63,950 nucleotides of DNA, taken from the IMG/VR virus record IMGVR_UViG_3300027899_000982, positions 1 through 63,950 of that record; one strand, given 5' to 3'. Below, in pieces: positions 1 through 63,950 of this stretch (its first letter is position 1; each line of letters opens with the position of its first letter). Under the pieces are notes generated by a model. The model was not told where the DNA came from and did no database searches. It was given only the letters and a program-made list of their open reading frames with translations. This stretch comes from a virus. Taxonomy: Duplodnaviria; Caudoviricetes. The position numbers and the translations under genes were made by a program.

Positions 1-21
1 ACTAATTGATGGACTAACCGA

Positions 22-414
22 AGCATAAGTCCATCCATAAGCCCATCTATCAGCCCAAGTGTCAGTCCATCTATCAGTCCAAGCCTAAGTCCTTCTGCTT
101 CGGTTAGTCCATCAATTAGTCCAAGTGTAAGCCCAAGCGTAAGTCCTTCTCAATCTCCAAGCCTTAGCCCAAGTGCTTCTGTTAGTCCATCTGTCAGTCC
201 TTCTATAAGCCCAAGTGCTTCGGTTAGCCCATCATTAAGCCCAAGCGAAAGCCCAAGCGAGTCTCCAAGTGCAAGTCCAAGCACTCCACCAGAAGGAATC
301 ATTTTTGACTTCGATCAAATTGATTCCACATTCAAATTCAAGAAGCAAAATACTTCTTTCTTATTCTATACGGCACCTACTTTCCAATTTAACAAAAGAG
401 GGCGTTATGTCTGA
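22..414 (+). CDS. 3' end of a Ser/Pro-rich (SPS[I/V/L/A/E])n mucin-like repeat protein, 5'-truncated
   Basis: Frame 1 reads SISPSISPSISPSVSPS...SPSTPPEGIIFDFDQIDSTFKFKKQ...RYV* and stops at TGA 412-414, overlapping the next ATG. Not in the ORF track because no start codon is present. Confidence 0.85.
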   Translation, partial: SISPSISPSISPSVSPSISPSLSPSASVSPSISPSVSPSVSPSQSPSLSPSASVSPSVSPSISPSASVSPSLSPSESPSESPSASPSTPPEGIIFDFDQIDSTFKFKKQNTSFLFYTAPTFQFNKRGRYV

Positions 415-1330
415 TGTGTCTATTATTATTCCAGCCAGAAATGAACCTTACCTACAGAAAACAATAGATGACCTGATAGCCAAAGCCAAGGGAAAGATAG
501 AAATTATTTGTGTCCTTGATGGCTATTGGCCTGATCCTATAATAAGTGATAATCCTAATTTAGTTTTGATTCACAATACAGATGCCAGGGGCATGAGGGC
601 TGCTATCAATGATGCTGTAAGAATTTCCAAAGGCAAATACATTATGAAAGCTGATGGTCATTGTATGTTTGCAGAGGGTTTCGATGAAATACTTAAAGCT
701 GATTGCGAACCAAATTATATGGTTGTCCCCAGTCGTTATAGTCTCGATGCTGATAATTGGAAGAGAGGTCGAGGCCCTATTGATTATCTGTATATCACTT
801 TTCCTTATATACCCGAAGAGCAATTTGGGTTAGGAATGCACGGTAAGAAATGGCTTGCTATTGAAGGTAACATGGGAGGGAATAGTTATTATGGTTTGGA
901 GAGTCAAAAGAAAGATATTCTAATTGATGATATAATGGCCTTTCAAGGGTCTTGCTGGTTTATGCACAAAGAATATTTTGTGAATACAGTTGGAATGTTA
1001 GACGAATATTGGTATAATATGTATCAAGAAGCACAGGAATTAATCTGCAAAGTTTGGTTATCTGGTGGTAGATGCGTAGTCAACAAAAAGACTTGGTATG
1101 CCCATTGGCATAAGACAGGATCAGGATATGGATTGTCCAAGCAAGCTAAATTAAAATCAGAAAAAGAATCGGTTGAGTATTGGATGGAAAATAAGTGGCC
1201 TGGACAGAAATTGCCTTTTGAGTGGCTGATCGACAAGTTTTCTCCAATACCCAGTTGGCCATCAGACTGGAAAACTAATACTAAATATTTTGAGGAATAT
1301 CAAAAATTGCTGGAGGGCATTTTAAAATGA
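407..1330 (+). CDS. GT-A glycosyltransferase, polypeptide GalNAc-transferase (GT27)-like
   Basis: Likely true start is MSDVSIIIPARNE at 407. Has a DGHC (DxH) motif and GSCWFMHKEYF...E..K.WLSGG...AHWHK. Confidence 0.8.
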   Translation: MSDVSIIIPARNEPYLQKTIDDLIAKAKGKIEIICVLDGYWPDPIISDNPNLVLIHNTDARGMRAAINDAVRISKGKYIMKADGHCMFAEGFDEILKADCEPNYMVVPSRYSLDADNWKRGRGPIDYLYITFPYIPEEQFGLGMHGKKWLAIEGNMGGNSYYGLESQKKDILIDDIMAFQGSCWFMHKEYFVNTVGMLDEYWYNMYQEAQELICKVWLSGGRCVVNKKTWYAHWHKTGSGYGLSKQAKLKSEKESVEYWMENKWPGQKLPFEWLIDKFSPIPSWPSDWKTNTKYFEEYQKLLEGILK

Positions 1331-1827
1331 ATGTTAATAGTATAACAGTAAGAGAAGAAGATGGGGGATTAAGAAACTTTATCAATGGTAAGAAATTGGC
1401 CCATTTTGTTTGGAATCATTATAATCCTGATCAACCTATTAAAAAAGGTTATTTAATTCATCATAAGGATAAAGATACATTAAATGATCACATAAGCAAT
1501 TTAGAATTGATGTCTATTGGAAATCATTCTATATTGCACCATACAGGCAGAAAGTGTTCTGAAAAGACTAAACAAAAAATGTCTTTAAGTAGTATAGGAA
1601 GGATTTTTTCTGATGAACATAAAATGAATTTATCAAAAAGTCATAAAGGTAAAAAGCATTCAGAAGAAACTAAAAGAAAGATGTCATCTTCTGGGAAAAA
1701 TAAAATAGTATCTGATGAAACCAAAAGAAAAATATCTGAGGCACTAAAGGGGCATGTTGTAACTAAAGAGGCAAGAGATAAAATGTCTAAAAGTCATAAA
1801 AAGGGGGCATACAATGGACAAAGCTGA
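1327..1827 (+). CDS. HNH homing endonuclease with NUMOD3 repeats
   Basis: HHKDKDTLNDHISNLEL followed by repeated HSEETKRKMS-type motifs. Confidence 0.9.
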   Translation: MNVNSITVREEDGGLRNFINGKKLAHFVWNHYNPDQPIKKGYLIHHKDKDTLNDHISNLELMSIGNHSILHHTGRKCSEKTKQKMSLSSIGRIFSDEHKMNLSKSHKGKKHSEETKRKMSSSGKNKIVSDETKRKISEALKGHVVTKEARDKMSKSHKKGAYNGQS

Positions 1828-2428
1828 CGAGGTTGTTTGGAAACACTTTCACATCAAAAGAAATGACGTTTTACCTTTTTCTGGTTGGGCTGGTGGTAGG
1901 GCTATGTTGCCTTTGGTCTATCAGGAATTAGGCTACAAAGTAGGGGTAGAGATTGGGACAAGAGAAGGCATTTATGCTGAGGAAATGTGCAAAGTCTATC
2001 CTGATATGAAATTGTATTGTGTTGATCCTTGGAGAGCATTTTCTAGAAACCCACAAGAAAAGTTAGAAGAGCAATATGAGATAGCCAAAAAGAGATTAGA
2101 TCCCTACAATGTTGTGTTGGTTAGAAGGACTAGCATGGAAGCATTAAGCATTTTTGAAAATGAGTCTTTGGATTTCGTTTACATTGATGCTTTACATTCT
2201 TTCAATGGAGTTATGACAGACATACTCTTCTGGCAAAGGAAAGTCAGGATTGGCGGGATTGTGGCAGGACATGATTATTTCAAATTCTATCAGGCTGGTA
2301 TCATAACGGCTGTCAATGCTTTTACTTTGGGTAACAACATCAATCCTTGGTATGTCACCCGAAAAGACAGAGACCCAAGTTGGTTTTACGTTAAACACCA
2401 CAGATGCTATGATGAAGAGTGGATATGA
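1814..2428 (+). CDS. Class I SAM methyltransferase (Methyltransf_24-like)
   Basis: VEIGTREG, VDPW, DFVYIDALH and GGIVAGHDY motifs. Confidence 0.85.
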   Translation: MDKADEVVWKHFHIKRNDVLPFSGWAGGRAMLPLVYQELGYKVGVEIGTREGIYAEEMCKVYPDMKLYCVDPWRAFSRNPQEKLEEQYEIAKKRLDPYNVVLVRRTSMEALSIFENESLDFVYIDALHSFNGVMTDILFWQRKVRIGGIVAGHDYFKFYQAGIITAVNAFTLGNNINPWYVTRKDRDPSWFYVKHHRCYDEEWI

Positions 2429-3147
2429 AACTCTCCATCATCATTCCTGTTTTGAATAGCCACAAAGTAGTTATTCGGCAGATAAGGCATTTCAGAAAGA
2501 TGAAATTGCCTAATACTGTAGAGATTATTTTTGTGGATGATGGGAGTGATCCCCCTATTCAATTTGATTCAGGAATGAAGAATTTTCACATACTTTACAC
2601 CAATGACAAAAGACCTTGGACTCAAGGAATAGCCAGGAATTTAGGTGCTAGATTTGCCAAAGGGGAATATCTTTTCTTTACCGACATAGATCATATTATT
2701 TCTCAGGAAGCTATCAAGGCTGCTTTGGAGAGTGATTATGATAAGATGGTATTTCGTAGAGAGTATGGGGTGTTGGATAGTCATGGTAATATTAGACAAG
2801 AACTGCCCATACTTTATGCCAAGGGTCTTGATCCTGCAAGATACAGGAGAAGGAAATTAAATGCTGGATTTCATCCAACCACCTTCTCAATAAAGAAAAA
2901 GATATTTGATGAGATGCACGGTTTTGAGCCAAGATTCTGTCAGTATGGTTTTCATGCAGGCAAGAAATTCATGTCTGAGGATAGGGATTTTTTCTTGAGA
3001 TGGCAAAGGAGAGTAGCAAGGGGAAAATACAGACCTGAGATAGAAGGACCAAGAGTTTTCATGTTTCCTGTTGGTAGATTCCATGTAAAGCATGATCATA
3101 ATCCAGGTGGAATGTTCCACGACCTGAGCCTGGAGCAACCAGAATGA
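2419..3147 (+). CDS. GT2-family glycosyltransferase
   Basis: SIIIPVLN, VDDGS, ARNLGA, TDID and EDRDF motifs. Confidence 0.85.
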   Translation: MDMKLSIIIPVLNSHKVVIRQIRHFRKMKLPNTVEIIFVDDGSDPPIQFDSGMKNFHILYTNDKRPWTQGIARNLGARFAKGEYLFFTDIDHIISQEAIKAALESDYDKMVFRREYGVLDSHGNIRQELPILYAKGLDPARYRRRKLNAGFHPTTFSIKKKIFDEMHGFEPRFCQYGFHAGKKFMSEDRDFFLRWQRRVARGKYRPEIEGPRVFMFPVGRFHVKHDHNPGGMFHDLSLEQPE

Positions 3148-3563
3148 AACAACTGCTGATTATTCTTTTGATTCTTATATTGCCAATCCAAGCTTGGGGA
3201 AATCCTTGGTTGATTAGCCAACAATATGAACCAGCGGAGATTCAGCCAGACAGGTTCTATCTTTGGTTTGATGATGATAAGCTGGAACATGGAGTATCAC
3301 CATCTTATGATATGCTGAAAAGACCATTCCTATTGGTTGATGTTGAGGTGTTTGGATTGAAACCTGGGCATCATGTGGTTAGGGCGCAAGCAGCTTGGAA
3401 GGACGAGGTATCCGGTATGTCCGATCCTTTCCCTTTTTCCTGGCCTTGGCAAAGGTTTTCATCCCCACGGTTATCAATACTAGAACACCGGCCAGTCCTA
3501 AAATTAGACAGCCCTATGACGAATGGTACTATTAGACCACCGACAGGACTAATGCTGTTTTAA
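3144..3563 (+). CDS. Secreted Fn3/Ig-like protein
   Basis: N-terminal signal peptide. Resembles 8116..8466 (P[W/F]L start, V.A.A...S..S.P end). Confidence 0.5.
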   Translation: MKQLLIILLILILPIQAWGNPWLISQQYEPAEIQPDRFYLWFDDDKLEHGVSPSYDMLKRPFLLVDVEVFGLKPGHHVVRAQAAWKDEVSGMSDPFPFSWPWQRFSSPRLSILEHRPVLKLDSPMTNGTIRPPTGLMLF

Positions 3564-3583
3564 TTGAGCATGGAGTAACCAGA

Positions 3584-4132
3584 ATGATAGCTATAGTAGG
3601 AAAGGGGCCAAGCCTAATAGGTAAGAATATGGGCAGCCTGATAGATGCTTGTAATGTAGTGGTCAGGACTGCTGGTGGTAAATTGGATAATGATTATGGT
3701 CACAAAACAGATTATATCATTGTGACAACTCTATCCATACCTGAGATAGAGCAAAGTGATTTGACAGGAGTTAAAGGAATCTGGATTTATAAAACAAGAA
3801 CCAGACTTGGGTATAGCGATTGTATTTCTTATGTCAAAAGTCTTTTTGATGGTGAGATTAAATTTGCCAATATACAGGAATGGATAGAGGAATACAGAAA
3901 GACAGCCACAGTTTTTGAATATTCCCCTAAAGTGAACTATCCATCTAAAGGTACTGTAGCTGCTATTATGGCAATGAAAAGTTTTGATTATCCCCATGTG
4001 ATAGTAGCAGGGTTTGATTACATAACAGGAAGGACAAAAGTAGCCAAGCCCAAGCATGATTTCAAAGTTGAAAAGGAATTGCTGTTTAAGGCAGCAAATC
4101 AATACAATAAGACATTGAAGGGAATGACATGA
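3584..4132 (+). CDS. GT29 sialyltransferase-like protein
   Basis: Sialylmotif-L-like IAIVGKGPSL..G..ID...VVR...DYGHKT, motif-S-like PSKG...A...V.VAGFD, and motif-VS-like H....E. Confidence 0.65.
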   Translation: MIAIVGKGPSLIGKNMGSLIDACNVVVRTAGGKLDNDYGHKTDYIIVTTLSIPEIEQSDLTGVKGIWIYKTRTRLGYSDCISYVKSLFDGEIKFANIQEWIEEYRKTATVFEYSPKVNYPSKGTVAAIMAMKSFDYPHVIVAGFDYITGRTKVAKPKHDFKVEKELLFKAANQYNKTLKGMT

Positions 4133-4731
4133 ACCTTAGAGACTTGATCTGGATTAAATTTGGAATCAGGCCAGATGATATTTTGCCTTTTACTGCCTCT
4201 TCAAGAAAAGGGACCAGGAACATGATCTGGCAAGTGGCTGGAGAAATTGGCTTAAAAGTAGGAGCAGAAATTGGGGTGGAATGGGGTAGGAATGCTGTTG
4301 GTATATGTCGGGGCATACCAGATGTCAAGTTATATTGCATTGACCCTTATCTTCCTTATTACTCTAATTTTACAAGACCATCACAAGCACGTTGTGACCA
4401 CATCATGGAATGTGCCCAAGCAAAGTTTGTCAATTATGATGTTACTTTTATTAGGAAGAAAAGCGTAGAGGCCAGCAAGGATTTTGAGAATGAGTCCTTA
4501 GATTTTATTTATATTGATGGTGCCCATAATTTTGACGATGTGATGCTAGACTTATTGCATTGGGTTCCTAAAGTAAAACGCTGTGGTTTAATATCAGGAC
4601 ATGATTATAACGAAGGATACAGGAATGGTGTGATTACGGCTGTCAGGGCTTATACTCATGCCCATAATGTTAGTGAATACTATTTGACTTCTGAAGGACA
4701 GAAGAGTTTCTTTTGGGTGAAAGATTGGTAG
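4129..4731 (+). CDS. Class I SAM methyltransferase, paralog of 1814..2428
   Basis: AEIGVEWG, FENESLDFIYIDGAH and SGHDY motifs. Confidence 0.85.
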   Translation: MNLRDLIWIKFGIRPDDILPFTASSRKGTRNMIWQVAGEIGLKVGAEIGVEWGRNAVGICRGIPDVKLYCIDPYLPYYSNFTRPSQARCDHIMECAQAKFVNYDVTFIRKKSVEASKDFENESLDFIYIDGAHNFDDVMLDLLHWVPKVKRCGLISGHDYNEGYRNGVITAVRAYTHAHNVSEYYLTSEGQKSFFWVKDW

Positions 4732-5483
4732 ACACTTTCCTATTTTTCAATGAGTTGGATCTGCTTGAGATAAGGCTTCATGCCCTTGCTCCTTATGTCA
4801 GGAAGTTTGTCTTGGCAGAATGTCCAATTACTCATAGTGGTAAACCAAAGCCTTTATTCTTTCAGGAGAACAAAGAAAGATTCAAGGATTTCCCAATTGA
4901 GCATTTGATTGTCCCTATAACAAGTGGTACGTCTTGGGTTCTTGAGCATTATCAAAGAGAATACTTGATGAAGGGTATTGAGGATGCTGATCCAGAAGAG
5001 ATAATCCTGTTGTCTGATATGGATGAGATTCCTAATATGAAGGGATATGAGTTTGGTAAAGAAGGTGCCTTTAAGCAAAAGATGTATTACTACTATTTAA
5101 ATATCTGGACAGGCACTCTGTGGAAAGGGACTATTGCCAGAAAGAAAAAGAATATTGTCAAGCTGAATAGAGTCAGAAACAGAAGGAATGGTTATCCAAC
5201 CATAGTTTTTGATGGGGGATGGCATTTCTCTACGTTGGGAACAACCGAGCAAATCATTTATAAAATAGAGTCCTTTGCCCATATTGAATTGGACAAGCCT
5301 GAGTTTAAAGACAGGATTGATGACAACAGAAAGAATCTGCAAGACCCTTATAATAGAGGAGCAGCAAATTGGGGAAAAAGGGATTATAGATTGAGATTGG
5401 AAATGCCTAATGGTCCTGATTGGCTGTTAGAAAACAAAGAGAAATTTGCCCATCTTTTTTATGGAGATTTAAATGCACCCTGA
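4713..5483 (+). CDS. GT17 (GnT-III-like) glycosyltransferase
   Basis: DTFLFFNELDLLEIRL, E..QR, SDMDEIP, GGWHFS and KIESFAH motifs. Confidence 0.85.
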   Translation: MGERLVDTFLFFNELDLLEIRLHALAPYVRKFVLAECPITHSGKPKPLFFQENKERFKDFPIEHLIVPITSGTSWVLEHYQREYLMKGIEDADPEEIILLSDMDEIPNMKGYEFGKEGAFKQKMYYYYLNIWTGTLWKGTIARKKKNIVKLNRVRNRRNGYPTIVFDGGWHFSTLGTTEQIIYKIESFAHIELDKPEFKDRIDDNRKNLQDPYNRGAANWGKRDYRLRLEMPNGPDWLLENKEKFAHLFYGDLNAP

Positions 5484-5937
5484 TAGCATGAGATTAATAA
5501 GATATTTCCGTGACCATTACCTTTTAGATATGAAAGGCTGTTCAATCTTGGACGTTGGATCAAGGAAAACAAGGCGTGGGCATAGAATCTACAAAGAGGA
5601 ATTAAGGGACTATCAATATACAGGAATGGACGTTGTCCCTGGAATGAATGTGGATATTGTTGGTTATGAGAATATTAAAGATGTTTATGATGTGGTTATA
5701 AGTGGTCAGACTATGGAGCATGTAGAAAGACCGTGGGAATTTTTGGTCAATCTAAAGCAATATTTCAAGACTTATATCTGTATAATTGCACCCCATAATA
5801 GCCCAGAACATAAAATTCCCATAGACACTTATCGGTATTTTCCTGATGGTATGAGAGCTTTGTTCAATTATGCTGGGATCAAAGAGTTGGAAATAATTAA
5901 AGCTGTAGCAGATACTATAGGCATAGGGAGTCATTAA
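5473..5937 (+). CDS. SAM methyltransferase (Methyltransf_11-like)
   Basis: ILDVGS, YDVVISGQTMEHVERPW and H..P.D.YRYFPDG motifs. Confidence 0.8.
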   Translation: MHPDSMRLIRYFRDHYLLDMKGCSILDVGSRKTRRGHRIYKEELRDYQYTGMDVVPGMNVDIVGYENIKDVYDVVISGQTMEHVERPWEFLVNLKQYFKTYICIIAPHNSPEHKIPIDTYRYFPDGMRALFNYAGIKELEIIKAVADTIGIGSH

Positions 5938-7607
5938 TGGATCTGAGCGTTTTAATCCCCGCAAGGAATGAGATGTTTCTTAGGAACACAGTAGATAATA
6001 TTCTATCTAAGATAGAAGGTGACACAGAGATTATTGTTGTGGCTGATGGCAACTGGCCTGACCCACCTATCTTAGACAATCCAAAAGTTAGGATCATTCA
6101 TCATAGCGAATCTATAGGCCAAAGGGCAGCAACGAATGAAGCAGCCAGATTAAGTAGGGCTAAATTCATTATGAAGTGTGATGCCCATTGTGCTTTTGAC
6201 CAGGGGTTTGATGTTAAACTTATGGGGGATTGTGAATATGACTGGACCGTGGTTCCGAGAATGTACAATCTACATGTTTTCAATTGGAAGTGCAATAATT
6301 GTGGCAATGAAACATATCAAGGCCCGACTCCAACCAATTGTCAGAAATGTAATACTCAAGCGACCTTTGAAAGAGTGATCTATTGGAGGGAAAAGAGAAA
6401 TCCTACCAGTGATTTCTTTCGCTTTGATTCGGAATTAAAATTTCAATACTGGGGTGCTTTCAGGGATAGACCAGAAGCTAAAGCAGATTTAGCCCCTACT
6501 ATGTCATTGATTGGTGCTTGTTGGTTTATACACAGGGAAAGGTTTTGGGATTTAGATGGGCTTGATGAGAAGCATGGTAGTTGGGGGCAAATGGGAACGG
6601 AAATTGCTTGTAAAAGCTGGCTGTCTGGTGGGGCTTTAATGGTCAACAAAAAGACTTGGTTTGCTCATCTGTTCAGGACTCAAGGTGGTGACTTTGGTTT
6701 TCCTTATCCTTGTAATGCTATTCCTGCAAGAAAGTATTCTAAGAAGTTATGGCTTGAAAATAAATGGCCTAAAGCCAAGCATGATTTGAATTGGCTTCTG
6801 GATAAATTTGGTCCTGTCCCTGGATGGGAAGAAAAGGCTAAAATAACTGTGAATGACATTATGGATAAACCAGTACCATCTGAGAATACTCCCAAAGAAG
6901 GTTTAGTCTATTATACTGATTTCAGCGGAGATGAAAGTATTCTTAAAACAGTTAGAAAACAGATTACAAAATGCTGCCCTGATTGGCCTGTTGTTTCAGT
7001 GTCGTTAAATAAGCCTTTAGATTTTGGTAAGAATGTTGTCTTGAATGGTAAGAGAAGTTACTTGATGATGTTTAAACAGATATTGGCCGGAATAGAGGCT
7101 AGTGAAGCTGACATGCTTTATATGGTTGAGCATGATGTTTTATACCACCCAAGTCATTTCCAATATAAAATTCAAGACCCTAAATTATTTTATTATAATG
7201 AGAATCGTTGGGCTATAAACTATAATACTGGTCATGCCCTTTTTTATCATACTAAAGCCACTTCAATGATGTGCGCTAAGAGAGAGTTATTACTGGAACA
7301 TTACAGAAAACGTGTTGACAGAGTTGAAAAAGAAGGATATAGTTTTAGAATAGGGTTTGAGCCTGGAGGACACCAATTTCCAAGGGGCATAGACCAATAT
7401 AAATTAGCTGTTTGGTGGTCTGAATTTCCTTGTTTGGATATACGACATGGCAAGAATTTGACTGTTAGTAGATGGAAAAAAGAGGACTTTAGGAATAAGA
7501 GAAATCTTTATGCTTGGGCTGAAAAAGAAATAGATGATGATATGCCTGGGTGGGGCAAAATTAAAGGTGTGATGGAATTGTTTAAGGAGGGAAACGATGC
7601 CATATAA
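5937..7607 (+). CDS. Two-domain glycosyltransferase: N-terminal GT27-like domain with a Zn-ribbon insert, plus a second GT-A-like domain
   Basis: DAHC motif, PTMSLIGACWFIHRERFWDLDGLDE..GSWG...EIACKSWLSGG...HLFR, CNNC..CQKC, and a C-terminal EHDVLY. Confidence 0.8.
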   Translation: MDLSVLIPARNEMFLRNTVDNILSKIEGDTEIIVVADGNWPDPPILDNPKVRIIHHSESIGQRAATNEAARLSRAKFIMKCDAHCAFDQGFDVKLMGDCEYDWTVVPRMYNLHVFNWKCNNCGNETYQGPTPTNCQKCNTQATFERVIYWREKRNPTSDFFRFDSELKFQYWGAFRDRPEAKADLAPTMSLIGACWFIHRERFWDLDGLDEKHGSWGQMGTEIACKSWLSGGALMVNKKTWFAHLFRTQGGDFGFPYPCNAIPARKYSKKLWLENKWPKAKHDLNWLLDKFGPVPGWEEKAKITVNDIMDKPVPSENTPKEGLVYYTDFSGDESILKTVRKQITKCCPDWPVVSVSLNKPLDFGKNVVLNGKRSYLMMFKQILAGIEASEADMLYMVEHDVLYHPSHFQYKIQDPKLFYYNENRWAINYNTGHALFYHTKATSMMCAKRELLLEHYRKRVDRVEKEGYSFRIGFEPGGHQFPRGIDQYKLAVWWSEFPCLDIRHGKNLTVSRWKKEDFRNKRNLYAWAEKEIDDDMPGWGKIKGVMELFKEGNDAI

Positions 7608-7803
7608 AAGGGTAGACCCTGTGCCTGAAAAGCTGATGGATATTACAGCCTATGAAGGCCATTTCTCAATATGCCAAAAACTTAGAGATATTTATCACAT
7701 GACTAATGATGCTGAAATAAAAATGAATTGCAGAATTGCAATGGCAATGGCTAAATCTATGCAAGATAAACTTAAAAAATATAAAGAAGGATTAGTCAAA
7801 TGA
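7597..7803 (+). CDS. Hypothetical protein
   Basis: AAGGAGG RBS, coupled to neighbouring genes. Confidence 0.65.
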   Translation: MPYKRVDPVPEKLMDITAYEGHFSICQKLRDIYHMTNDAEIKMNCRIAMAMAKSMQDKLKKYKEGLVK

Positions 7804-8102
7804 ATCCATCTATATTCAAGAAACAGCCTTGGGAAGAAAGACAACTTGAGTTTGATGTATCAAATGCTTTAGCTACTGGTGACACTCTTTCTGCTAGCTT
7901 GACTCCTGTGGCTGAGGTTTTACTTGGAGATATTGTACAAAGTGCTATGGTTAGTGGGAATGTTACCAAAATAGCTAATAAGGTTTATGTTAAAGTTATA
8001 GGGGGAACAAACAAAATAGATTATACTGTTAGGGTAAGAATAACCACCACTAATGGTGATAAAATAGAAGATGAAATAACCATGCAAGTCAGAGATTCCT
8101 AA
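7800..8102 (+). CDS. Small beta-rich virion/tail adaptor-like protein
   Basis: FKKQPWE..L.FD...L and GGT...Y...VRITT..G..IE pattern typical of small phage adaptor proteins. Confidence 0.5.
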   Translation: MNPSIFKKQPWEERQLEFDVSNALATGDTLSASLTPVAEVLLGDIVQSAMVSGNVTKIANKVYVKVIGGTNKIDYTVRVRITTTNGDKIEDEITMQVRDS

Positions 8103-8115
8103 AAAGGAGGAGATT

Positions 8116-8466
8116 ATGAAAAAGATTCTTTTAGTATTGGCTATGGTTTTATTTTCCAGTCCACTTGTTTATGCCTCACCATTTCTAACCTGTGATTGTA
8201 CACCAGCAGCAGATTTAATTACTGGGTTTCAATTACAATTTGGTACTCAAACTGCTATTGACGTTCCAGCCTTGACTACTTGTTTATCTACCACCTGTCT
8301 TACCGATCAAAAAGTAATCTGTTATGATTTAGGAACTATGCCAAATGGGGCATTTTCTGTGAAAGCTTTAGCAAAGAATGTGTGGGGGTCATCCAGTTGG
8401 ACAAGCCCTTTGTCAGGAACAAAATCTTTACCTACTTCCCCTTCATTGCTAAGGATTATCCCGTAA
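8116..8466 (+). CDS. Secreted Fn3-like protein
   Basis: Signal peptide and VKALAKNVWGSSSW Fn3-like C-terminus. Confidence 0.55.
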   Translation: MKKILLVLAMVLFSSPLVYASPFLTCDCTPAADLITGFQLQFGTQTAIDVPALTTCLSTTCLTDQKVICYDLGTMPNGAFSVKALAKNVWGSSSWTSPLSGTKSLPTSPSLLRIIP

Positions 8467-8487
8467 GTGGATTAAGGCTATTGATAC

Positions 8488-9348
8488 TTGATGAGGGCTA
8501 TTGGTAAAGGAGAAATCATGGAAAAGAAAATGGATTATTTCTTAATTGCACTTGCTGTTTTCTGTTTCATCTTGGTTGGGTGTTCCTCCAAGATCATTTG
8601 GTCTCCAAATGGAGATTTTGAAGCATCCAACTATTCAATAAATGAAACACTTGATTCCAAGGGAAAGGTGGTTTCCCGTACCTACACCCCATTTGTGCCT
8701 GACCGATGGTATAGTGATGCACTGGATAAAATAGGGCCAATGTTTGGTCAGCTTTCACCACTAATTAAAATGTGGATTGATGCAACTAAGATTGTTCCAG
8801 TCCCTACTCCTGCTCCCCCGGCACCAGTCCCGGCTCCTGTGCCGCCTACTCCTGAACCCCCGGTGCCTACGCCTTATCCGGCACCTGTCCCAACACCTGT
8901 CCCAGTGCCTACGCCTGCAAGCACGGTTTTCACTCAAACAGGGAATGTAATAACTTTGGACATGAACACTTTGCCACGGAGTATGGGACAAGCAGGATTC
9001 TTGGTTTCTGATAATGGCCTTTACTATGCAATGGCTTTCATCTATGCCTATGGGCCAGGACAGACTATGCCAGATGATAGTGCTGGAACTTTAATACCAA
9101 TTAACACACCTGAGAAAAGGGCTGAGATTTATAAGTGGTTTGATAATGAGGTGATGAAAGTCAGGAGTATGATGCAAGCTAATTCTGCTTTGACTTTAGT
9201 GGCTATCACAAATGATGGCGTTGACAAGTGTGGGTTTAGATTAGGGCCACCAATACTGGAACGATTGAAAGAATTTGGCAACAGAATTAGCTTGGGTGAG
9301 ATTTATGTTTATGCCACTTCCGATGCAAAAAAGAAGGGTAAAAAATGA
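8488..9348 (+). CDS. Lipoprotein with Pro/Thr-rich linker (likely start 8518)
   Basis: LVGC lipobox and a PVPTPAPPAPVP... repeat linker. Confidence 0.65.
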   Translation: MMRAIGKGEIMEKKMDYFLIALAVFCFILVGCSSKIIWSPNGDFEASNYSINETLDSKGKVVSRTYTPFVPDRWYSDALDKIGPMFGQLSPLIKMWIDATKIVPVPTPAPPAPVPAPVPPTPEPPVPTPYPAPVPTPVPVPTPASTVFTQTGNVITLDMNTLPRSMGQAGFLVSDNGLYYAMAFIYAYGPGQTMPDDSAGTLIPINTPEKRAEIYKWFDNEVMKVRSMMQANSALTLVAITNDGVDKCGFRLGPPILERLKEFGNRISLGEIYVYATSDAKKKGKK

Positions 9349-9911
9349 ATGACATGACTCTTTACAACAAGTATCGGGATCAAATGAAAACTGGCGATCT
9401 CCTAACTTATGATACTGATGGTATTATCAGCAGTATGATTAAATGGTGGTCTCCCGAAGCTAATCATGCTGGAATGGTTTTGGACTTGGATGAATATGAA
9501 GGAGAAGAGCATAGGAGATGGACACTTGAGGCTACCAGTGGTGGTCCAAGAATGGCTTTCCTTTCAGGTCTTTTAAAAACAGAATATGGGAGAGTTTGGT
9601 GGCATCCTCTCAAACCAGAATTTGATGATGCCAGAACTGCTATTGGCTGTTTTGCTTTAGAACAGCAGGGAGTAGTCAAATATGATTTTATCTCCCTATT
9701 AAAATATCCGTTCAAGACTGTTTCGGCAGATTTGAATAAGCTTTTTTGTAGTGAGTATGTTTTTCTTTCTTGGAAAGCTGGTGGAATTGTAGCTGGGGAT
9801 GCTGCCCCTAAGCCCTCTGATTTAGCAAAATTTGGGGCTACTTTACCTCCAGTTTTAATCATTGACACTAAACCTGAAGATTTGCCGGTTACACCAACGG
9901 TAGAACCTTAA
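9345..9911 (+). CDS. Permuted papain-like amidase (YiiX/YaeF, NlpC/P60)
   Basis: KTGDLL, NHAGMV, YDF and LFCSEYV, with His before Cys. Confidence 0.8.
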   Translation: MNDMTLYNKYRDQMKTGDLLTYDTDGIISSMIKWWSPEANHAGMVLDLDEYEGEEHRRWTLEATSGGPRMAFLSGLLKTEYGRVWWHPLKPEFDDARTAIGCFALEQQGVVKYDFISLLKYPFKTVSADLNKLFCSEYVFLSWKAGGIVAGDAAPKPSDLAKFGATLPPVLIIDTKPEDLPVTPTVEP

Positions 9912-9927
9912 CAAAGGAGGATAGAAA

Positions 9928-10080
9928 ATGAAAGATCCGTACACGACTTGGAGTGCTTTTGTAACTGGTGCTGTTGCCTTGATTGCTCTTTTTGGATTTA
10001 ATGTAGATCCTAAGTATGTCACAGCTATTTTGGCAATCGGTGGTGGAGTAGTTGGGTTCTTTGCCAAACAATCAGATTAA
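9928..10080 (+). CDS. Small two-TM holin-like protein (50 aa)
   Basis: AAAGGAGG RBS. Translates to MKDPYTTWSAFVTGAVALIALFGFNVDPKYVTAILAIGGGVVGFFAKQSD and lies near the endolysin. Confidence 0.6.
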   Translation: MKDPYTTWSAFVTGAVALIALFGFNVDPKYVTAILAIGGGVVGFFAKQSD

Positions 10081-10099
10081 ATTTACTTGGCCTAATCAC

Positions 10100-10139
10100 C
10101 CCTATGGCTTGGTGGGCTATTATATCCAAGCCATTAGGG
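10100..10139 (+). other. Intergenic hairpin
   Basis: Inverted repeat ccctatggcttgg / ccaagccattaggg. Confidence 0.5.
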
Positions 10140-10176
10140 AGTGGTTATTTAAATTCAGGAAGAAATGGAATAATAA

Positions 10177-10479
10177 TTGGAAAAATTGATACCGTTGAAT
10201 CCTATGACAGTCCTCAATCTAATTGTAGCGTTGTCAATAATAGCATTAGGATTGTATTATTTTATTCGTGGTCGCAAAGTAGACAGATGGATGGTATTAT
10301 CCAATCTTCTTGCTGGTGTTTGGGCGGCAACAACTATTATTGTGATAATTATAGATAGGACTTACAAGGATATATTTGTTGAGCATACTACACGCTGGTT
10401 GATAAGTGTCACCTTGTTTGTTCTGTTATGTACTAAACTTGGAAATTTGATTAGGATTGGACGCAAAGATAATGGATAG
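10177..10479 (+). CDS. Three-TM membrane protein of the lysis module
   Basis: Three hydrophobic segments. Confidence 0.6.
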   Translation: MEKLIPLNPMTVLNLIVALSIIALGLYYFIRGRKVDRWMVLSNLLAGVWAATTIIVIIIDRTYKDIFVEHTTRWLISVTLFVLLCTKLGNLIRIGRKDNG

Positions 10480-10870
10480 TCAGTGGTCTTTTTTAGCTAC
10501 CTTAATTACTGCTTTAGCTGGCGGTGGTGGTCTTAGTGCTATTATAATTTCATTGCTAACCAGAAAGAAGCTAATGGCTGAGGCTAAAGTCAAAAATTCT
10601 GAATCTGCTGGTATTATAGAAGAGGCTGCATCCTCTTTAGTAGAACAATATCGTAAGGATAACATAAATATTAGGAACCAATATGATGAATTAGAAATAA
10701 ATATGAAGGAGTGTGTAAAGGAAATTAAAGAGTTGAAAACCAAGCTCAATACTTTTGAAACAAGGCATACTAAGCTTTTGGAAGTAATTGAACGACTTGT
10801 TCATCAGGTAAAAAGCCTTAACCATACTCCTGTCTGTGGTCCTGAGATATTAGTTGGAAATGGTGAATGA
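10472..10870 (+). CDS. TM plus coiled-coil protein (holin-associated type)
   Basis: N-terminal TM containing AGGGG, then a coiled coil, immediately before the lysin. Confidence 0.6.
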   Translation: MDSQWSFLATLITALAGGGGLSAIIISLLTRKKLMAEAKVKNSESAGIIEEAASSLVEQYRKDNINIRNQYDELEINMKECVKEIKELKTKLNTFETRHTKLLEVIERLVHQVKSLNHTPVCGPEILVGNGE

Positions 10871-11292
10871 AAGAAAATTTTGATAAAGCTTTGTCTTTTA
10901 CTCTTGGCCCTAACATAGAGGGTGGATATTCTAATGACCCACATGATCCAGGTGGAGAGACCAAATATGGAATAAGTAAAAGATCCTATCCAAACCTTAA
11001 TATCAAAGACCTTACTTTAGATGGTGCCAAGTGGCTTTACAAAAAAGATTTTTGGAACAAATGTGATTGTGATGAAATAGATTGGCCCTTTGATATTATT
11101 TTATTTGATTCGGCTGTCCAGCATGGGATAAGTAAAGCACTAACTTTATGTCAGGAGAGTAAAACTTGGCAGGATTTCTTGTTCAATAGAATTGCTTATT
11201 ATTGTAGGATTACTGACAAGACTAATGATAGATATTTACATGGCTGGATGAATAGAATGGTGGCCCTTTATAGTTATATTAAAAAAGGATAA
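10867..11292 (+). CDS. Endolysin, glycoside hydrolase family 108
   Basis: EGGYSNDPHDPGGETKYGIS, FDSAVQHG and GWMNR motifs. Confidence 0.9.
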   Translation: MKENFDKALSFTLGPNIEGGYSNDPHDPGGETKYGISKRSYPNLNIKDLTLDGAKWLYKKDFWNKCDCDEIDWPFDIILFDSAVQHGISKALTLCQESKTWQDFLFNRIAYYCRITDKTNDRYLHGWMNRMVALYSYIKKG

Positions 11293-11308
11293 TGGAGGTA
11301 TTTATAAC

Positions 11309-11821
11309 ATGAAGAGAATATTAATTAGTTTAGGTTTAGTTTTGCTGTTGGCTGGAAATGTTTTTGCAGCAGGGAGTGCTTGTAATGAGTTGTTTACTCC
11401 TAATATTAATTTGAAGTATGGAGATAACTATTTTCCTTCTGGTATTAAAATAGTACGTTTTGGTTGTGTGGCAGATGATGGAAACGGTTCTTACCCTTCT
11501 ACTGCATTTTCTGCTGGAACTATGTCTGAACTTATTGGTTGGAGTCTATACATGGGGGCTACGATAAATGGTACTCCTGCACCTACTGCTTTGTACAAAG
11601 TGGCTATAACTGATACTGATGGAGTTGATATTTTAGGTAATGGTGGGGCAAATAGACCGGGAACGGCTGCTGTTTCCTCTCAGTTTATGCCACTAACAGA
11701 TAGTGTAGGGGCTGCTCAGGGTTGGAGACCTATTACTACCAATTTGACTCTTGCTTTAACTGATAATTTAGTTAATTCGGCTATAACTACGGTTTTGCTT
11801 TATTTCTTTAAAACTAATTAG
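11309..11821 (+). CDS. Secreted hypothetical protein
   Basis: Signal peptide and GGAGG RBS. Confidence 0.6.
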   Translation: MKRILISLGLVLLLAGNVFAAGSACNELFTPNINLKYGDNYFPSGIKIVRFGCVADDGNGSYPSTAFSAGTMSELIGWSLYMGATINGTPAPTALYKVAITDTDGVDILGNGGANRPGTAAVSSQFMPLTDSVGAAQGWRPITTNLTLALTDNLVNSAITTVLLYFFKTN

Positions 11822-11830
11822 AGGTTTGAA

Positions 11831-13276
11831 ATGAAAAAACTCATAGCATTTCTGGCCTTTCTACTCCTGGCCTCACCGGTATGGGCGACAAACTACTACG
11901 TCAACAGTGCTTCCTCCGGTGGAAATGGTACAACTACGGCTACCAGTGGCACTAATGCTGCCTTTGCCACGGTAGCTGCTGCACAAGCGGCCTTGACTGG
12001 GGATCAGTCGGATAACTTCCTGCTGTTTAACAAGGGACAGACCTGGGCAGCAACATTGACGCTTGCCGCTTATGGTACATCAGGGCATCCGTTTACTGTT
12101 GGGGCGTATGGAACAGGAGATAAGCCAGCTATCGGAACAGGAAACACCGGCATTGAAATAAACAATAAGAGTTATATTACCATCGACGGTTTGGCTCTTT
12201 CTGGGGCCATTCGGGGCGTGTATGCCCATTCTGTTAGCAACGGGTTGATTATCCAGAATAATACCATCTCAGGACAAACAACAGTTAATAGTATGACTGG
12301 CTGTGTTGTGCTAAACGGCAGCAGCAATACATTAATTTACAATAATACCTGTTCCGGGTCTTATAAGGGGATTAACATTAGTGGGTATAAGGCATCAACC
12401 GGCATTTTGAATGATTCGATAACGATTAGAGGAAATACCGTTTCTACAATACAAAGCGCAGGCATCAACATACAAAATGGTGATATTACTGCGCCGATCA
12501 CTGATGGAATTAAACCCACAAACATAATAATAGAAAATAACGATGTGTCCGAGGCCGGAATTTTAGCTACTGGGATTGATACCGCTGGAATTCATACGCT
12601 TATGAATGGAGATGGATTGATAATTCGCTTCAATAGGGTTCATAATTGCGGATTGGACCCAACCACAGTCAGGGGCAGTGGCATAATGGTCGATGAGGAC
12701 GGCGGGACGGCGGAAGTTTATTATAATGTGGTTTATAGCAATTCTCAAAGCGGGATTTCTACCACGACAGACGGGACCAAAATCTATAACAACACTATTT
12801 ATGATAACCGTGAGGGGATCGCCTTGTTTCACTCCGGTCAAGGGTATGAGGCGATAGGGTGTCTCATCAAAAATAATATAGTTGTTCAAACCAGCACAAA
12901 GCCATACACGGTGGTTAGCAATCGTGCTGTGACGGCTGGAGCGAGTACTTGGAGTAATAACGTTTATTATGGTAGTTCCAATGCTACTCCATTTGGGTAT
13001 AATAATGCTGATGGAAATTGGGCCGGAAACCATAGTTTTGCAGATTGGCAGGGTCATGTAACTGACGGTGGATCGTCTGTGGCCGATCCCCTCTTCGTCT
13101 CTGCTGCTGGTGGAGACTTTCACCTTCAAGGAACTTCTCCTGCTCGCCATGCTGGAACCAATGTGGGTCTGACAACTGATTATGATGTACGCTTTGTTAA
13201 ACCAACGCCCGATATAGGGGCGTATCAATATCCTTCTGGACGCAGAATGATGAAAATTGGAAATAAATGGAGATAA
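11831..13276 (+). CDS. Secreted right-handed parallel beta-helix protein (pectin-lyase-like)
   Basis: Signal peptide, ATNYYV, repeated I.NN.I motifs, and C-terminal DFHLQGTSPA...PDIGAYQY. Confidence 0.8.
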   Translation: MKKLIAFLAFLLLASPVWATNYYVNSASSGGNGTTTATSGTNAAFATVAAAQAALTGDQSDNFLLFNKGQTWAATLTLAAYGTSGHPFTVGAYGTGDKPAIGTGNTGIEINNKSYITIDGLALSGAIRGVYAHSVSNGLIIQNNTISGQTTVNSMTGCVVLNGSSNTLIYNNTCSGSYKGINISGYKASTGILNDSITIRGNTVSTIQSAGINIQNGDITAPITDGIKPTNIIIENNDVSEAGILATGIDTAGIHTLMNGDGLIIRFNRVHNCGLDPTTVRGSGIMVDEDGGTAEVYYNVVYSNSQSGISTTTDGTKIYNNTIYDNREGIALFHSGQGYEAIGCLIKNNIVVQTSTKPYTVVSNRAVTAGASTWSNNVYYGSSNATPFGYNNADGNWAGNHSFADWQGHVTDGGSSVADPLFVSAAGGDFHLQGTSPARHAGTNVGLTTDYDVRFVKPTPDIGAYQYPSGRRMMKIGNKWR

Positions 13277-13297
13277 ATTTAGGGGAGTATTTATGAG

Positions 13298-13486
13298 ATG
13301 GGAAAAATTAACTGTCCGTTCTGTGGAGGAAATGCCTATGAATTAGATTGGCAATCTATCTGTAAGGTTTGTTTTAGACGGTGGGAAACTGAGTATACGG
13401 AGAAACTATATGATGAATTCAAAGGTGGATTATATTACAAAGGAGGATTTTATGGCAAACAAACCAAAGGGGAAGAAAAAGGCTGA
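13298..13486 (+). CDS. Small Zn-ribbon protein
   Basis: CPFC...CKVC. Confidence 0.55.
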   Translation: MGKINCPFCGGNAYELDWQSICKVCFRRWETEYTEKLYDEFKGGLYYKGGFYGKQTKGEEKG

Positions 13487-13547
13487 ACCAACTGTGGTAG
13501 GTTCAAAAAAGCAGAAGGTCAAAAAGAAAAAAGGCGGTAAAAAATAA
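13452..13547 (+). CDS. 31-aa Lys-rich peptide
   Basis: AGGAGG RBS. Translates to MANKPKGKKKAEPTVVGSKKQKVKKKKGGKK*. Confidence 0.5.
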   Translation: MANKPKGKKKAEPTVVGSKKQKVKKKKGGKK

Positions 13548-13552
13548 TCTTT

Positions 13553-13578
13553 AAAATGGGGGCTATGCCCCCTTTTTT
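13553..13578. terminator. Likely bidirectional intrinsic terminator at the strand convergence
   Basis: aaaat-gggggc-tat-gccccc-tttttt. Confidence 0.7.
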
Positions 13579-13766
13579 AATAAAATTTTAACCCTTTTAT
13601 CTGTGATTCCAATACAATTGTCGTGACATATTAATTCTGCACAATTTATACACCCCTGTTCCAACTTAGGTTTTCCATTTTTTTTAATCCAACTTGCGTA
13701 AAATTCCATTAATTCATCAATGGAATCATAACGCCTTAATTGGCGTATACTGTATTTAATCGGCAT
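13563..13766 (-). CDS. Hypothetical Cys-containing protein
   Basis: Overlaps the upstream GT17 gene. CINC...CHDNC. Confidence 0.5.
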   Translation of the reverse strand: MPIKYSIRQLRRYDSIDELMEFYASWIKKNGKPKLEQGCINCAELICHDNCIGITDKRVKILLKKGA

Positions 13767-14523
13767 AAATTAACTCCTTAAACCTGTCCTGATTATTGAC
13801 TATATAATCAGGCATAGTATCATCCAGTGGCACCGTATTGATAGGACCGCCACCAGGACACCATAAGGCACATCTGTTTGCTATACTTTCTCTTAAATGG
13901 TCCATATATTGCGGAACGTCTATCTCTGTATGGGCAAAGGCTTTAATCTTAGTGTACACTCTGTCATATCCACCAATCCAGCCAAAATGCCATCCACCAT
14001 TTCTAATTGGCTCTATCTGGTTTCTTATATTCCTGACCTTTTGTGGATTGCCATAATGAGTGGTGATTCTATCATATTCTAATCCTACTGTACCATTCCA
14101 ATGCTCTTCATTCTGTACATTCAGATAATACATAAAAGATCGCTGGTCATATACTCCAAAGTGTTTATTTGCAACCAACTCTCTTTTTGGTATTTCATCC
14201 AAATCGCTGATCAGAATATAATCTTTTGGTTCTGGATTTAAATATCTTAACCCATTCATAATAGCATTTCTCTGATGGTTTTCTAAAGGCCATCTTTCGT
14301 TGCCTATCACAGCAGGCATGTCATTAACTATGATATGTACCATCTTAGGCCAAAATCGTTTAAATAGGGCTGAGTTTTTTTCATAATATAAAGGCTTATC
14401 TAATCCTGAGTGGGTCTTATCAGCTTCCACCAGGACAAATTTGTCTACTACAGGATCAAGATAGTTTAGCCTGATTTCTAATAGTTCAAACTCGTTGAAA
14501 AAGGTAAAAGCATCTACTATCAT
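13756..14523 (-). CDS. GT17-like glycosyltransferase, paralog of 4713..5483
   Basis: DAFTFFNEFELLEIRL, ENHQRN, SDLDEIP and GGWHF motifs. Confidence 0.85.
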   Translation of the reverse strand: MIVDAFTFFNEFELLEIRLNYLDPVVDKFVLVEADKTHSGLDKPLYYEKNSALFKRFWPKMVHIIVNDMPAVIGNERWPLENHQRNAIMNGLRYLNPEPKDYILISDLDEIPKRELVANKHFGVYDQRSFMYYLNVQNEEHWNGTVGLEYDRITTHYGNPQKVRNIRNQIEPIRNGGWHFGWIGGYDRVYTKIKAFAHTEIDVPQYMDHLRESIANRCALWCPGGGPINTVPLDDTMPDYIVNNQDRFKELIYAD

Positions 14524-14717
14524 TTCACCACCCTTATATTCATACCAGGACGATAGAGGTTAATGAATTCATTCCTGTGTGGAGCAAGACTACAAGGCCA
14601 TTCTCCCTTGTGTTTGGCTTGGATTACTGCTTTTTCAGCAGTGGTTGTAGGGTTTTTGTAGTGGGCGAGACAAATTTTATCATCTAAAAGTTTACAGATA
14701 TCACAATATTTTTGCAT
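14520..14717 (-). CDS. Hypothetical protein
   Basis: GGAG RBS and ATGA coupling. Confidence 0.5.
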   Translation of the reverse strand: MQKYCDICKLLDDKICLAHYKNPTTTAEKAVIQAKHKGEWPCSLAPHRNEFINLYRPGMNIRVVK

Positions 14718-14727
14718 TATAATACTC

Positions 14728-15216
14728 CTATTTATGTGATTTTTTTAATGATTCAGATATTTTTCTTTTATGTTCGTAAGAAAGAGTTTTTCCTGTATTC
14801 CAAGGTTTTTGCCCTTTACTTGAATTCGACATTTTTAGTTTTGTCTCCTCAGAATGTCTTTTTCCCCTCATTCCAGTAGTATGTCCTTTATGGCTTTCAG
14901 ACATTTGTAATTTAGTTTCTTCTGTATGTTTGTAACCTAAAGTATATTTATTTCCCTTTAAAGCTTCTGATACTTTTTGTTTTGTCTCTAATGAATATTT
15001 CTTTCCAGTTTGGTGTAATCTTCTATGTTCACTTTCTGTCATTAATTCCAAATTACTGATATCATCATTTAATGGTTTTCTATCTTTATGATGAACAACC
15101 ATTCCTTTAACCCAAGGATTGTTTGGGTTATGTTCATTCCAAATGATGTGGGCTAATGGCTGTATGCCTTGATAAAATCTCAACCCACCGTTGTTTATTA
15201 CCCTAATATAATTCAT
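14728..15216 (-). CDS. HNH-NUMOD3 homing endonuclease
   Basis: HHKDRKPLNDDISNLEL followed by HSEETKLKMS repeats. Confidence 0.9.
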   Translation of the reverse strand: MNYIRVINNGGLRFYQGIQPLAHIIWNEHNPNNPWVKGMVVHHKDRKPLNDDISNLELMTESEHRRLHQTGKKYSLETKQKVSEALKGNKYTLGYKHTEETKLQMSESHKGHTTGMRGKRHSEETKLKMSNSSKGQKPWNTGKTLSYEHKRKISESLKKSHK

Positions 15217-16043
15217 TTTATTCTCTCCTTAATTATTTTAAATACTTCATGGGCAGGTATTTTCCCATGCTCACTATTTGGATTGGCAGCATAATTTGCA
15301 GGCAAGTGATATACCCAACATCTCTCATAGTCATCAAGTGGGACTAAGACCCTATGGTTAAATCCTTCTGGAACATTATGGAGTATATATCCTGAGATAC
15401 AAGTTTCCCCGAAACCAAACTTGTAAATGCTTTGATCCATCATTGGTGAAAAATAGATAGAATCTATGTGTTCTCTGGCTAATTCCTTATCCATGATGGA
15501 TATGCCTTGGAATGGTTCTTGCGGTATAAAGAAAGGTTTTCCACCAACATAGACAATCTTTAAACTATCTATATCTGTTCTAAATGTTAAATCAGAAGCA
15601 TAGTCAACTCCTTGGTAAGTCTCAATTCTAAATGTCCCTGGAATAAAATATTCAAACCCAAATCCAATTCCAACAAATATCCTTCTCGTTTCCAGCCAAT
15701 AATCAAATACTTTTCTTGGTATTTCTATATCTCCATCCGTATAAAGGAAATGGGTATAATCTGATTCAAGAAATTCAGATAGATATTTCTTGTGTTCCCA
15801 AATCAACATCATTGGATTGGCAACAGATACTATCTCCACTTCAATTTGCTTACCAAAAGACCATATATGGTCAACTAAGCCCTTATCATATTCATTCATA
15901 AATACAAGTATTCTCATATCCTCTATTTGCCAATCAACCAAAGCCTTTAAGGTTGATTCTAAGAAGCAAAGCTTTTCAGGCTGTATTAAGAATGGCAGAT
16001 TAATCCAAGGCTTCATATCAATCCCTCTTTCTCTGCTATCCAA
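15213..16043 (-). CDS. Putative GT-A-like protein (likely start 16016)
   Basis: FLYTDGD DxD motif and C-terminal HLP.NY, inside a glycosylation cluster. Confidence 0.5.
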   Translation of the reverse strand: MDSRERGIDMKPWINLPFLIQPEKLCFLESTLKALVDWQIEDMRILVFMNEYDKGLVDHIWSFGKQIEVEIVSVANPMMLIWEHKKYLSEFLESDYTHFLYTDGDIEIPRKVFDYWLETRRIFVGIGFGFEYFIPGTFRIETYQGVDYASDLTFRTDIDSLKIVYVGGKPFFIPQEPFQGISIMDKELAREHIDSIYFSPMMDQSIYKFGFGETCISGYILHNVPEGFNHRVLVPLDDYERCWVYHLPANYAANPNSEHGKIPAHEVFKIIKERIK

Positions 16044-16210
16044 ATAGGTATCACCATCAATTCTGTTTGCCCTTGAGTCCAGTCTTCATCATAATTCTGA
16101 ATCTTACTCTTGGCAACCCAGCAGTAAATATCCCCATCAGTAACCCGCAAGGCTTCATCAGTTTCGTTCATTATTTCCAAGTCCAATTCTACATATTCTT
16201 GCTTAGCCAT
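16013..16210 (-). CDS. Small conserved phage protein
   Basis: ETDEALRV.DG....WV.KS.I...IP.WIA.KEGLI pattern. Confidence 0.65.
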   Translation of the reverse strand: MAKQEYVELDLEIMNETDEALRVTDGDIYCWVAKSKIQNYDEDWTQGQTELMVIPIWIAEKEGLI

Positions 16211-16223
16211 AAAGCCTCCTTAT

Positions 16224-17006
16224 TTATTCTAACCCCATATACCATTCAGTTATACCAGGATAATGTGCCCCATTGTACTTAACAATAAAATCTTTCTCTC
16301 CCATCATTCCATCATAAAATTCCTTCTTAGTCGTAACTAACTTGTTTTTATCAAATTCTATTAGCCTTGGATCTGGAAAATTAGAATGTAAAGGAGTATA
16401 AAGAGTCTGCTGGAAGTTTAGTTCCTTTTCTATTGCTACTTTGGCAGGTCTAACAAAACCATAGTGACTGCATGTGACGCTTGACATATAAATCTGGCCA
16501 TCTCCCTGCAATCCAAAACCATCATCATAACTTCTCCACTTCATACTCTTTCTTCCCACTCTAGCTGATCTATCGTAGAGCTTGCCAAATATTCTATGCT
16601 TGATGTCATTATAGAAATGAATGAAATTGACAGTCACCCCACCATACTCTTTAGGTAACAGATTTAGCTGTTTGACTAAGCTAAGTATTTCTCCTGGCCG
16701 ATAGACCTCATCCATGTCTACCGAAATTACCCAATCATTATTGGCTTTGGAGATAGCTAAATCAGCCAGCCTTTTCATATTGAATTTTCCTTCTGCTGGG
16801 TCTTCAATCCACTTAGCATAGACTAATTTTAATTTGCCAGCAAAAGACTTTTCCAAGGATTGACAATATTCAACTGTATCATCTTCACTATCAGTGCAGA
16901 CAGCCAAGGCAAATTCATCTGTTTCTGATAGTATAGATTCTATAGACAGCTTTAAGGGAAATTGATATTTCCTATGATTATAGATTTTGCCTATACCACT
17001 AAGCAT
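16224..17006 (-). CDS. GT2-like glycosyltransferase
   Basis: SEDDT, DWVISVDMDE and HYGFVR motifs. Confidence 0.8.
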   Translation of the reverse strand: MLSGIGKIYNHRKYQFPLKLSIESILSETDEFALAVCTDSEDDTVEYCQSLEKSFAGKLKLVYAKWIEDPAEGKFNMKRLADLAISKANNDWVISVDMDEVYRPGEILSLVKQLNLLPKEYGGVTVNFIHFYNDIKHRIFGKLYDRSARVGRKSMKWRSYDDGFGLQGDGQIYMSSVTCSHYGFVRPAKVAIEKELNFQQTLYTPLHSNFPDPRLIEFDKNKLVTTKKEFYDGMMGEKDFIVKYNGAHYPGITEWYMGLE

Positions 17007-17007
17007 C

Positions 17008-18309
17008 TTATTCTCCTATCCTTATGATTTTAACTCCAGGTTGATCAGAAATATAACGGAAAGGATCAACAACGATACTACCAAAAGGGAAAACAAAATT
17101 TTTAAACTCTTCATGCTTACACCCAATAAAAACAATTAACTTTCCACTATTAGAATATAATTGATCAGACTGATATTTATTCAAGACCATATAATTGACT
17201 CCTGCCTCCCTCAATATCTCAGCAACCAATAAGGCATGAGATCCGGTAATCAGATTAGTTTCCGGCTTAAAAGTGTAGCCTAAGATAACAATCAAATCTC
17301 CTTTCTGATATTCACCCATTATCAAATTAACAAAAAACTCAGCTTGCTTCTCCCTACTTAACATCAGATTTTCAAACCAGTCATAAGATAAGCCCAATTG
17401 TTTAGCCAGCCAAGACATAGCGATATTGTCACGAGGATGGCAACCGCCACCGTCACCCATCCCGCCATTCAGATAAGCAGGAGACACAATTCTTTTAGTC
17501 GCATTTTTCAAAGCCTCCATAACTTCGTCAATGTTAGCACCAGGAATCTTGTGGCATATTTCCATTAGGGTATTAGTAATGCAGATTTTAGAGGTGATAA
17601 AAGTGTTGTAGGCTACTTTGGTCAATTCGGCTGATTCTATAGACATAACTTGATAGAAAGGATTTCTTTCCTTATTTCCTTTACCATAAGGTCTAATCAA
17701 TTGTTGGCTATAAATTTTATAGTATATATCAAGTAGATTTTTCCACCCATCTCCTTCATCCATTCCAAGCAATACAAATTCAGGATTCAGAAAGTCATAG
17801 ATGGTTGTACCCATAGCAATAAAGAAAGGATTGTAGACTAAGCTGATCCTTTTGTCTTTTTCTATAATTGGAATTATTTCTCTCCTGATAGTTCCAGGCA
17901 AAACGGTGGATATGATAACAAGTGTTTTAGGACTAGGGTCACTAGAAATCTGTACTTCCATAGTAAATTTTTCAACAGCTTGAACCAAATAAGAATAGTC
18001 AAAGTCCTTCCTTTCTGGTGGAAATCTTGTTATTCCTTCATATCTATCCTCATGGGGAGTTTGTATGGGCATAAAAATAACATCTGAATTTCTAATTACA
18101 TCAGAAAGGTTTTCACACCACTGGATAGTATGGACTTTTAGCAGGTCGTCAGCCAGTTCTTCTTTATAGGGAATTTTTCTGTAGATTAAATAACCAGCCA
18201 CATCAGGGTTAATGTCAGTTCCACAGACATCGAAGCCATAAGAGTTAATTGCTAAAGCCACTGGCAAACCTAATTTACCCATTCCAATAAAACCTACTCT
18301 TGGTTGCAT
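17008..18309 (-). CDS. ugd: UDP-glucose/GDP-mannose dehydrogenase family
   Basis: GMGKLG Rossmann motif, STVLPGT, YNPFF, AELTK, catalytic GGGCHPRD and FKPET. Confidence 0.92.
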   Translation of the reverse strand: MQPRVGFIGMGKLGLPVALAINSYGFDVCGTDINPDVAGYLIYRKIPYKEELADDLLKVHTIQWCENLSDVIRNSDVIFMPIQTPHEDRYEGITRFPPERKDFDYSYLVQAVEKFTMEVQISSDPSPKTLVIISTVLPGTIRREIIPIIEKDKRISLVYNPFFIAMGTTIYDFLNPEFVLLGMDEGDGWKNLLDIYYKIYSQQLIRPYGKGNKERNPFYQVMSIESAELTKVAYNTFITSKICITNTLMEICHKIPGANIDEVMEALKNATKRIVSPAYLNGGMGDGGGCHPRDNIAMSWLAKQLGLSYDWFENLMLSREKQAEFFVNLIMGEYQKGDLIVILGYTFKPETNLITGSHALLVAEILREAGVNYMVLNKYQSDQLYSNSGKLIVFIGCKHEEFKNFVFPFGSIVVDPFRYISDQPGVKIIRIGE

Positions 18310-18921
18310 TTATGCTCCTTTCCCTAATAAAGCAGAACCAAAACCATAAGGCACTGAATCAGAATGTTTTCCCATCAGATTATAACCTTTTGATAATAAA
18401 TAAGGGACTGCCAAAGCCCCTTTACCAAACCAATTATTCCCTTCTCTCCAAGTATCATCAAAAAGAAAGAAACAGGATTCCGCAGCAAAGTCCACATCTA
18501 TCAAAATTGCTTGTAATAAATGTGCCTTGTGGCAAGAATGGTTATTATCATCCATGTCGAGACCATATTCTTTATACCTGCTTTGCTGATCAAGTATTTG
18601 GGCGTGTCCCCTTATATGCTCCCAAATGAAATCAAAGTTATCAAGGTATGCAAAAAATATCTTCTGGTTCTTTTCCTTAAAGTGATTGAGTAAAAAATCT
18701 TCTCCTGTCATATTTACAGGCTTTACCCAATCCATATTTTGAATATAAGAGTGTGGGATAGGATCAAAATCAACGGAGTAAAATTCAAGATTATTTCTCT
18801 TGCAAAAATCGTTAAAAAATGCCGTGCTTCCTTCTCCCCTTTCCATCCCTATCTCTAAAACTATTCCACCTTTATAATAAGGCATGACCTCTTCGATTAA
18901 AGAATACTTGCTAGCACCCAT
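18310..18921 (-). CDS. Methyltransferase-like protein
   Basis: LEIG..RGEGST, YLDNFD, FDDT and GKGA.AVPYL motifs. Confidence 0.65.
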   Translation of the reverse strand: MGASKYSLIEEVMPYYKGGIVLEIGMERGEGSTAFFNDFCKRNNLEFYSVDFDPIPHSYIQNMDWVKPVNMTGEDFLLNHFKEKNQKIFFAYLDNFDFIWEHIRGHAQILDQQSRYKEYGLDMDDNNHSCHKAHLLQAILIDVDFAAESCFFLFDDTWREGNNWFGKGALAVPYLLSKGYNLMGKHSDSVPYGFGSALLGKGA

Positions 18922-19601
18922 TATGATTTCCCTAATGCTTTATTTATATTCTCAAGGGAAAGGCCGGAACCCCTTGTTGCCGCACAATGAATTATTGTTG
19001 AATTTTTGATTTCCATATCAGAAATACTGCCCAAAACTAAGGTGTTCCAATTAGGAATATTATAGATGTTATAATCTGTTATGTCTTGAGCATGAAACAT
19101 CTTATTATAAATAATGGTGTCATAAGCCCATTCATCAATCCAAGAATAGGCTAAATCATCTCCAATGTCCCAAAGTTTCTCATCCATTGCTGCTGGATAG
19201 TACCTTAAATTTGCCATCATCCAAGGAGACAAATTTCTAACCAAGTCTAAACAAGTTGGATTGCTGAAGGAAAACTGAAATTCATTGGCTATCACAAACA
19301 TGGCAAACTTATTGAATTTTTCAAATATCTCTACTGGCTTTAAACAGATGGTGTCCGAATCAGCAAACAGAATGTTGTGATGTCCTGAGAAATATATCTC
19401 TTTCACCCTTGAATATACTTCTTTAAATAACTGATGATAATTGGACACTTTCCCCCTTAATATAATAATCTCGTCCAATCCAGCTAGATTATTTTTAAAG
19501 GACTCGACACAAAGCTCAGTCATTTTTGTATAGTCTTGGAAATTAGTTAGCCCATACATATTGTCCACTTGGTAATTGACTGTAATAAAAATGTTCTTCA
19601 A
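18921..19601 (-). CDS. Putative GT-A glycosyltransferase
   Basis: ILFADSD DxD motif and C-terminal IIH. Confidence 0.55.
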   Translation of the reverse strand: MKNIFITVNYQVDNMYGLTNFQDYTKMTELCVESFKNNLAGLDEIIILRGKVSNYHQLFKEVYSRVKEIYFSGHHNILFADSDTICLKPVEIFEKFNKFAMFVIANEFQFSFSNPTCLDLVRNLSPWMMANLRYYPAAMDEKLWDIGDDLAYSWIDEWAYDTIIYNKMFHAQDITDYNIYNIPNWNTLVLGSISDMEIKNSTIIHCAATRGSGLSLENINKALGKS

Positions 19602-19602
19602 T

Positions 19603-20877
19603 TTATGTTCTTCCTCCTATTTCCTTTGATCCAGCCACTTCCTTTAACTCCGATATCCATTTTCTTATCTCATCACTACCACAAACCTCATCTGGTTTAC
19701 CGATAGTATGCCAATCAGAGAAATCGGTTTCCTTGTCTATCTTGATTCCATACTTTTCAGGATAGTTCCAGACATCAGACCCAGGATAAGGCTGAAAGGT
19801 ATGGATGCCCCAAATATCTACTGGTGCTTTTTCAATAAACCTTTTTGTTTCTTCTATGGTTTTTTCTGTTTCCCCAGGAAACCCAACAACCATTTGACCC
19901 CTGATTATCAGCCCTGCATTATGGGTCAATTCTGCTGCCCTGTAGTTCTGTCCTGCTGTGACTTTCTTATTCATAGCTTTTAGTATGGTATCAGATCCAC
20001 TCTCAAATCCATAGACTATACCCAAGCAACCGGAGTCCTTCATAGTCATTAGCCTATCTTCTGTGGCCATGTCTGCTCTTAGAAGGCAATGCCAATGGAT
20101 ACCCAATGTTTTAAACAAAATGCAGAAGTCCACAAATCGGGCTGAATCAAAGCCAAAAGTATCATCCATGATATAGAATAGCTTAACATCATATTTATCT
20201 CTTAAATAAATTATATTTTTTTCAACATCTCGTAAAGGAATAAATTTAATTTTATTACGCATATTGTGCTGACCGCAGAAATTACAGCGGTAAGGACAAC
20301 CCAAAGTGGTGAGTACAGTGGCTTCATTTACTTCTCCTAATAGATATTTAAAGGTTTTGCTTGGTAAGTATTTCTTAAAATCAATAGCTTCATAATCAGG
20401 GACTGGGGACATTATATAATCTTCACAGCCTTTTCCCAAAACTTTAAATCCCATCTGAGTCCTAAAAACCATCCCCTCAGTTGGTATTCCTGACTTTAAA
20501 AAATTCTCAAGGCTTTTCTCTCCTGGCCCCATAAAAGCAATGTCTATAGTTGAGTTATTCAATAGATGTTCAGGTGCCATAGTAGCGTGGGCACCACCAG
20601 CCACTATTAATTCTTTTGGGCCTATCGTTTTTATCCTTCCAGCTATAATCTTCATTTGTGGGAAGTTAGCAGAGGAACCTGTGATTCCCCAAACATCAAA
20701 ATGCTCTTTAGGCCACCAATCACTTAATTTTTCCCCGGTAAGGTCAGTCATCGTAACATCAAATCCATGCTCCTTTAGATAAGAGCTAAGATATAGAGGA
20801 CCAAGTGCTGGGATATCTGAATCTGAAATCAACCAAGGAGAAGGGGGAATTACCAAGCAAATAGATTTAGAAGTCAC
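19603..20877 (-). CDS. Cobalamin-dependent (class B) radical SAM enzyme
   Basis: N-terminal B12-binding domain (LGPLYLSSYL, AGGAHAT), GCPYRCNFC and GFESGS. GTG start at 20877 follows GGAGGAGG. Confidence 0.9.
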   Translation of the reverse strand: MTSKSICLVIPPSPWLISDSDIPALGPLYLSSYLKEHGFDVTMTDLTGEKLSDWWPKEHFDVWGITGSSANFPQMKIIAGRIKTIGPKELIVAGGAHATMAPEHLLNNSTIDIAFMGPGEKSLENFLKSGIPTEGMVFRTQMGFKVLGKGCEDYIMSPVPDYEAIDFKKYLPSKTFKYLLGEVNEATVLTTLGCPYRCNFCGQHNMRNKIKFIPLRDVEKNIIYLRDKYDVKLFYIMDDTFGFDSARFVDFCILFKTLGIHWHCLLRADMATEDRLMTMKDSGCLGIVYGFESGSDTILKAMNKKVTAGQNYRAAELTHNAGLIIRGQMVVGFPGETEKTIEETKRFIEKAPVDIWGIHTFQPYPGSDVWNYPEKYGIKIDKETDFSDWHTIGKPDEVCGSDEIRKWISELKEVAGSKEIGGRT

Positions 20878-21109
20878 TTGACGCTCCTCCTCCACCAAAG
20901 TCTCCCCCACCACCAGAAAAGGAATCATTAATGATATGTGGTTCTGGAATATTAGTATCAATATCATCAAACATGGGAGTAATCTCAAATGAAGTGTCTA
21001 AGGGAGTTTTATTGTCAAAAATATTGTGCATATTCCTAACATGAGTCACCATGATAGATTTAATAACTGTTCTGTATCCACAATATTTGCATTTATAATT
21101 AGTCATCAT
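20867..21109 (-). CDS. C2H2-like Zn-finger protein with Gly-rich tail
   Basis: CKYC..H...H and FSGGGGDFGGGGASSDF. Confidence 0.7.
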   Translation of the reverse strand: MMTNYKCKYCGYRTVIKSIMVTHVRNMHNIFDNKTPLDTSFEITPMFDDIDTNIPEPHIINDSFSGGGGDFGGGGASSDF

Positions 21110-21111
21110 TT

Positions 21112-22119
21112 TTATCTCCTTTCTAAAACAATATTTGCTGCTTTTAAGCCTGATTCCACAGCTTGATCCATATCCAAATGCTTAAACAGACCAGCCCTAC
21201 CAGCAGGGATTATGTTAGGATATTTTTTGTTGACCTCAATATCTATATCCTGCCATAAGCGAACTGAATCATTATAAATCAGTGGGTAGCACTCAGGCCC
21301 ATTCCTTCTTGGATAATCATAAACCACAACATCATTTTTAGTGTCTTGTTTATAGAGTATTTTACTTGAGTGGGCACGAATGAAATCAAAGTCTTGTGGG
21401 AAATTAACCACTCCATACTCATCAGACCAAGGGAAATCCCCATTCAAGACTGTCTCAAAACCCATAGTCATAAATGGTAGATCGCTTCTATCCAACAAAT
21501 GGTCTATCCTGCCTGTGTAGATGACAGGACTTCTTGCCCAATCAAAAACTAATGGCTCAGTGAAAATATCAAGAGTTGAGTTCAAATGAATGGCTATATT
21601 TTTATTGTCTATCATCCTCATAAACATTTCGTCATAGCCACTGGCAGGAAAAGCTTGGTACTTGCTACTAAAATATCTGTGGTCAAAAGGGTGGGTGTTT
21701 AATCGTTTGATAGAATGTCCTTGGATTTCATCATAGTAGTTTCCCCACATCTTTTTATTGTAATCATTGTAAAGATATTCTTTAAGGAGCAATTCATGCC
21801 ACTCAGAATGTTTACCAAGTTCATTATAGTCAATAGGGACAGACCAAAGTTTTCCTTTGCAATAAGACTTGACAAAATGGGTATAAAATGTCCAATCAGT
21901 AAACCTGGAAAGGAAATCCCATACCTCTTTATTATCGGTATGGAATAGGTGTGCCCCATAAATAGAAAATCTTGTGCCCTTAAAATGACCTTCTTTACAT
22001 AGCCCACCAATTCGGTTAGTCTGCTCAATGACTAAGACCTTCTTGCCTTTGTCAGCTAAACATCTGGCAGCAGTCAGCCCTGTCAACCCAGCACCAACAA
22101 TTATACAATCATAAATCAT
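21112..22119 (-). CDS. glf: UDP-galactopyranose mutase
   Basis: VGAGLTG, IGGLC, YGAHLFHT, YQAFP..GY, YTG.ID and GR.G.F...DMDQAV motifs. Confidence 0.9.
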   Translation of the reverse strand: MIYDCIIVGAGLTGLTAARCLADKGKKVLVIEQTNRIGGLCKEGHFKGTRFSIYGAHLFHTDNKEVWDFLSRFTDWTFYTHFVKSYCKGKLWSVPIDYNELGKHSEWHELLLKEYLYNDYNKKMWGNYYDEIQGHSIKRLNTHPFDHRYFSSKYQAFPASGYDEMFMRMIDNKNIAIHLNSTLDIFTEPLVFDWARSPVIYTGRIDHLLDRSDLPFMTMGFETVLNGDFPWSDEYGVVNFPQDFDFIRAHSSKILYKQDTKNDVVVYDYPRRNGPECYPLIYNDSVRLWQDIDIEVNKKYPNIIPAGRAGLFKHLDMDQAVESGLKAANIVLERR

Positions 22120-22132
22120 CTTCTCTCCTTTT

Positions 22133-22244
22133 AGCGGCGACCGGGTTGCCCCCTCCGGTTCCCATCGGTCAGGACGGTCTATAATCTCCGCTCATTGCCA
22201 CCACCCCGCCATTCAACGGCGCCTCACATGGCAGGGCCACCGCT
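22133..22244 (-). repeat. GC-rich structured intergenic element, copy A
   Basis: AGCGGUGG-CCC..GGGG-UGGUG...GGA-ACCGG..CCGGU-CGCCGCU directly before the RBS of glf. Confidence 0.8.
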
Positions 22245-22249
22245 GTTGG

Positions 22250-22450
22250 TTATTTTGTCATTTCCCTCCAACCCTTATTTGTCCATCTTTTACGATCACG
22301 GTCCCAATAACCCTCGCTTATCATTCTTTGCCAATAGTCGGAGCAATAAGGACAACCACTATCGGGGTGACAGGGCTGGTGACAAAAAGGTGGCTCGTCC
22401 GGTTCACCCATGATTAACATCTGATCGTCATATCCGTCCCAAGACATCAT
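22250..22450 (-). CDS. Small Cys/His-rich protein
   Basis: Likely start MMSWDG at 22450 after AAGGGG. CHQPCHPDSGCPYC. Confidence 0.6.
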   Translation of the reverse strand: MMSWDGYDDQMLIMGEPDEPPFCHQPCHPDSGCPYCSDYWQRMISEGYWDRDRKRWTNKGWREMTK

Positions 22451-22468
22451 TTTCCCCTTTTCTCTTTC

Positions 22469-22508
22469 AGCGGCGATCCGGTTATCCCTACGGGAGTATC
22501 CCCCGGAC
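22469..22508 (-). repeat. Partial (3' half) copy of the structured element
   Basis: CCGG..GGGAUAACCGG-AUCGCCGCUGAAAG before an RBS. Confidence 0.55.
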
Positions 22509-22688
22509 CAGATAATTTTCCTCAATCTCCGTTTTCATTTCTTGAAGATTGTCAATGAATCCCTGGAATTCTTTAACATCTCTGGCGACCTTAATACGAA
22601 CATCAGGCCCAAAATGTAGAAAAATTCCCCTATCCAAGACATCTCCGTCATTATCGTAATTATTTACCGAAAAAGTGACCTTGTTCAC
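22488..22688 (-). CDS. Hypothetical protein
   Basis: GTG start after AGGGGG. Confidence 0.6.
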   Translation of the reverse strand: MNKVTFSVNNYDNDGDVLDRGIFLHFGPDVRIKVARDVKEFQGFIDNLQEMKTEIEENYLVRGILP

Positions 22689-22707
22689 GCTTCATCCCCC
22701 TTTCTTT

Positions 22708-22824
22708 AGCAGCGACCGGGTTGCCCCCTCCGGTTCCTCTCGGTCAGGACGGTCTATTCTTCTCCTTCCGTTGCCACCACCCCTCATCAGCCTTGCAAGG
22801 TCTTAATGGCGAGGGGCCGCCGCT
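22708..22824 (-). repeat. Structured intergenic element, copy B
   Basis: Same scaffold as copy A with pairing-preserving changes. Confidence 0.8.
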
Positions 22825-22827
22825 GGT

Positions 22828-23223
22828 TTATGAAAATTCTCCAACAAGATAGTCCCATGTTCCTTCACCATGACCAATACAATATCGACCGTCGATCCTG
22901 TGCCTTGCCAACCCGTTTGGCCCTGGTTCGGCACAGTTGTCGTCATACCACTGTTGATCTACTTTTGATGGCCCACATGACCTTTCCGTAATAATGGCGG
23001 TCATTTGATTTTTCCCAACCTCCTGCCCATACTCGTCTTTAATAAAAGACTCTATCCCTTTCCATTTATCCTGCCAATCGGCCAGACTATCAATCCCTTC
23101 TTCTGGTATTACATGGAGAGAGAAACACCAACCCCCACTACTTTTCCCAATATGAATTTCATCATATTCCCTGCCACAATGTGGGCAAGGAGGCTTAGGA
23201 TACCAGTAATAATTAGTTCCCAT
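22828..23223 (-). CDS. Conserved phage hypothetical protein
   Basis: MGTNYY..CPHCG..HIGKSSGGW.F...DEYG...EFS, a recurrent phage family pattern. Confidence 0.75.
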   Translation of the reverse strand: MGTNYYWYPKPPCPHCGREYDEIHIGKSSGGWCFSLHVIPEEGIDSLADWQDKWKGIESFIKDEYGQEVGKNQMTAIITERSCGPSKVDQQWYDDNCAEPGPNGLARHRIDGRYCIGHGEGTWDYLVGEFS

Positions 23224-23240
23224 CTTCTCTCCTTTCTTTC

Positions 23241-23396
23241 AGCGGCGACCGGGTTATCCCCACCCCGGCTCCTCGTCTGTCCTATGGCGCACTCGACACA
23301 GACTCGGCTCTGCCTTCATTTAGCCATCTCGCCTTCTCCACACCACCCCTATCCCCGAATCTACCCCCAAGAGTAGCCGGATAAGGGGCCACCGCT
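23241..23396 (-). repeat. Structured intergenic element, copy C (longer)
   Basis: Same termini and stems with expanded variable loops. Confidence 0.75.
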
Positions 23397-23401
23397 AAAT
23401 T

Positions 23402-24025
23402 CTACATTCTGGTTTTATTAGCCAGCTTAACAAACTCTTCTTCACAAAATTTTAGCCAAATGAATTGAGAAGCCATTGCATCATAAGAAGGAACTTCCAT
23501 TTTTGGATGGCAACAGTATCTTTCTACTTTTCTATTGCAGGTATCCATCAAGAAAACATTCCCGGCAACTCCCTTCTCAATTTTATACAGCTTACCAGAA
23601 GGGGCTACAAAACCGAATGATCCATTCTTCTCTAAATCTTCCACCTGTTTCTTATCAAGTAAACTGATCAATAATTGTTTGGACTTCTCTCTAGCTTCAG
23701 CATCTTTCTTTTCTCTTTCCTTAGCTAATCTTGCTTGTTCAGCCCTTTGAGCAGCCAATTTTTCCAATTGGGCTTTTTGTTCTGCTAATTGCTCTTTGGT
23801 GTAAACAATCGGCTTTGCTTGGTAAGTACCATTATCAGCTAATTTCTGCCATTCACATCTATCATAATTCCAAGTAGACCAAGTTGTGGCAGTGGAAGAA
23901 GTGGTAGATGCTGAATTCCCTGACCAAGTGTACCATGTTGAATCACTTGAAGTTGTTGTGGTAATAAATGACCAAGTCCAAGTTGACCAAGTATAGTCGG
24001 TGCCTGTTGAATAAGTATAAGCCAT
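23402..24025 (-). CDS. Hypothetical protein with Thr/Ser/Trp-rich N-terminus and coiled coil
   Basis: GGAGG RBS. Confidence 0.7.
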   Translation of the reverse strand: MAYTYSTGTDYTWSTWTWSFITTTTSSDSTWYTWSGNSASTTSSTATTWSTWNYDRCEWQKLADNGTYQAKPIVYTKEQLAEQKAQLEKLAAQRAEQARLAKEREKKDAEAREKSKQLLISLLDKKQVEDLEKNGSFGFVAPSGKLYKIEKGVAGNVFLMDTCNRKVERYCCHPKMEVPSYDAMASQFIWLKFCEEEFVKLANKTRM

Positions 24026-24033
24026 ATACCCTC

Positions 24034-24258
24034 CTACCCTGCTTGCATGGCAGGAACCATAATTAGCTTTTCTGCCGAAGGGTCAAACTTTTTCATTTCC
24101 CCTGCTTGCTCTCCTTTCTTGTCTACACGAAATGCTTTGTACCCTTTCTTCTTTAACTTGTCAAAAGTTTCCTCAGCATTTTCAACTTCATCTTCTTTGT
24201 CCTCATCCCAAATCAACTTTGTGTCCCCAGTCTCATCAATGATTCTTGCTTCTCCCAT
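24034..24258 (-). CDS. Small hypothetical protein ending VPAMQAG
   Basis: AAGGAGG RBS. Confidence 0.7.
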   Translation of the reverse strand: MGEARIIDETGDTKLIWDEDKEDEVENAEETFDKLKKKGYKAFRVDKKGEQAGEMKKFDPSAEKLIMVPAMQAG

Positions 24259-24404
24259 TTTGTTTCCTCCTTTTAATTAAAAATAGTTTATAAATTTAAT
24301 TACCCCGACAACAGCCAACATAATAATTCCAAATCCAGCAATAATTGCTATCAGCATCAAAAGCGATCCACAGACATACTCCACCAAATCTTCAAATTTT
24401 TGAT

Positions 24405-24995
24405 TCATATTTTTATTTCCTGTTTGTCAAACCAAATTTGTATTCCACCATGATTCTTCATTTCTGGATTATAAACCCCACCCCACTCATCTGTGAACTC
24501 ATTAAATATCAGAGTGTTTTTCCATTGGCTGAAGTGTTTTCCTTCCTTTATAAATTCATGGACAAAACAGCCATTATTTCTTTGTATATCTGTGTTCTTA
24601 ATATCATGCAAAGCCATGATTCCATTCTCATTCAGCAATTCTTTGTAGATATAGAAATCTTTTTTTACTCCTTCTAATGAATGGTCTCCATCAATAAAAA
24701 TTAAGTCATAGAGTAAGTCCAATTTATTTACCATATCAGGATGAACACGGATAATATTTTCCTTTTCATAAGTTGCAGTATGCTTTATATCTACAGCAAC
24801 CACCTTATCAAAAAGACAAGAGAATATAAAGGTTAAACCTCCATCCGCTGCCCCTATTTCAAGGACATTTTTACAACCATGTTTAATGATGAACTCCAGA
24901 AAAGGTTTTAATTCTGAGAACCTTTGCTGGGGCTTGTGCTGGATAGAACTAATAAGGGCCACATTGATTTTGTTGGTTAAAGCTATCTCTCCCAT
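24405..24995 (-). CDS. Class I SAM methyltransferase (Methyltransf_24-like)
   Basis: LEIGAADGG, DLIFIDGDHS and GIMALHDI motifs. Confidence 0.85.
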   Translation of the reverse strand: MGEIALTNKINVALISSIQHKPQQRFSELKPFLEFIIKHGCKNVLEIGAADGGLTFIFSCLFDKVVAVDIKHTATYEKENIIRVHPDMVNKLDLLYDLIFIDGDHSLEGVKKDFYIYKELLNENGIMALHDIKNTDIQRNNGCFVHEFIKEGKHFSQWKNTLIFNEFTDEWGGVYNPEMKNHGGIQIWFDKQEIKI

Positions 24996-25372
24996 TTAAT
25001 ACTTTCCTCTGGCACATTAGCAGGATACCAGTTAAATGCCCATCCAGAACCAACCCTAAAATCCATCAGCCTACCTATCCTTTCATAATTCTTGACGCTA
25101 CTCTTTAAAATAATCCCATAATAATATTCTGTGGTATATTTACTAAGGCTAAAATCAATTACCTCTACAAGCAAATATTGATTTGTTTGCTTATAATGAG
25201 CATTAGTTAAAACTGCTTTTTCTCCAATTTTATATTTGGGGACTTTTATTGCTTTGTCTTTCCTGGTCTTTCTCCAAATATATTCGTCTTTAGCTTTCTG
25301 CCTAACTTCAGAAAACCTATCTGCATTATTATCTATACCTAAATGAGTGTCAGTAATTGGATTTTTTACCAT
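24983..25372 (-). CDS. Hypothetical protein
   Basis: Coupled ORF within the operon. Confidence 0.6.
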   Translation of the reverse strand: MVKNPITDTHLGIDNNADRFSEVRQKAKDEYIWRKTRKDKAIKVPKYKIGEKAVLTNAHYKQTNQYLLVEVIDFSLSKYTTEYYYGIILKSSVKNYERIGRLMDFRVGSGWAFNWYPANVPEESIKWER

Positions 25373-25716
25373 TAATATCTCTTCCCATTTCTTATTAGTG
25401 CACTGGATTCAAAAGCCATAACTGCGTCTAAATCACACAAAGAACCTAATCTATCTAAACAGCCACTACATCTGCCAAAATAATTTGGAGTAAAAGACCC
25501 ACAAGAAATACACTTTTTCCATCCAACCTTCTTCAAGTCTTTTTTCTTGTGGTTAGTAACCTGTCTGGCTTTGGTGTTTCTGAGGTCATTCCAATATTGT
25601 CTTTTGACTTTTATAGACTCATCACAGTTATGCCATTTCTGTTTTCCATGAATGACAAATTTTTTTCTACAATAAATACAACAGGCTGGGGCTATATGAG
25701 GTTTCCAAACGGCCAC
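25372..25716 (-). CDS. Zn-finger protein
   Basis: CIYC and CISC...CSGC. Confidence 0.55.
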   Translation of the reverse strand: MAVWKPHIAPACCIYCRKKFVIHGKQKWHNCDESIKVKRQYWNDLRNTKARQVTNHKKKDLKKVGWKKCISCGSFTPNYFGRCSGCLDRLGSLCDLDAVMAFESSALIRNGKRY

Positions 25717-25886
25717 TATGATACTCCATCTATATTTGGTATAATTTTTTCTTCAACTATAACCAGCAATCTCTGCAATAGACTCACAATTTTTCTATCC
25801 TCAAATAAAATCTTTTTCAGTATATCTTTTTCTGACCATTCTCTCCTGTCAATTTCAGTGAGATATTCCTTTTGTTGTTCACTCAT
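25716..25886 (-). CDS. Hypothetical protein
   Basis: Short coupled ORF. Exact start uncertain. Confidence 0.4.
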   Translation of the reverse strand: MSEQQKEYLTEIDRREWSEKDILKKILFEDRKIVSLLQRLLVIVEEKIIPNIDGVS

Positions 25887-26590
25887 TTCATAATCCCCCT
25901 TAGCTTTGTCTCTGCTTCTTTCATACAATCCTGCCCAATATTATTACTTAGGATTTCATGGCTTCTATCAAATTCAAAGCCCATTCTGCCATAATTAGGA
26001 TCATTTGGATTTGATCCATCCCATTTATGCTCTATTGTTACGTCACCGATGAAATAAAAACGCCTTAGACGGTTTGCTAGATTATATAGGAAGTTATCAT
26101 TCGCATAAGTTAGACCAATAGGTGGGGTGAACCAGCCGACAGTCTCCACCCATTTCTTGCTGATAAATCCATGAGTGGCTAAGGAAGCACTAAAGTGTTT
26201 GTCTTCGCACCATATTAAACCAACTCCATCAGGAAACTGTTCAAACTTAGCAATCACAACTCGGTCCCAATCTTTTGTTTCATAGACAAGGTCATCTCCT
26301 CCCATTTGAAATATATCCCCATGAGAAACAGTAAGACAGTCATTCCAAAGACAACCCAAGTCGGGAAAGGTTTCTGGTCCAACAACAATGCGAGGGAAAA
26401 GCCTGATATCTGTCATTAGATAAACAGCTTCCCTAAATGATGGATCATTCAAATCATTGTCAGTATCATCCACCCTGAATATTACTTCAATATTGTTTTC
26501 ATCTGACTTGGTATTCTTGATACTATCTAACATCCTTAAGATGTTTTGTGGGCGTTTTCTTGCAGGAGTTAAAATTGATATTGTTTTCAC
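25883..26590 (-). CDS. GT2-like glycosyltransferase
   Basis: SILTPARKRP, RVDDTD, WN, GDDL and EH motifs. Confidence 0.75.
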   Translation of the reverse strand: MKTISILTPARKRPQNILRMLDSIKNTKSDENNIEVIFRVDDTDNDLNDPSFREAVYLMTDIRLFPRIVVGPETFPDLGCLWNDCLTVSHGDIFQMGGDDLVYETKDWDRVVIAKFEQFPDGVGLIWCEDKHFSASLATHGFISKKWVETVGWFTPPIGLTYANDNFLYNLANRLRRFYFIGDVTIEHKWDGSNPNDPNYGRMGFEFDRSHEILSNNIGQDCMKEAETKLRGIMK

Positions 26591-27595
26591 TCATCCCCCT
26601 TGTACTTGGTTTAAAATATCATAATAAACGGAGTATTGTTTCTTATTTTCTTGAACTGAAAACTTTTCATAGCAATAATCATAAGCCCTGTCTGCCATGA
26701 GTTGTCTTTTATCAGGATTTTCTACCATGTCTTTAATAGCATTATACCATGACTTTCTGGAATTGGACTTTAATAAAAGGCCATTGTGACCATTCACTAT
26801 AGAATTTTTATAACTTTCTGTACTGCTGGCTATAGTCACCGCCCTGATACTTGAATACTCAATAAATTTCAAATTAGATCGACAATCATTAAAAAGGTTC
26901 TGTCTATTTGGGACTATACCTATATCCATACCAAACTTTTGTAGGCTGGATATGAATAAATGAGGTTGTAAAAATGGATAGAAAGTTACCTTAGTGAATA
27001 ATTTAGGTGAATTTATACCAAACATAAATATATCTACTTTGTCTTTATAGGTTTCTTTGATGTCTAATAAAGCATCTTGAATGTCTACAGTAAAATCTGA
27101 CATATGGGTTTCACTGCCAGCCCAGCCTATTCTGATTTTACCATAATCAGGCTTAATATAAGACCTGTCAAACACCACTAGATTAGGCAACACGTAGACA
27201 TTTTTATTGAACTCTTTAATCATCTTAGCTAATCGTGGAGTGGAGACAGTTACTGCATGGGATATTTTTAGTATTTCTTCAAATCCCCTAATTCTCTCCC
27301 TGGTCCAGAATTTATACATTTCTCCTGTGTCCGGTGGGATAGACCAGATATTATCATCAATCTCTGAGACAATAACCTTGTTGAATTTAAGGAGCCTTTG
27401 AGTGGACTTATAAGCCGACTCATGGCATTGCCTTTGAATAATTATCATATCGGATTCTTGAAGATATTTCAATGGTAACTGTTCAGGCAAACTCCATTTA
27501 GCTTCTTCATATATCTCTTGGCAAAGTCCAGCAGGTTGTATAATCCTGTACCAGCTTGATCCACCAAAGTCTGCACAAACGAATAGAAGTTTCAT
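26591..27595 (-). CDS. GT-B (GT4-like) glycosyltransferase
   Basis: YRI.QP, EIDD, IGWAGS.TH, DIGIVP and FN.CRSNLKFIEY motifs. Confidence 0.85.
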   Translation of the reverse strand: MKLLFVCADFGGSSWYRIIQPAGLCQEIYEEAKWSLPEQLPLKYLQESDMIIIQRQCHESAYKSTQRLLKFNKVIVSEIDDNIWSIPPDTGEMYKFWTRERIRGFEEILKISHAVTVSTPRLAKMIKEFNKNVYVLPNLVVFDRSYIKPDYGKIRIGWAGSETHMSDFTVDIQDALLDIKETYKDKVDIFMFGINSPKLFTKVTFYPFLQPHLFISSLQKFGMDIGIVPNRQNLFNDCRSNLKFIEYSSIRAVTIASSTESYKNSIVNGHNGLLLKSNSRKSWYNAIKDMVENPDKRQLMADRAYDYCYEKFSVQENKKQYSVYYDILNQVQGG

Positions 27596-27684
27596 ATTTC
27601 AAATATCAAAGTCCAATTGATAGTAACCAACATAATCTTACCAAACACAATCCAGTAAATCATCCAGCCACCTCCTTAAACTTA

Positions 27685-28236
27685 TCATAGACCAAGTTTC
27701 TTTTTAGCCCAATTCTGTTTTAATGCTTCTGATAATTTTTTACGTGTTTCATTAGAAACATTTTGTCTTTTTCTTCCTTTAGCTTTATCAGATATTTTTC
27801 TTTTAGTTTCTTCGCTTAGAACACGACCTGTTATCTTTTCTATAAATTCTTTTGAATGTTTCCTTCCATAAAAAGGGTTTAACTCCCCAAATCGTTTACT
27901 ATCATACATAGGATTTTTCTTACCATCTATTCTACCTTTAGATTTCAAACCTATAACTTTCTTAGTTTGTTCAGTATGATTTTTTCCATAAAATGGATTT
28001 AGTTCTTGAATCTTTTTACTACCATGCAAAGACATGTGTTTTTCTTTAGTTAATAATTCTAAATTACTAATATGGTCATTCATAGGATTTTCATCTTTAT
28101 GATGGACATGATATCCTTTTCTCTTTAGATTATTAGGATTATAATGATTCCATATAAAGTGTGCTAAAGGTTCTCCATTTAAATAAATTCTTTCAGAATC
28201 ATACATTTTCCGTATTTCAAGGCTTTGAATTATCAT
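27685..28236 (-). CDS. HNH-NUMOD3 homing endonuclease
   Basis: HHKDENPMNDHISNLEL and NPFYGK.H repeats. Confidence 0.9.
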   Translation of the reverse strand: MIIQSLEIRKMYDSERIYLNGEPLAHFIWNHYNPNNLKRKGYHVHHKDENPMNDHISNLELLTKEKHMSLHGSKKIQELNPFYGKNHTEQTKKVIGLKSKGRIDGKKNPMYDSKRFGELNPFYGRKHSKEFIEKITGRVLSEETKRKISDKAKGRKRQNVSNETRKKLSEALKQNWAKKKLGL

Positions 28237-29807
28237 CTATTAATTACCTCCTTGAATTTAGAATAAGCCATATCAACTGTTATTTTACGACAGCAGATGT
28301 ATTGTCTCGGACAGACAACAGTGGTCCCCGCAACCGGACCTATATGACGACATCCTTGACACACAACAGGACTGATAATAGGAAACAAAGATTTTCCTAT
28401 TAAATTCACATCTGCCACATATTCTGGTTTTGTACAAGTATATAATGTTATACAATCTTTTTTTAATGACTGGCAAATATGACTTAAAAGCCCTTCATGA
28501 GAAAAATAAAGTTTACAAGCTTTTAGCAAATAAACTGTCTGCTCAATGGAAAGGGAACTTGTGAAGTTAAGATCAAATTCAAATGGCATAGGACCAGGAC
28601 TTAGCCCTACCAAAGCTACCTTATAGCCCTCTTTTCTTATCCTTTTAATGAATTCAAATAAATATTCATCTGGCCACTTTTTCATAAACCAAGTTTCACC
28701 AATATCCACACAGACATACTCAGAGAAATCTTTAGGTAGGAATTCATTCAGCTTGGGCATATTCTCTTGGAGCATTCGGAAATGACCTGTTACTCCATCA
28801 ACAGTAAAATCTTCTGTTATAGGGATTTGCAATTGTTCCCTAACAGCCCTTTCATAAGCCTTGACTATATGAATATCTTTAAAATCCCTCTCATAAGAGT
28901 AGTCAAGGTCAATGAAATAATCAGCATAAATAGGCACGTGCATCTTGGTCATAGCATCTACATAATCAGAAACTAAGATAGGTTCAAACATTTTAGACAT
29001 AAAGATTATGCAGTCATCAGGATATAGATCACGTAACTTTTTTAGGATAGGGGTAGCCAGGAAAACATCTCCAAAACTGCCTTCTCTTTTAACCACAATC
29101 ACCTTTCCAAATTTCTTGGCTATGACATAGGAATACCATCGTTTCTCAAATATCCTTTTATTCAAAACCTGATAGCCATAAATATCAGTCTCCAACATAA
29201 TTCTGTTAGTGGTTTTGGCCCTATGATGAATCCAATCTATCTTGATTTGCTTTAGCCTATACTCATCTTTCTTTAGTCTTAAAGACAAATCTCCATCTTC
29301 ATAATAACCATACTGATAGACAGAATCAAAAGGACCATAGCGTTTAGCTAATTCAGTCCTCATCATGAATAGAGAACCTTCTACATAATCTGGATTATCT
29401 GTCTCTGTATTGCCATAGCCTAAAGATTCTCCATTCCACATATTACAGACGTTAGTTAATGGCCCTACCTGCCCCACGTTAGGGTCTTTGAGAATAGCCA
29501 TAAAGGATTCGGCCCAAGGCCCATGAAACTCTATATCGTCATTACAGACCACAAAATAAGTGCCTGTAGCAATCTCTATAGACTGGTTATGGGCAGCCCC
29601 ATACCCTTTGTTCTCAGCATTGATAATAAATTTACAATCAGGGAAATGATTGATTGCAACATCTTGATAAGAGCTATCTGCTGAAGCATTATCCACCACA
29701 ATAAGTTCAACAGATAGCTCCTTCGTGGTCTCTCTCAAGGTATCACAAAATCTATTGAAGAGAGTTAAATCAGGGTCCATAACTGCTACGGATACAGTTA
29801 AAATCAT
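28233..29807 (-). CDS. GT2 + GT9 (heptosyltransferase-like) fusion
   Basis: N-terminal VVDNAS, GYGAAHN, NDD and YEDGD. C-terminal GSFGDV.LATP, KKWP and CQGC. Confidence 0.8.
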   Translation of the reverse strand: MILTVSVAVMDPDLTLFNRFCDTLRETTKELSVELIVVDNASADSSYQDVAINHFPDCKFIINAENKGYGAAHNQSIEIATGTYFVVCNDDIEFHGPWAESFMAILKDPNVGQVGPLTNVCNMWNGESLGYGNTETDNPDYVEGSLFMMRTELAKRYGPFDSVYQYGYYEDGDLSLRLKKDEYRLKQIKIDWIHHRAKTTNRIMLETDIYGYQVLNKRIFEKRWYSYVIAKKFGKVIVVKREGSFGDVFLATPILKKLRDLYPDDCIIFMSKMFEPILVSDYVDAMTKMHVPIYADYFIDLDYSYERDFKDIHIVKAYERAVREQLQIPITEDFTVDGVTGHFRMLQENMPKLNEFLPKDFSEYVCVDIGETWFMKKWPDEYLFEFIKRIRKEGYKVALVGLSPGPMPFEFDLNFTSSLSIEQTVYLLKACKLYFSHEGLLSHICQSLKKDCITLYTCTKPEYVADVNLIGKSLFPIISPVVCQGCRHIGPVAGTTVVCPRQYICCRKITVDMAYSKFKEVINR

Positions 29808-30581
29808 TTAGTTCCTCACATGACTCAGCATGATATTCCTTGGGCTGATACACTTTTCATCCTTGGATAGTTTAGCATCTATGTCTTGTGCTAAATCATA
29901 GCACCAGACCCAATCCTTTCCCATCTTACTGAACAGTTCCTGCGGATATTTTCTATGCAGTTTCCCATAACAGCATGGCAACATAAACAGGGCTTTAGCT
30001 TGGCTATATTCATAAATCTCGATGACCCTTCTGGATAATTCTCCACAGGGGTGACTGGAAACAATTATGGTGTTTTTGTTAATATACTTATTTAAAATAG
30101 AACCAGATTCAGGATAGGCAGGTTTTGTTCCTTTTACATAAAAGGAAAAATTTATATCAAATAAATCTTCATATTTGTATAGGAACCTTTGAACTTTATC
30201 CCATTGCCTATCTCTTGGCTTTTTATCAATAGCCACAGCATAGTCTACAGGCAGCAAATGGACAGCTAAGACACTGGTTAGGGCATTCCCGGCACACAAG
30301 TCTAGGACATTGTATTTTCCTCTATGGGATAATGCTAAATTCTTGACCCTTTTGATAAGGGCCATGCTTTCAGTGATTTCTTTTCTGGCATTCTTGCCTA
30401 TTGGGTTACAGACATTCAGCACATCACCACAGCATTTCATGGAAAGAAATTCATCTACATAGGTTTGTGGGGACCAATCAGTTAACTCTTTTAACTGCAT
30501 CCACTTTGACTTTTTCTTTCTTTTTTTGGATAGCTTTTGTTCTGATAATCCTTTCATTTCCCAAGCACTATCTAAATTCAT
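29808..30581 (-). CDS. SAM methyltransferase (Methyltransf_32/Trm13-like signature)
   Basis: LDLCAGN, HPCGELS, LPCCY and SPRN. Start placed after AAGGAGG. Confidence 0.65.
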   Translation of the reverse strand: MNLDSAWEMKGLSEQKLSKKRKKKSKWMQLKELTDWSPQTYVDEFLSMKCCGDVLNVCNPIGKNARKEITESMALIKRVKNLALSHRGKYNVLDLCAGNALTSVLAVHLLPVDYAVAIDKKPRDRQWDKVQRFLYKYEDLFDINFSFYVKGTKPAYPESGSILNKYINKNTIIVSSHPCGELSRRVIEIYEYSQAKALFMLPCCYGKLHRKYPQELFSKMGKDWVWCYDLAQDIDAKLSKDEKCISPRNIMLSHVRN

Positions 30582-30591
30582 TTCGCCCTCC

Positions 30592-31077
30592 TTACCTTGA
30601 TAGTCCATCAATAAATTGGGTTTTAATTTCCTGCTCCATAGCCTGTCCCATAGCATATATCTGTACATTGATTTCAATTATGTTAGACTGCTGGCCCCTG
30701 GCATCCCTGAGAAAAAATTTTGTGACATGAATACCAGGACTAGCATTGCTTTTTGATGTAATATAAAATCTTGTTGATCCGGCTACTCCCTTTATTCCAA
30801 TCTGACTTGCTGGATAAGAAAAATCCCATCTGGAAGGTCCAAAATATTCTTCGACATGTAAGGTTGTTATATCCCCATCAGTATCATTCCAAGACACTGT
30901 CCCCCAAACCGTTGTGCCCCTTTTCACTACTGTAGTATCCAATGACAACTGAATATAAGGTACTCCTGTTGAATTTCCACTTCCTGAATTACTTCCTCCA
31001 CCGGAGCAACCCACCAAAAATATCCCAACTACCAACAACAGAACTAATCTTTTCATTTTGCCCTCCCATCCTTTCAT
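30592..31077 (-). CDS. Lipoprotein with Ig-like domain
   Basis: LVGC lipobox (likely start MKRLV). Confidence 0.65.
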   Translation of the reverse strand: MKGWEGKMKRLVLLLVVGIFLVGCSGGGSNSGSGNSTGVPYIQLSLDTTVVKRGTTVWGTVSWNDTDGDITTLHVEEYFGPSRWDFSYPASQIGIKGVAGSTRFYITSKSNASPGIHVTKFFLRDARGQQSNIIEINVQIYAMGQAMEQEIKTQFIDGLSR

Positions 31078-31376
31078 TTAGCTAATTTTACCCCTGATGG
31101 GGCTGGTAAAGTATGATCATAAAGCATCAAGTCATACACTACGTTGTTTCGTTTTCCTTTTTCGTCCAAAACACCTATCATAATTCTGTTCATTTTGATA
31201 GCAGCATCAAGCTTATGTTCAAAAAAAAGCTTTGACCCATAGATTCCTACAGCTATACCAAGCAGCCAAAAAACAAATAAGGGAAATACAATCCAAGAAT
31301 ACTTTGAGAAAACATTCTCCTTTTTTACCAAGTTGGAAATTGATTTCATTTCTAAACTTTGCGGGTATCCTTCCAT
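31074..31376 (-). CDS. Single-TM membrane protein
   Basis: Hydrophobic segment and RBS. Confidence 0.6.
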   Translation of the reverse strand: MEGYPQSLEMKSISNLVKKENVFSKYSWIVFPLFVFWLLGIAVGIYGSKLFFEHKLDAAIKMNRIMIGVLDEKGKRNNVVYDLMLYDHTLPAPSGVKLAK

Positions 31377-31388
31377 TTTCCTCTCCTT

Positions 31389-31673
31389 TCAATTAATCAC
31401 CACAACAATTCTTTTTTCTTCCGGTATCAGGTTTATTATTTCATCCATAGTTGGAGCGTCCTTATCCCCAATCAACTCTCTTCGCAATGATTCAGGATAA
31501 GCAAATTCGTGAGTCCACACAGATCGCCCTAGTGACTTCTCAACAGCCTCGTGGAAAATAGCAAATGGCATACAAAGTCGTTCTTCAAATAGTTGAAACT
31601 TAGCCCTGGATAAAAAATCCATCTTCTCCCAAAACTTGGATTCATAAAGAATACCAGCCTCCTCCTTTGTCAT
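31389..31673 (-). CDS. Conserved phage hypothetical protein
   Basis: FQLF..RLCMPF..FHEAVE..LGR.VWTHEF pattern. Confidence 0.7.
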   Translation of the reverse strand: MTKEEAGILYESKFWEKMDFLSRAKFQLFEERLCMPFAIFHEAVEKSLGRSVWTHEFAYPESLRRELIGDKDAPTMDEIINLIPEEKRIVVVIN

Positions 31674-31718
31674 ATTCCTCTCCTTTCATTTAGGCTGAAC
31701 TCAGCCTTTGTTTTAGCT

Positions 31719-31916
31719 TCAAGCAATACATTCTGTTAATTCAGCAGCTTTCTTTTCCTTAATTTTAACTGTCTTTACTTCTCCCCATACATAGTCTCTC
31801 TCTATATTCTCCAACACCACCATTCCCCTTGTGATATCAGACAAGGTATATTTGTTTTCCTGCATAAAAATTGATATCTTTTTTGATATTTCCACAGCGT
31901 CTTTTTTTCTTCCCAA
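31719..31916 (-). CDS. Hypothetical protein
   Basis: Operonic ORF. Confidence 0.5.
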   Translation of the reverse strand: MGRKKDAVEISKKISIFMQENKYTLSDITRGMVVLENIERDYVWGEVKTVKIKEKKAAELTECIA

Positions 31917-31917
31917 T

Positions 31918-32436
31918 TTAAACCACCCCTTCTGCCCTCCTGATTAGATTGTTATATACCTTGACTACATATTGGGCCTGTCTCTTTGCTTCTGGATTTC
32001 TACCTCCTTTATAAAGTGATAAAGCCTCTATCATATTACCATTTGTAATGTATAACTTATCTTTCAATATCATTATGCCATGCAATATATCCACTTCTGG
32101 ATATACCTTGCTGGCATAGGGGGTTTGGGCTATTCCGACATATCCTTTCTTTGACACAGCCTCATATCTGAAATTTGACTCAGTGAACAAAAGACTGGAT
32201 ATAAGCAATCTACTAATTCCTGTTTTTTCAGAAGCAATCTCGATTCCGTTTGAGACTGCGGTGATTTTGTTTTTCGGGCAACCCAAAAAGGCAAGGCTGC
32301 TTCTAATTGAATTATTTCCATCAGTAGAGATTGGGCTTTTTGTAACTGGATGAATAAGCTGGGATAATCCATAAAAATTATAGAATCCTGCCAGTATAAT
32401 CATTGTTACGAATAAGGTCTTTATTAGCTTTTTCAT
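31918..32436 (-). CDS. Lytic transglycosylase (SLT domain) with signal anchor
   Basis: TESNFRYEAVSKKGYVGIAQ and ALSLYKGG motifs. Confidence 0.8.
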   Translation of the reverse strand: MKKLIKTLFVTMIILAGFYNFYGLSQLIHPVTKSPISTDGNNSIRSSLAFLGCPKNKITAVSNGIEIASEKTGISRLLISSLLFTESNFRYEAVSKKGYVGIAQTPYASKVYPEVDILHGIMILKDKLYITNGNMIEALSLYKGGRNPEAKRQAQYVVKVYNNLIRRAEGVV

Positions 32437-32712
32437 TTCGGTTCTCCTCGTCATCACCCTTGGTTTTATACTTCATACCTTTACGGGTTTCTGACATTTT
32501 TATCCTTGTTTCCATATTAGTTATTCTTTTCCTCCTTGATTTGGATTTTTTTCACCAGTAAAGTGTATTTTATTATGTTCTGCTTTAGTAACTAATTTCA
32601 AATTTGAAATATGATTATTTTTTCTGTCTCCATCTTGATGGTGAATTAAATATCCAGGTTTCCAAGGATTGTTTGGATTGTTCTCATTCCATATTTGACG
32701 ATATGAAATCAT
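32378..32712 (-). pseudogene. Frameshifted HNH-NUMOD3 endonuclease
   Basis: The HNH part stops at 32521. A shifted frame continues ITNMETRIKMSETRKG (NUMOD3-like). Confidence 0.6.
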
Positions 32713-32875
32713 TTTTTTCTACCTTTTTAACATTATCTTTTAATGATTGAATATAGCGTGATAACCAAACCCATTGACTACTACCACACGTAATACACTT
32801 ATCACCACCACTACTAAATACAGTCTCACAATCTTTCTCTAAACACAATTTGGCTTGTTGTAATGGAAAGGACAT
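32684..32875 (-). CDS. Small Zn-ribbon protein
   Basis: CLEKDC...CITCGS. Confidence 0.6.
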   Translation of the reverse strand: MSFPLQQAKLCLEKDCETVFSSGGDKCITCGSSQWVWLSRYIQSLKDNVKKVEKNDFISSNME

Positions 32876-32879
32876 TATT

Positions 32880-34718
32880 TTACTCTCCTTTTATATGACT
32901 TCCTCTTTCATCCTTAACAATATTGATTGTCGAATGAAACCCACCAAAACTACCTAAGTTTTTATGGTCAATCAGGAATATTTTTTTCTCATTCTCTTTA
33001 GCCCGATAATAAAGGGCTTGACATAAATCATCTATTCCTTTGTCGCTGAGCCACGCAGTAGGCTCATCAAATACTTCGAGTCCAAAGTCAACTTGTCGTT
33101 TGGACTGGATAAGATCCATAAGTCCAATGGTCCCAGCAAGACGAAGGCGTTGTCCTTCCCCACCTGACCAAACTTCAAAAGGCACAAAGCCATTATGGTT
33201 CGGACTCTCCACCAAAACGGCAAATCCCTTTCTAATAGTGCCTGATTTATTTTCTTGGTCAATGTCCAGCTTAACATTCCAATCACCCATCCCAAACTTA
33301 TTCAGATTGTTATTGATAGATACCTCAAATTCCTTTAAAGACTCTAACATAAGCAATAGCCTGATTTCCTTAAACCCCTTTATCCAATAGGTGTAAGCAT
33401 CAAACTCTTTCTTTGCTTCATTAAGCAAATCTTCATTGTCTTTGATAGCAACTTTAAATTTCTTTATGTCGTCCTGTCTTTCCTTTTCTAGCTGGACAAA
33501 ATTGTTTTTCATCCCTTCAATAGCGTCTATATTGGAATGTTGTTTTTCTATTTCTTCATTTGTGTATTGAATAGTGGTGTTTATTCCCCTGATTGATGTA
33601 TCCAAACCCCTTTCCTGGGCTTTCATTTCGGATACTTTATCCCTTTCTACTTCAAGCTGCTTATCAATTTCTCTTAGCTTTTCAATATAACTGGTTGCTT
33701 TGGATTCCCAATCACGATGAGCAAGAAAATAATCATCCAGTTTATTCACAGCTTCATCTATATGCTCTTTCAGCCTCCTTTTGTCTATGATCTGTTTACA
33801 AGTTGGACAAATACTGCCTCCCCTAACTGTTCCTTCCATACCTTTTATGTCTCTTTGCTTTGAGATATAATTTGCTTTAGCTTCTGCTTGTTTATTTATG
33901 GCATCAGTGTACTTATCCTTCAGATCATTATATTCTTTGGGGCTGGTGACAGGTTTGAATTGCTTTTGGGCCATTTGAACTTTAGCCCTTTTTTTCATGG
34001 CTTCTTGTAATTCAACCCTTGATAATCTTTTTCTTTCTGTTAATTCTTGTAATCTGAATTTTGCCTTTTTCAATTGGTCTTTCTTATTATCATCAAATTC
34101 TTTTATCTGCTGGGAATAATCAGTTTTGTTTAATTGCTCTAATCTTCCTTGCATTTTGGAAATGGTATCTTCCATTCCCCTGATAGTCACTTCAATCTGA
34201 ACGGCTTTAGTCTTGGCTTTTAGGGATCTTTCCCACCAAGGCTGTAATACTTCAAACATAATATCACTGAATACAATCATTTTGTCGGCTGGGGAAAGGT
34301 CAAAGAATTTACTGCTGAATTGAGAAATGAAAGTAGAATAAAGGAAGGATTCAAAGCCAAGATTACCTAGGTGCTTTTCTAATTCTTCTTGAGTGACTGG
34401 ATTATCGTTTAAATTAAGCCTATTTGGATTTTGATCCCTTTGAACCATATCTCCATTATCAAATTTAATCATTACTGAACAGCCTTTATTATCCCAATTT
34501 ACTATATTTCCAGCCTTTAAATTAGTGCTTGTCTTGCCATATAAACACCAGCAGATAGCTTCAAATAAGGCAGATTTACCAGCCCCATTTGCCCCCAAGT
34601 CTGGTTCAACTTTATTCTCACCAGTAACAAAGTAAAGGCCATTATCAATATCAAAGGAAAAGGCTTGATATTCCTGAAACGATTTAAAATTGCCTAATGT
34701 TACTTCGGTCAGTTTCAT
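32880..34718 (-). CDS. sbcC: SbcC/Rad50/gp46-like ATPase
   Basis: NGAGKS Walker A, CPTC Zn-hook, WSGGE signature and FDEP Walker B. Confidence 0.93.
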   Translation of the reverse strand: MKLTEVTLGNFKSFQEYQAFSFDIDNGLYFVTGENKVEPDLGANGAGKSALFEAICWCLYGKTSTNLKAGNIVNWDNKGCSVMIKFDNGDMVQRDQNPNRLNLNDNPVTQEELEKHLGNLGFESFLYSTFISQFSSKFFDLSPADKMIVFSDIMFEVLQPWWERSLKAKTKAVQIEVTIRGMEDTISKMQGRLEQLNKTDYSQQIKEFDDNKKDQLKKAKFRLQELTERKRLSRVELQEAMKKRAKVQMAQKQFKPVTSPKEYNDLKDKYTDAINKQAEAKANYISKQRDIKGMEGTVRGGSICPTCKQIIDKRRLKEHIDEAVNKLDDYFLAHRDWESKATSYIEKLREIDKQLEVERDKVSEMKAQERGLDTSIRGINTTIQYTNEEIEKQHSNIDAIEGMKNNFVQLEKERQDDIKKFKVAIKDNEDLLNEAKKEFDAYTYWIKGFKEIRLLLMLESLKEFEVSINNNLNKFGMGDWNVKLDIDQENKSGTIRKGFAVLVESPNHNGFVPFEVWSGGEGQRLRLAGTIGLMDLIQSKRQVDFGLEVFDEPTAWLSDKGIDDLCQALYYRAKENEKKIFLIDHKNLGSFGGFHSTINIVKDERGSHIKGE

Positions 34719-35728
34719 TCTAAAAATTCCTTTCCTTTCTCGCTGTAGTATTCATCCAATCCTTCAGCTTTGCAGTACCTATTGAAAACAGTAATTGGCT
34801 CCGTATTTATGAATTTCCTTTTTCTCAACAGCCTGGATTTTTCCTCAGCCAACTTCAATTCCATACTGACTACAATCCCACCTGATCTTTCTATGTATGT
34901 TTTCAGAAGTTTTTTCCAGTCATCAAATTCACCACTATCAGACCTATTTACTTTAAGGCGAATCTTGAATTGGTCCCCTTTATTCACAGTCAAAGTTACT
35001 GGTATAACTTGATCGCCAGTAAAATCAATATCCAACATAGTCCTTTTGATAGTCTGATAATTTATTCTTTCGTATGGTCCTAATCCTGGCCCTACTTTCC
35101 CATCATGGTGTAACAGGATAGCCCCACCAGTAAAATCATCCCCAAAATAGACAGGATATGGACTGCCTACATATATAATCCCACCCGTTTCCTGCGGTAA
35201 GTGTAAATCACCACTGAAAATAAGCCCATCAAAATCAGCGAAAATACCAGAATCAAAACCTTCCAAAGCCATTCCATTGCTTGCTTTCCCCCCGAATGTA
35301 GTTTGGTGCATAAAGATTATATCTGTTTCTTTGATATGTTTTTTAAGAATGTCGTTCCACTCATTGGCTGGGTCTTTGGAATAAGGTAAGAAAAGCCAAT
35401 TATCCATAGCAATTGGATTTGAATGATAGTAGATATTATCAGCAGAATTGAGGAAACCAAAAAAAGGCCAATTAGGGTCTATCCCATCATGGTTTCCCCT
35501 TAGTATATGAAGAGATGATACTTCAAAAGCAAGGGCTTGTAATTCTTCTACTACCCTGTTGACTAACTTAGCAGAGTGATTGTCTTTCTTCTCAGTAATA
35601 TCCCCAAGCAGAAAGATGTTATCAAAATCATATTCTTCCTTTAAATCATAAAGCCAATCAAAGATGCCCCACCTGTACTCCTCAAGTGGGGCATCAGTCA
35701 AGTGTAAGTCAGATATAATAAGATCCAT
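34715..35728 (-). CDS. sbcD: SbcD/Mre11/gp47-like nuclease
   Basis: SDLH, LGD, GNHD, SGDLH and YVGSP motifs. Confidence 0.9.
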   Translation of the reverse strand: MDLIISDLHLTDAPLEEYRWGIFDWLYDLKEEYDFDNIFLLGDITEKKDNHSAKLVNRVVEELQALAFEVSSLHILRGNHDGIDPNWPFFGFLNSADNIYYHSNPIAMDNWLFLPYSKDPANEWNDILKKHIKETDIIFMHQTTFGGKASNGMALEGFDSGIFADFDGLIFSGDLHLPQETGGIIYVGSPYPVYFGDDFTGGAILLHHDGKVGPGLGPYERINYQTIKRTMLDIDFTGDQVIPVTLTVNKGDQFKIRLKVNRSDSGEFDDWKKLLKTYIERSGGIVVSMELKLAEEKSRLLRKRKFINTEPITVFNRYCKAEGLDEYYSEKGKEFLE

Positions 35729-37167
35729 TATAATTCCACTTTCTCAATTTCCTTTACTAAAGCATTCTTATCAATTTCCAGCATTTTCATAACATCAAAC
35801 ACCTTTTCGGAAAAACCAGCCAAACAGAAAACATTCTGTTCAGGGAATTGCATATCCCCATAACCAGCCAAGTCAAAAGAATAGATTAGGGGTTTACAGT
35901 TATACTTCTTGCAGTAATTATTATACTCTTCTTTAGGCATATCGTATCCAATCCAGCCCTGCATATCGGACAAAATAATAATCCGGTCATAAGCCTTATT
36001 TGCTTTCTCAAAGATAGTATGAAAGTCAGTTCCCCCACCAGTCATTCTTTTTTCTAAAGTCCTAGCAATTTCCATAGTAGGTAAAAGGGGTATCCTTTCG
36101 TCAGAAATATATCTTGCCTTAGAAGCAAAAGTTAATATTTCAGATTCAGTATTCCTTTTCCATAGAACAGCAGCAAACAAAGACCCTATCTTTTCTACTG
36201 TAGTTTTTCCACAAGCCGTTCCTCTCATACTTCCAGACTCATCCAAGACTATTAAAGTCTTACCAGAAAATTCAGGGACGTTGGATAAAGCAATATCTGT
36301 GGCTTTATCCAAAGCCTTAGAAATTTTCCTATCATTAGAAATCTCATCATAAGCAGTTAGAAACCGGAAAGGAAAAACTAAAGACTTCTTGATAGCCTTT
36401 TCGTCCACCAGCATCTCCAAGGCTTTGTCAAGGCTATCAGATGCTTGTTCTTTAATATTTCTTAGGTTTCTCAGCAAGGCAAAATAGCCTAGTTTCTTAT
36501 TATCAATCAAGTCTTTCCAAGCGGCATTTTTCAATTCAACTTTCTGTTCTTCATCCTCAGCTACTTGCCCAGCTTTGGTAAGCTTGGATTCCCAAGTTTC
36601 TGTAGAAACTAATTCTCCTTTCATCAGCTTATCCAAAATAGGATTAGACTTAGGGTGAATCAGATTGACTAAGTCAATCATCTTCATAGCTTTGCTTTCA
36701 CCCCTATACTTGGCAATCTGATACTCATTAAACTTTTGAATGGCCTGTCCTAAGCCCTTTTTTAAAGAGTTAGGAATAGGTTTGCCATAGGTAGTCATGT
36801 AATAGGACAGAATTTCGGTCATATCATCAGGCCGAAAGACCACCTTATCCAAGAAACTTTTCATCCAAGTTTGGCCTTTAACCTTGTTGACCAATTCACC
36901 TGCCAAGACATGGGTGATAGATCGCATACCATATTTAGTCCTGGCATAGATACCTGCCTTAGCCAAAAATTTCTTATCAGGCAAATTCTGGACCAATTCA
37001 GCCATTCTCTGGACAGCTTCAGCAGACCGTCTGTAATACTGGTCCTGCACCATGTTAGTCAATAACATGGACACTACTTCTAATTTGTCGGATTGTTTGT
37101 GGGCTTGACCACCAGCCCGATTGATTACCTTGGTTTGCTCAACTTTCTTGGGATTAAATCTTGCCAT
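35728..37167 (-). CDS. rsr: Ro60/TROVE-domain RNA-binding protein (Rsr ortholog)
   Basis: NRAGG.A, YAR...GMRS, RPDD, FNEYQIAKY, TWE, ALLRNLRNI, PFRF, vWA MIDAS DESGSM, GGTDF and GFSEKVF motifs. Confidence 0.95.
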   Translation of the reverse strand: MARFNPKKVEQTKVINRAGGQAHKQSDKLEVVSMLLTNMVQDQYYRRSAEAVQRMAELVQNLPDKKFLAKAGIYARTKYGMRSITHVLAGELVNKVKGQTWMKSFLDKVVFRPDDMTEILSYYMTTYGKPIPNSLKKGLGQAIQKFNEYQIAKYRGESKAMKMIDLVNLIHPKSNPILDKLMKGELVSTETWESKLTKAGQVAEDEEQKVELKNAAWKDLIDNKKLGYFALLRNLRNIKEQASDSLDKALEMLVDEKAIKKSLVFPFRFLTAYDEISNDRKISKALDKATDIALSNVPEFSGKTLIVLDESGSMRGTACGKTTVEKIGSLFAAVLWKRNTESEILTFASKARYISDERIPLLPTMEIARTLEKRMTGGGTDFHTIFEKANKAYDRIIILSDMQGWIGYDMPKEEYNNYCKKYNCKPLIYSFDLAGYGDMQFPEQNVFCLAGFSEKVFDVMKMLEIDKNALVKEIEKVEL

Positions 37168-37195
37168 TTCAATGCCCTCCCTTTCTTTTTATTTC

Positions 37196-37271
37196 CCAGG
37201 AGAATAATAAACAGAGTGGTTTTCTGGTAAGATTTCAAGTCTTATGAAGTAACCCTGCCTTCACTGCCTGG
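37196..37271 (-). ncRNA. Y RNA-like ncRNA 4 (anticodon-arm only)
   Basis: CCAGG-CAGUGA-..GGGUUACUUC..UUCU-CCUGG scaffold with an internal UAAGA-CUUGAAA-UCUUA stem-loop. Confidence 0.75.
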
Positions 37272-37276
37272 AAATA

Positions 37277-37546
37277 TTAAATTACAGTCCAATCTTCTCC
37301 CATTAAATCGCCCTTGTTCAAAACCCACTGATAATTGATATTATCTGGCTTGTGAAGAGAAAGAATGTCCCCATTAAGGAATCCATAAAATTCTTTGTCT
37401 ACCCACTCCAGTTTATGAATCTTTTTACCAGCGGCCACTTGTTTAATGGCATGATGGAAACTCATAGTAGGTGGTGTGAGTATTCCCTTTGGTTTTGGTG
37501 TTGGACTTTGGGCCAATGTCACTTGGTCCGGTTGTAATACTTCCAT
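37277..37546 (-). CDS. DUF2829/Tad2-like anti-defence nucleotide-sponge protein
   Basis: MSF..A......G..I....W...W.....D...EDW pattern. Confidence 0.65.
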   Translation of the reverse strand: MEVLQPDQVTLAQSPTPKPKGILTPPTMSFHHAIKQVAAGKKIHKLEWVDKEFYGFLNGDILSLHKPDNINYQWVLNKGDLMGEDWTVI

Positions 37547-37567
37547 TTTCCCCTCCTTTTTTTATTT

Positions 37568-37640
37568 TATTCGGGAGAAAATCAGACAGGGATTGTTTCC
37601 AATATGCGTTTGAAGTAACCCTATCCTTACTGCCCGAATA
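37568..37640 (-). ncRNA. Y RNA-like ncRNA 3 (minimal)
   Basis: UAUUCGGG-CAGUAA-GGAUAGGGUUACUUC...CCCUGUCU-GAUUUUCU-CCCGAAUA. Confidence 0.75.
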
Positions 37641-37647
37641 TATTCTT

Positions 37648-37724
37648 TGGTACAGATGACAGGATTTGAACCTGCGGCCACTTGGTCCCAGGCCAAGTGC
37701 TCTACCAGACTGAGCTACACCTGT
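37648..37724 (-). tRNA. tRNA-Pro(UGG) with encoded CCA
   Basis: Full cloverleaf: ACAGGTG-TA-GCTC.AGTCTGGTA.GAGC-A-CTTGG.CCTGGGA.CCAAG-TGGCC-GCAGG.TTCAAAT.CCTGT-CATCTGT-A-CCA. Confidence 0.9.
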
Positions 37725-37728
37725 AGAA

Positions 37729-37856
37729 AAAGGAGAGAGAAAACCTAATTGAGTTGAGGGCTGGATGCCCTTTGCCATACCAACTTGGCGACAATCGCTT
37801 GTGCGATCAATTGGAGTTGAACCAATGAAGTAACTCAATTATTACTACTCTCCTTT
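37729..37856 (-). ncRNA. YrlA-like Y RNA 2 with permuted tRNA domain
   Basis: Shared scaffold plus T-arm (AUUGG-UUCAACU-CCAAU), closed hairpin and D-arm (GCCA-AGUUGGUA-UGGC). Confidence 0.85.
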
Positions 37857-37865
37857 AAAATTCTT

Positions 37866-37975
37866 AGACAGGAAGAAAATCTGAAAAGGTAATGTGGGAT
37901 TCGGACCCACTCGACTCGCTGTTTAGGCGAATTTCATAACCAATATGAAGTAACCCTTTCATTACTATCCTGTCT
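37866..37975 (-). ncRNA. Y RNA-like ncRNA 1 with D-anticodon-T arms in tRNA order
   Basis: Shared scaffold plus UUCAUA-UUGGU-UAUGAA, UUCGC-CUAAACA-GCGAG and GUGGG-UCCGAAU-CCCAC. Confidence 0.8.
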
Positions 37976-37986
37976 TTCTATTAACT

Positions 37987-38016
37987 ATTATAACCCCTTT
38001 TCTCTATTTTGGACAA
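37987..38016 (-). promoter_or_regulatory. Promoter TTGTCC-N18-TATAAT upstream of the Y RNA/Ro60 locus
   Basis: The same motif and spacing occur four times in the window. Confidence 0.75.
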
Positions 38017-38033
38017 AAATAATTTCAATGCCA

Positions 38034-38561
38034 TTAATTTTTCTTAATCATTCCATTTATATTAGCTAAGTCAAGAATGGAATCCAGATAAAATAATCCT
38101 ATACTATCACCAGTTTGTATATGAGGATATAAACCACAATAGTCTTTCAGCCTTGAAATTGTTGGGTGTCTAAAAGCCACAATAACTGGTTTGGTATTCT
38201 GCTTCAATATAAGGAAAGGTTCTTTGTTACAAATTTCACAATTAGATACTAATTTCCTCCAGGTATCCCAAACAAAGCCTTTTCCATATATAAAGGCTGA
38301 CCAGCCCAAATCCTTATAATGCTTACATTCAATCACGAAGTGGTCTGTGAGTATGTTTCCGTAAGGTGTAACTGCTGTAATATCTCCATGACCACTTGCT
38401 GTTGTTCTGCCCTTTTTTCTTCTAACTGTAGCACGGCCTCCAGACATTGCTGAACGCCAGAATAGGTCGTCACTTTTTCCATCTGAAATCCAAAGTGATA
38501 ACTTTTTGCACATCTCTCTTTCAAATGCTGATCCTTTTTGTTTACCCCCACCTGATTTCAT
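38034..38561 (-). CDS. Holliday junction resolvase (Hjc-like PD-(D/E)XK)
   Basis: KGSAFERE, SGG, GDI and IECK motifs. Confidence 0.8.
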   Translation of the reverse strand: MKSGGGKQKGSAFEREMCKKLSLWISDGKSDDLFWRSAMSGGRATVRRKKGRTTASGHGDITAVTPYGNILTDHFVIECKHYKDLGWSAFIYGKGFVWDTWRKLVSNCEICNKEPFLILKQNTKPVIVAFRHPTISRLKDYCGLYPHIQTGDSIGLFYLDSILDLANINGMIKKN

Positions 38562-38567
38562 TTTGTT

Positions 38568-38765
38568 TTACCAAGGTTTTTTATATACTGTGCCAGTTAA
38601 ATCATAAAGCATTTTGATGTTTCTTTGACCAGCTTTCCAAGCACGAAAAGCAATTATTTTTATATTTTCCCAATTTGCTGCACCGATATAAGTGTCTTTT
38701 GGTGTTTTGTTCCAATACTTTTCAAAGTCTTTGGTGTATTTAATAGATGATTTTTTATTGAACAT
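38568..38765 (-). CDS. Hypothetical protein
   Basis: FEKYW...AW.AG small phage protein pattern. Confidence 0.5.
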   Translation of the reverse strand: MFNKKSSIKYTKDFEKYWNKTPKDTYIGAANWENIKIIAFRAWKAGQRNIKMLYDLTGTVYKKPW

Positions 38766-38927
38766 ATTCTTTTACTTCAACACTTTTACTTTCACTTACA
38801 AAAACAAAAGCAATTAATTTAATTGCTTGACTTATTTTGTCTAAGCAATCGGCAGCTATTAATTGATTGGCTATTATCAAGTCCATTCTCTTTTCCAATT
38901 CGGAAAACCTTTTATCTAAATTATCCA

Positions 38928-39956
38928 TTATCTTTCCTTTCTTGTCCTTTCAACTTTAAATTTATCATCAATTTCAGTCCACAGATCAATAACTTCATTT
39001 TTTAAAACTTCTTGCAGATTATTTTGTTCAGTATACTCAATAGCTTTTTCCATTGATTTAAACTCTTGGTCAGCTATTTTATACATAGTCAGTCCAAGAT
39101 TTTCTTTAAGATACTGTAGATTCTCTCTGATATCATCAATTCCATAACCAAAAATGATAGATATAAAACACGTTCGGAATGGTTCATCAACAGATGATTT
39201 CTTTACAATGCACTGACTACGGATTCCAATTGTTTTTTCTGCTTTCTTTCCATTAGATAATGTAACAGTTTTAGGAATCTTAGCACCCTGTGAAGGTGGT
39301 CCTACTCTCAATCTTAAGGACGAATAATAAGGAATAGCCCTACCACCAGGGGTTACTTCACCAGTTGGGCCTTCTCTAATTTGATTACTGCATACTACCA
39401 ACCAATTATTATTTGCAATCATTCTACAGGTCTTGCGTAGCCCTTCAGAGAATTCCTTTGCCCTACGCATTCCATATTTATCTTCATCCTCCAATTCTGT
39501 CTTTGTAGATAAGGCAGCTAAAGAGTCTGCAAGGACAGCATTTATTTTGTCATTTGATTCAGGTTCCCAATTCCAAATAAGATCAAACATTTCTGTTACT
39601 GTATCTGGTCTGAAATAGTTTTTACTGGAAATGTTTGCACCATAAATCTTAGCATATTCTTGGTCAAGTCTGGCTTCAGGGTCAAGAAATTTAGCATCAC
39701 CACCCTTAGATTGACAAGACGCTGCTATTTCAGCTAAGATACTGGTCTTTCCAGAACTTGATGGACCAAATATTTCGCACAGAATACCAGCAGGAATTCC
39801 CCCACCCCTAATAATTTTTCCTGATATAGCAAGGTCAAGCAGAGTGGAGCCAGTAGAAAGGAATAAAGATCTGGCCCCACTCTGTACAACCGGCTTACGA
39901 ATTTCTGCTTTTATTTCGTTAGCCGTTTCTTCTAATCTGCGTCTTAATTTGCTCAT
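38928..39956 (-). CDS. recA: RecA/UvsX recombinase
   Basis: STGS..LDLA, GPSSSGKT, DSLAAL, NQIR and TPGG.A..YYSS.RL motifs. Confidence 0.93.
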   Translation of the reverse strand: MSKLRRRLEETANEIKAEIRKPVVQSGARSLFLSTGSTLLDLAISGKIIRGGGIPAGILCEIFGPSSSGKTSILAEIAASCQSKGGDAKFLDPEARLDQEYAKIYGANISSKNYFRPDTVTEMFDLIWNWEPESNDKINAVLADSLAALSTKTELEDEDKYGMRRAKEFSEGLRKTCRMIANNNWLVVCSNQIREGPTGEVTPGGRAIPYYSSLRLRVGPPSQGAKIPKTVTLSNGKKAEKTIGIRSQCIVKKSSVDEPFRTCFISIIFGYGIDDIRENLQYLKENLGLTMYKIADQEFKSMEKAIEYTEQNNLQEVLKNEVIDLWTEIDDKFKVERTRKER

Positions 39957-40972
39957 CTTGAACGATTTAACCTGCTCCTTGCAGTTTGTTTAGGTTTTTC
40001 AGGTTGGGGTGGTTGTAGGTCTTCATTTTGCTCTTCCGTAGCAACCATACAGTCATTGTAAACATCACAATTACTACATTCACTCAATTTGTCAATCTCT
40101 AACCCAAAGCATTCTGGAATTTCCTGTGGTTGTTCTTTTTCAGGTTCTACAACTGGTGGTTTTCTTATTGCCCTGCCGATTCCAGTTTGTTGTACAACAG
40201 GTTCTACATCCTTTACAGTTTGCCTGATTTTAGACCCATAAAAAGCAGAGTTTATTTCATCATAATCAGCTACATATACTACTTCTTCCAGGCAGTAGGT
40301 GGAATCAAGTAATTCATCTGGAATGACATAGGGCACACCATCTACTTCTCTGTCTTGGAAATTATGTCCTAAATATTGGGTATTATCCTTTCCCGACCCT
40401 GTCCTTTTGAATGAAATAGACTTGCCTTGGTCCGGATGAGAAAACAAAACCTTTCCACCACCTCTTGGTTTTTGTGATAATATGTTTAAATGTCTTTCCA
40501 TATTCCAATGGGCTACCACCCAAATTTGAACACCTTTGTTTTCTTCCTTAGCATCATCGTAGACAATAACATTATAGACAGTCATTCTTTTGGGTTTTAA
40601 AGCTTTCCATACATCATCCTCAGCACCATCTTCTCTCAATTGTTTAGAGTGTTCACAAATAGGGCAAGGATTACCAAAGTTAGTTAAAGGACAGACATAC
40701 ATGGCATCATTAGCCCCTACATTCTTATGGACATAATAGGTAGCATGGTCACTAACGTCACCCTTTTTAATTTTCTTTTCAGGGTTATTAGCACCTGCAA
40801 TGTAAGGGAGAATATCAATTAGGTGCTCACCCTCCTTACACCACCATTCCTGAATACCTTCACCTTTGATTATACTACCAAATTTGAGTCCACCTTCATT
40901 AGTATCAAATGATTCCTTACGCCTTTCCAACAACTGGTCTGACATTTTACTTCTTAATTGACTTACTTTCAT
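39953..40972 (-). CDS. gp32-like single-stranded DNA-binding protein
   Basis: ILPY, VH..VG, CP..NFG.PCPICE and G...TQY, adjacent to recA. Confidence 0.7.
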   Translation of the reverse strand: MKVSQLRSKMSDQLLERRKESFDTNEGGLKFGSIIKGEGIQEWWCKEGEHLIDILPYIAGANNPEKKIKKGDVSDHATYYVHKNVGANDAMYVCPLTNFGNPCPICEHSKQLREDGAEDDVWKALKPKRMTVYNVIVYDDAKEENKGVQIWVVAHWNMERHLNILSQKPRGGGKVLFSHPDQGKSISFKRTGSGKDNTQYLGHNFQDREVDGVPYVIPDELLDSTYCLEEVVYVADYDEINSAFYGSKIRQTVKDVEPVVQQTGIGRAIRKPPVVEPEKEQPQEIPECFGLEIDKLSECSNCDVYNDCMVATEEQNEDLQPPQPEKPKQTARSRLNRSR

Positions 40973-41109
40973 TTGTCCCTCCTGTTATTTTAGATATGAA
41001 TTCCAATTTAGAATCGAAAAAAGATTTAAAAAAAGCAGCCGTCACAATTCTTACTGTTAAGTAGACCAAAAAAAGCCCCCCTATGAAGATTGGAATAAGC
41101 CACAAAGGA

Positions 41110-41589
41110 TTAAACTGCCCTGGCACGGTTAAGCCTTTTCTTTAGATTTATGTCCTTGTCCATCTCTTCCAACATGGCTGTTCTGTCTTTAGGGGGGGCA
41201 TCTCTAAGATAATATTCTGACAAAAATAGCCTAACTAAATTATCCAAGGCATACTTTTTATGGTTTAAGGATTCAATTGCAGATTGGATTATCTTATGAT
41301 TATACTTTAACTGGTTATAATTGTCAAGGCATTTCCGATATTTATCATTAGTTATGATGGCAGAATTTACAGCGGATTCGGTTATTTTTTCAAGTTTAAA
41401 CTCGGTTGGGTATGTTCTGATAGCCAAGTCCAACTCCGCTTTTACAAGGTCAATGTTTTCTTTTGCCCTGTCCCTTTCCATTTCGGCTTCAGCTAATTGG
41501 ATAGACCAATTGTGAAAGGTTGATGGTTGTTTAGCCCATTCATCATCCAGCGAAAACTTGTCAATCTCTAAGTCTTTTTCAAATCCCAT
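41110..41589 (-). CDS. UvsY-like recombination mediator
   Basis: DLEID...LDDEW..QP, helical, TE.AV...I, next to SSB and RecA. Confidence 0.6.
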   Translation of the reverse strand: MGFEKDLEIDKFSLDDEWAKQPSTFHNWSIQLAEAEMERDRAKENIDLVKAELDLAIRTYPTEFKLEKITESAVNSAIITNDKYRKCLDNYNQLKYNHKIIQSAIESLNHKKYALDNLVRLFLSEYYLRDAPPKDRTAMLEEMDKDINLKKRLNRARAV

Positions 41590-41608
41590 AGTGTCCTCCT
41601 ATACTCTT

Positions 41609-41638
41609 ATTATACCATGCTTTCCCATTATTGGACAA
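41609..41638 (-). promoter_or_regulatory. Promoter TTGTCC-N18-TATAAT with extended -10 TG
   Basis: ttttgtccaataatgggaaagcatggtataat. Confidence 0.75.
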
Positions 41639-41641
41639 AAA

Positions 41642-42550
41642 TTATTGACATGCCAGGTAACAAGCTAGAATTAATCCAGCCCTACCCGAATACATAAATG
41701 ATTCTGTGAACGTAGCCATAATTCCAGCAGTCCTATCATCTCCTTTGCCTAAAAGTACAGTTGAAAAATATCCCAATATAGCATATCTAATTGTTTCTGG
41801 TTCTTGTTTTAAACCCTTAAGTAAATCAGCAACAGTTGACCAATCCTTTTTTAGTAAAGCCCTACATAATTCTATGGTCTTAGATTCATCAATTAATCCT
41901 TCACCAATGGCAGCTAAAGCTAAATTATCATCGGTAATATCAGAAATCTTTTCCAAGAAAAGTAAAGCCTGTCTTGGACAACCATTTGATACTTTGTTTA
42001 TCTCTCTAAGAATGGTAGGTTTAATATCAAACCCTTCTGCTTTGCAAACTTTTCTAAGTAATAGGGACATAGTTGGAGTTATCAATGGGTATACTTGATA
42101 AGCATCACACCTATTTCTAATAGTGACTATCAGTTTATCAGGGTCAGTAGTACATAGAATAAATCTGATATGGTCAGGAGTGTCTTCAAGTATTTTGAGT
42201 AAAGCACCTTGGGCATCAGGTGTAAGCTTGTGGGCTTCATCCATAAGGTAAATCTTAACTTTACCATTTATGGGTGCATAGATAGAATTGGCTATTATTT
42301 CCCTGACAGTGTCTATCCCCCTGGTATTTCCCAAATCATATTCATAAAAATCTTTAGGGCTACAAACCAATTCATCTCTTACTATTCTGGCCAAAGTAGT
42401 TTTACCACACCCGCTTGGACCGTAGAATAGAAAAGACTTAACTTGATTTTTCTTTAGAACTGACTTTAGAGTTGAAATTATAGAATCATTTCCAAGAAAT
42501 TCATCAAATGTTTGGGGTCTATACTTTCGGTGTAGCGGCAGATTTTCCAT
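41642..42550 (-). CDS. dnaX: DnaX (gamma/tau)-like clamp loader ATPase
   Basis: KYRPQTF, GPSGCGKTT, DEAH.L, LLK.LED and TI.NRC motifs. Confidence 0.9.
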   Translation of the reverse strand: MENLPLHRKYRPQTFDEFLGNDSIISTLKSVLKKNQVKSFLFYGPSGCGKTTLARIVRDELVCSPKDFYEYDLGNTRGIDTVREIIANSIYAPINGKVKIYLMDEAHKLTPDAQGALLKILEDTPDHIRFILCTTDPDKLIVTIRNRCDAYQVYPLITPTMSLLLRKVCKAEGFDIKPTILREINKVSNGCPRQALLFLEKISDITDDNLALAAIGEGLIDESKTIELCRALLKKDWSTVADLLKGLKQEPETIRYAILGYFSTVLLGKGDDRTAGIMATFTESFMYSGRAGLILACYLACQ

Positions 42551-42716
42551 TATTTTCCTTTCCTATCCATTTCTCTAAATATTCTTGTAATAGAACAGAC
42601 AATCCAAGGCCGGTCTTATTGCATTTCTTTTTGACTTTAAAAGCCAAATCAGGGTCAAGGCAAAAACTCATAACTATTTTTTTCGGACTAATATCACCCG
42701 CTACTTTCCTCCCCAT
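42519..42716 (-). CDS. Ribbon-helix-helix-like small regulator
   Basis: SFCLDPDL...K......LS.LLQEYLEKW pattern. Confidence 0.5.
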   Translation of the reverse strand: MGRKVAGDISPKKIVMSFCLDPDLAFKVKKKCNKTGLGLSVLLQEYLEKWIGKENNGKSAATPKV

Positions 42717-45240
42717 TTTTAACCTCCTTTTTGTAATACCATGCTTGGTCTATTTCCGTCATTTCAAATTCGACAATTAATGGGACTATTATCCAAGGCC
42801 ATTTTTTCGTTATTCGTTTAGTCATTATTCCTTTGCATAGATTAAACACCAATTCCTTTTCAGGCGGGTAAAGGTCAAAAACTATGCTGTCATGTATCTG
42901 ACCAATTATCTTTGTCTTACAGTCTTTCAGGGCTTTGTTTATTTCAATCAAAGACCACAGTAAGCAATGGAAAGCTGGCCCTTGGACTATCCAGTTATAT
43001 AAATCATTTCTGGTAAGATACCCATCGCTTTGAAATCCAGTAATGTATTTGACATACCCATGTTCTAAATAGAATTTTTCAGTTTGTTTTTGCCATTCCT
43101 TTACTCCGGTAAATTTTCCCCAAAACCTTCTTTCGTCCTTTTCACAATGTTTTTCAAAATCATTATAAGTGCTGATACCTTTTCTATTGAGATGTTGTTT
43201 AACTTTTAATTTGTCTATTAGGGGCCAAACATTGCCAGCACAGCCTACATAATAACTTCCATAAAAGTATGGAAATACCTTCTGATTCTTAGCATAAAAT
43301 CTTATTTCCTTTGCAAGATCATGATTTAATTTGTTCCATTCATTGTCAGTAAATAGAAACAATTCTTTAGCCTCGTCCTTGTGCATATCTCCACCATTAA
43401 TTAAATAGTCAAGCAGTGCAGAGTCTTTGCTTAGACAGGCTATAATTCTAACTTCTAAACTACCATAATCAACTTCAAGTATTTGATTTCCTTTGGTTGG
43501 TATGATTCCTGATCTGGTTATCAGTTTGGCTTTTTCCTCCCTTACCGGAATGTTCTGAAAGTTTGGTTTATCACTTGAACTCCTATAGGTAGTCACCATG
43601 TTTAGATTGAACGATGGGTGTAGTTTCCCATCATTACAAGTCTCTCGGATAAACTGAGATAAATATGTTCCCTTTATCTTTTCCAATCTACGCATTCCTA
43701 GTAGTTTATTGGAAAACTCTGAATTCATTTCAACCAGGACGCTGCTATCAACAGAAAAATTTCCTTTATCAGTTGATTTTACAGATGGTAGTTTTAAAAT
43801 ATCAAAAAACAAAAACTGCAAGTCAGTAGTCGAACCTAAATCAATTGTTCTACTATTTGTTTTTTTGAATAGTTGTGCTTCTTCAGAAGCAAGCAAAGTG
43901 TTCTCAAGGTCACTTATTTCAAGTTTTAATTTTTCATTTTCTTTTTGGTAATGATTACTATTAACACAAATCCCATTATTTTCTATGTCTGCCAAGGCTT
44001 TATTTCCAGCAAAAAATAATTTATTTCCTTTACTCAAATGTGGGTTTTTGTCAAATTCCTGTAGTTGATCACGATATAAAATGGATGTTATCAAAGAATC
44101 CATACCACAATATTTTAAAGATTTTTCCAATAGTATTGGGTTGTTTAAAACTTTTGTCCAATCCTTTTTATATGGTTCCGTTTCTTTGTCATACCCTTTT
44201 AAACCATATCGAACATAAGACTGAAATTTTAACTTAGTAGTCTTTTTTCGCCCGTCCAAGACATGTTGGGAAACCATAGTATCCCAATGCCAGCCCTTTG
44301 GTTCAACTCCAAAAACAACTCTACTCCATTTATCTTCAAATTTAAGGTTATGAGCCATCTTAGGAATGTTTTTATTTTCAAGAAATTCTTTCCAGGCAGA
44401 GACAATATTATCTGTCATTTGAAAAGTATAAGCCGAGTCTCCATCAGAAATACTAGTAAAGAATATTCTTGGAACACCCCTATATGGGTTTAGACTTGAT
44501 GTTTCATAGTCAAAAGCTACTGGTTCATGTTTAGAAAAAGATAAAGCATTTATAATATCTTTAGGATCAGTTAAAATATGTACACAATTTTCAAACATCT
44601 CTGCTTGAGTTTGGACATTGTTATGCTGACATGATTTTAACCTATCTTTATCCAAACAAGAGACAGCAAATTCAAGATCCTTTTCAAACACCATTCCAAG
44701 TTTTTCATCTTTATTTCTAAGTATGTAACTAGGATGATATAGGGGCACTATCCATGATTTAAAATCATAATCTGGAATACACCTTTTTCTCCAAGGGGTT
44801 ATGTTTGTATCTTCAAAATCATCCATATAGAATGATTCTAAAGAAGCGTTTCCCATAAGCCAGATAAATTTAGGGTTTAATTTTTTAATAACTTCAATAA
44901 CTCTTGGTTTGCAGTTTTTTATTTCGGAGAAAGTTGGTTTGCGGTTATCACCTTTTTTATCACTTGGCCTACAATTTATAGCATTGATTTTCCAGAAGTC
45001 CCTATCCAAATCAAAGCCCAAATTGGTCAAATGGTTTCTAAGTAGATTACCAGCCTGACCACTTAACTGTATGCCTGTATCATCTTCAGTTTTTCCAGGT
45101 GCTTCAGCAATAATAAGGATTTCTTTTTTACCAAGTCCGGTATAGTCCATTCTTGGAGACTTGCATTTTTTGTATAGGCCACACTTTTGACAGTTATCGG
45201 TCTGGCCTATAACATCCTTTTTTGAAAAGAAACCTTTCAT
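42694..45240 (-). CDS. polA: Family A DNA polymerase with N-terminal family-4 uracil-DNA glycosylase-like domain and 3'-5' exonuclease
   Basis: CxxC.L, AEAPG..ED, NCRP..NR.P and HPSY (UDG). DYET, HNLKFE and YCGMD (exonuclease). DYGSLEVR, R..AK and QIHDS (polymerase). Confidence 0.93.
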   Translation of the reverse strand: MKGFFSKKDVIGQTDNCQKCGLYKKCKSPRMDYTGLGKKEILIIAEAPGKTEDDTGIQLSGQAGNLLRNHLTNLGFDLDRDFWKINAINCRPSDKKGDNRKPTFSEIKNCKPRVIEVIKKLNPKFIWLMGNASLESFYMDDFEDTNITPWRKRCIPDYDFKSWIVPLYHPSYILRNKDEKLGMVFEKDLEFAVSCLDKDRLKSCQHNNVQTQAEMFENCVHILTDPKDIINALSFSKHEPVAFDYETSSLNPYRGVPRIFFTSISDGDSAYTFQMTDNIVSAWKEFLENKNIPKMAHNLKFEDKWSRVVFGVEPKGWHWDTMVSQHVLDGRKKTTKLKFQSYVRYGLKGYDKETEPYKKDWTKVLNNPILLEKSLKYCGMDSLITSILYRDQLQEFDKNPHLSKGNKLFFAGNKALADIENNGICVNSNHYQKENEKLKLEISDLENTLLASEEAQLFKKTNSRTIDLGSTTDLQFLFFDILKLPSVKSTDKGNFSVDSSVLVEMNSEFSNKLLGMRRLEKIKGTYLSQFIRETCNDGKLHPSFNLNMVTTYRSSSDKPNFQNIPVREEKAKLITRSGIIPTKGNQILEVDYGSLEVRIIACLSKDSALLDYLINGGDMHKDEAKELFLFTDNEWNKLNHDLAKEIRFYAKNQKVFPYFYGSYYVGCAGNVWPLIDKLKVKQHLNRKGISTYNDFEKHCEKDERRFWGKFTGVKEWQKQTEKFYLEHGYVKYITGFQSDGYLTRNDLYNWIVQGPAFHCLLWSLIEINKALKDCKTKIIGQIHDSIVFDLYPPEKELVFNLCKGIMTKRITKKWPWIIVPLIVEFEMTEIDQAWYYKKEVKNGEESSG

Positions 45241-46223
45241 TAAGGCAATGCCATTACATGTTTGAACTTATCTGTTTGAAATAAAGCCTTATCCGGTCCC
45301 AAGGTAATCTTAGTTACCTTATCCAAAATCTCGAACAGAAAGGCTGGGTTTATCCTAAATTTAACGTCACGGTCCAACGTCTGGTCCAAGACAAAATTGG
45401 TCCAGCCACGGTCATTTTCAGCACCACACCTTAGTTTTCCATCAGCAGTTTCAATGGTTACAAATCTTTCAAAAGGATTATCATTGTCAGCTAGAAATTC
45501 CACTGATTTTACTGCTATCCTTAACTCTTTGGGTAATTCAAAAGTTTCCCCGGTAACAGCAAACAAAGCATTCACGTTAGGATAATCCCCCACAGCCTTG
45601 CGACAGGAAAACACAGCTTGGCTTGACAATTCAAAATGGACAAAGGAATTATCTTGGCATACTTTTACTGGGTCAAATTTCAATAGACTGGTAATAACAG
45701 GCAAAGTCAGCATGTAAGCATTTTTGACAGGCTTGGAAAAGGTATATTTACTTACTCTGAAATTGTCTGAAGAAATTACATTTCTTTTGTCTACTTTCAG
45801 ACATGTAAGTAAACCCAAGGACTGGTCTGTACTGGCAGAAAATGAACATAGAGTTAATGCTTCCTTAAAATCATCAGGCAGGTTTTCCCATTCACAGTTT
45901 TCCGGCAGTGCAAATGGAATTTCTTGGTCGGCATGAGTCATTTTCAGACCACCAGAAACATTTTGGGCATTAATTAACAACTGATTTTCTTCTACCAACA
46001 TCTCAAAATCAGGTATCATGTCTTTGTTAATTGAACTGATTAATTTACTCAAGTCATTGGCATTTACTCCACCAGTGAAATCAGTCTGGAGTGGGCAGTA
46101 AACAATAATTTGGTCATTACCAGCTATAAGATACATACCGTTAAAGAACACAAATTCATCTTTGTCCATTCCAGCTTGAATAGTCTTTAATGCCTTTTCT
46201 AATTCGACAGTATTTATTTGCAT
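45240..46223 (-). CDS. dnaN: DnaN-like sliding clamp
   Basis: SSDNFR, GDYP, INP.FL and a C-terminal MALP, next to Pol and DnaX. Confidence 0.7.
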   Translation of the reverse strand: MQINTVELEKALKTIQAGMDKDEFVFFNGMYLIAGNDQIIVYCPLQTDFTGGVNANDLSKLISSINKDMIPDFEMLVEENQLLINAQNVSGGLKMTHADQEIPFALPENCEWENLPDDFKEALTLCSFSASTDQSLGLLTCLKVDKRNVISSDNFRVSKYTFSKPVKNAYMLTLPVITSLLKFDPVKVCQDNSFVHFELSSQAVFSCRKAVGDYPNVNALFAVTGETFELPKELRIAVKSVEFLADNDNPFERFVTIETADGKLRCGAENDRGWTNFVLDQTLDRDVKFRINPAFLFEILDKVTKITLGPDKALFQTDKFKHVMALP

Positions 46224-46231
46224 TAAGTCTC

Positions 46232-46783
46232 CTATTTGTTTTTAGACCATCGTTTCTTTTGGGCTAAAGACATTTTTAATTTTGTTTCTTCACTAGCTTT
46301 GTTTCCCAAATTGTATTTATTTCCCATTCTATCTAAAGAATATTTCCTGCGTGTTTCTTCAGAATGGTGTTTTCCAAACATACCATTAGATGGTCCAATT
46401 TGTTTTCCTTTTAAAGCAACAGACATTTTTCTAAGTGTTTCTTCAGAGTGTTTTTGCCCTTTCTTAGACAAAGACAATTTTTGTTTAGACTCTTCAGAAA
46501 AATGTTTACCATAAAAATGATTCTTCTCTCCTTTTACAGATTCAGATATTTTATGTTTGGTTTCTTTAGAAATAATCTTTCCTTTGTGATGTAAACTTTG
46601 GTGGTCGGCATGTGTCATTAATTCTAAATTTTCAATCGCATCATTCAGAGTATCCTCATCCTTATGATGTACAACCATTCCCTTTTTCCAAGGATTATTT
46701 GGGTTATGTTCGTTCCAAATGATGTGGGCACGTTGCTGATTTCCTACCATAGAACGATTTCTATAAATTCTATAAATTTCCAT
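46232..46783 (-). CDS. HNH-NUMOD3 homing endonuclease
   Basis: HHKDEDTLNDAIENLEL and HSEET repeats. Confidence 0.9.
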   Translation of the reverse strand: MEIYRIYRNRSMVGNQQRAHIIWNEHNPNNPWKKGMVVHHKDEDTLNDAIENLELMTHADHQSLHHKGKIISKETKHKISESVKGEKNHFYGKHFSEESKQKLSLSKKGQKHSEETLRKMSVALKGKQIGPSNGMFGKHHSEETRRKYSLDRMGNKYNLGNKASEETKLKMSLAQKKRWSKNK

Positions 46784-46788
46784 TGCTC

Positions 46789-47646
46789 TTATTTCCTGTT
46801 TATAAAAACTAGGAGGTACTCATGCGTACGTATAAGTACCCTCTTTCCATGATCGAACATTGCAACTCTTCGAGTTGACGAATTGTTCTTTTGTAAAAGA
46901 ATGATTTCCTCTTTTAATTCAAAAGAATGTTTTTGGTGCAACCTTGCAATGTCATGGTTTAAAGCCATGAGTGGCAGGTCTGAATTTTTTCCCCTTGTCA
47001 GACCTACCACCCAACAGGATAAAGTCCCAGGTTTTAGAATTCTCCCTGATTCCTTTATGCACTCATCAATTCCGCTAAGAAAATCATCGTAAGTATCGCA
47101 CTCAGATAAATCACCATTTGGCCCTCCATACATTTCAGTGTTGTAATAAGGTGGACAGGTTATCAGAAAATCGGCACTATTGGTTTTTATGAATGGCACA
47201 CTGCGGCTGTCTCCCCTGAAAAGTTTAATTCCCTTTTCAGCACTGTTAGCCTTAAGCCTTTTGTTTACAGCATCTATTTCATCCTGTCTTAATTCAATAC
47301 CTAAATACTTAAGGTCATACTTACTGCAAATAATAGCCCTTGTACCACCACCAGCAAAGGGGTCATATACCGTATGACCTCTCTTTGGTCCATAGATATT
47401 AAGGATATAGATTGCAGTGACTGGGTTAAAAATAGACACCGTAATCTTGCCCCTGTAATAACTTGAACTATCATCTGCTTTAGTAAAGCAATCAGCCCTG
47501 GCTGAATCTTCCAAGGAATCACCAATAAGGGATTTAAGCTTTAGACGTACCTTATCGGAATAGTCCAGCGACCAGACAGTAGTGGGCCAAATGCCATACT
47601 TTTCTTTGGCAGTGATAAAAGGATCTACTAAATCAAAACCCTTCAT
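46789..47646 (-). CDS. DNA amino-methyltransferase (N4/N6 family)
   Basis: DPFAGGGT motif I precedes TCPPYY motif IV. HEYLLVF also present. Confidence 0.85.
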   Translation of the reverse strand: MKGFDLVDPFITAKEKYGIWPTTVWSLDYSDKVRLKLKSLIGDSLEDSARADCFTKADDSSSYYRGKITVSIFNPVTAIYILNIYGPKRGHTVYDPFAGGGTRAIICSKYDLKYLGIELRQDEIDAVNKRLKANSAEKGIKLFRGDSRSVPFIKTNSADFLITCPPYYNTEMYGGPNGDLSECDTYDDFLSGIDECIKESGRILKPGTLSCWVVGLTRGKNSDLPLMALNHDIARLHQKHSFELKEEIILLQKNNSSTRRVAMFDHGKRVLIRTHEYLLVFINRK

Positions 47647-47828
47647 TTTATTAAATCCAAATTATGAGTATGTTCTTCTATCCATTTTTCCAAATCACTT
47701 TCACGAAACAATATTCTACTACCTAGTCTAAAAAAAGGGATCTTTTTCTGATAGGTCCAGAGCCTAATTGTGTGGATTGACAGGTTTAAGATATTAGCTA
47801 CCTGAGCAACATTCAAAAGCTTATCCAT
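47643..47828 (-). CDS. Excisionase-like HTH protein
   Basis: LLNVAQVA..L......IP..RLG..I.F...DLEKW. Confidence 0.85.
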   Translation of the reverse strand: MDKLLNVAQVANILNLSIHTIRLWTYQKKIPFFRLGSRILFRESDLEKWIEEHTHNLDLIK

Positions 47829-47830
47829 TG

Positions 47831-48430
47831 TTAAGCCCCTTCATTCAAGTAGTAACCTTTCCCTTCCTTTCGCATAAGTCCCTTTTCGATTAGTTTCTTG
47901 AAATGATTCCTAAAGGGAATGTTTTTGTCATTCCAAGGTTGTTGTTTAATATCATACATCGTAGTACCAGGATTTTCACGAACGAAGGAAACGGCCATAT
48001 CAGTTTTAGTGCCAGTACGTGCAGGTTTAGGTTCTTTAGGTGGCTTGGGTTCTTTGGGTGGTTTAGGTTCTTTGGGTGGTTTAGGTGTTTTTTCTTTCTT
48101 TGCTACAGGTTCAGGTTGTTCAACAGGTTGTTCAACAGGTTGTTCAATTTCTCCCATTTCTATTTCCTCCTTTTTTTGTCTAGCTGCTAAAGCAGCATCA
48201 GCAATGTCAAATCCACCGTCAATAGTTCGTTTGTTAGCCAATTCATTGTACATGTCAGACACAGCATCAGGCAATTGGTCCTCAACCTCAACTGGCACCG
48301 TTTCTACAGCAGACATGAAATCACTTACCAGCTTTTCTAAACCTTGTTTGGAATCCACCTGAAATTTAGCCAGTCCACAGTTATTCAACGCCTTGATGCT
48401 TACTTTCAACAGCCCTTTTTCAATCTCCAT
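47831..48430 (-). CDS. Putative DNA-binding protein with (PKPPKE)n linker and C-terminal wHTH
   Basis: Tandem EQPV and PKPPKE repeats, and an ENPG.T...L...G...K.GK.YY wing. Confidence 0.65.
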   Translation of the reverse strand: MEIEKGLLKVSIKALNNCGLAKFQVDSKQGLEKLVSDFMSAVETVPVEVEDQLPDAVSDMYNELANKRTIDGGFDIADAALAARQKKEEIEMGEIEQPVEQPVEQPEPVAKKEKTPKPPKEPKPPKEPKPPKEPKPARTGTKTDMAVSFVRENPGTTMYDIKQQPWNDKNIPFRNHFKKLIEKGLMRKEGKGYYLNEGA

Positions 48431-48469
48431 TTTGTACCCCCCTTTTGGATTAATTTTTTATCTACTCTC

Positions 48470-48499
48470 ATTATACCATGAATTATTAACTATGGACAA
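48470..48499 (-). promoter_or_regulatory. Promoter TTGTCC-N18-TATAAT
   Basis: ttgtccatagttaataattcatggtataat. Confidence 0.75.
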
Positions 48500-48680
48500 T
48501 TTTATTTTCATTTTCGTGAAATTTTTTTATTCTGTTTATGTCCTCGTCTGAGAATTGTCCATACCTAACCATCTCTCCTTGTGGACAGTTTGAACATGGC
48601 TCTCCTAAAAAGATATAAAACTGTTGTAGTAGCAAACAGGTCGTATGATATATGGTTGCTTGCATCCTATCACAGCGCAC
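48486..48680 (-). CDS. Small Cys-rich protein
   Basis: C..M.A.I....C....CSNCPQG. Confidence 0.5.
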   Translation of the reverse strand: MRCDRMQATIYHTTCLLLQQFYIFLGEPCSNCPQGEMVRYGQFSDEDINRIKKFHENENKIVHS

Positions 48681-50209
48681 TATTCAATACTTCCCCTTTC
48701 TGAATCCAATAATACCTGTCCTGTTTTAAGTTGCTGTAACACTGTGACATGTTCAAATTGATTAAAATCCTTCCATCTATGGGCTACAACCCCCAATCTC
48801 ATTATGCCAGAATCCTTTTCTTCCATAGTCTGATTAAGTGAAAACATGGCATCAACGTGTGCAACCTTTCGGATATCTTCAGAAACGTCACTGGCTTTAA
48901 CACTCTTGCTATCCATAGTTTTTTTATTACTCTGGCTGGCAGTCACCACCAGACAATGTTGGGTAGCTGCAAGATTTTTTAACATTTTCCAGGTTTCATC
49001 ATATCTGTCTCTACCTTCAGACTGGCTGGATTCAGGGGAAAGTATATCAGCATAATCTATGATTATAACATCAGGCACAAAATCTTCCGTTATTTCTAGT
49101 ATTTCTAAATCTCTTTTGATTGTTTGTAGGTTGGCAGAATAGGCAGGGTAGGCTTTTATCTTTAAACTCTTTCCAAAAACAGTCTGGAATCCAGACATAA
49201 CCTTCTTTAATTTAAACAATGATAACTTACTTTTCTGGATGGTTTCAAACCAAGTAGCCAGTTTGTAATCTCTTGTACCACGACAGACTGTGCAGGGTCT
49301 ATAAGAATTTTTATGGTCAAAAGGCGGCAGGACATTATTTTTGTATAGTGTAATTTGATTTATTCTCTCAGGCTTATTACAAAAACCATTCTGATTTAAT
49401 TGACAATCAAAGGCAGGAAAGATTGTACAAATCTTTTCCCCACTTCCGGAAATCATTTTAAAGAAACGGTTGGACAAACCACCGTCCATCATTTCCAATG
49501 AGATAAACACTACATTTAGTTTTGTTGCTATAGCTTGCAGGGCTATTTCTTGCAGAAAAAAAGTCTTTCCACGTTTCATTGGAGCCAAGAAAGCTATTAG
49601 CCATCCTCTTTCAAAATGACCTAAATGTTCACCAACTGGACCTATTAGTCTAAACAAATAATTAGGTTTATCTTCATCAACTAAATCACCATCATACACC
49701 TTTTCAATATATTCAGGGTCAAAAGGATCTATCCAATTAGTCATAACCTTAGCCACCCTTTTGTAATTGGTAATTTCATCCTCAGCCTTGTCAATCTCTT
49801 TAGTAGCCAGATAACCAGCTATGTTTTCACTGATCAAAGATAGGGATACCTCTTTAAAATAAGTAAATGTTCTATCCAGAAGATAGTCTACGTTAAAACT
49901 GGTTTCATTCTCATACCTTCTGGACAAGTCATCAAGAAAAGTAGAAATTAAATCGGCATCAGCATCCTTTAGTCTTTCCTTTTCCACCCTGTAAATATCT
50001 TTTATTTGTATGCCCGGACATTCTTTATAACTTTCATAAAACTTCATAACCCATTTGGCTACTATCCTGGCATAATTGTTTTTGAAGAACTTCAAATTAA
50101 GTATAGGGGCTATTGATCTAAGATATGATGTGGAAACTATCATACCTGTGATAATAGCCTTTTCAACAAAAGCCCCTTCAGATGGTCTTCTAAGGCGAAT
50201 AGTTGACAA
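48680..50209 (-). CDS. dnaB: DnaB-like replicative helicase
   Basis: APMKRGKT, FISLEM, IIIDYADIL, TASQ and SEDIRK motifs. Confidence 0.88.
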   Translation of the reverse strand: MSTIRLRRPSEGAFVEKAIITGMIVSTSYLRSIAPILNLKFFKNNYARIVAKWVMKFYESYKECPGIQIKDIYRVEKERLKDADADLISTFLDDLSRRYENETSFNVDYLLDRTFTYFKEVSLSLISENIAGYLATKEIDKAEDEITNYKRVAKVMTNWIDPFDPEYIEKVYDGDLVDEDKPNYLFRLIGPVGEHLGHFERGWLIAFLAPMKRGKTFFLQEIALQAIATKLNVVFISLEMMDGGLSNRFFKMISGSGEKICTIFPAFDCQLNQNGFCNKPERINQITLYKNNVLPPFDHKNSYRPCTVCRGTRDYKLATWFETIQKSKLSLFKLKKVMSGFQTVFGKSLKIKAYPAYSANLQTIKRDLEILEITEDFVPDVIIIDYADILSPESSQSEGRDRYDETWKMLKNLAATQHCLVVTASQSNKKTMDSKSVKASDVSEDIRKVAHVDAMFSLNQTMEEKDSGIMRLGVVAHRWKDFNQFEHVTVLQQLKTGQVLLDSERGSIE

Positions 50210-50315
50210 TTAATAACCCCCAGCAATCTTTCTTTTGGCTACTTTCATAGATTTGGGATTCAATTCTATGCTTAACAGTGGCTTCATAAAATCCTCTCCT
50301 TTCTTTATTAAAGAA

Positions 50316-51581
50316 TTACATATTTAAAGGGCTGGGTCTGTGGGGTTTAACTAACATGGCTTGGTCAAACATGTAAGCTGGCAGGTAATTGTTAAAGAAA
50401 TAATCCCAACTAAAAGAAGATACACTCCATTGTCTTGTATTTCCATTCTTGAATTTGTCAAGATAGTCTACCACGGCATCGGTATAAACTCTGGCAACAT
50501 CTCCTACGCTAAACCAAGGCGTAGGATATTTGCCTTGGTTATCTGCATGGAATTTAATGAGTTTTTGAGTGGCAAACCGAAAGGCATTGTCATCGGCAAC
50601 AGTGGTTTCAACATTGGCATTGCCAAGAATCTTTTCAAGATAGAAAGTTTTAAGGAAATTGGTTATGTTTGGGTCGGGATCGGGGATAGGCTTAACGGAG
50701 TTTTTTAATAGCTTAGGTGGGCTTTCTCGCAATTCCTTAAAGATGCTTCGGCCTGTCCTTTCATTGACAACGAATTCCATGAAGTAAAGTTTTTTATAAT
50801 ACTCTTTGGATTTTATACTGGCAGGGGTGTAATCAGGGGAAATGGCAAATTTTAAAAGGTCAATGGCTTTGATTATTTCATCAATGGAATGTTCTTTTAA
50901 TAAATTACGCAAGGCAATGACATTCTTCTCATAAGTTTTTGTGTTTGTCTTTGGACTTGGAAAGCCTGACAGTTGCCAATAATCAAATATCTTCTTGTAT
51001 GGCCCATTCATTGGCTTGTCAATAGGTATGTCTTTTGGTTTTGGCTTGGCCATGCCGTTTCGTATCAATGATGATTTTTTAGCAGTACCACCACTTTGAG
51101 AATCAAAGTGTGACAGTTGTTCTTTAGAACAACTGTTATTCCCTTTATTCTCATTATCTTTATTCTTATTATATACACTCGGATCTGAGATACTAGTTTC
51201 TGATTTTTGAGAAACTAGTATTTCTGAATCAGGGACACTTGTTATCAAATTTATCAGTACCCTAAAGTTGAACCTATAATAATTTCTTGATGGTATACCT
51301 CGTTTTTCAAATTCAAGAACACCCTTGTCTTGTAGTTCTCTTATTATTCTTGTTTGGGCAGATACAGTTATACTGGTGTCATCTTTAATGTTTTGTTGGG
51401 TGTTAAAAAACCAGCCATTACTATCTATCATATCACGTTTGGCAAAATAATTGAATTTGGAGAGCATGTCTCCAATCCAAGCGGCTGTTTCTAATCCCAG
51501 TTGTTTTATTAGGGGTTTGCTTACCCGTAAGTATTCTTGGGTCAAAACTTTTTGTAATTCAGTATAGTCTAAGTCGTTCAT
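50316..51581 (-). CDS. Replication initiator/organizer-like protein with N-terminal wHTH
   Basis: LIKQLGLE.A..., GWFFNT...I..DT.I....Q..II..L...G.L...RGIP..NYY pattern. Confidence 0.65.
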   Translation of the reverse strand: MNDLDYTELQKVLTQEYLRVSKPLIKQLGLETAAWIGDMLSKFNYFAKRDMIDSNGWFFNTQQNIKDDTSITVSAQTRIIRELQDKGVLEFEKRGIPSRNYYRFNFRVLINLITSVPDSEILVSQKSETSISDPSVYNKNKDNENKGNNSCSKEQLSHFDSQSGGTAKKSSLIRNGMAKPKPKDIPIDKPMNGPYKKIFDYWQLSGFPSPKTNTKTYEKNVIALRNLLKEHSIDEIIKAIDLLKFAISPDYTPASIKSKEYYKKLYFMEFVVNERTGRSIFKELRESPPKLLKNSVKPIPDPDPNITNFLKTFYLEKILGNANVETTVADDNAFRFATQKLIKFHADNQGKYPTPWFSVGDVARVYTDAVVDYLDKFKNGNTRQWSVSSFSWDYFFNNYLPAYMFDQAMLVKPHRPSPLNM

Positions 51582-52459
51582 CTAAATATCTCCCTTCTCA
51601 ATTCAGAAACTTGGTTGTCGGTTAAGTCACCAGGATCACCATCGTCCAATTCAATAGTTTCACTGTCCATAAAAACGGAAAGGGAATCAGCCAGCTTTCT
51701 AGCCTTTTTGATAGCAAAGCTTTCGCTGTCAAACATGACATAGGCTTTCTTAACTCTCCTATCCACCAATAGTTTTATTTGTTCGGTAGTATATTCCAGC
51801 CCCATTGTAGCTACACAACCATCACCAATTCTCCAAACATCAGTCACCCCCTCAGTTATAATGGCAATGTCTTTGACTGAATCAATATTATACAAACACT
51901 CTTTCATAGGAATAATAGCGTCTTTGTTGCTACAGTGGATATAAGGTGGATCTTGGCCTGAAACAGCCCTGGCAGTAAAATTTACTATGTACCCATTTTC
52001 TATAACTGGGATGATAATCCTAAATTTGTATTTCCCCAAGTTGTAACAAGCACGTAGACGATATTTTTCAATTAGGTGGGTAGGGCTAAAGCCCCTGTTT
52101 TGCAGGTAGTCAGAGTGGATTTCAGGAAATACTAAAGTAGCCTCAGTGGGCAAAATGTTATCTCCTAAACGTCTGCGAATGTCGCTTTTAAGGTCAGTAA
52201 AGACAGCGGTTGTATCAAAGGATTTTACTATATCATAGGCTTGATACAAAGTACAACAATCTATTTCCTGAATTAATTTAGTGATGTGGCCCTTGGTGCC
52301 ACATCTCCAACAGTTGAATCCGGTTTCCTTTATACCCAAATGGTTGGACTGGTCCCCACAGAATGGGCAGTGAATTCCAATCCAACCATCAGATATGTTT
52401 TTGCCCTCTTGACGATAGGGAATGTTTCTATCATCAAGATAGGATTTTATGTTAAACAT
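51578..52459 (-). CDS. DNA primase (Zn-finger + TOPRIM)
   Basis: CPFC..H...CWRC, RIIIP, TEG..D and FDSE...DPGD motifs. Confidence 0.88.
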   Translation of the reverse strand: MFNIKSYLDDRNIPYRQEGKNISDGWIGIHCPFCGDQSNHLGIKETGFNCWRCGTKGHITKLIQEIDCCTLYQAYDIVKSFDTTAVFTDLKSDIRRRLGDNILPTEATLVFPEIHSDYLQNRGFSPTHLIEKYRLRACYNLGKYKFRIIIPVIENGYIVNFTARAVSGQDPPYIHCSNKDAIIPMKECLYNIDSVKDIAIITEGVTDVWRIGDGCVATMGLEYTTEQIKLLVDRRVKKAYVMFDSESFAIKKARKLADSLSVFMDSETIELDDGDPGDLTDNQVSELRREIFR

Positions 52460-53193
52460 TACTTATCAAAGCCAAATAGAATTTTGATTGTGCCTTCTAT
52501 CTTTACTTTGATTCCAAGTTGCTGAATGACAGTTTCAACAGCCTGTTGAACTACATTTTTGATAAGGTCCGGCTGGATTTCTGGCCCAATGTCAGCTTTC
52601 ATTTCTTCTAAAGCCCTATCCCTTTCTTCCGGTGGAGTAGTGAAAGCTGGATTAGGTATTTTTATGATATTTTCTTCTGATTTTGGATAGAATACATCTT
52701 TTAAAGTCCTTCTGCCTTTTCTTGAATTATATATCTTTGCTATTTGATCTGCTGTTGCTCCAGAAATTTCCCATCTTGTATCGCTACCTCTTTTGATATG
52801 CTCAGGAACTTTTTCTTGTAGTTTGTGCATGGCAGTAGAAACAAGACCGGATTGCTTGCGGGTCAATTTAGTGAGTGTCATTAAGTCTTTTGATGCTAAT
52901 GGTCCTTCTTTCTCCAATAGATACAGTAAATTCATCCAAAACGGTTCCAGTGGTTTACTCATAAGTCCATACTCCTTTCTAATTTGGTCTGGATTTAAGT
53001 GCTTGGCCCTGCTGTGCTTGACATACCCTGTTGGTTTTGATGGTACTACAGGTTTGAAAAGGCATTTAGTAATTTCAGCCACGGTCCCTGTAAACTCATT
53101 TTTTGTTTCTTTGTCCTTTTCCACTCCTAGGTAATCATCCAATGGCTTTCCATCAACAAATATTCCCCTGTCCATAAATCCTCCTATAACCAA
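52459..53193 (-). CDS. Hypothetical protein with central wHTH-like segment
   Basis: RBS before MDRG. Confidence 0.6.
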   Translation of the reverse strand: MVIGGFMDRGIFVDGKPLDDYLGVEKDKETKNEFTGTVAEITKCLFKPVVPSKPTGYVKHSRAKHLNPDQIRKEYGLMSKPLEPFWMNLLYLLEKEGPLASKDLMTLTKLTRKQSGLVSTAMHKLQEKVPEHIKRGSDTRWEISGATADQIAKIYNSRKGRRTLKDVFYPKSEENIIKIPNPAFTTPPEERDRALEEMKADIGPEIQPDLIKNVVQQAVETVIQQLGIKVKIEGTIKILFGFDK

Positions 53194-54557
53194 TCATTTT
53201 CAGAATAGATTGCCAATCTCTCTCCTAAATGAGATATCAAATAGTGATGAGAAAGATCAAGAAAATCAACAATCAATACAGAATCCTTATCCTTTGTAGC
53301 CCTTAGACCACGGCCAATTCCTTGCAGCACGGCAATTTCCGATTTTCCACCAGCCGCATTGATAATGCAATCCAGGCTTGGAACGTCAACCCCTTCCTTC
53401 CAAATCTGTGTAGCTATCACCGTTTTAATTTCTTTGTCATTTAAACTCCCCCTAACCATTTCTCGCATTTCACCATCATCTCTTCCCTGTATGAAACATA
53501 CCTTGTGTCCTAACATTTCAGCCACTTCAGATAAAACCATCCCATGTTCAATTTTGGTAATAAGTATCAGGGTGGTTTTCCCTTCTGTAGCCATATCCTT
53601 GGCAGTTTTTATAATCATCCTATTCCGTGACCTGTTATTAACAATCCCCTGGTCATAAACATCCTGATATTTTCTTAACTCTTTAACTTTATAGTCCACC
53701 GGAATTTTTATAATTTTTATTTTGGGCACTGCTAATATCCCCCTATCTGTTCCTTCCTTTAAGGAAAATTCATCAATTAAAGGACCAATTAAACCTTCAA
53801 CCAGTAATTTTGTTTCCTCCCCCGTAGGCAAGGTAGCGGTCAATCCATACCTGTAGGGTGCTATTAGTCTGGTCAGTGTCCGAAAATATAGCCCCCCTAT
53901 CTTGGCTAAATGGTGGGTCTCATCAACAATGACCATATCAAAGCTGTCAAACAGATTCTGTTCCTGTCTACAAAACGATTGGACTGTAGAAACAAGGACA
54001 TCCCCTGTCAAATTTTTGTCGGTCCCTGTCAAAAATCCGACATGCAAACCCAATTTTTCAAACTCCTTTATGGTCTGGTGTACTAAAGTGATGGTATGGC
54101 ATAGGAATAGAGCTTTTATATCTTTAACACTACTTATAATAGCCCCGGCAAGAAAGGTTTTCCCAAATCCAGTCGGTGCTTTGAGTATACCCCTTTTGGC
54201 AGCTACAGCATTTAGGACAAGCTTTTCCTGCTCGGGACGTAGTTGGAGTGGTATTTTTGGAGATCGTGCAACGTAGGGCCAATTCTGTTGGGAGATAGCT
54301 GGCTGTATACCCTTTCCTTGGAGGTATTCTACCACCTTGGGGATATGGCCGGTAAAAAACATACCCGATGGTAGTACCATAGATTTTGGATAGGTTTGCC
54401 TGGACATTTTATATTTCCCTGTAGGTATCCCATCCTTAGTTTTAATAGCTTGTTTTCTCCAATATTCTGCCTTGAAAGAAAGCAGACCGGAAACCATTGG
54501 TATATACTTTTTGTCAGTTATGACAGAGTACACAGGGTCTAAAATTTTTATTTCCAT
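53184..54557 (-). CDS. SF2 (UvsW/XPB-like) helicase
   Basis: APTGFGKT, DETH, TAT, EGVDVP and QGIGRGLR. Start revised to ATG 54557 because the TTG start is the -35 box. Confidence 0.9.
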   Translation of the reverse strand: MEIKILDPVYSVITDKKYIPMVSGLLSFKAEYWRKQAIKTKDGIPTGKYKMSRQTYPKSMVLPSGMFFTGHIPKVVEYLQGKGIQPAISQQNWPYVARSPKIPLQLRPEQEKLVLNAVAAKRGILKAPTGFGKTFLAGAIISSVKDIKALFLCHTITLVHQTIKEFEKLGLHVGFLTGTDKNLTGDVLVSTVQSFCRQEQNLFDSFDMVIVDETHHLAKIGGLYFRTLTRLIAPYRYGLTATLPTGEETKLLVEGLIGPLIDEFSLKEGTDRGILAVPKIKIIKIPVDYKVKELRKYQDVYDQGIVNNRSRNRMIIKTAKDMATEGKTTLILITKIEHGMVLSEVAEMLGHKVCFIQGRDDGEMREMVRGSLNDKEIKTVIATQIWKEGVDVPSLDCIINAAGGKSEIAVLQGIGRGLRATKDKDSVLIVDFLDLSHHYLISHLGERLAIYSENDWL

Positions 54558-54563
54558 ACTTGC

Positions 54564-54593
54564 ATTATAGCATGGTTTTTCAAAACTGGACAA
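54564..54593 (-). promoter_or_regulatory. Promoter TTGTCC-N18-TATAAT giving a probably leaderless mRNA
   Basis: ttgtccagttttgaaaaaccatgctataat-gcaagt-ATG. Confidence 0.7.
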
Positions 54594-54665
54594 AAATACC
54601 TTGCAAATTTTTAAAAATTATTTTAAAATGTTTTCGCTATTCATATGTTGGTCCCTTTCAGGGAA

Positions 54666-54703
54666 GAACCCTGTCAGTCCTTAGCTGGCAGGGTTCATTT
54701 TTT
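54666..54703 (+). terminator. Hairpin with T-tract
   Basis: gaaccctgtcag / ctggcagggttc followed by atttttt. Confidence 0.55.
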
Positions 54704-54705
54704 AT

Positions 54706-54823
54706 GGACATACCTTATACCTTAACCTCGGACATACCTTATACCTTAACCTCGGACATACCTTATACCCTGCCTCGGCATACCTTGCATACCTTATACC
54801 TTAAGGTGAAGTGGACATACCCT
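54706..54823. repeat. Tandem 24-bp repeats (GGACATACCTTATACCTTAACCTC) with an ATACCTT sub-repeat, candidate origin iterons
   Basis: Two exact copies plus several degenerate copies, followed by an AT-rich tract. Confidence 0.8.
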
Positions 54824-54906
54824 GAGCTTCTCCTTATAAAAAAAATAAGAGATAGGTTTTTAATAGAGCATCTTAATAAAAAATATATAGAGCTTCTCCC
54901 TAAGAC

Positions 54907-54942
54907 AAAAAAAGAGGCCCAAATCCGGTTGGACTGGGCCTC
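54907..54942 (-). terminator. Intrinsic terminator ending the early operon
   Basis: GAGGCCC..GGGCCUC-UUUUUUU. Confidence 0.8.
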
Positions 54943-54947
54943 ATCTT

Positions 54948-55169
54948 TTACTTTCTGTATAACGTAACGAAGTTACCAAAGTATTTATCGAAGGTTTGAA
55001 TTAGGTTCTCATAGTCCCCAGAAGTCATTTCCTTTTGGATGATAGTATAATCCAATGCTAATTGCTTACTGAAGGTTTTAGCATAACCAAGAAGACAATA
55101 AGCATTTCCATCTGGCCCACTTAAATTGATTTCAATTTTGCCCTTCCTTTTTTGTTTGTCTTTAATCAT
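54948..55169 (-). CDS. Conserved phage hypothetical protein
   Basis: L.GPDGNA..LL...M.SGDY..L pattern. Confidence 0.75.
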   Translation of the reverse strand: MIKDKQKRKGKIEINLSGPDGNAYCLLGYAKTFSKQLALDYTIIQKEMTSGDYENLIQTFDKYFGNFVTLYRK

Positions 55170-55181
55170 TACATCTCCTTT

Positions 55182-55508
55182 CTATAAAATAGTCTTTAAT
55201 TTCAAAAGATACTTCTCTATCTGTCCTGGCTTCCAATTGAAATGGGACTGGATGTATTTGGTCAATTTGCCTTTGTACTTCCCCCCAGGACAGTTGGTAA
55301 GCTGCTCCAGCATTTCACTTGGGGCATAGTAGATAAGCTGAAGTATCATAAATGATTCCTTTGGAAGTTTAAGCAAAGCCTCCTTTTTGGAATAAGATTC
55401 TTCTGGATCTGAGTTAATATCATATAGGTCTATTTCATCCAGTGGCCTATAGCTTTTGTAGTTCATAGCATCCACAGCATGCCTTAGCATTATTTTATTG
55501 TATTCCAT
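55182..55508 (-). CDS. Hypothetical protein (start MEYNK)
   Basis: AAGGAGAGG RBS. Confidence 0.55.
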   Translation of the reverse strand: MEYNKIMLRHAVDAMNYKSYRPLDEIDLYDINSDPEESYSKKEALLKLPKESFMILQLIYYAPSEMLEQLTNCPGGKYKGKLTKYIQSHFNWKPGQIEKYLLKLKTIL

Positions 55509-55690
55509 TGTCCTCTCCTTTCTCTTCAAATAAGACATTATATTTTCCTTCTTTTTTGTATTTAAACCAGTTAACGCTTCCAATACAACAGTCTGGATGA
55601 CGATAAAATCCCCCAGTAAGGTATTGACTGGGTTCATCTTCCCTAATTTCTTTCATACAGACATAGCACTTCTTGATATTTTGTCTTCTG

Positions 55691-56314
55691 TTAAGCATAC
55701 TTTCTTTCCTCTTCTTTAAGCCTGTTATTTGGTTTCTCATCTAAACGATATATGGTTTCTTTTGTTTTTTCATGCAGAGCTTTTAAACGATATTTGTCAG
55801 CATATCCTGTACGAGCTATACTTAGGACCGCATGCACTGCATCGAACCAAGCATCCGATTTTGTCATCAGTTCACTATATCTTTCTGTGGTAAGGGGCAA
55901 AAGCCTTTTGGTTTTTCTGATCTTTATCAGGTCAATTCTATCATCCTTTCTTGAGATTCGTTCTATATTCTGATTGGTGAAGTCAATCAAGAGTTGCTTT
56001 AGTTCTGGTCTGGTTATCTTAGGGAAGACATTCTTTATTTGTACTTCTTTATACAAATAATCTACAGTATGATTAATCTTGGCAGATCGGCTATGTCTAC
56101 CATATACACTATGGTTATGAGCAGACAGACTTTTAGCGTTCACTTTATAAGTTGAATTGTTGACCCTGGCTAAGAGGGTTAAAGCCTTTTGTTTTGCCAG
56201 AATGTCATAGATGGTGATTTTCTTTGGCTTCTTACTCTCCCAGATCTTGATTATCTCTCGATAGTAGATCCTAAAAAAGTACCCGTAGTTCCTTTCCCAA
56301 ATGTTTTCATTCAT
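55691..56314 (-). CDS. Basic hypothetical protein
   Basis: RBS, operonic. Confidence 0.6.
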   Translation of the reverse strand: MNENIWERNYGYFFRIYYREIIKIWESKKPKKITIYDILAKQKALTLLARVNNSTYKVNAKSLSAHNHSVYGRHSRSAKINHTVDYLYKEVQIKNVFPKITRPELKQLLIDFTNQNIERISRKDDRIDLIKIRKTKRLLPLTTERYSELMTKSDAWFDAVHAVLSIARTGYADKYRLKALHEKTKETIYRLDEKPNNRLKEEERKYA

Positions 56315-56316
56315 AG

Positions 56317-56727
56317 TTACCTCTCCTTTCCATAAACGTGTTTGGAAAAAACATCATTTACAATCCTGAAGTGATTTTTTGATTTTGTTGAAAACAGATC
56401 ATAGTCTGTTATTTTTAGTGGCAGAAGTCTGCCATTAACATAACATATATGAAGCTTTACTTTCATAATACTTCTTTGACGTTTCTTTTCTGCAAGTTCA
56501 TCAGCAATTTCTATCATCCTTTTTTCGGAAAGTCCAGGCAGATTCTCTGCAAAGAAGTCTTTAAAAATTCTTCTTAAACGTGTAAGATCAGTTTTGGTGT
56601 GGTGATTAGATTTCATTCTTCTAAAAGTTTCATCCACATATATATCATTTATATGATCTATAATGCTTAGTAACTTCAAAGGTTTTCTCAGCTTGAAAAG
56701 ATCAGTCGCTGTATATTTAGGTTTCAT
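56317..56727 (-). CDS. Hypothetical protein
   Basis: Operonic ORF. Confidence 0.6.
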   Translation of the reverse strand: MKPKYTATDLFKLRKPLKLLSIIDHINDIYVDETFRRMKSNHHTKTDLTRLRRIFKDFFAENLPGLSEKRMIEIADELAEKKRQRSIMKVKLHICYVNGRLLPLKITDYDLFSTKSKNHFRIVNDVFSKHVYGKER

Positions 56728-56959
56728 CTTTAATCCCCCTCCACACAGCGTCCAGAAACTTGTCTGGTTTGAAGTTGGGATTGTCTTTTCTAAACATGTC
56801 TTCTAGATTCCTGGTAACAGAATCCAAAGGTTCAAAAGCCCAATCCATCCCTATGTTTTTGTAGTACAAATACCTTTCATTTAGCTTCTGGGCTATAGCT
56901 TCATAATGCCTTTGGCTAAACATACTGTTCATTTTCATTCCATATTTTACATACCCCAT
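56717..56959 (-). CDS. Conserved small phage protein
   Basis: RHYEAIA...F.KDNPNF..DKF..A pattern. Confidence 0.7.
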   Translation of the reverse strand: MGYVKYGMKMNSMFSQRHYEAIAQKLNERYLYYKNIGMDWAFEPLDSVTRNLEDMFRKDNPNFKPDKFLDAVWRGIKDET

Positions 56960-56971
56960 AAGACCCTCCTT

Positions 56972-57598
56972 TCAATTGTTAATTCTACTGATTAGCTTCC
57001 ATTTTCCATCTATTTTTTCCTGCACTACCCCAACCCATCTTGATAATATATTGTTCCAATAACCATATTTGGGATTTCTTCTAGTTACTGGCTGACCAAA
57101 TCGAACACCGTTTATTTTATATTTGTTGAAGCTTGGTTTTCCATCTCTTTCCCAAATCCTCTCAGCAATCTTTTGGTAGACATCTGCTGATAGGGGAAAT
57201 ATGCGATTATTGTTATGACTGGTCCATATCCTCTCATGGTCCATTACAAAAAATCCTTTTATTTTTTCACTTGGTTCTTTTATTCTCTTCCTGAATTCTC
57301 TAATTTCTTGCAGATTAAAAGCAAGTTTTTCACAATCCTTCATCGAAACACCAGTCATTGGTTTAGTCATAAAGAACACATAGGGCAACTTGTCTTGATA
57401 ATACTTCTGGAATTTGTGTCTCTTCATTCTTTCGTAGGTATGAATTCTACCACGTTCTGCATAACTTAAGCTTCCAATTTTGTGCAGAAGTATACTTGAT
57501 TTCATAGCCTTAAAAACATCTTGTAAAAGTACCTCCGGTTTCCTTTTTTTAGGTCTAAAAAAGAATCTGTCTTCCATTTTTTTTGCTTCTTTGTCCAT
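56972..57598 (-). CDS. Hypothetical protein (start MDKEA)
   Basis: AAGGAGAGG RBS. Confidence 0.6.
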   Translation of the reverse strand: MDKEAKKMEDRFFFRPKKRKPEVLLQDVFKAMKSSILLHKIGSLSYAERGRIHTYERMKRHKFQKYYQDKLPYVFFMTKPMTGVSMKDCEKLAFNLQEIREFRKRIKEPSEKIKGFFVMDHERIWTSHNNNRIFPLSADVYQKIAERIWERDGKPSFNKYKINGVRFGQPVTRRNPKYGYWNNILSRWVGVVQEKIDGKWKLISRINN

Positions 57599-57609
57599 AT
57601 CCTCTCCTT

Positions 57610-57849
57610 TCAAATTGATTCTAATAAATGGATCTTTTTTGCTTTTCTTAAAGATTTTATTCCATACCTGGAACATTCTGGATAACCTTCTTTTGATATT
57701 GGAATATGATATACTCTACCTTTATCATCCCAAACTATTCGATAAATGAAATACCTTTCTTCCATTCTACCAACATCAGGACAGTAAGTTTTTTCCTTGG
57801 TCAGAATGCTCTTGGGGTTTACAGATATGACAGTCCTCGACATACCCAC
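57610..57849 (-). CDS. Hypothetical protein
   Basis: AAGGAGG RBS. Confidence 0.55.
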   Translation of the reverse strand: MGMSRTVISVNPKSILTKEKTYCPDVGRMEERYFIYRIVWDDKGRVYHIPISKEGYPECSRYGIKSLRKAKKIHLLESI

Positions 57850-57855
57850 CTCCTT

Positions 57856-58059
57856 TTAAATTGTCCACAGCAAAAACATTACTTTAGCTTCCTCCAAGGT
57901 CTGAAATCCCTCCCTTTTTTCATCTTCTTTAAACCATTCCCAATAATTTCTTTCATCTTTTTCCCAGACATAATACCTACCTTCTTTTCGGTATAAGACT
58001 CCCTTCTCGTTGTCAACTACTTTATAATCTCCATAATAAAAGGAACTATGCTTTCCCAT
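57856..58059 (-). CDS. Hypothetical protein
   Basis: GGAGG RBS. C-terminal EGF.T.EEAK motif shared with 61572..61856. Confidence 0.6.
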   Translation of the reverse strand: MGKHSSFYYGDYKVVDNEKGVLYRKEGRYYVWEKDERNYWEWFKEDEKREGFQTLEEAKVMFLLWTI

Positions 58060-58076
58060 TTTTACCTCCTGTAAAC

Positions 58077-58105
58077 AGGAAAAGGGGGCCGAAGCCCCCT
58101 ATCCT
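58077..58105 (-). terminator. UUCG-capped hairpin terminator
   Basis: AGGGGGC-UUCG-GCCCCCU-UUUCC. Confidence 0.7.
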
Positions 58106-59320
58106 TTAGTCAATAAACAGCACTTCACCGAAAGGGGGTTTAAAATGTTTGCTATAGTCCCGTTTGAGCAAGGCCCATAATACAGGGCAATCAGGCTCAC
58201 TTTCAGGATTGACATGACATTCACCATCCGTAAAGTAGATTATGAATTTGGGCTGTAAATCATCCTTTTTGATTAATTCAAAGCCAGCATCAAAATCAGT
58301 CCCACCCCTTCCTTTGAATTCTACTTTCAAACTGGAAAGATCAGCACTGGTAATGGTGTAGGTCTTCTGCACTATGTAATCAATTTCGGCAATGAAAACC
58401 TCCATATCATATGCCGATAGAATACCATACAAACCTCCTTTAAACTTGGGGAAATCATTTTTCTCATCCACACTGGCTGACGTATCAAAGAAGATAGCCC
58501 CCTTGCCGATTTTAGGATCATGCAGGGTAGGAATATAAATATCCCCATTGATATAGTTCTCGTCCGGTGCCATCCAGTCATAGTCTTTATCACTTGTTTC
58601 ATCCACAAACCTTGCCAGCACCTGTTCCCAAGGCACTTTGGTCATCGTCATATCCTTGACTAAGGATTTGAAAGATCCTGGCAGCTTCCCAGCTTTAACT
58701 CCTATTCTTTCCATCTCTTTGAGTTGGCCTTCAATCCGTTTGTCCTCCATTCTTTCTTCAACGGAATCGGCTTTCTCATCACCAGGGACAGGATCACCCT
58801 TTCCTTTACCTTTGTCCTTACCATCTTGTTCACCATCCCCACGACCAGGATAAGGAAAGCATTCATCCCACATTTCTACTTTGATTGCCTTCTTTTCCAA
58901 ATCCTTGTAGATAGCTTCCCAGGTCCAGCCTCTGTACTGGGGCATATAGACACCATCTATTTCCCCATTCACATCCTTGGGAATTTCCAGGCCCATCTCG
59001 TCTACCAGCATATTGTTAATGGTAGCATCCATTGCAACATTGGCCAGATCTTTATCCCAGTTTTTCATACTGAGAAAACGGATGTGGTGCTTTCTTAAGG
59101 GGTGAAAGATCTCATGGACAATCACAAACATAGTTTGCGACTGATTGAGCTTGTCAATAAAAGCTGGGTTCCAATAGACATACACTCCATCAGTACCTGC
59201 CCGTGGTACAAGCTCACTCTCTACGAATTTAAGGTCAAACATCTTGGGGGTCAGAAAACGCCATTGAAAAGCGATCTTTTGCTTTGCCAATGCAACCTTC
59301 TCTCTTGCATTTTTTGCCAT
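58106..59320 (-). CDS. Metallopeptidase-like + VWA protein (DUF2201 type)
   Basis: AGTDG, HEIFH, N.A.D..IN, DTSAS, GRGGTDF and YFTDG motifs. Confidence 0.88.
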   Translation of the reverse strand: MAKNAREKVALAKQKIAFQWRFLTPKMFDLKFVESELVPRAGTDGVYVYWNPAFIDKLNQSQTMFVIVHEIFHPLRKHHIRFLSMKNWDKDLANVAMDATINNMLVDEMGLEIPKDVNGEIDGVYMPQYRGWTWEAIYKDLEKKAIKVEMWDECFPYPGRGDGEQDGKDKGKGKGDPVPGDEKADSVEERMEDKRIEGQLKEMERIGVKAGKLPGSFKSLVKDMTMTKVPWEQVLARFVDETSDKDYDWMAPDENYINGDIYIPTLHDPKIGKGAIFFDTSASVDEKNDFPKFKGGLYGILSAYDMEVFIAEIDYIVQKTYTITSADLSSLKVEFKGRGGTDFDAGFELIKKDDLQPKFIIYFTDGECHVNPESEPDCPVLWALLKRDYSKHFKPPFGEVLFID

Positions 59321-59334
59321 AATAGGCTCCTTTC

Positions 59335-59616
59335 TTACCTTAGAGGTTTTATTTTCTTATAACAATAAGGACAATAAATACTTGGATCGTAGGGACTAAT
59401 TTTATTCACTTCAAAATACATATGCTCAAGATTTTTCAAAGTCATACCAGGGAAATGTTCCTTTCCAATATCTGTATTCAGCAGATAATGGTTCAGTTTG
59501 GAAAACCTCATATACCTAACAGCATCATTAAATTCTTCACCCTTAGCATTTTCCAAACTGAAAAGAAGTGTAAGCAGTTTCCTTTTTTTCATAAGATCAC
59601 CATAATTATACTTCAT
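59335..59616 (-). CDS. Hypothetical protein
   Basis: RBS and C-terminal CPYC. Confidence 0.55.
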   Translation of the reverse strand: MKYNYGDLMKKRKLLTLLFSLENAKGEEFNDAVRYMRFSKLNHYLLNTDIGKEHFPGMTLKNLEHMYFEVNKISPYDPSIYCPYCYKKIKPLR

Positions 59617-59759
59617 AACCTCTCCTTTCCTTCATTTTTAAACCCTTAGCCCTGCCTACAATCCTCAGTTGTAGGCAGAATAAAGGTTAGATATCCTTCC
59701 AGATATCAAGGATCTGGCCTATGATAATCAGTACGATTACAGCAAATAGGAGATCCATA

Positions 59760-60608
59760 TTAGAAATATCCTTCCAGGTCAGCCAAGATTTTCTCAGCCT
59801 TCTCAGTGACCTCCTTTCTCTTGTTCAGGTCATATCGCAGGGCATCTGGTGCCACGCTACACAGTTCTTGACTCAGCCTGTCGGCTAAATCATCCAATTC
59901 CTTGGACTTGGTAATATTCATCTTGGGCAGTAAATCTGCCAGCTCTTTGATATTATCAACCAAGGAATTTTTGAATCTGGCACTACCATCAGCCAATGTT
60001 TCAGCCATATGGCCCACAACCTCAATTGCCCTGCGGTATGGTGCCTTCATGGCTGTTTCAAACATTCCGGTAACAGCCTCCTCATTGGCTTTTACCAGAC
60101 GGTCAACGTCATCTTGGGGCAGACCAACGATCTTACGGATTGCTTCTGAATCCGGCATTGTCCCAAAATGAATCCTGACCCCAAAACTCTTCCAGATATT
60201 CTTAGGATAATCATTAGGGTCAAAAGCATCATTCAGCCGATACTTTTGTTTTTCCACTATTTCGTCAAAGTTCTGACAGAAATTTTCATATCCTCTGGTA
60301 AACCTTGTTTTGAAATCATCAGCCTGTAGTACAGCTTCCTGATACTTGTCTACAGGGAACATGTAGCGGTTATCACCAAGCGGCAGACAGTTCGTAAGGT
60401 CGTTAAGCCACTTCTTGAAATCCTTGTAGGGCTGGAGGTAGCCGGTCATTTCCTCAGCATCACAGGCTGGCTTAGTAGCCCTGTAACCTTTGCCTCTGAC
60501 CTGCTTTTCATTGTCCAGTTGCTTCCCGGCAGATTTATCAATCTTACGTCCCTCATACTTGCTTACATCAATGTCAATAACCATCACGTTGTTGTATTCA
60601 TTACTCAT
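59760..60608 (-). CDS. DUF3150-like helical protein
   Basis: F...DYP and L.K.NIT....L pattern, in its usual context with AAA/VWA genes. Confidence 0.6.
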   Translation of the reverse strand: MSNEYNNVMVIDIDVSKYEGRKIDKSAGKQLDNEKQVRGKGYRATKPACDAEEMTGYLQPYKDFKKWLNDLTNCLPLGDNRYMFPVDKYQEAVLQADDFKTRFTRGYENFCQNFDEIVEKQKYRLNDAFDPNDYPKNIWKSFGVRIHFGTMPDSEAIRKIVGLPQDDVDRLVKANEEAVTGMFETAMKAPYRRAIEVVGHMAETLADGSARFKNSLVDNIKELADLLPKMNITKSKELDDLADRLSQELCSVAPDALRYDLNKRKEVTEKAEKILADLEGYF

Positions 60609-60943
60609 CTTTCTCTCCTTTCCTTATTCATAGTCGGCCAAATGGCCATCATCATTAACATCCTCTTCAAACTCAAGGATAGCCAGGGGAATAACATCCC
60701 AATTCATATCATCAGGATTAATCCCAGCTTCCTTAAACTTTTCCTTTCCTTCCTTGGACAAGTCCGATAACAAAAGTTCAACTTTTATCATCCCTTAGTC
60801 CTCCTTTTTTGGTTATGTCTTGGCACTTGTTTAACAACCATACTTCCCAGACGCTACCTTCATGACTTTTAGTGTATAGCCAATAGGTAACATCAAACAC
60901 AACTGCCCAAAATCTGCTTCTGATTTTCAGCATAGCCCTCCTT

Positions 60944-61171
60944 TCATAAAATGTTTAATTGTGAAGCTAGAAATTCTATCATGTTTGATAGATCCCTTTT
61001 GTTTATTTGGAAAGTTATCTTATTTCCTTTTCCCTTGAACTCTGTAAGAATAATCTCAAAAACATCATTATCAAAATTACTGGTGGTTCTAACACAAAAA
61101 CAATGAGTTGTTTTTTCATTGTCCTCCAGGAAAACATTGAACTCTTTATTAAATTCTTTTTTTACTGGCAT
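60944..61171 (-). CDS. Hypothetical protein
   Basis: RBS, operonic. Confidence 0.5.
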   Translation of the reverse strand: MPVKKEFNKEFNVFLEDNEKTTHCFCVRTTSNFDNDVFEIILTEFKGKGNKITFQINKRDLSNMIEFLASQLNIL

Positions 61172-61353
61172 AGTTTTTCTTCCTTTCTATCAAGTTCTTC
61201 TATTTGTCTTTTAAGTTCTGCAATTCTGTCATTTAGGATCTCAATCGTTTTGTCAACTCCAAACATCATAAGTAAATATGATGACCAGACACTGGTTTTG
61301 ATGGTGATTAAAATCTTGTTTAATAATGAAATCTTCAATTTTTACCACTCCTT

Positions 61354-61557
61354 TCAGTCGTTAAGAATTATGAAGTTGTTTTTACAGTAACCACACTTAA
61401 ACTTCCAAGTGTCTACGTCACCATCCGAATTGCGGGACGTTAATACCAAATCCTTCTTGGAAATTACCGTTTTGCATACCGGACAACCTTCAGGTCTGTC
61501 ACTTGCTTCAGTAACAAAACTGATTTTTCCATCCGGTGCCACATACTTCGTCCACAT
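61354..61557 (-). CDS. Small Zn-ribbon protein
   Basis: CPVC...CGYC...I.ND. Confidence 0.6.
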   Translation of the reverse strand: MWTKYVAPDGKISFVTEASDRPEGCPVCKTVISKKDLVLTSRNSDGDVDTWKFKCGYCKNNFIILND

Positions 61558-61571
61558 GCTTTCTTCTCCTT

Positions 61572-61856
61572 TCAAGCTATGTATAATAGCAAAGCAATCT
61601 TTGCTTCCTCTTTAGTCCTAAATCCTTCATTCCTGGTATTGTGTGGAATATCATCTGCAATCAGATAGTAACTATTACTTGGATCTGGTGGTCTGACATT
61701 TTTAAGAACAGGTGGCCAATTATGATTAATCCTATTTCCAGGGATGTACACCCCAGACATACCAAATAGAGGTTGTTTGGTACAAATGTACCATCTTTTT
61801 TGGTGATAATCATTGTCATCCGATAACATAATATAATAATTGATGTTTTCTTTCAT
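61572..61856 (-). CDS. Hypothetical protein
   Basis: AAGGAGGGG RBS directly after the ribozyme. Confidence 0.6.
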   Translation of the reverse strand: MKENINYYIMLSDDNDYHQKRWYICTKQPLFGMSGVYIPGNRINHNWPPVLKNVRPPDPSNSYYLIADDIPHNTRNEGFRTKEEAKIALLLYIA

Positions 61857-61874
61857 TTCCCCTCCTTTCTATTT

Positions 61875-61936
61875 GCAAGGACTTGGAACCTTGCTTGTGC
61901 ATTACAGGGGGGCCTCCAATCCCCCTGTCCTCTGCA
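61875..61936 (-). ncRNA. Twister self-cleaving ribozyme (permuted, type-P5-like)
   Basis: UGCA-GA-GGA-CAGGGGG..CCCCCUG-U^AA-UGC-AC-AA-GCAAGG-UUCCAAGU-CCUUGC, with both pseudoknots complementary. Confidence 0.8.
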
Positions 61937-61937
61937 A

Positions 61938-63005
61938 TTAATCAATCAAGTAGTTGGCGTTCTTGACTGCCCAGTCATTGAAAGACTTCGTCTTTTTGAG
62001 TTCTGGCTTGATTTGGGCAATATCCATCATGGCCGCTGTACTTTCGTCAGCATCCAGCCTTTTCAGAAAGGCATAGATAGCATCCATGTTTTTGATATTT
62101 GCCTTGTTGACCAAGGCACCTTCCAGGGCAATCCGAATATCGGTTTCATTTGGAATTGGATGGGTAGTTGGCTTTTCGATAATCTCATCCAGGTTAGGCA
62201 AGTGCATATAAATCCTGCGAAAGTTCATAAAGGCCGTGATATAACCCTTGCCGACAATCCCCTCGCCAACCTCTGTCAAAAAGCTGTTTGCCTTTTCTTC
62301 CTGGTGCCTTTGACCAGCAAACATGCTCATGATTTCATTCCACTTCTTAACCCACCTGTCCAGTTTGAAAACAGTTCGTGGGCTGGGAATGTTCACAAAA
62401 TCCTTGGTTGGCTTGGCTTCACGAATAAGCCCCGCTCCTTGGAATTTAATGTAGTAAATGGTTTCCACGGCTGCATCTTGTTTCCACAGCCATTCGATAT
62501 GGTCTTCCATTTCATATTCCAGGTCAACCATAGTGTCCCACCTCTCCTTGATTGCATGCAGGATCGGGACAACACCGGAATAGTCAGTCATCGAATTGGA
62601 CGCTACGCCAAAAACTACGAAATCAGAAATCCGCATCCCATTCAATTCTCTGGCTCCAAAAAGCTGCATCGTGGCCTTTTGGGTAGATTCAGGAGTTTGA
62701 CCAAAATCATCAAACAGGGCAAAAGCAGGTTCTTGTACTTTACAAATTTCATACAAGTCCCCGTATGGAAGCCACACAGCCTTATCAGCCGTTCCATCTG
62801 CTTTCCTGTCTGCAAAACCAAGCCCCCTCATATCCGTAGGGGAATTGACAGACGTATGGAAGATATAGAGTTTCATTCTCAATTCTTCCATAATCTGCTG
62901 AAACAGACTTGTCTTGCCCATCCCTGGCTTGCTGAATACAGCCACAGTCCTCCGGTCAGGGATTGCCACGTTCTTCATGAAACTGCTAAACACTTTTGGG
63001 GTCAT
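61938..63005 (-). CDS. MoxR/AAA_5-like ATPase
   Basis: SKPGMGKTS, PTDMRG, LFDDF, ASN and PSPRT motifs. Confidence 0.85.
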   Translation of the reverse strand: MTPKVFSSFMKNVAIPDRRTVAVFSKPGMGKTSLFQQIMEELRMKLYIFHTSVNSPTDMRGLGFADRKADGTADKAVWLPYGDLYEICKVQEPAFALFDDFGQTPESTQKATMQLFGARELNGMRISDFVVFGVASNSMTDYSGVVPILHAIKERWDTMVDLEYEMEDHIEWLWKQDAAVETIYYIKFQGAGLIREAKPTKDFVNIPSPRTVFKLDRWVKKWNEIMSMFAGQRHQEEKANSFLTEVGEGIVGKGYITAFMNFRRIYMHLPNLDEIIEKPTTHPIPNETDIRIALEGALVNKANIKNMDAIYAFLKRLDADESTAAMMDIAQIKPELKKTKSFNDWAVKNANYLID

Positions 63006-63228
63006 AATACCTTCTCCTTTCCTTCCAGAAATTAATGTCGCTCCAATTTTTGATAGCGACTTTGTCCTCTTTCTTGAAAAACCTACCCTGTACCTTCACA
63101 TACCCTGCCTTGCTGTAGGCCACAGCCTCCAATTCCAGCAGTTTCACCCTTGCTTCTTCCTGCTTGGCCTTCAAACCTTGAATCCAAGGTAGGACGACTT
63201 CTTCCCAATACTTAGGGTCTTCGTTCAT
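62986..63228 (-). CDS. Hypothetical protein
   Basis: ATGA-coupled ORF. Confidence 0.55.
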   Translation of the reverse strand: MNEDPKYWEEVVLPWIQGLKAKQEEARVKLLELEAVAYSKAGYVKVQGRFFKKEDKVAIKNWSDINFWKERRRYYDPKSV

Positions 63229-63662
63229 ACATTCTCCTTCCTTTCTTCTTCCAATATTTCTAATATCTTCTTAGCATTATCTTTTGCATATTGGATAAAA
63301 GCCGGTGTCCTCTTAACTTGTGGATATTTATTGGCAAGTTCACACACCATTTTATAGCCAGCTTCAACTGAGGTATAACTTACTACTTGGAAAAAGTTTT
63401 TGAGGAGGGGAATAATGTTATCGTTAAAACCATTGTCCCCAAAATAAACCTGTTCTCTTACTGTAACCACTCTCTTCTTAATATTCCCAATAACATACCT
63501 CAGCACCGAAAGATCCTTGTTTTTCAAGGAAAGTTCACACCAGTATTCCCTAACACCATCCTTATAGCCAACCTTGCAAAGAGTATAAAAGTAAGTTTTC
63601 TCTTTTTCATCATACAGGTTGACAACCTCCAGTTTTTCTACTAACTCATTCTTCTTTTTCAT
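63225..63662 (-). CDS. Hypothetical protein
   Basis: AAGGAGAGG RBS. Confidence 0.6.
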   Translation of the reverse strand: MKKKNELVEKLEVVNLYDEKEKTYFYTLCKVGYKDGVREYWCELSLKNKDLSVLRYVIGNIKKRVVTVREQVYFGDNGFNDNIIPLLKNFFQVVSYTSVEAGYKMVCELANKYPQVKRTPAFIQYAKDNAKKILEILEEERKENV

Positions 63663-63743
63663 GGTCCTCTCCTTTTCTTTCCTTTGAATTTTTAATCCTC
63701 AAGTCAGCCCCCTGTCCTCCCAACCAAGGGGCTCAGTTTTGGA

Positions 63744-63923
63744 TTAAAACTTCCTGTCAATATCAAGCCAGTCTTTAACTTCAGGGTAGAATTCCCTTTG
63801 CAGAAACTTCAACCCTTCGACTACATACGGGCGAATGTATGGGTTCTTTGTTTCATAACATTCACCGTTCGTATATGGTTTGATAAGTTCCTGAATTACT
63901 TTTTTTACCTCACTTTTTTTCAT
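63744..63923 (-). CDS. 59-aa hypothetical protein
   Basis: GAGGGGGG RBS. Translates to MKKSEVKKVIQELIKPY...DIDRKF*. Confidence 0.5.
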   Translation of the reverse strand: MKKSEVKKVIQELIKPYTNGECYETKNPYIRPYVVEGLKFLQREFYPEVKDWLDIDRKF

Positions 63924-63950
63924 AGCCCCCCCTCTAAAAGTTCACAGCAT

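What the first reader, a model, noticed from the sequence alone, without database searches (positions are those of the whole stretch)
37729..37975. Adjacent Y RNAs carry tRNA arms in two different permutations
Seen: element 37729-37856 has T-arm (AUUGG-UUCAACU-CCAAU), closed acceptor-like hairpin (AUCGC-ACAA-GCGAU), D-arm (GCCA-AGUUGGUA-UGGC), then an extra hairpin. This is the permuted order described for YrlA. Element 37866-37975 has the canonical order: D-like arm (loop UUGGU), anticodon-like arm (loop CU-AAA-CA), 4-nt variable region, T-like arm (loop UCCGAAU), with the Ro-binding stem in place of the acceptor stem. Inference: the same scaffold has captured tRNA modules in two topologies, presenting different tRNA faces. 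I do not know of the canonical-order form as a described Y RNA class.
Basis: partly seen in the sequence, partly recalled or inferred. Interest (0 to 1): 0.8.

Follow-up and report, generated by a model that had tools for sequence, protein, structure and literature searches.

The report
Phage Y RNAs with two tRNA layouts
A phage carries, next to its Ro60 gene, a row of four small Ro60-type "Y" RNAs, one built like a rearranged tRNA and one like an ordinary tRNA held inside the same docking stem, which extends a known kind of tRNA mimic.

Summary
All features lie on the minus strand.

They belong to a larger array just upstream of a TROVE/vWA Ro60 (Rsr) gene at 37167-35728: Y-B, Y-A, tRNA-Pro, a third small Y RNA, a Tad2-like ORF, and a fourth small Y RNA.

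All four Y RNAs share one scaffold: a terminal stem, a UAGYRA / AUUUUCU internal loop, an upper stem and a UUACUUC junction. This scaffold recurs next to Rsr genes in 160 related phage or metagenome loci. 162 of 163 model hits lie on the Rsr strand, and the scaffold helices covary strongly.

Y-A has the YrlA layout (T arm, closed acceptor, D arm). 24 of 123 distinct hits share that layout under a strict test.

Y-B has D, anticodon-like, variable and T arms in normal tRNA order. This is a rarer but recurrent class: 10 distinct elements in 161 loci, plus two in the GenBank crAss-like phage csAssE-Sib, where they are annotated as tRNA-Tyr and tRNA-Lys.

The normal order has a partial precedent. 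Chen et al. 2014 modelled Deinococcus Yrn1 in that orientation. I therefore rate Y-B a new variant of a known kind.

Ro60 binding, expression and function are all inferred, not shown.

The parts
37987..38016 (-). Promoter-like site TTGTCC-18 nt-TATAAT, ending about 12 nt upstream of Y-B
   Evidence: 10 of 12 consensus matches. The number of such sites in the region (3) is not above the shuffled expectation (4.2), so only its position is suggestive.
37866..37975 (-). Y-B: Y RNA with a tRNA-like core in normal order. Lower stem 37974-37968 / 37873-37867. 5' loop UAGUAA 37967-37962. Upper stem 37961-37953 / 37890-37882. UACUU junction 37952-37948. D-like arm 37947-37935. Anticodon-like arm 37931-37915. 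Variable UCGA 37914-37911. T-like arm 37910-37894. 3' loop GAUUUUCU 37881-37874.
   Evidence: z -4.50; Rfam tRNA-Sec 26.8 bits, E 0.0048, below the gathering score of 47. Closest counterpart L002:1738-1845 at 63.7 bits. Arm covariation.
37729..37856 (-). Y-A: YrlA-type Y RNA. UUACUUC junction, T arm 37826-37810, closed acceptor-like hairpin 37809-37792, D arm 37789-37774, extra hairpin 37770-37758, inside a two-part stem.
   Evidence: z -6.07; R1 36.2 bits, E 7.2e-08; one of 24 of 123 distinct hits with the T / closed hairpin / D order; alignment with L002:1856-1984 and L014:2170-2291, which also carry the extra hairpin.
37648..37724 (-). tRNA-Pro (UGG) with encoded CCA, between Y-A and Y-C. 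It has no Y scaffold.
   Evidence: Rfam tRNA 66.8 bits; ARAGORN.
37569..37639 (-). Y-C: small Y RNA with the same scaffold and a single-hairpin module (YrlB-like in size)
   Evidence: R1 34.6 bits, E 2.3e-07; z -2.94, 1 of 200 shuffles as stable.
37277..37546 (-). 89-aa ORF with a Tad2-like (Thoeris anti-defence 2) domain, sitting inside the Y RNA array
   Evidence: PF11195, 7e-08, 33.3 bits, cutoff 25; one contig of a related freshwater phage skips 37278-37559, so the ORF is absent there.
37194..37273 (-). Y-D: fourth small Y RNA, just upstream of the Rsr start codon
   Evidence: R1 23.6 bits, E 0.0009; z -2.78, 1 of 200.
35728..37167 (-). Ro60 / Rsr orthologue, 479 aa (TROVE ring + vWA domain)
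   Evidence: TROVE 8.9e-24; vWA_Ro60 7.9e-05, below its cutoff. (PDB 9KOP/9L5Y 3e-21; human RO60 1.1e-05; Xenopus Ro60 6.6e-05; D. radiodurans Rsr 2e-04). (phrog_850, 1.8e-44). (3840 homologues at E <= 1e-3 among 7998 candidates scored).

Best explanation
The interval 37194-37975 (minus strand) is the non-coding part of a phage Ro60 (Rsr) locus. It holds four Y RNAs and one tRNA-Pro. They are probably transcribed together with rsr from a promoter just upstream of Y-B and cut apart by host RNA-processing enzymes.

Each Y RNA has the same docking scaffold for the Ro60 ring: a terminal helix, an internal loop (5' UAGYRA opposite 3' AUUUUCU), an upper helix and a UUACUUC junction. Each carries a different distal 'effector' module.
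- Y-A carries the known YrlA module, a tRNA body in permuted order (T arm, closed acceptor, D arm). Here the Ro60-binding stem stands where the anticodon stem would be.
- Y-B carries a tRNA body in normal order (D, anticodon-like, variable, T). Here the Ro60-binding stem stands where the acceptor stem would be.
- Y-C and Y-D carry single hairpins.

I think the RNAs act as interchangeable adaptors that tether the phage Ro60 ring to different partners. Likely partners are tRNA-recognising proteins or an exoribonuclease such as PNPase, as in the Deinococcus and Thermus-phage Ro60/Y RNA/PNPase complexes. The two layouts would leave different parts of the tRNA shape free. Y-A exposes the elbow plus closed acceptor. 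Y-B exposes the elbow plus anticodon stem-loop.

Shown here: sequence, folds, covariation, synteny, homology of the protein. Inferred: transcription, processing, Ro60 binding, partners, effect on infection.
For: Context:
- A TROVE + vWA gene lies on the same strand, 27 nt downstream of Y-D.

Scaffold:
- R1 hits in the window number 4, all in 37194-37974.
- In 160 related Rsr loci there are 159 further hits at E <= 1. In all, 162 of 163 lie on the Rsr strand.
- In three phage genomes of 94-100% estimated completeness (356,470 bases) there are 2 hits at E <= 1. Both are the Rsr-adjacent elements already known.
- Scaffold helices on 66 distinct rows: 91.3% of cells paired against 57.4% in shuffles (0 of 500 shuffles reach it), and 40-47% when partners are slid. 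All 16 scaffold pairs change on both sides (that alignment is fitted to the model).
- Conserved loop and junction letters: UUAC at 73-97%, UUUUCU at 76-91% per position. UUAC matches the YUAY motif of YrlA (PMC4201824, section 6).

Y-A:
- 24 of 123 distinct hits share the T / closed hairpin / D order, with differing stem sequences.
- A related element, L002:2014-2132, scores 42.4 bits (E 1.7e-06) on Rfam YrlA.

Y-B class:
- 10 distinct elements in 161 loci, plus 2 in GenBank OR575929.1.
- On a MAFFT alignment not fitted to structure, the anticodon-like and T helices are 93.3% paired against 60.9% shuffled (0 of 500) and 34-56% when slid. 8 of 10 pairs show compensatory change.
- The Rfam tRNA model scores 33.7-52.5 bits (gathering score 29) inside 6 of 9 tested elements.
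- The Y-B then Y-A order is kept in the closest viral locus, L002.

Precedent for tethering: passages of PMC12135203 (phiLo Ro60-Yrl-PNPase) and of bioRxiv 10.1101/312249 (discussion read).
Against: - No expression or binding data exist. No RNA run is listed for this DNA.
- The literal YrlA 5' motif GNCGAAN0-1G is absent from all four window elements. They have AGUAAUGA, AGUAAUAA, AGUAAGGA and AGUGAAGG.
- Rfam YrlA gives no hit on Y-A even at E <= 10, and no hit at gathering score in 20 related loci.
- Window Y-B is the weakest tRNA mimic of its class. Its D loop is 5 nt (UUGGU), shorter than the 7-9 nt D loops (with a leading A) of most class members; in standard tRNA numbering, which is recalled, that leaves no room for positions 14, 15 and 21. 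It has C where U55 is expected, and 5-nt and 3-nt linkers to the closing stem.
- ARAGORN does not call Y-B, and the tRNA models stay below threshold.
- The promoter match is not above chance in number.
- The locus sits among DNA replication and recombination genes. No RNA ligase or RtcB was seen in the window, so it is not in an RNA-repair context.
Confidence: 0.7

Rival explanations
1. The tRNA-like Y RNAs are decoys. They soak up host tRNA-directed factors, for example anticodon nucleases or other tRNA-targeting defence enzymes. Ro60 serves mainly to stabilise them or to hand the trapped factor or RNA to a nuclease. The normal-order form exists because it displays an intact anticodon stem-loop.
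For: - The normal-order class keeps a 5-bp stem and mostly a 7-nt loop, with U at loop position 2 in 9 of 12 elements.
- An anti-defence-type ORF (Tad2-like) sits inside the array.
- A Ro60-like protein of phage Bas63 was reported to counter the Ppl defence system (PMC11482910, passages read).
- Y RNA units and the Tad2-like ORF are present or absent as cassettes among close relatives, as is usual for counter-defence loci.
Against: - The anticodon-like triplets differ in nearly every member (AAA, AAG, ACU, GUA, UCA, CUU, UUG, GUG, UUU). No single tRNA identity is mimicked.
- Some loops are 6 or more than 7 nt (L030, L150).
- No tRNA-targeting system or host is known for this phage.
- It does not explain the small Y-C and Y-D.
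Confidence: 0.15
2. Y-B-type elements are real tRNA genes or tRNA precursors. Their long closing stems are processing signals, and the released RNA decodes or receives CCA.
For: - ARAGORN calls a tRNA inside 7 of 11 normal-order elements tested.
- GenBank annotates the two csAssE-Sib elements as tRNA-Tyr and tRNA-Lys.
- M. smegmatis YrlA is cut by RNase P and receives CCA in vivo (PMC4201824, section 8 passages).
Against: - Window Y-B is not called by ARAGORN and is below threshold on Rfam tRNA models.
- There is no 7-bp acceptor stem ending in a discriminator and CCA. The closing helix runs on into the scaffold shared with non-tRNA-like Y RNAs.
- The true tRNA-Pro in the array lacks that scaffold.
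- Linkers or whole hairpins separate the T arm from the closing stem.
- 3 of 12 elements have A at the wobble position. That this is unusual for decoding tRNAs is general knowledge, recalled.
Confidence: 0.05
3. The structures are cis-acting parts of the rsr transcript, such as leader stabilisers, processing sites or attenuators, and not separate trans-acting RNAs.
For: They lie directly upstream of rsr on the same strand. No terminator-like site separates them from rsr apart from the T arm itself.
Against: - In some related loci the same elements lie downstream of rsr (for example L095:1562-1691 with rsr at 93-1538, and L099:2902-3030).
- An ORF is inserted between them and rsr in the window.
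- Four different modules on one conserved scaffold fit adaptor RNAs better than a leader.
- Bacterial Y RNAs in the same position are stable Ro60-bound RNAs (PMC4201824).
Confidence: 0.05

Closest known systems
YrlA (Salmonella Typhimurium and more than 250 bacteria and phages; Rfam RF02553; crystal structure PDB 6CU1)
   Same: - Encoded next to Rsr on the same strand.
- The ends pair into a Ro60-binding stem.
- A YUAY motif at the junction.
- T arm 5' of a closed acceptor-like hairpin, then the D arm. The window's Y-A has exactly this order.
   Different: - Y-A has no V hairpin before the T arm and has an extra hairpin after the D arm.
- The D stem is GCCA/UGGC, where 19 of the 24 strict-order elements have GCUC/GAGC.
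- The literal GNCGAAN0-1G motif is absent.
- The Rfam model does not score it.
- Y-B does not have this arm order at all.
Deinococcus radiodurans Yrn1 as modelled by Chen et al. 2014 (PMC4201824, Fig. 2E text and discussion)
   Same: A Ro60-bound Y RNA whose D-like and T arms stand in the opposite orientation to YrlA, with an 'anticodon arm' between them. This is the normal tRNA order, as in Y-B.
   Different: - Yrn1 has only partial D-loop features, a 6-nt loop and no variable region, and its tRNA likeness is called 'less evident' (bioRxiv 10.1101/312249, discussion).
- The class found here has all three arms, mostly 7-nt loops and 3-5-nt variable regions.
- In 6 of 9 tested elements it passes the Rfam tRNA threshold.
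YrlB (Salmonella, M. smegmatis)
   Same: A second, smaller Y RNA in the same locus that shares the Ro60-binding part, like Y-C and Y-D.
   Different: No sequence relation was tested. The likeness is one of size and position only.
Thermus phage phiLo Ro60 with Yrl1/Yrl2 (PMC12135203; PDB 9KOP, 9L5Y)
   Same: A phage Ro60 with Y-like RNAs encoded upstream. It is the closest solved relative of the window's protein (E 3e-21). It forms a ternary complex with host PNPase in vitro.
   Different: In the passages I read, Yrl1/Yrl2 are described as stem-bulge-stem RNAs with a CGAA motif, and no tRNA-like module is mentioned.
b7a-tRNA (predicted by Burroughs and Aravind 2016, known to me only through the discussion of bioRxiv 10.1101/312249)
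   Same: [quoted passage not shown]
   Different: - I could not read the original paper.
- Nothing I saw says it is enclosed in a Ro60-binding stem.
- It is linked mainly to Band-7 and RtcB genes, which are not in this window.
Circularly permuted tRNA genes of some algae and archaea (cited in bioRxiv 10.1101/312249, discussion)
   Same: tRNA bodies occur in more than one linear order.
   Different: Those are precursors of working tRNAs. Here the bodies stay embedded in a Y RNA scaffold.

Membership tests
Bacterial/phage Y RNA (Ro60-associated) | Encoded close to, and on the same strand as, a Ro60/Rsr (TROVE) gene | tested here: met
   Four elements lie within 810 nt upstream of the TROVE + vWA gene, on the same strand. 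In relatives, 162 of 163 hits are on the Rsr strand.
Bacterial/phage Y RNA (Ro60-associated) | The 5' and 3' ends pair into a stem interrupted by a conserved loop or bulge that serves as the Ro60 site | tested here: met
   Folds. Covariation of the lower and upper stems. Conserved loop letters.
Bacterial/phage Y RNA (Ro60-associated) | 5' motif GNCGAAN0-1G (Chen et al. 2014) or CGAA (PMC12135203) | tested here: not met
   The window elements have AGUAAUGA, AGUAAUAA, AGUAAGGA and AGUGAAGG at that place. The family consensus is UAG[U/C][G/A]A, with C at the fourth place in 22 of 66 rows. It is a related purine-rich motif, not the literal one.
Bacterial/phage Y RNA (Ro60-associated) | Physically bound and stabilised by Ro60 | not testable with these tools
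   Needs immunoprecipitation or CLIP.
YrlA subfamily | YUAY at the junction, then (V), T arm, closed acceptor-like stem, D arm | tested here: met
   Met for Y-A. Not met for Y-B, whose arms run D, anticodon-like, T.
YrlA subfamily | Score at or above the Rfam RF02553 gathering threshold (69 bits) | tested here: not met
   No hit on Y-A or Y-B at E <= 10. 0 YrlA hits at gathering score in 20 related loci. The best relative is L002:2014-2132 at 42.4 bits.
YrlA subfamily | tRNA-type modifications (pseudouridine 55, dihydrouridine) and an L-shaped fold | not testable with these tools
   Needs modification mapping and structure probing.
tRNA (for Y-B) | Cloverleaf with a 7-bp acceptor stem, free ends, and detection by tRNA finders | tested here: not met
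   ARAGORN finds only tRNA-Pro in the window. Best Rfam match on Y-B is tRNA-Sec at 26.8 bits against a gathering score of 47. The closing helix continues into the Y scaffold.
Yrn1-type (normal-order) Y RNA | D-like element, anticodon-like arm and T arm in that order inside the Ro60-binding stem | tested here: met
   Sequence relation to Yrn1 itself was not tested, because no Yrn1 sequence was available from a tool.

The most novel reading that the evidence does not exclude
The phage Y RNA scaffold is a modular display platform that has been joined to tRNA bodies at three or more different points:
- at the anticodon end (YrlA type);
- at the acceptor end (Y-B type);
- at the acceptor/D junction, with the acceptor closed by a GAAA hairpin (L051, L059, L078, L127).

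One Ro60 ring could therefore be aimed at different tRNA-recognising host factors. The normal-order forms would expose an anticodon loop to recruit or titrate anticodon-directed enzymes.

A corollary follows. A share of the odd 'tRNA genes' annotated next to TROVE genes in phage genomes, crAss-like gut phages included, would be Y RNAs and not decoders. Normal-order forms would also argue against a dimeric-tRNA origin for all tRNA-like Y RNAs.
Probability: 0.3. Interest if true: 0.7.

Novelty: new variant of a known kind. Interest (0 to 1): 0.55.

Why it matters
Y RNAs that mimic tRNA are known, but their partners and purpose are not. In print the mimic has been defined essentially by the permuted YrlA layout.

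A recurrent class with the ordinary tRNA order, on the same Ro60 scaffold and in the same operon as a YrlA-type RNA, gives a natural paired comparison. The protein and docking stem are the same and opposite ends of the tRNA shape are free. That should help to find what binds the tRNA-like module.

It also bears on how Y RNAs arose. The dimeric-tRNA model explains T-before-D order, not D-before-T.

It has a practical side as well. ARAGORN, Rfam and a GenBank record label several of these elements as tRNAs, so phage tRNA counts and anticodon inventories near TROVE genes may be inflated.

Tried and rejected
- **Rfam.** No YrlA hit at gathering score in the window or in 20 related loci. At E <= 10 the only YrlA match in the region is the D arm of tRNA-Pro.
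- **GenBank phages.** In blastn of 37560-38000, no record covers 80% of the query. All 30 rows shown match only the tRNA-Pro part, so there is no near relative of the Y RNAs.
- **Locus search with the single Rsr protein.** 11 pattern matches in viral contigs, none confirmed. Replaced by a search with the 34-protein alignment A1.
- **First alignment of normal-order elements.** The MAFFT alignment A2 was out of register in the D and anticodon arms and was not used for a model. A single-sequence model (R1) was used instead. R1 misses L051:2266-2393.
- **D stems.** On alignment A6 the D stems are not in one register, so only the anticodon-like and T helices were counted there. D-stem pairing rests on a script that searched for pairing segments and is biased towards pairing.
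- **Chance rate of a cloverleaf core.** 41 of 16,200 random positions have one, true tRNAs included. Against 711 loosely defined anchors that alone is weak. The closing scaffold and the Rfam scores carry the argument.
- **Independent capture from different tRNAs.** Core-to-core alignment scores were 9-27. Scores to the best tRNA other than the element's own ARAGORN call were 16-31. Inconclusive.
- **Anticodon-arm mimics in small Y RNAs.** 14 of 58 small elements have a 5-bp/7-nt-loop hairpin, and 7 of those have a Y-U...R loop. Not convincing, and dropped.
- **Whole-genome search with R1.** The genome search on five virus records found nothing, although known matches lie there. This is a first-look filter miss and carries no evidence. 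Three records were then fetched whole and searched directly.
- **Expression.** No RNA holder is listed for this DNA. Contigs of four DNA runs were laid and show only presence and absence of cassettes in relatives.
- **Earlier findings of this scan.** None for this genome.
- **Papers.** The reviews PMC10870794 and PMC6047535 are not held. The Burroughs and Aravind 2016 paper was not found. Of the Chen 2014 supplements I read only Table S2, which lists 22 phages, all found with YrlA-type models. The supplementary figures PDF cannot be read here and may show further orientations.
- **Searches for a printed description of normal-order Y RNAs.** Searches found only the Yrn1 passages.
Full report
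**What is there.** The finding lies on the minus strand. Read 5' to 3' on that strand, the region holds the following.
- A PDDEXK-type nuclease ORF at 38561-38034.
- A promoter-like site at 38016-37987.
- Element Y-B at 37975-37866.
- Element Y-A at 37856-37729.
- tRNA-Pro(UGG) with encoded CCA at 37724-37648 (Rfam 66.8 bits; ARAGORN).
- A third small element, Y-C, at 37639-37569.
- An 89-aa ORF with a Tad2-like domain at 37546-37277.
- A fourth small element, Y-D, at 37273-37194.
- A 479-aa gene at 37167-35728.

The 479-aa product has a TROVE domain (8.9e-24) and a vWA domain. It matches the solved Ro60 of Thermus phage phiLo over residues 17-469 (E 3e-21). It matches human, Xenopus and Deinococcus Ro60/Rsr more weakly.

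The window is a phage fragment. It encodes gp32-like, RecA-like, PolA, DnaB-like, clamp-loader, SbcCD-like, tail and lysis genes. CheckV estimates 40% completeness.

**Check of the observation.** Unconstrained folding gives exactly the described layouts. Y-A: z -6.07, 0 of 200 shuffles as stable. Y-B: z -4.50, 0 of 200. Y-C and Y-D fold as the same two-part stem with one distal hairpin (z -2.94 and -2.78, 1 of 200 each).

**The shared scaffold.** All four elements have the same parts:
- a terminal stem;
- a 5' loop AGUAA(U/G) or AGUGAA;
- an upper stem;
- the junction GUUACUUCA;
- on the 3' side, G(A/G)UUUUCU or UUAUUCU, before the terminal stem closes.

I built a covariance model from Y-B alone (R1). 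In the window it finds four hits, and no others in 63,950 bases: Y-B (140.1 bits), Y-A (36.2), Y-C (34.6) and Y-D (23.6, E 0.0009).

**Relatives.** The Rsr protein has 3840 homologues at E <= 1e-3 among 7998 candidates scored. Most of the best 120 are 52-58% identical; the two closest are 82% and 70% identical. With an alignment of 34 of them I fetched 80 viral loci (162 of 179 candidate stretches confirmed, best 80 kept). I also fetched 80 metagenome loci (583 of 602 confirmed, best 80 kept).

R1 finds 79 further hits in the viral loci and 80 in the metagenome loci at E <= 1. Of all 163 hits, 162 lie on the Rsr strand, and they collapse to 123 distinct sequences. A few weak hits are true tRNAs (L048:4302, L057:3968, L069:5251 = L094:4751, L107:3467).

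In three phage genomes of 94-100% estimated completeness, fetched whole (356,470 bases), R1 gives only 2 hits at E <= 1. Both are the known Rsr-adjacent elements. It misses L051's element there.

On the viral alignment (66 distinct rows) the scaffold helices are 90-95% paired and every pair changes on both sides. For the whole structure, 91.3% of cells pair against 57.4% in shuffles (0 of 500 shuffles reach it) and 38-47% when partners are slid. That alignment is fitted to the model, which favours pairing.

The most conserved single-stranded letters are UAG.. at the 5' loop, UUAC-UU(C) at the junction and UUUUCU at the 3' loop. UUAC is the YUAY motif that Chen et al. 2014 place at nucleotides 22-25 of Salmonella YrlA (PMC4201824, section 6 read). 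Their GNCGAAN0-1G motif is not literally present in the window elements.

**Y-A is a YrlA-type RNA.** Chen et al. 2014 define YrlA by a T arm, a closed 'AS' stem and a D arm in that order, often with a V hairpin before the T arm (sections 5 and 6 read). Wang et al. call this a resemblance to circularly permuted tRNA (bioRxiv 10.1101/312249, discussion read).

A strict script test required a 5-bp T stem with a .YCRA loop start, a 5-7-bp closed hairpin, and a 4-bp D stem with GG in the loop. It finds this order in 24 of 123 distinct hits, Y-A included. T and AS stem sequences differ between them.

Y-A lacks the V hairpin and instead has a hairpin after the D arm. So do L002:1856-1984 and L014:2170-2291, with different hairpin sequences.

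Rfam's YrlA model does not score Y-A. It does score one relative, L002:2014-2132, at 42.4 bits (E 1.7e-06, gathering score 69). This links the family to YrlA without meeting the curated threshold.

**Y-B belongs to a recurrent normal-order class.** The closest viral locus, L002 (Rsr 63% identical), has a counterpart of Y-B (63.7 bits) directly followed by a counterpart of Y-A. Scripts and folds find the same D / anticodon-like / variable / T order inside the Y scaffold in 10 distinct elements:
- WIN (the window's Y-B)
- L002
- L030 (identical to L144)
- L051
- L059 (L060 is a near copy)
- L065
- L074
- L078
- L127
- L150

That is 12 of 161 loci.

Two more stand in the GenBank crAss-like phage csAssE-Sib (OR575929.1), just upstream of its 'Ro sixty-related protein'. 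There they are annotated as tRNA-Tyr and tRNA-Lys.

Independent tools see the tRNA likeness.
- The Rfam tRNA model scores above its gathering score of 29 bits inside the scaffold in 6 of 9 elements tested: L059 52.5, L051 50.2, L074 48, L030 47.1, L150 44.8, L065 33.7.
- It does not in WIN, L002 or L078. These are the three with a short UUGGU D loop.
- ARAGORN calls a tRNA inside 7 of 11 elements tested, not in the window's.

On a plain MAFFT alignment of the 12 cores (A6), the anticodon-like and T helices are 93.3% paired. Shuffles give 60.9% (0 of 500 reach the observed value) and slid partners give 34-56%. 8 of 10 pairs show compensatory change. The two invariant pairs are the G-C pairs next to the T loop, which I recall as being conserved in tRNAs too.

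D stems also differ while pairing: CAUA/UAUG, GGCA/UGCC, GUCC/GGAC, GCUC/GAGC, GCUU/AAGC, GUGU/ACAC, ACUC/GAGU. Those segments were chosen by a script that looks for pairing.

**Why these are not tRNA genes.**
- The closing helix runs on into the scaffold shared with Y RNAs that have no tRNA likeness.
- The junction UUACUUC and 2-9-nt linkers, or a whole GAAA-tetraloop hairpin (L051, L059, L078, L127), separate the closing stem from the D and T arms.
- There is no discriminator or CCA.
- The anticodon-like triplets include A at the first place in 3 of 12 (AAA, AAG, ACU).
- Two loops are not 7 nt.
- The real tRNA-Pro in the array has no scaffold.

**What is known already.** tRNA-like Y RNAs next to Rsr are established in more than 250 bacteria and 22 phages (PMC4201824; Table S2 read: all found with YrlA-type models). 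So are several Y RNAs per locus and neighbouring tRNA genes.

The normal order has one precedent in what I could read. Chen et al. 2014 state that in D. radiodurans Yrn1 the orientation of the T and D arms differs from YrlA, and that the stem-loop between them takes the place of the anticodon arm. They describe a 5-bp stem, a 6-nt loop, no V region and only partial D features (section 6 and discussion passages). Wang et al. call Yrn1's tRNA likeness 'less evident'.

The same discussion cites a predicted b7a-tRNA that is occasionally next to Rsr. I could not read that source. My searches found no description of full normal-order cloverleaf Y RNAs, of both layouts in one array, or of Y RNAs in crAss-like phages. 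Two reviews and the supplementary figures of Chen 2014 could not be read.

**Mechanism.** I commit to the adaptor model. One phage Ro60 ring docks on the common scaffold, and the distal module selects the partner.

In YrlA the Ro60-binding stem replaces the anticodon stem, according to the crystal structure of the module as described in bioRxiv 10.1101/312249. In Y-B it replaces the acceptor stem. The two RNAs would therefore hold Ro60 at opposite ends of the L shape and leave different surfaces free.

Tethering to an exoribonuclease has precedent in Deinococcus (RYPER) and in phiLo (PMC12135203, passages read).

A decoy role against tRNA-directed host factors is the main rival. It is hinted at by the Tad2-like ORF inside the array. 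It is also hinted at by the cassette-like gain and loss seen in related freshwater contigs (contigs at 80% likeness or more). One contig lacks Y-A while keeping Y-B with 1 changed letter. One lacks the Tad2-like ORF. One has 238 extra letters between tRNA-Pro and Y-A. The varied anticodon-like triplets speak against mimicry of one tRNA.

None of transcription, processing, binding or effect is shown.

**Verdict.** The Y RNA call is strong. The normal-order class is real, recurrent, and in part mislabelled as tRNA by standard tools and in one GenBank record. It is a new variant of a known kind, not a new kind.

Noticed in passing
window 37569-37639 (-) and 37194-37273 (-): Two further small Y RNAs (Y-C, Y-D) on the same scaffold, with single-hairpin modules.
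   Followed up: yes
window 37277-37546 (-): An 89-aa ORF with a Tad2-like (Thoeris anti-defence 2) domain sits inside the Y RNA array. A related freshwater contig skips exactly this stretch (37278-37559), so it looks like an inserted cassette.
   Followed up: partly
window 37725-37864 (-): Contigs from other freshwater metagenomes join tRNA-Pro directly to Y-B (Y-A absent), or carry 238 extra letters between tRNA-Pro and Y-A. Whole Y RNA units seem to be gained and lost among close relatives.
   Followed up: partly
window 61877-61936 (-): A type-P5 twister ribozyme match at 49.5 bits (gathering score 37.6), between two minus-strand ORFs.
   Followed up: no
L164 (GenBank OR575929.1, phage csAssE-Sib) 1998-2415: Three Y RNAs lie upstream of the annotated 'Ro sixty-related protein'. 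One is YrlA-type. Two are normal-order elements that the record annotates as tRNA-Tyr and tRNA-Lys, and one of these keeps its own 6-bp acceptor-like stem inside the Y stem.
   Followed up: partly
L165 (Bacteroides phage crAss001, NC_049977.1) 3920-4825: An unannotated gap of about 900 nt lies downstream of the TROVE gene Gp96.
- It holds two R1 hits (4016-4099 at 22.8 bits; 4110-4187 at 14.6 bits).
- It holds a tRNA-model match of 46.6 bits with an 82-nt insertion in the anticodon arm (4193-4336).
- It holds a second acceptor/T-arm pair around a 103-nt insert (4448-4589).
- A band-7/SPFH gene (Gp91) is nearby.
   Followed up: partly
L051:2266-2393, L059:2353-2481, L078:2135-2261, L127:~30-160: A subclass of normal-order Y RNAs has a GAAA-tetraloop hairpin (..CCGAAAGG..) right after the T arm. 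It may be a closed acceptor mimic, which would make a third way of joining a tRNA body to the scaffold.
   Followed up: partly
L003, L010, L021, L069 and others: In most YrlA-type relatives the 'V' hairpin before the T arm is a 5-bp stem with a 7-nt loop, followed by (N)GGUC. In layout it resembles an anticodon arm plus variable loop more than a variable arm.
   Followed up: no
window 1327-1827 (+), 14728-15216 (-), 27685-28236 (-), 46232-46783 (-): Four HNH + NUMOD3 homing-endonuclease-type ORFs are scattered through the fragment.
   Followed up: no
window 269-7607 (+) and 13756-30677 (-): There is an unusually large set of sugar-modifying genes for a phage: many glycosyltransferases, methyltransferases, a UDP-glucose dehydrogenase, a UDP-galactopyranose mutase and a B12/radical SAM enzyme.
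   Followed up: no
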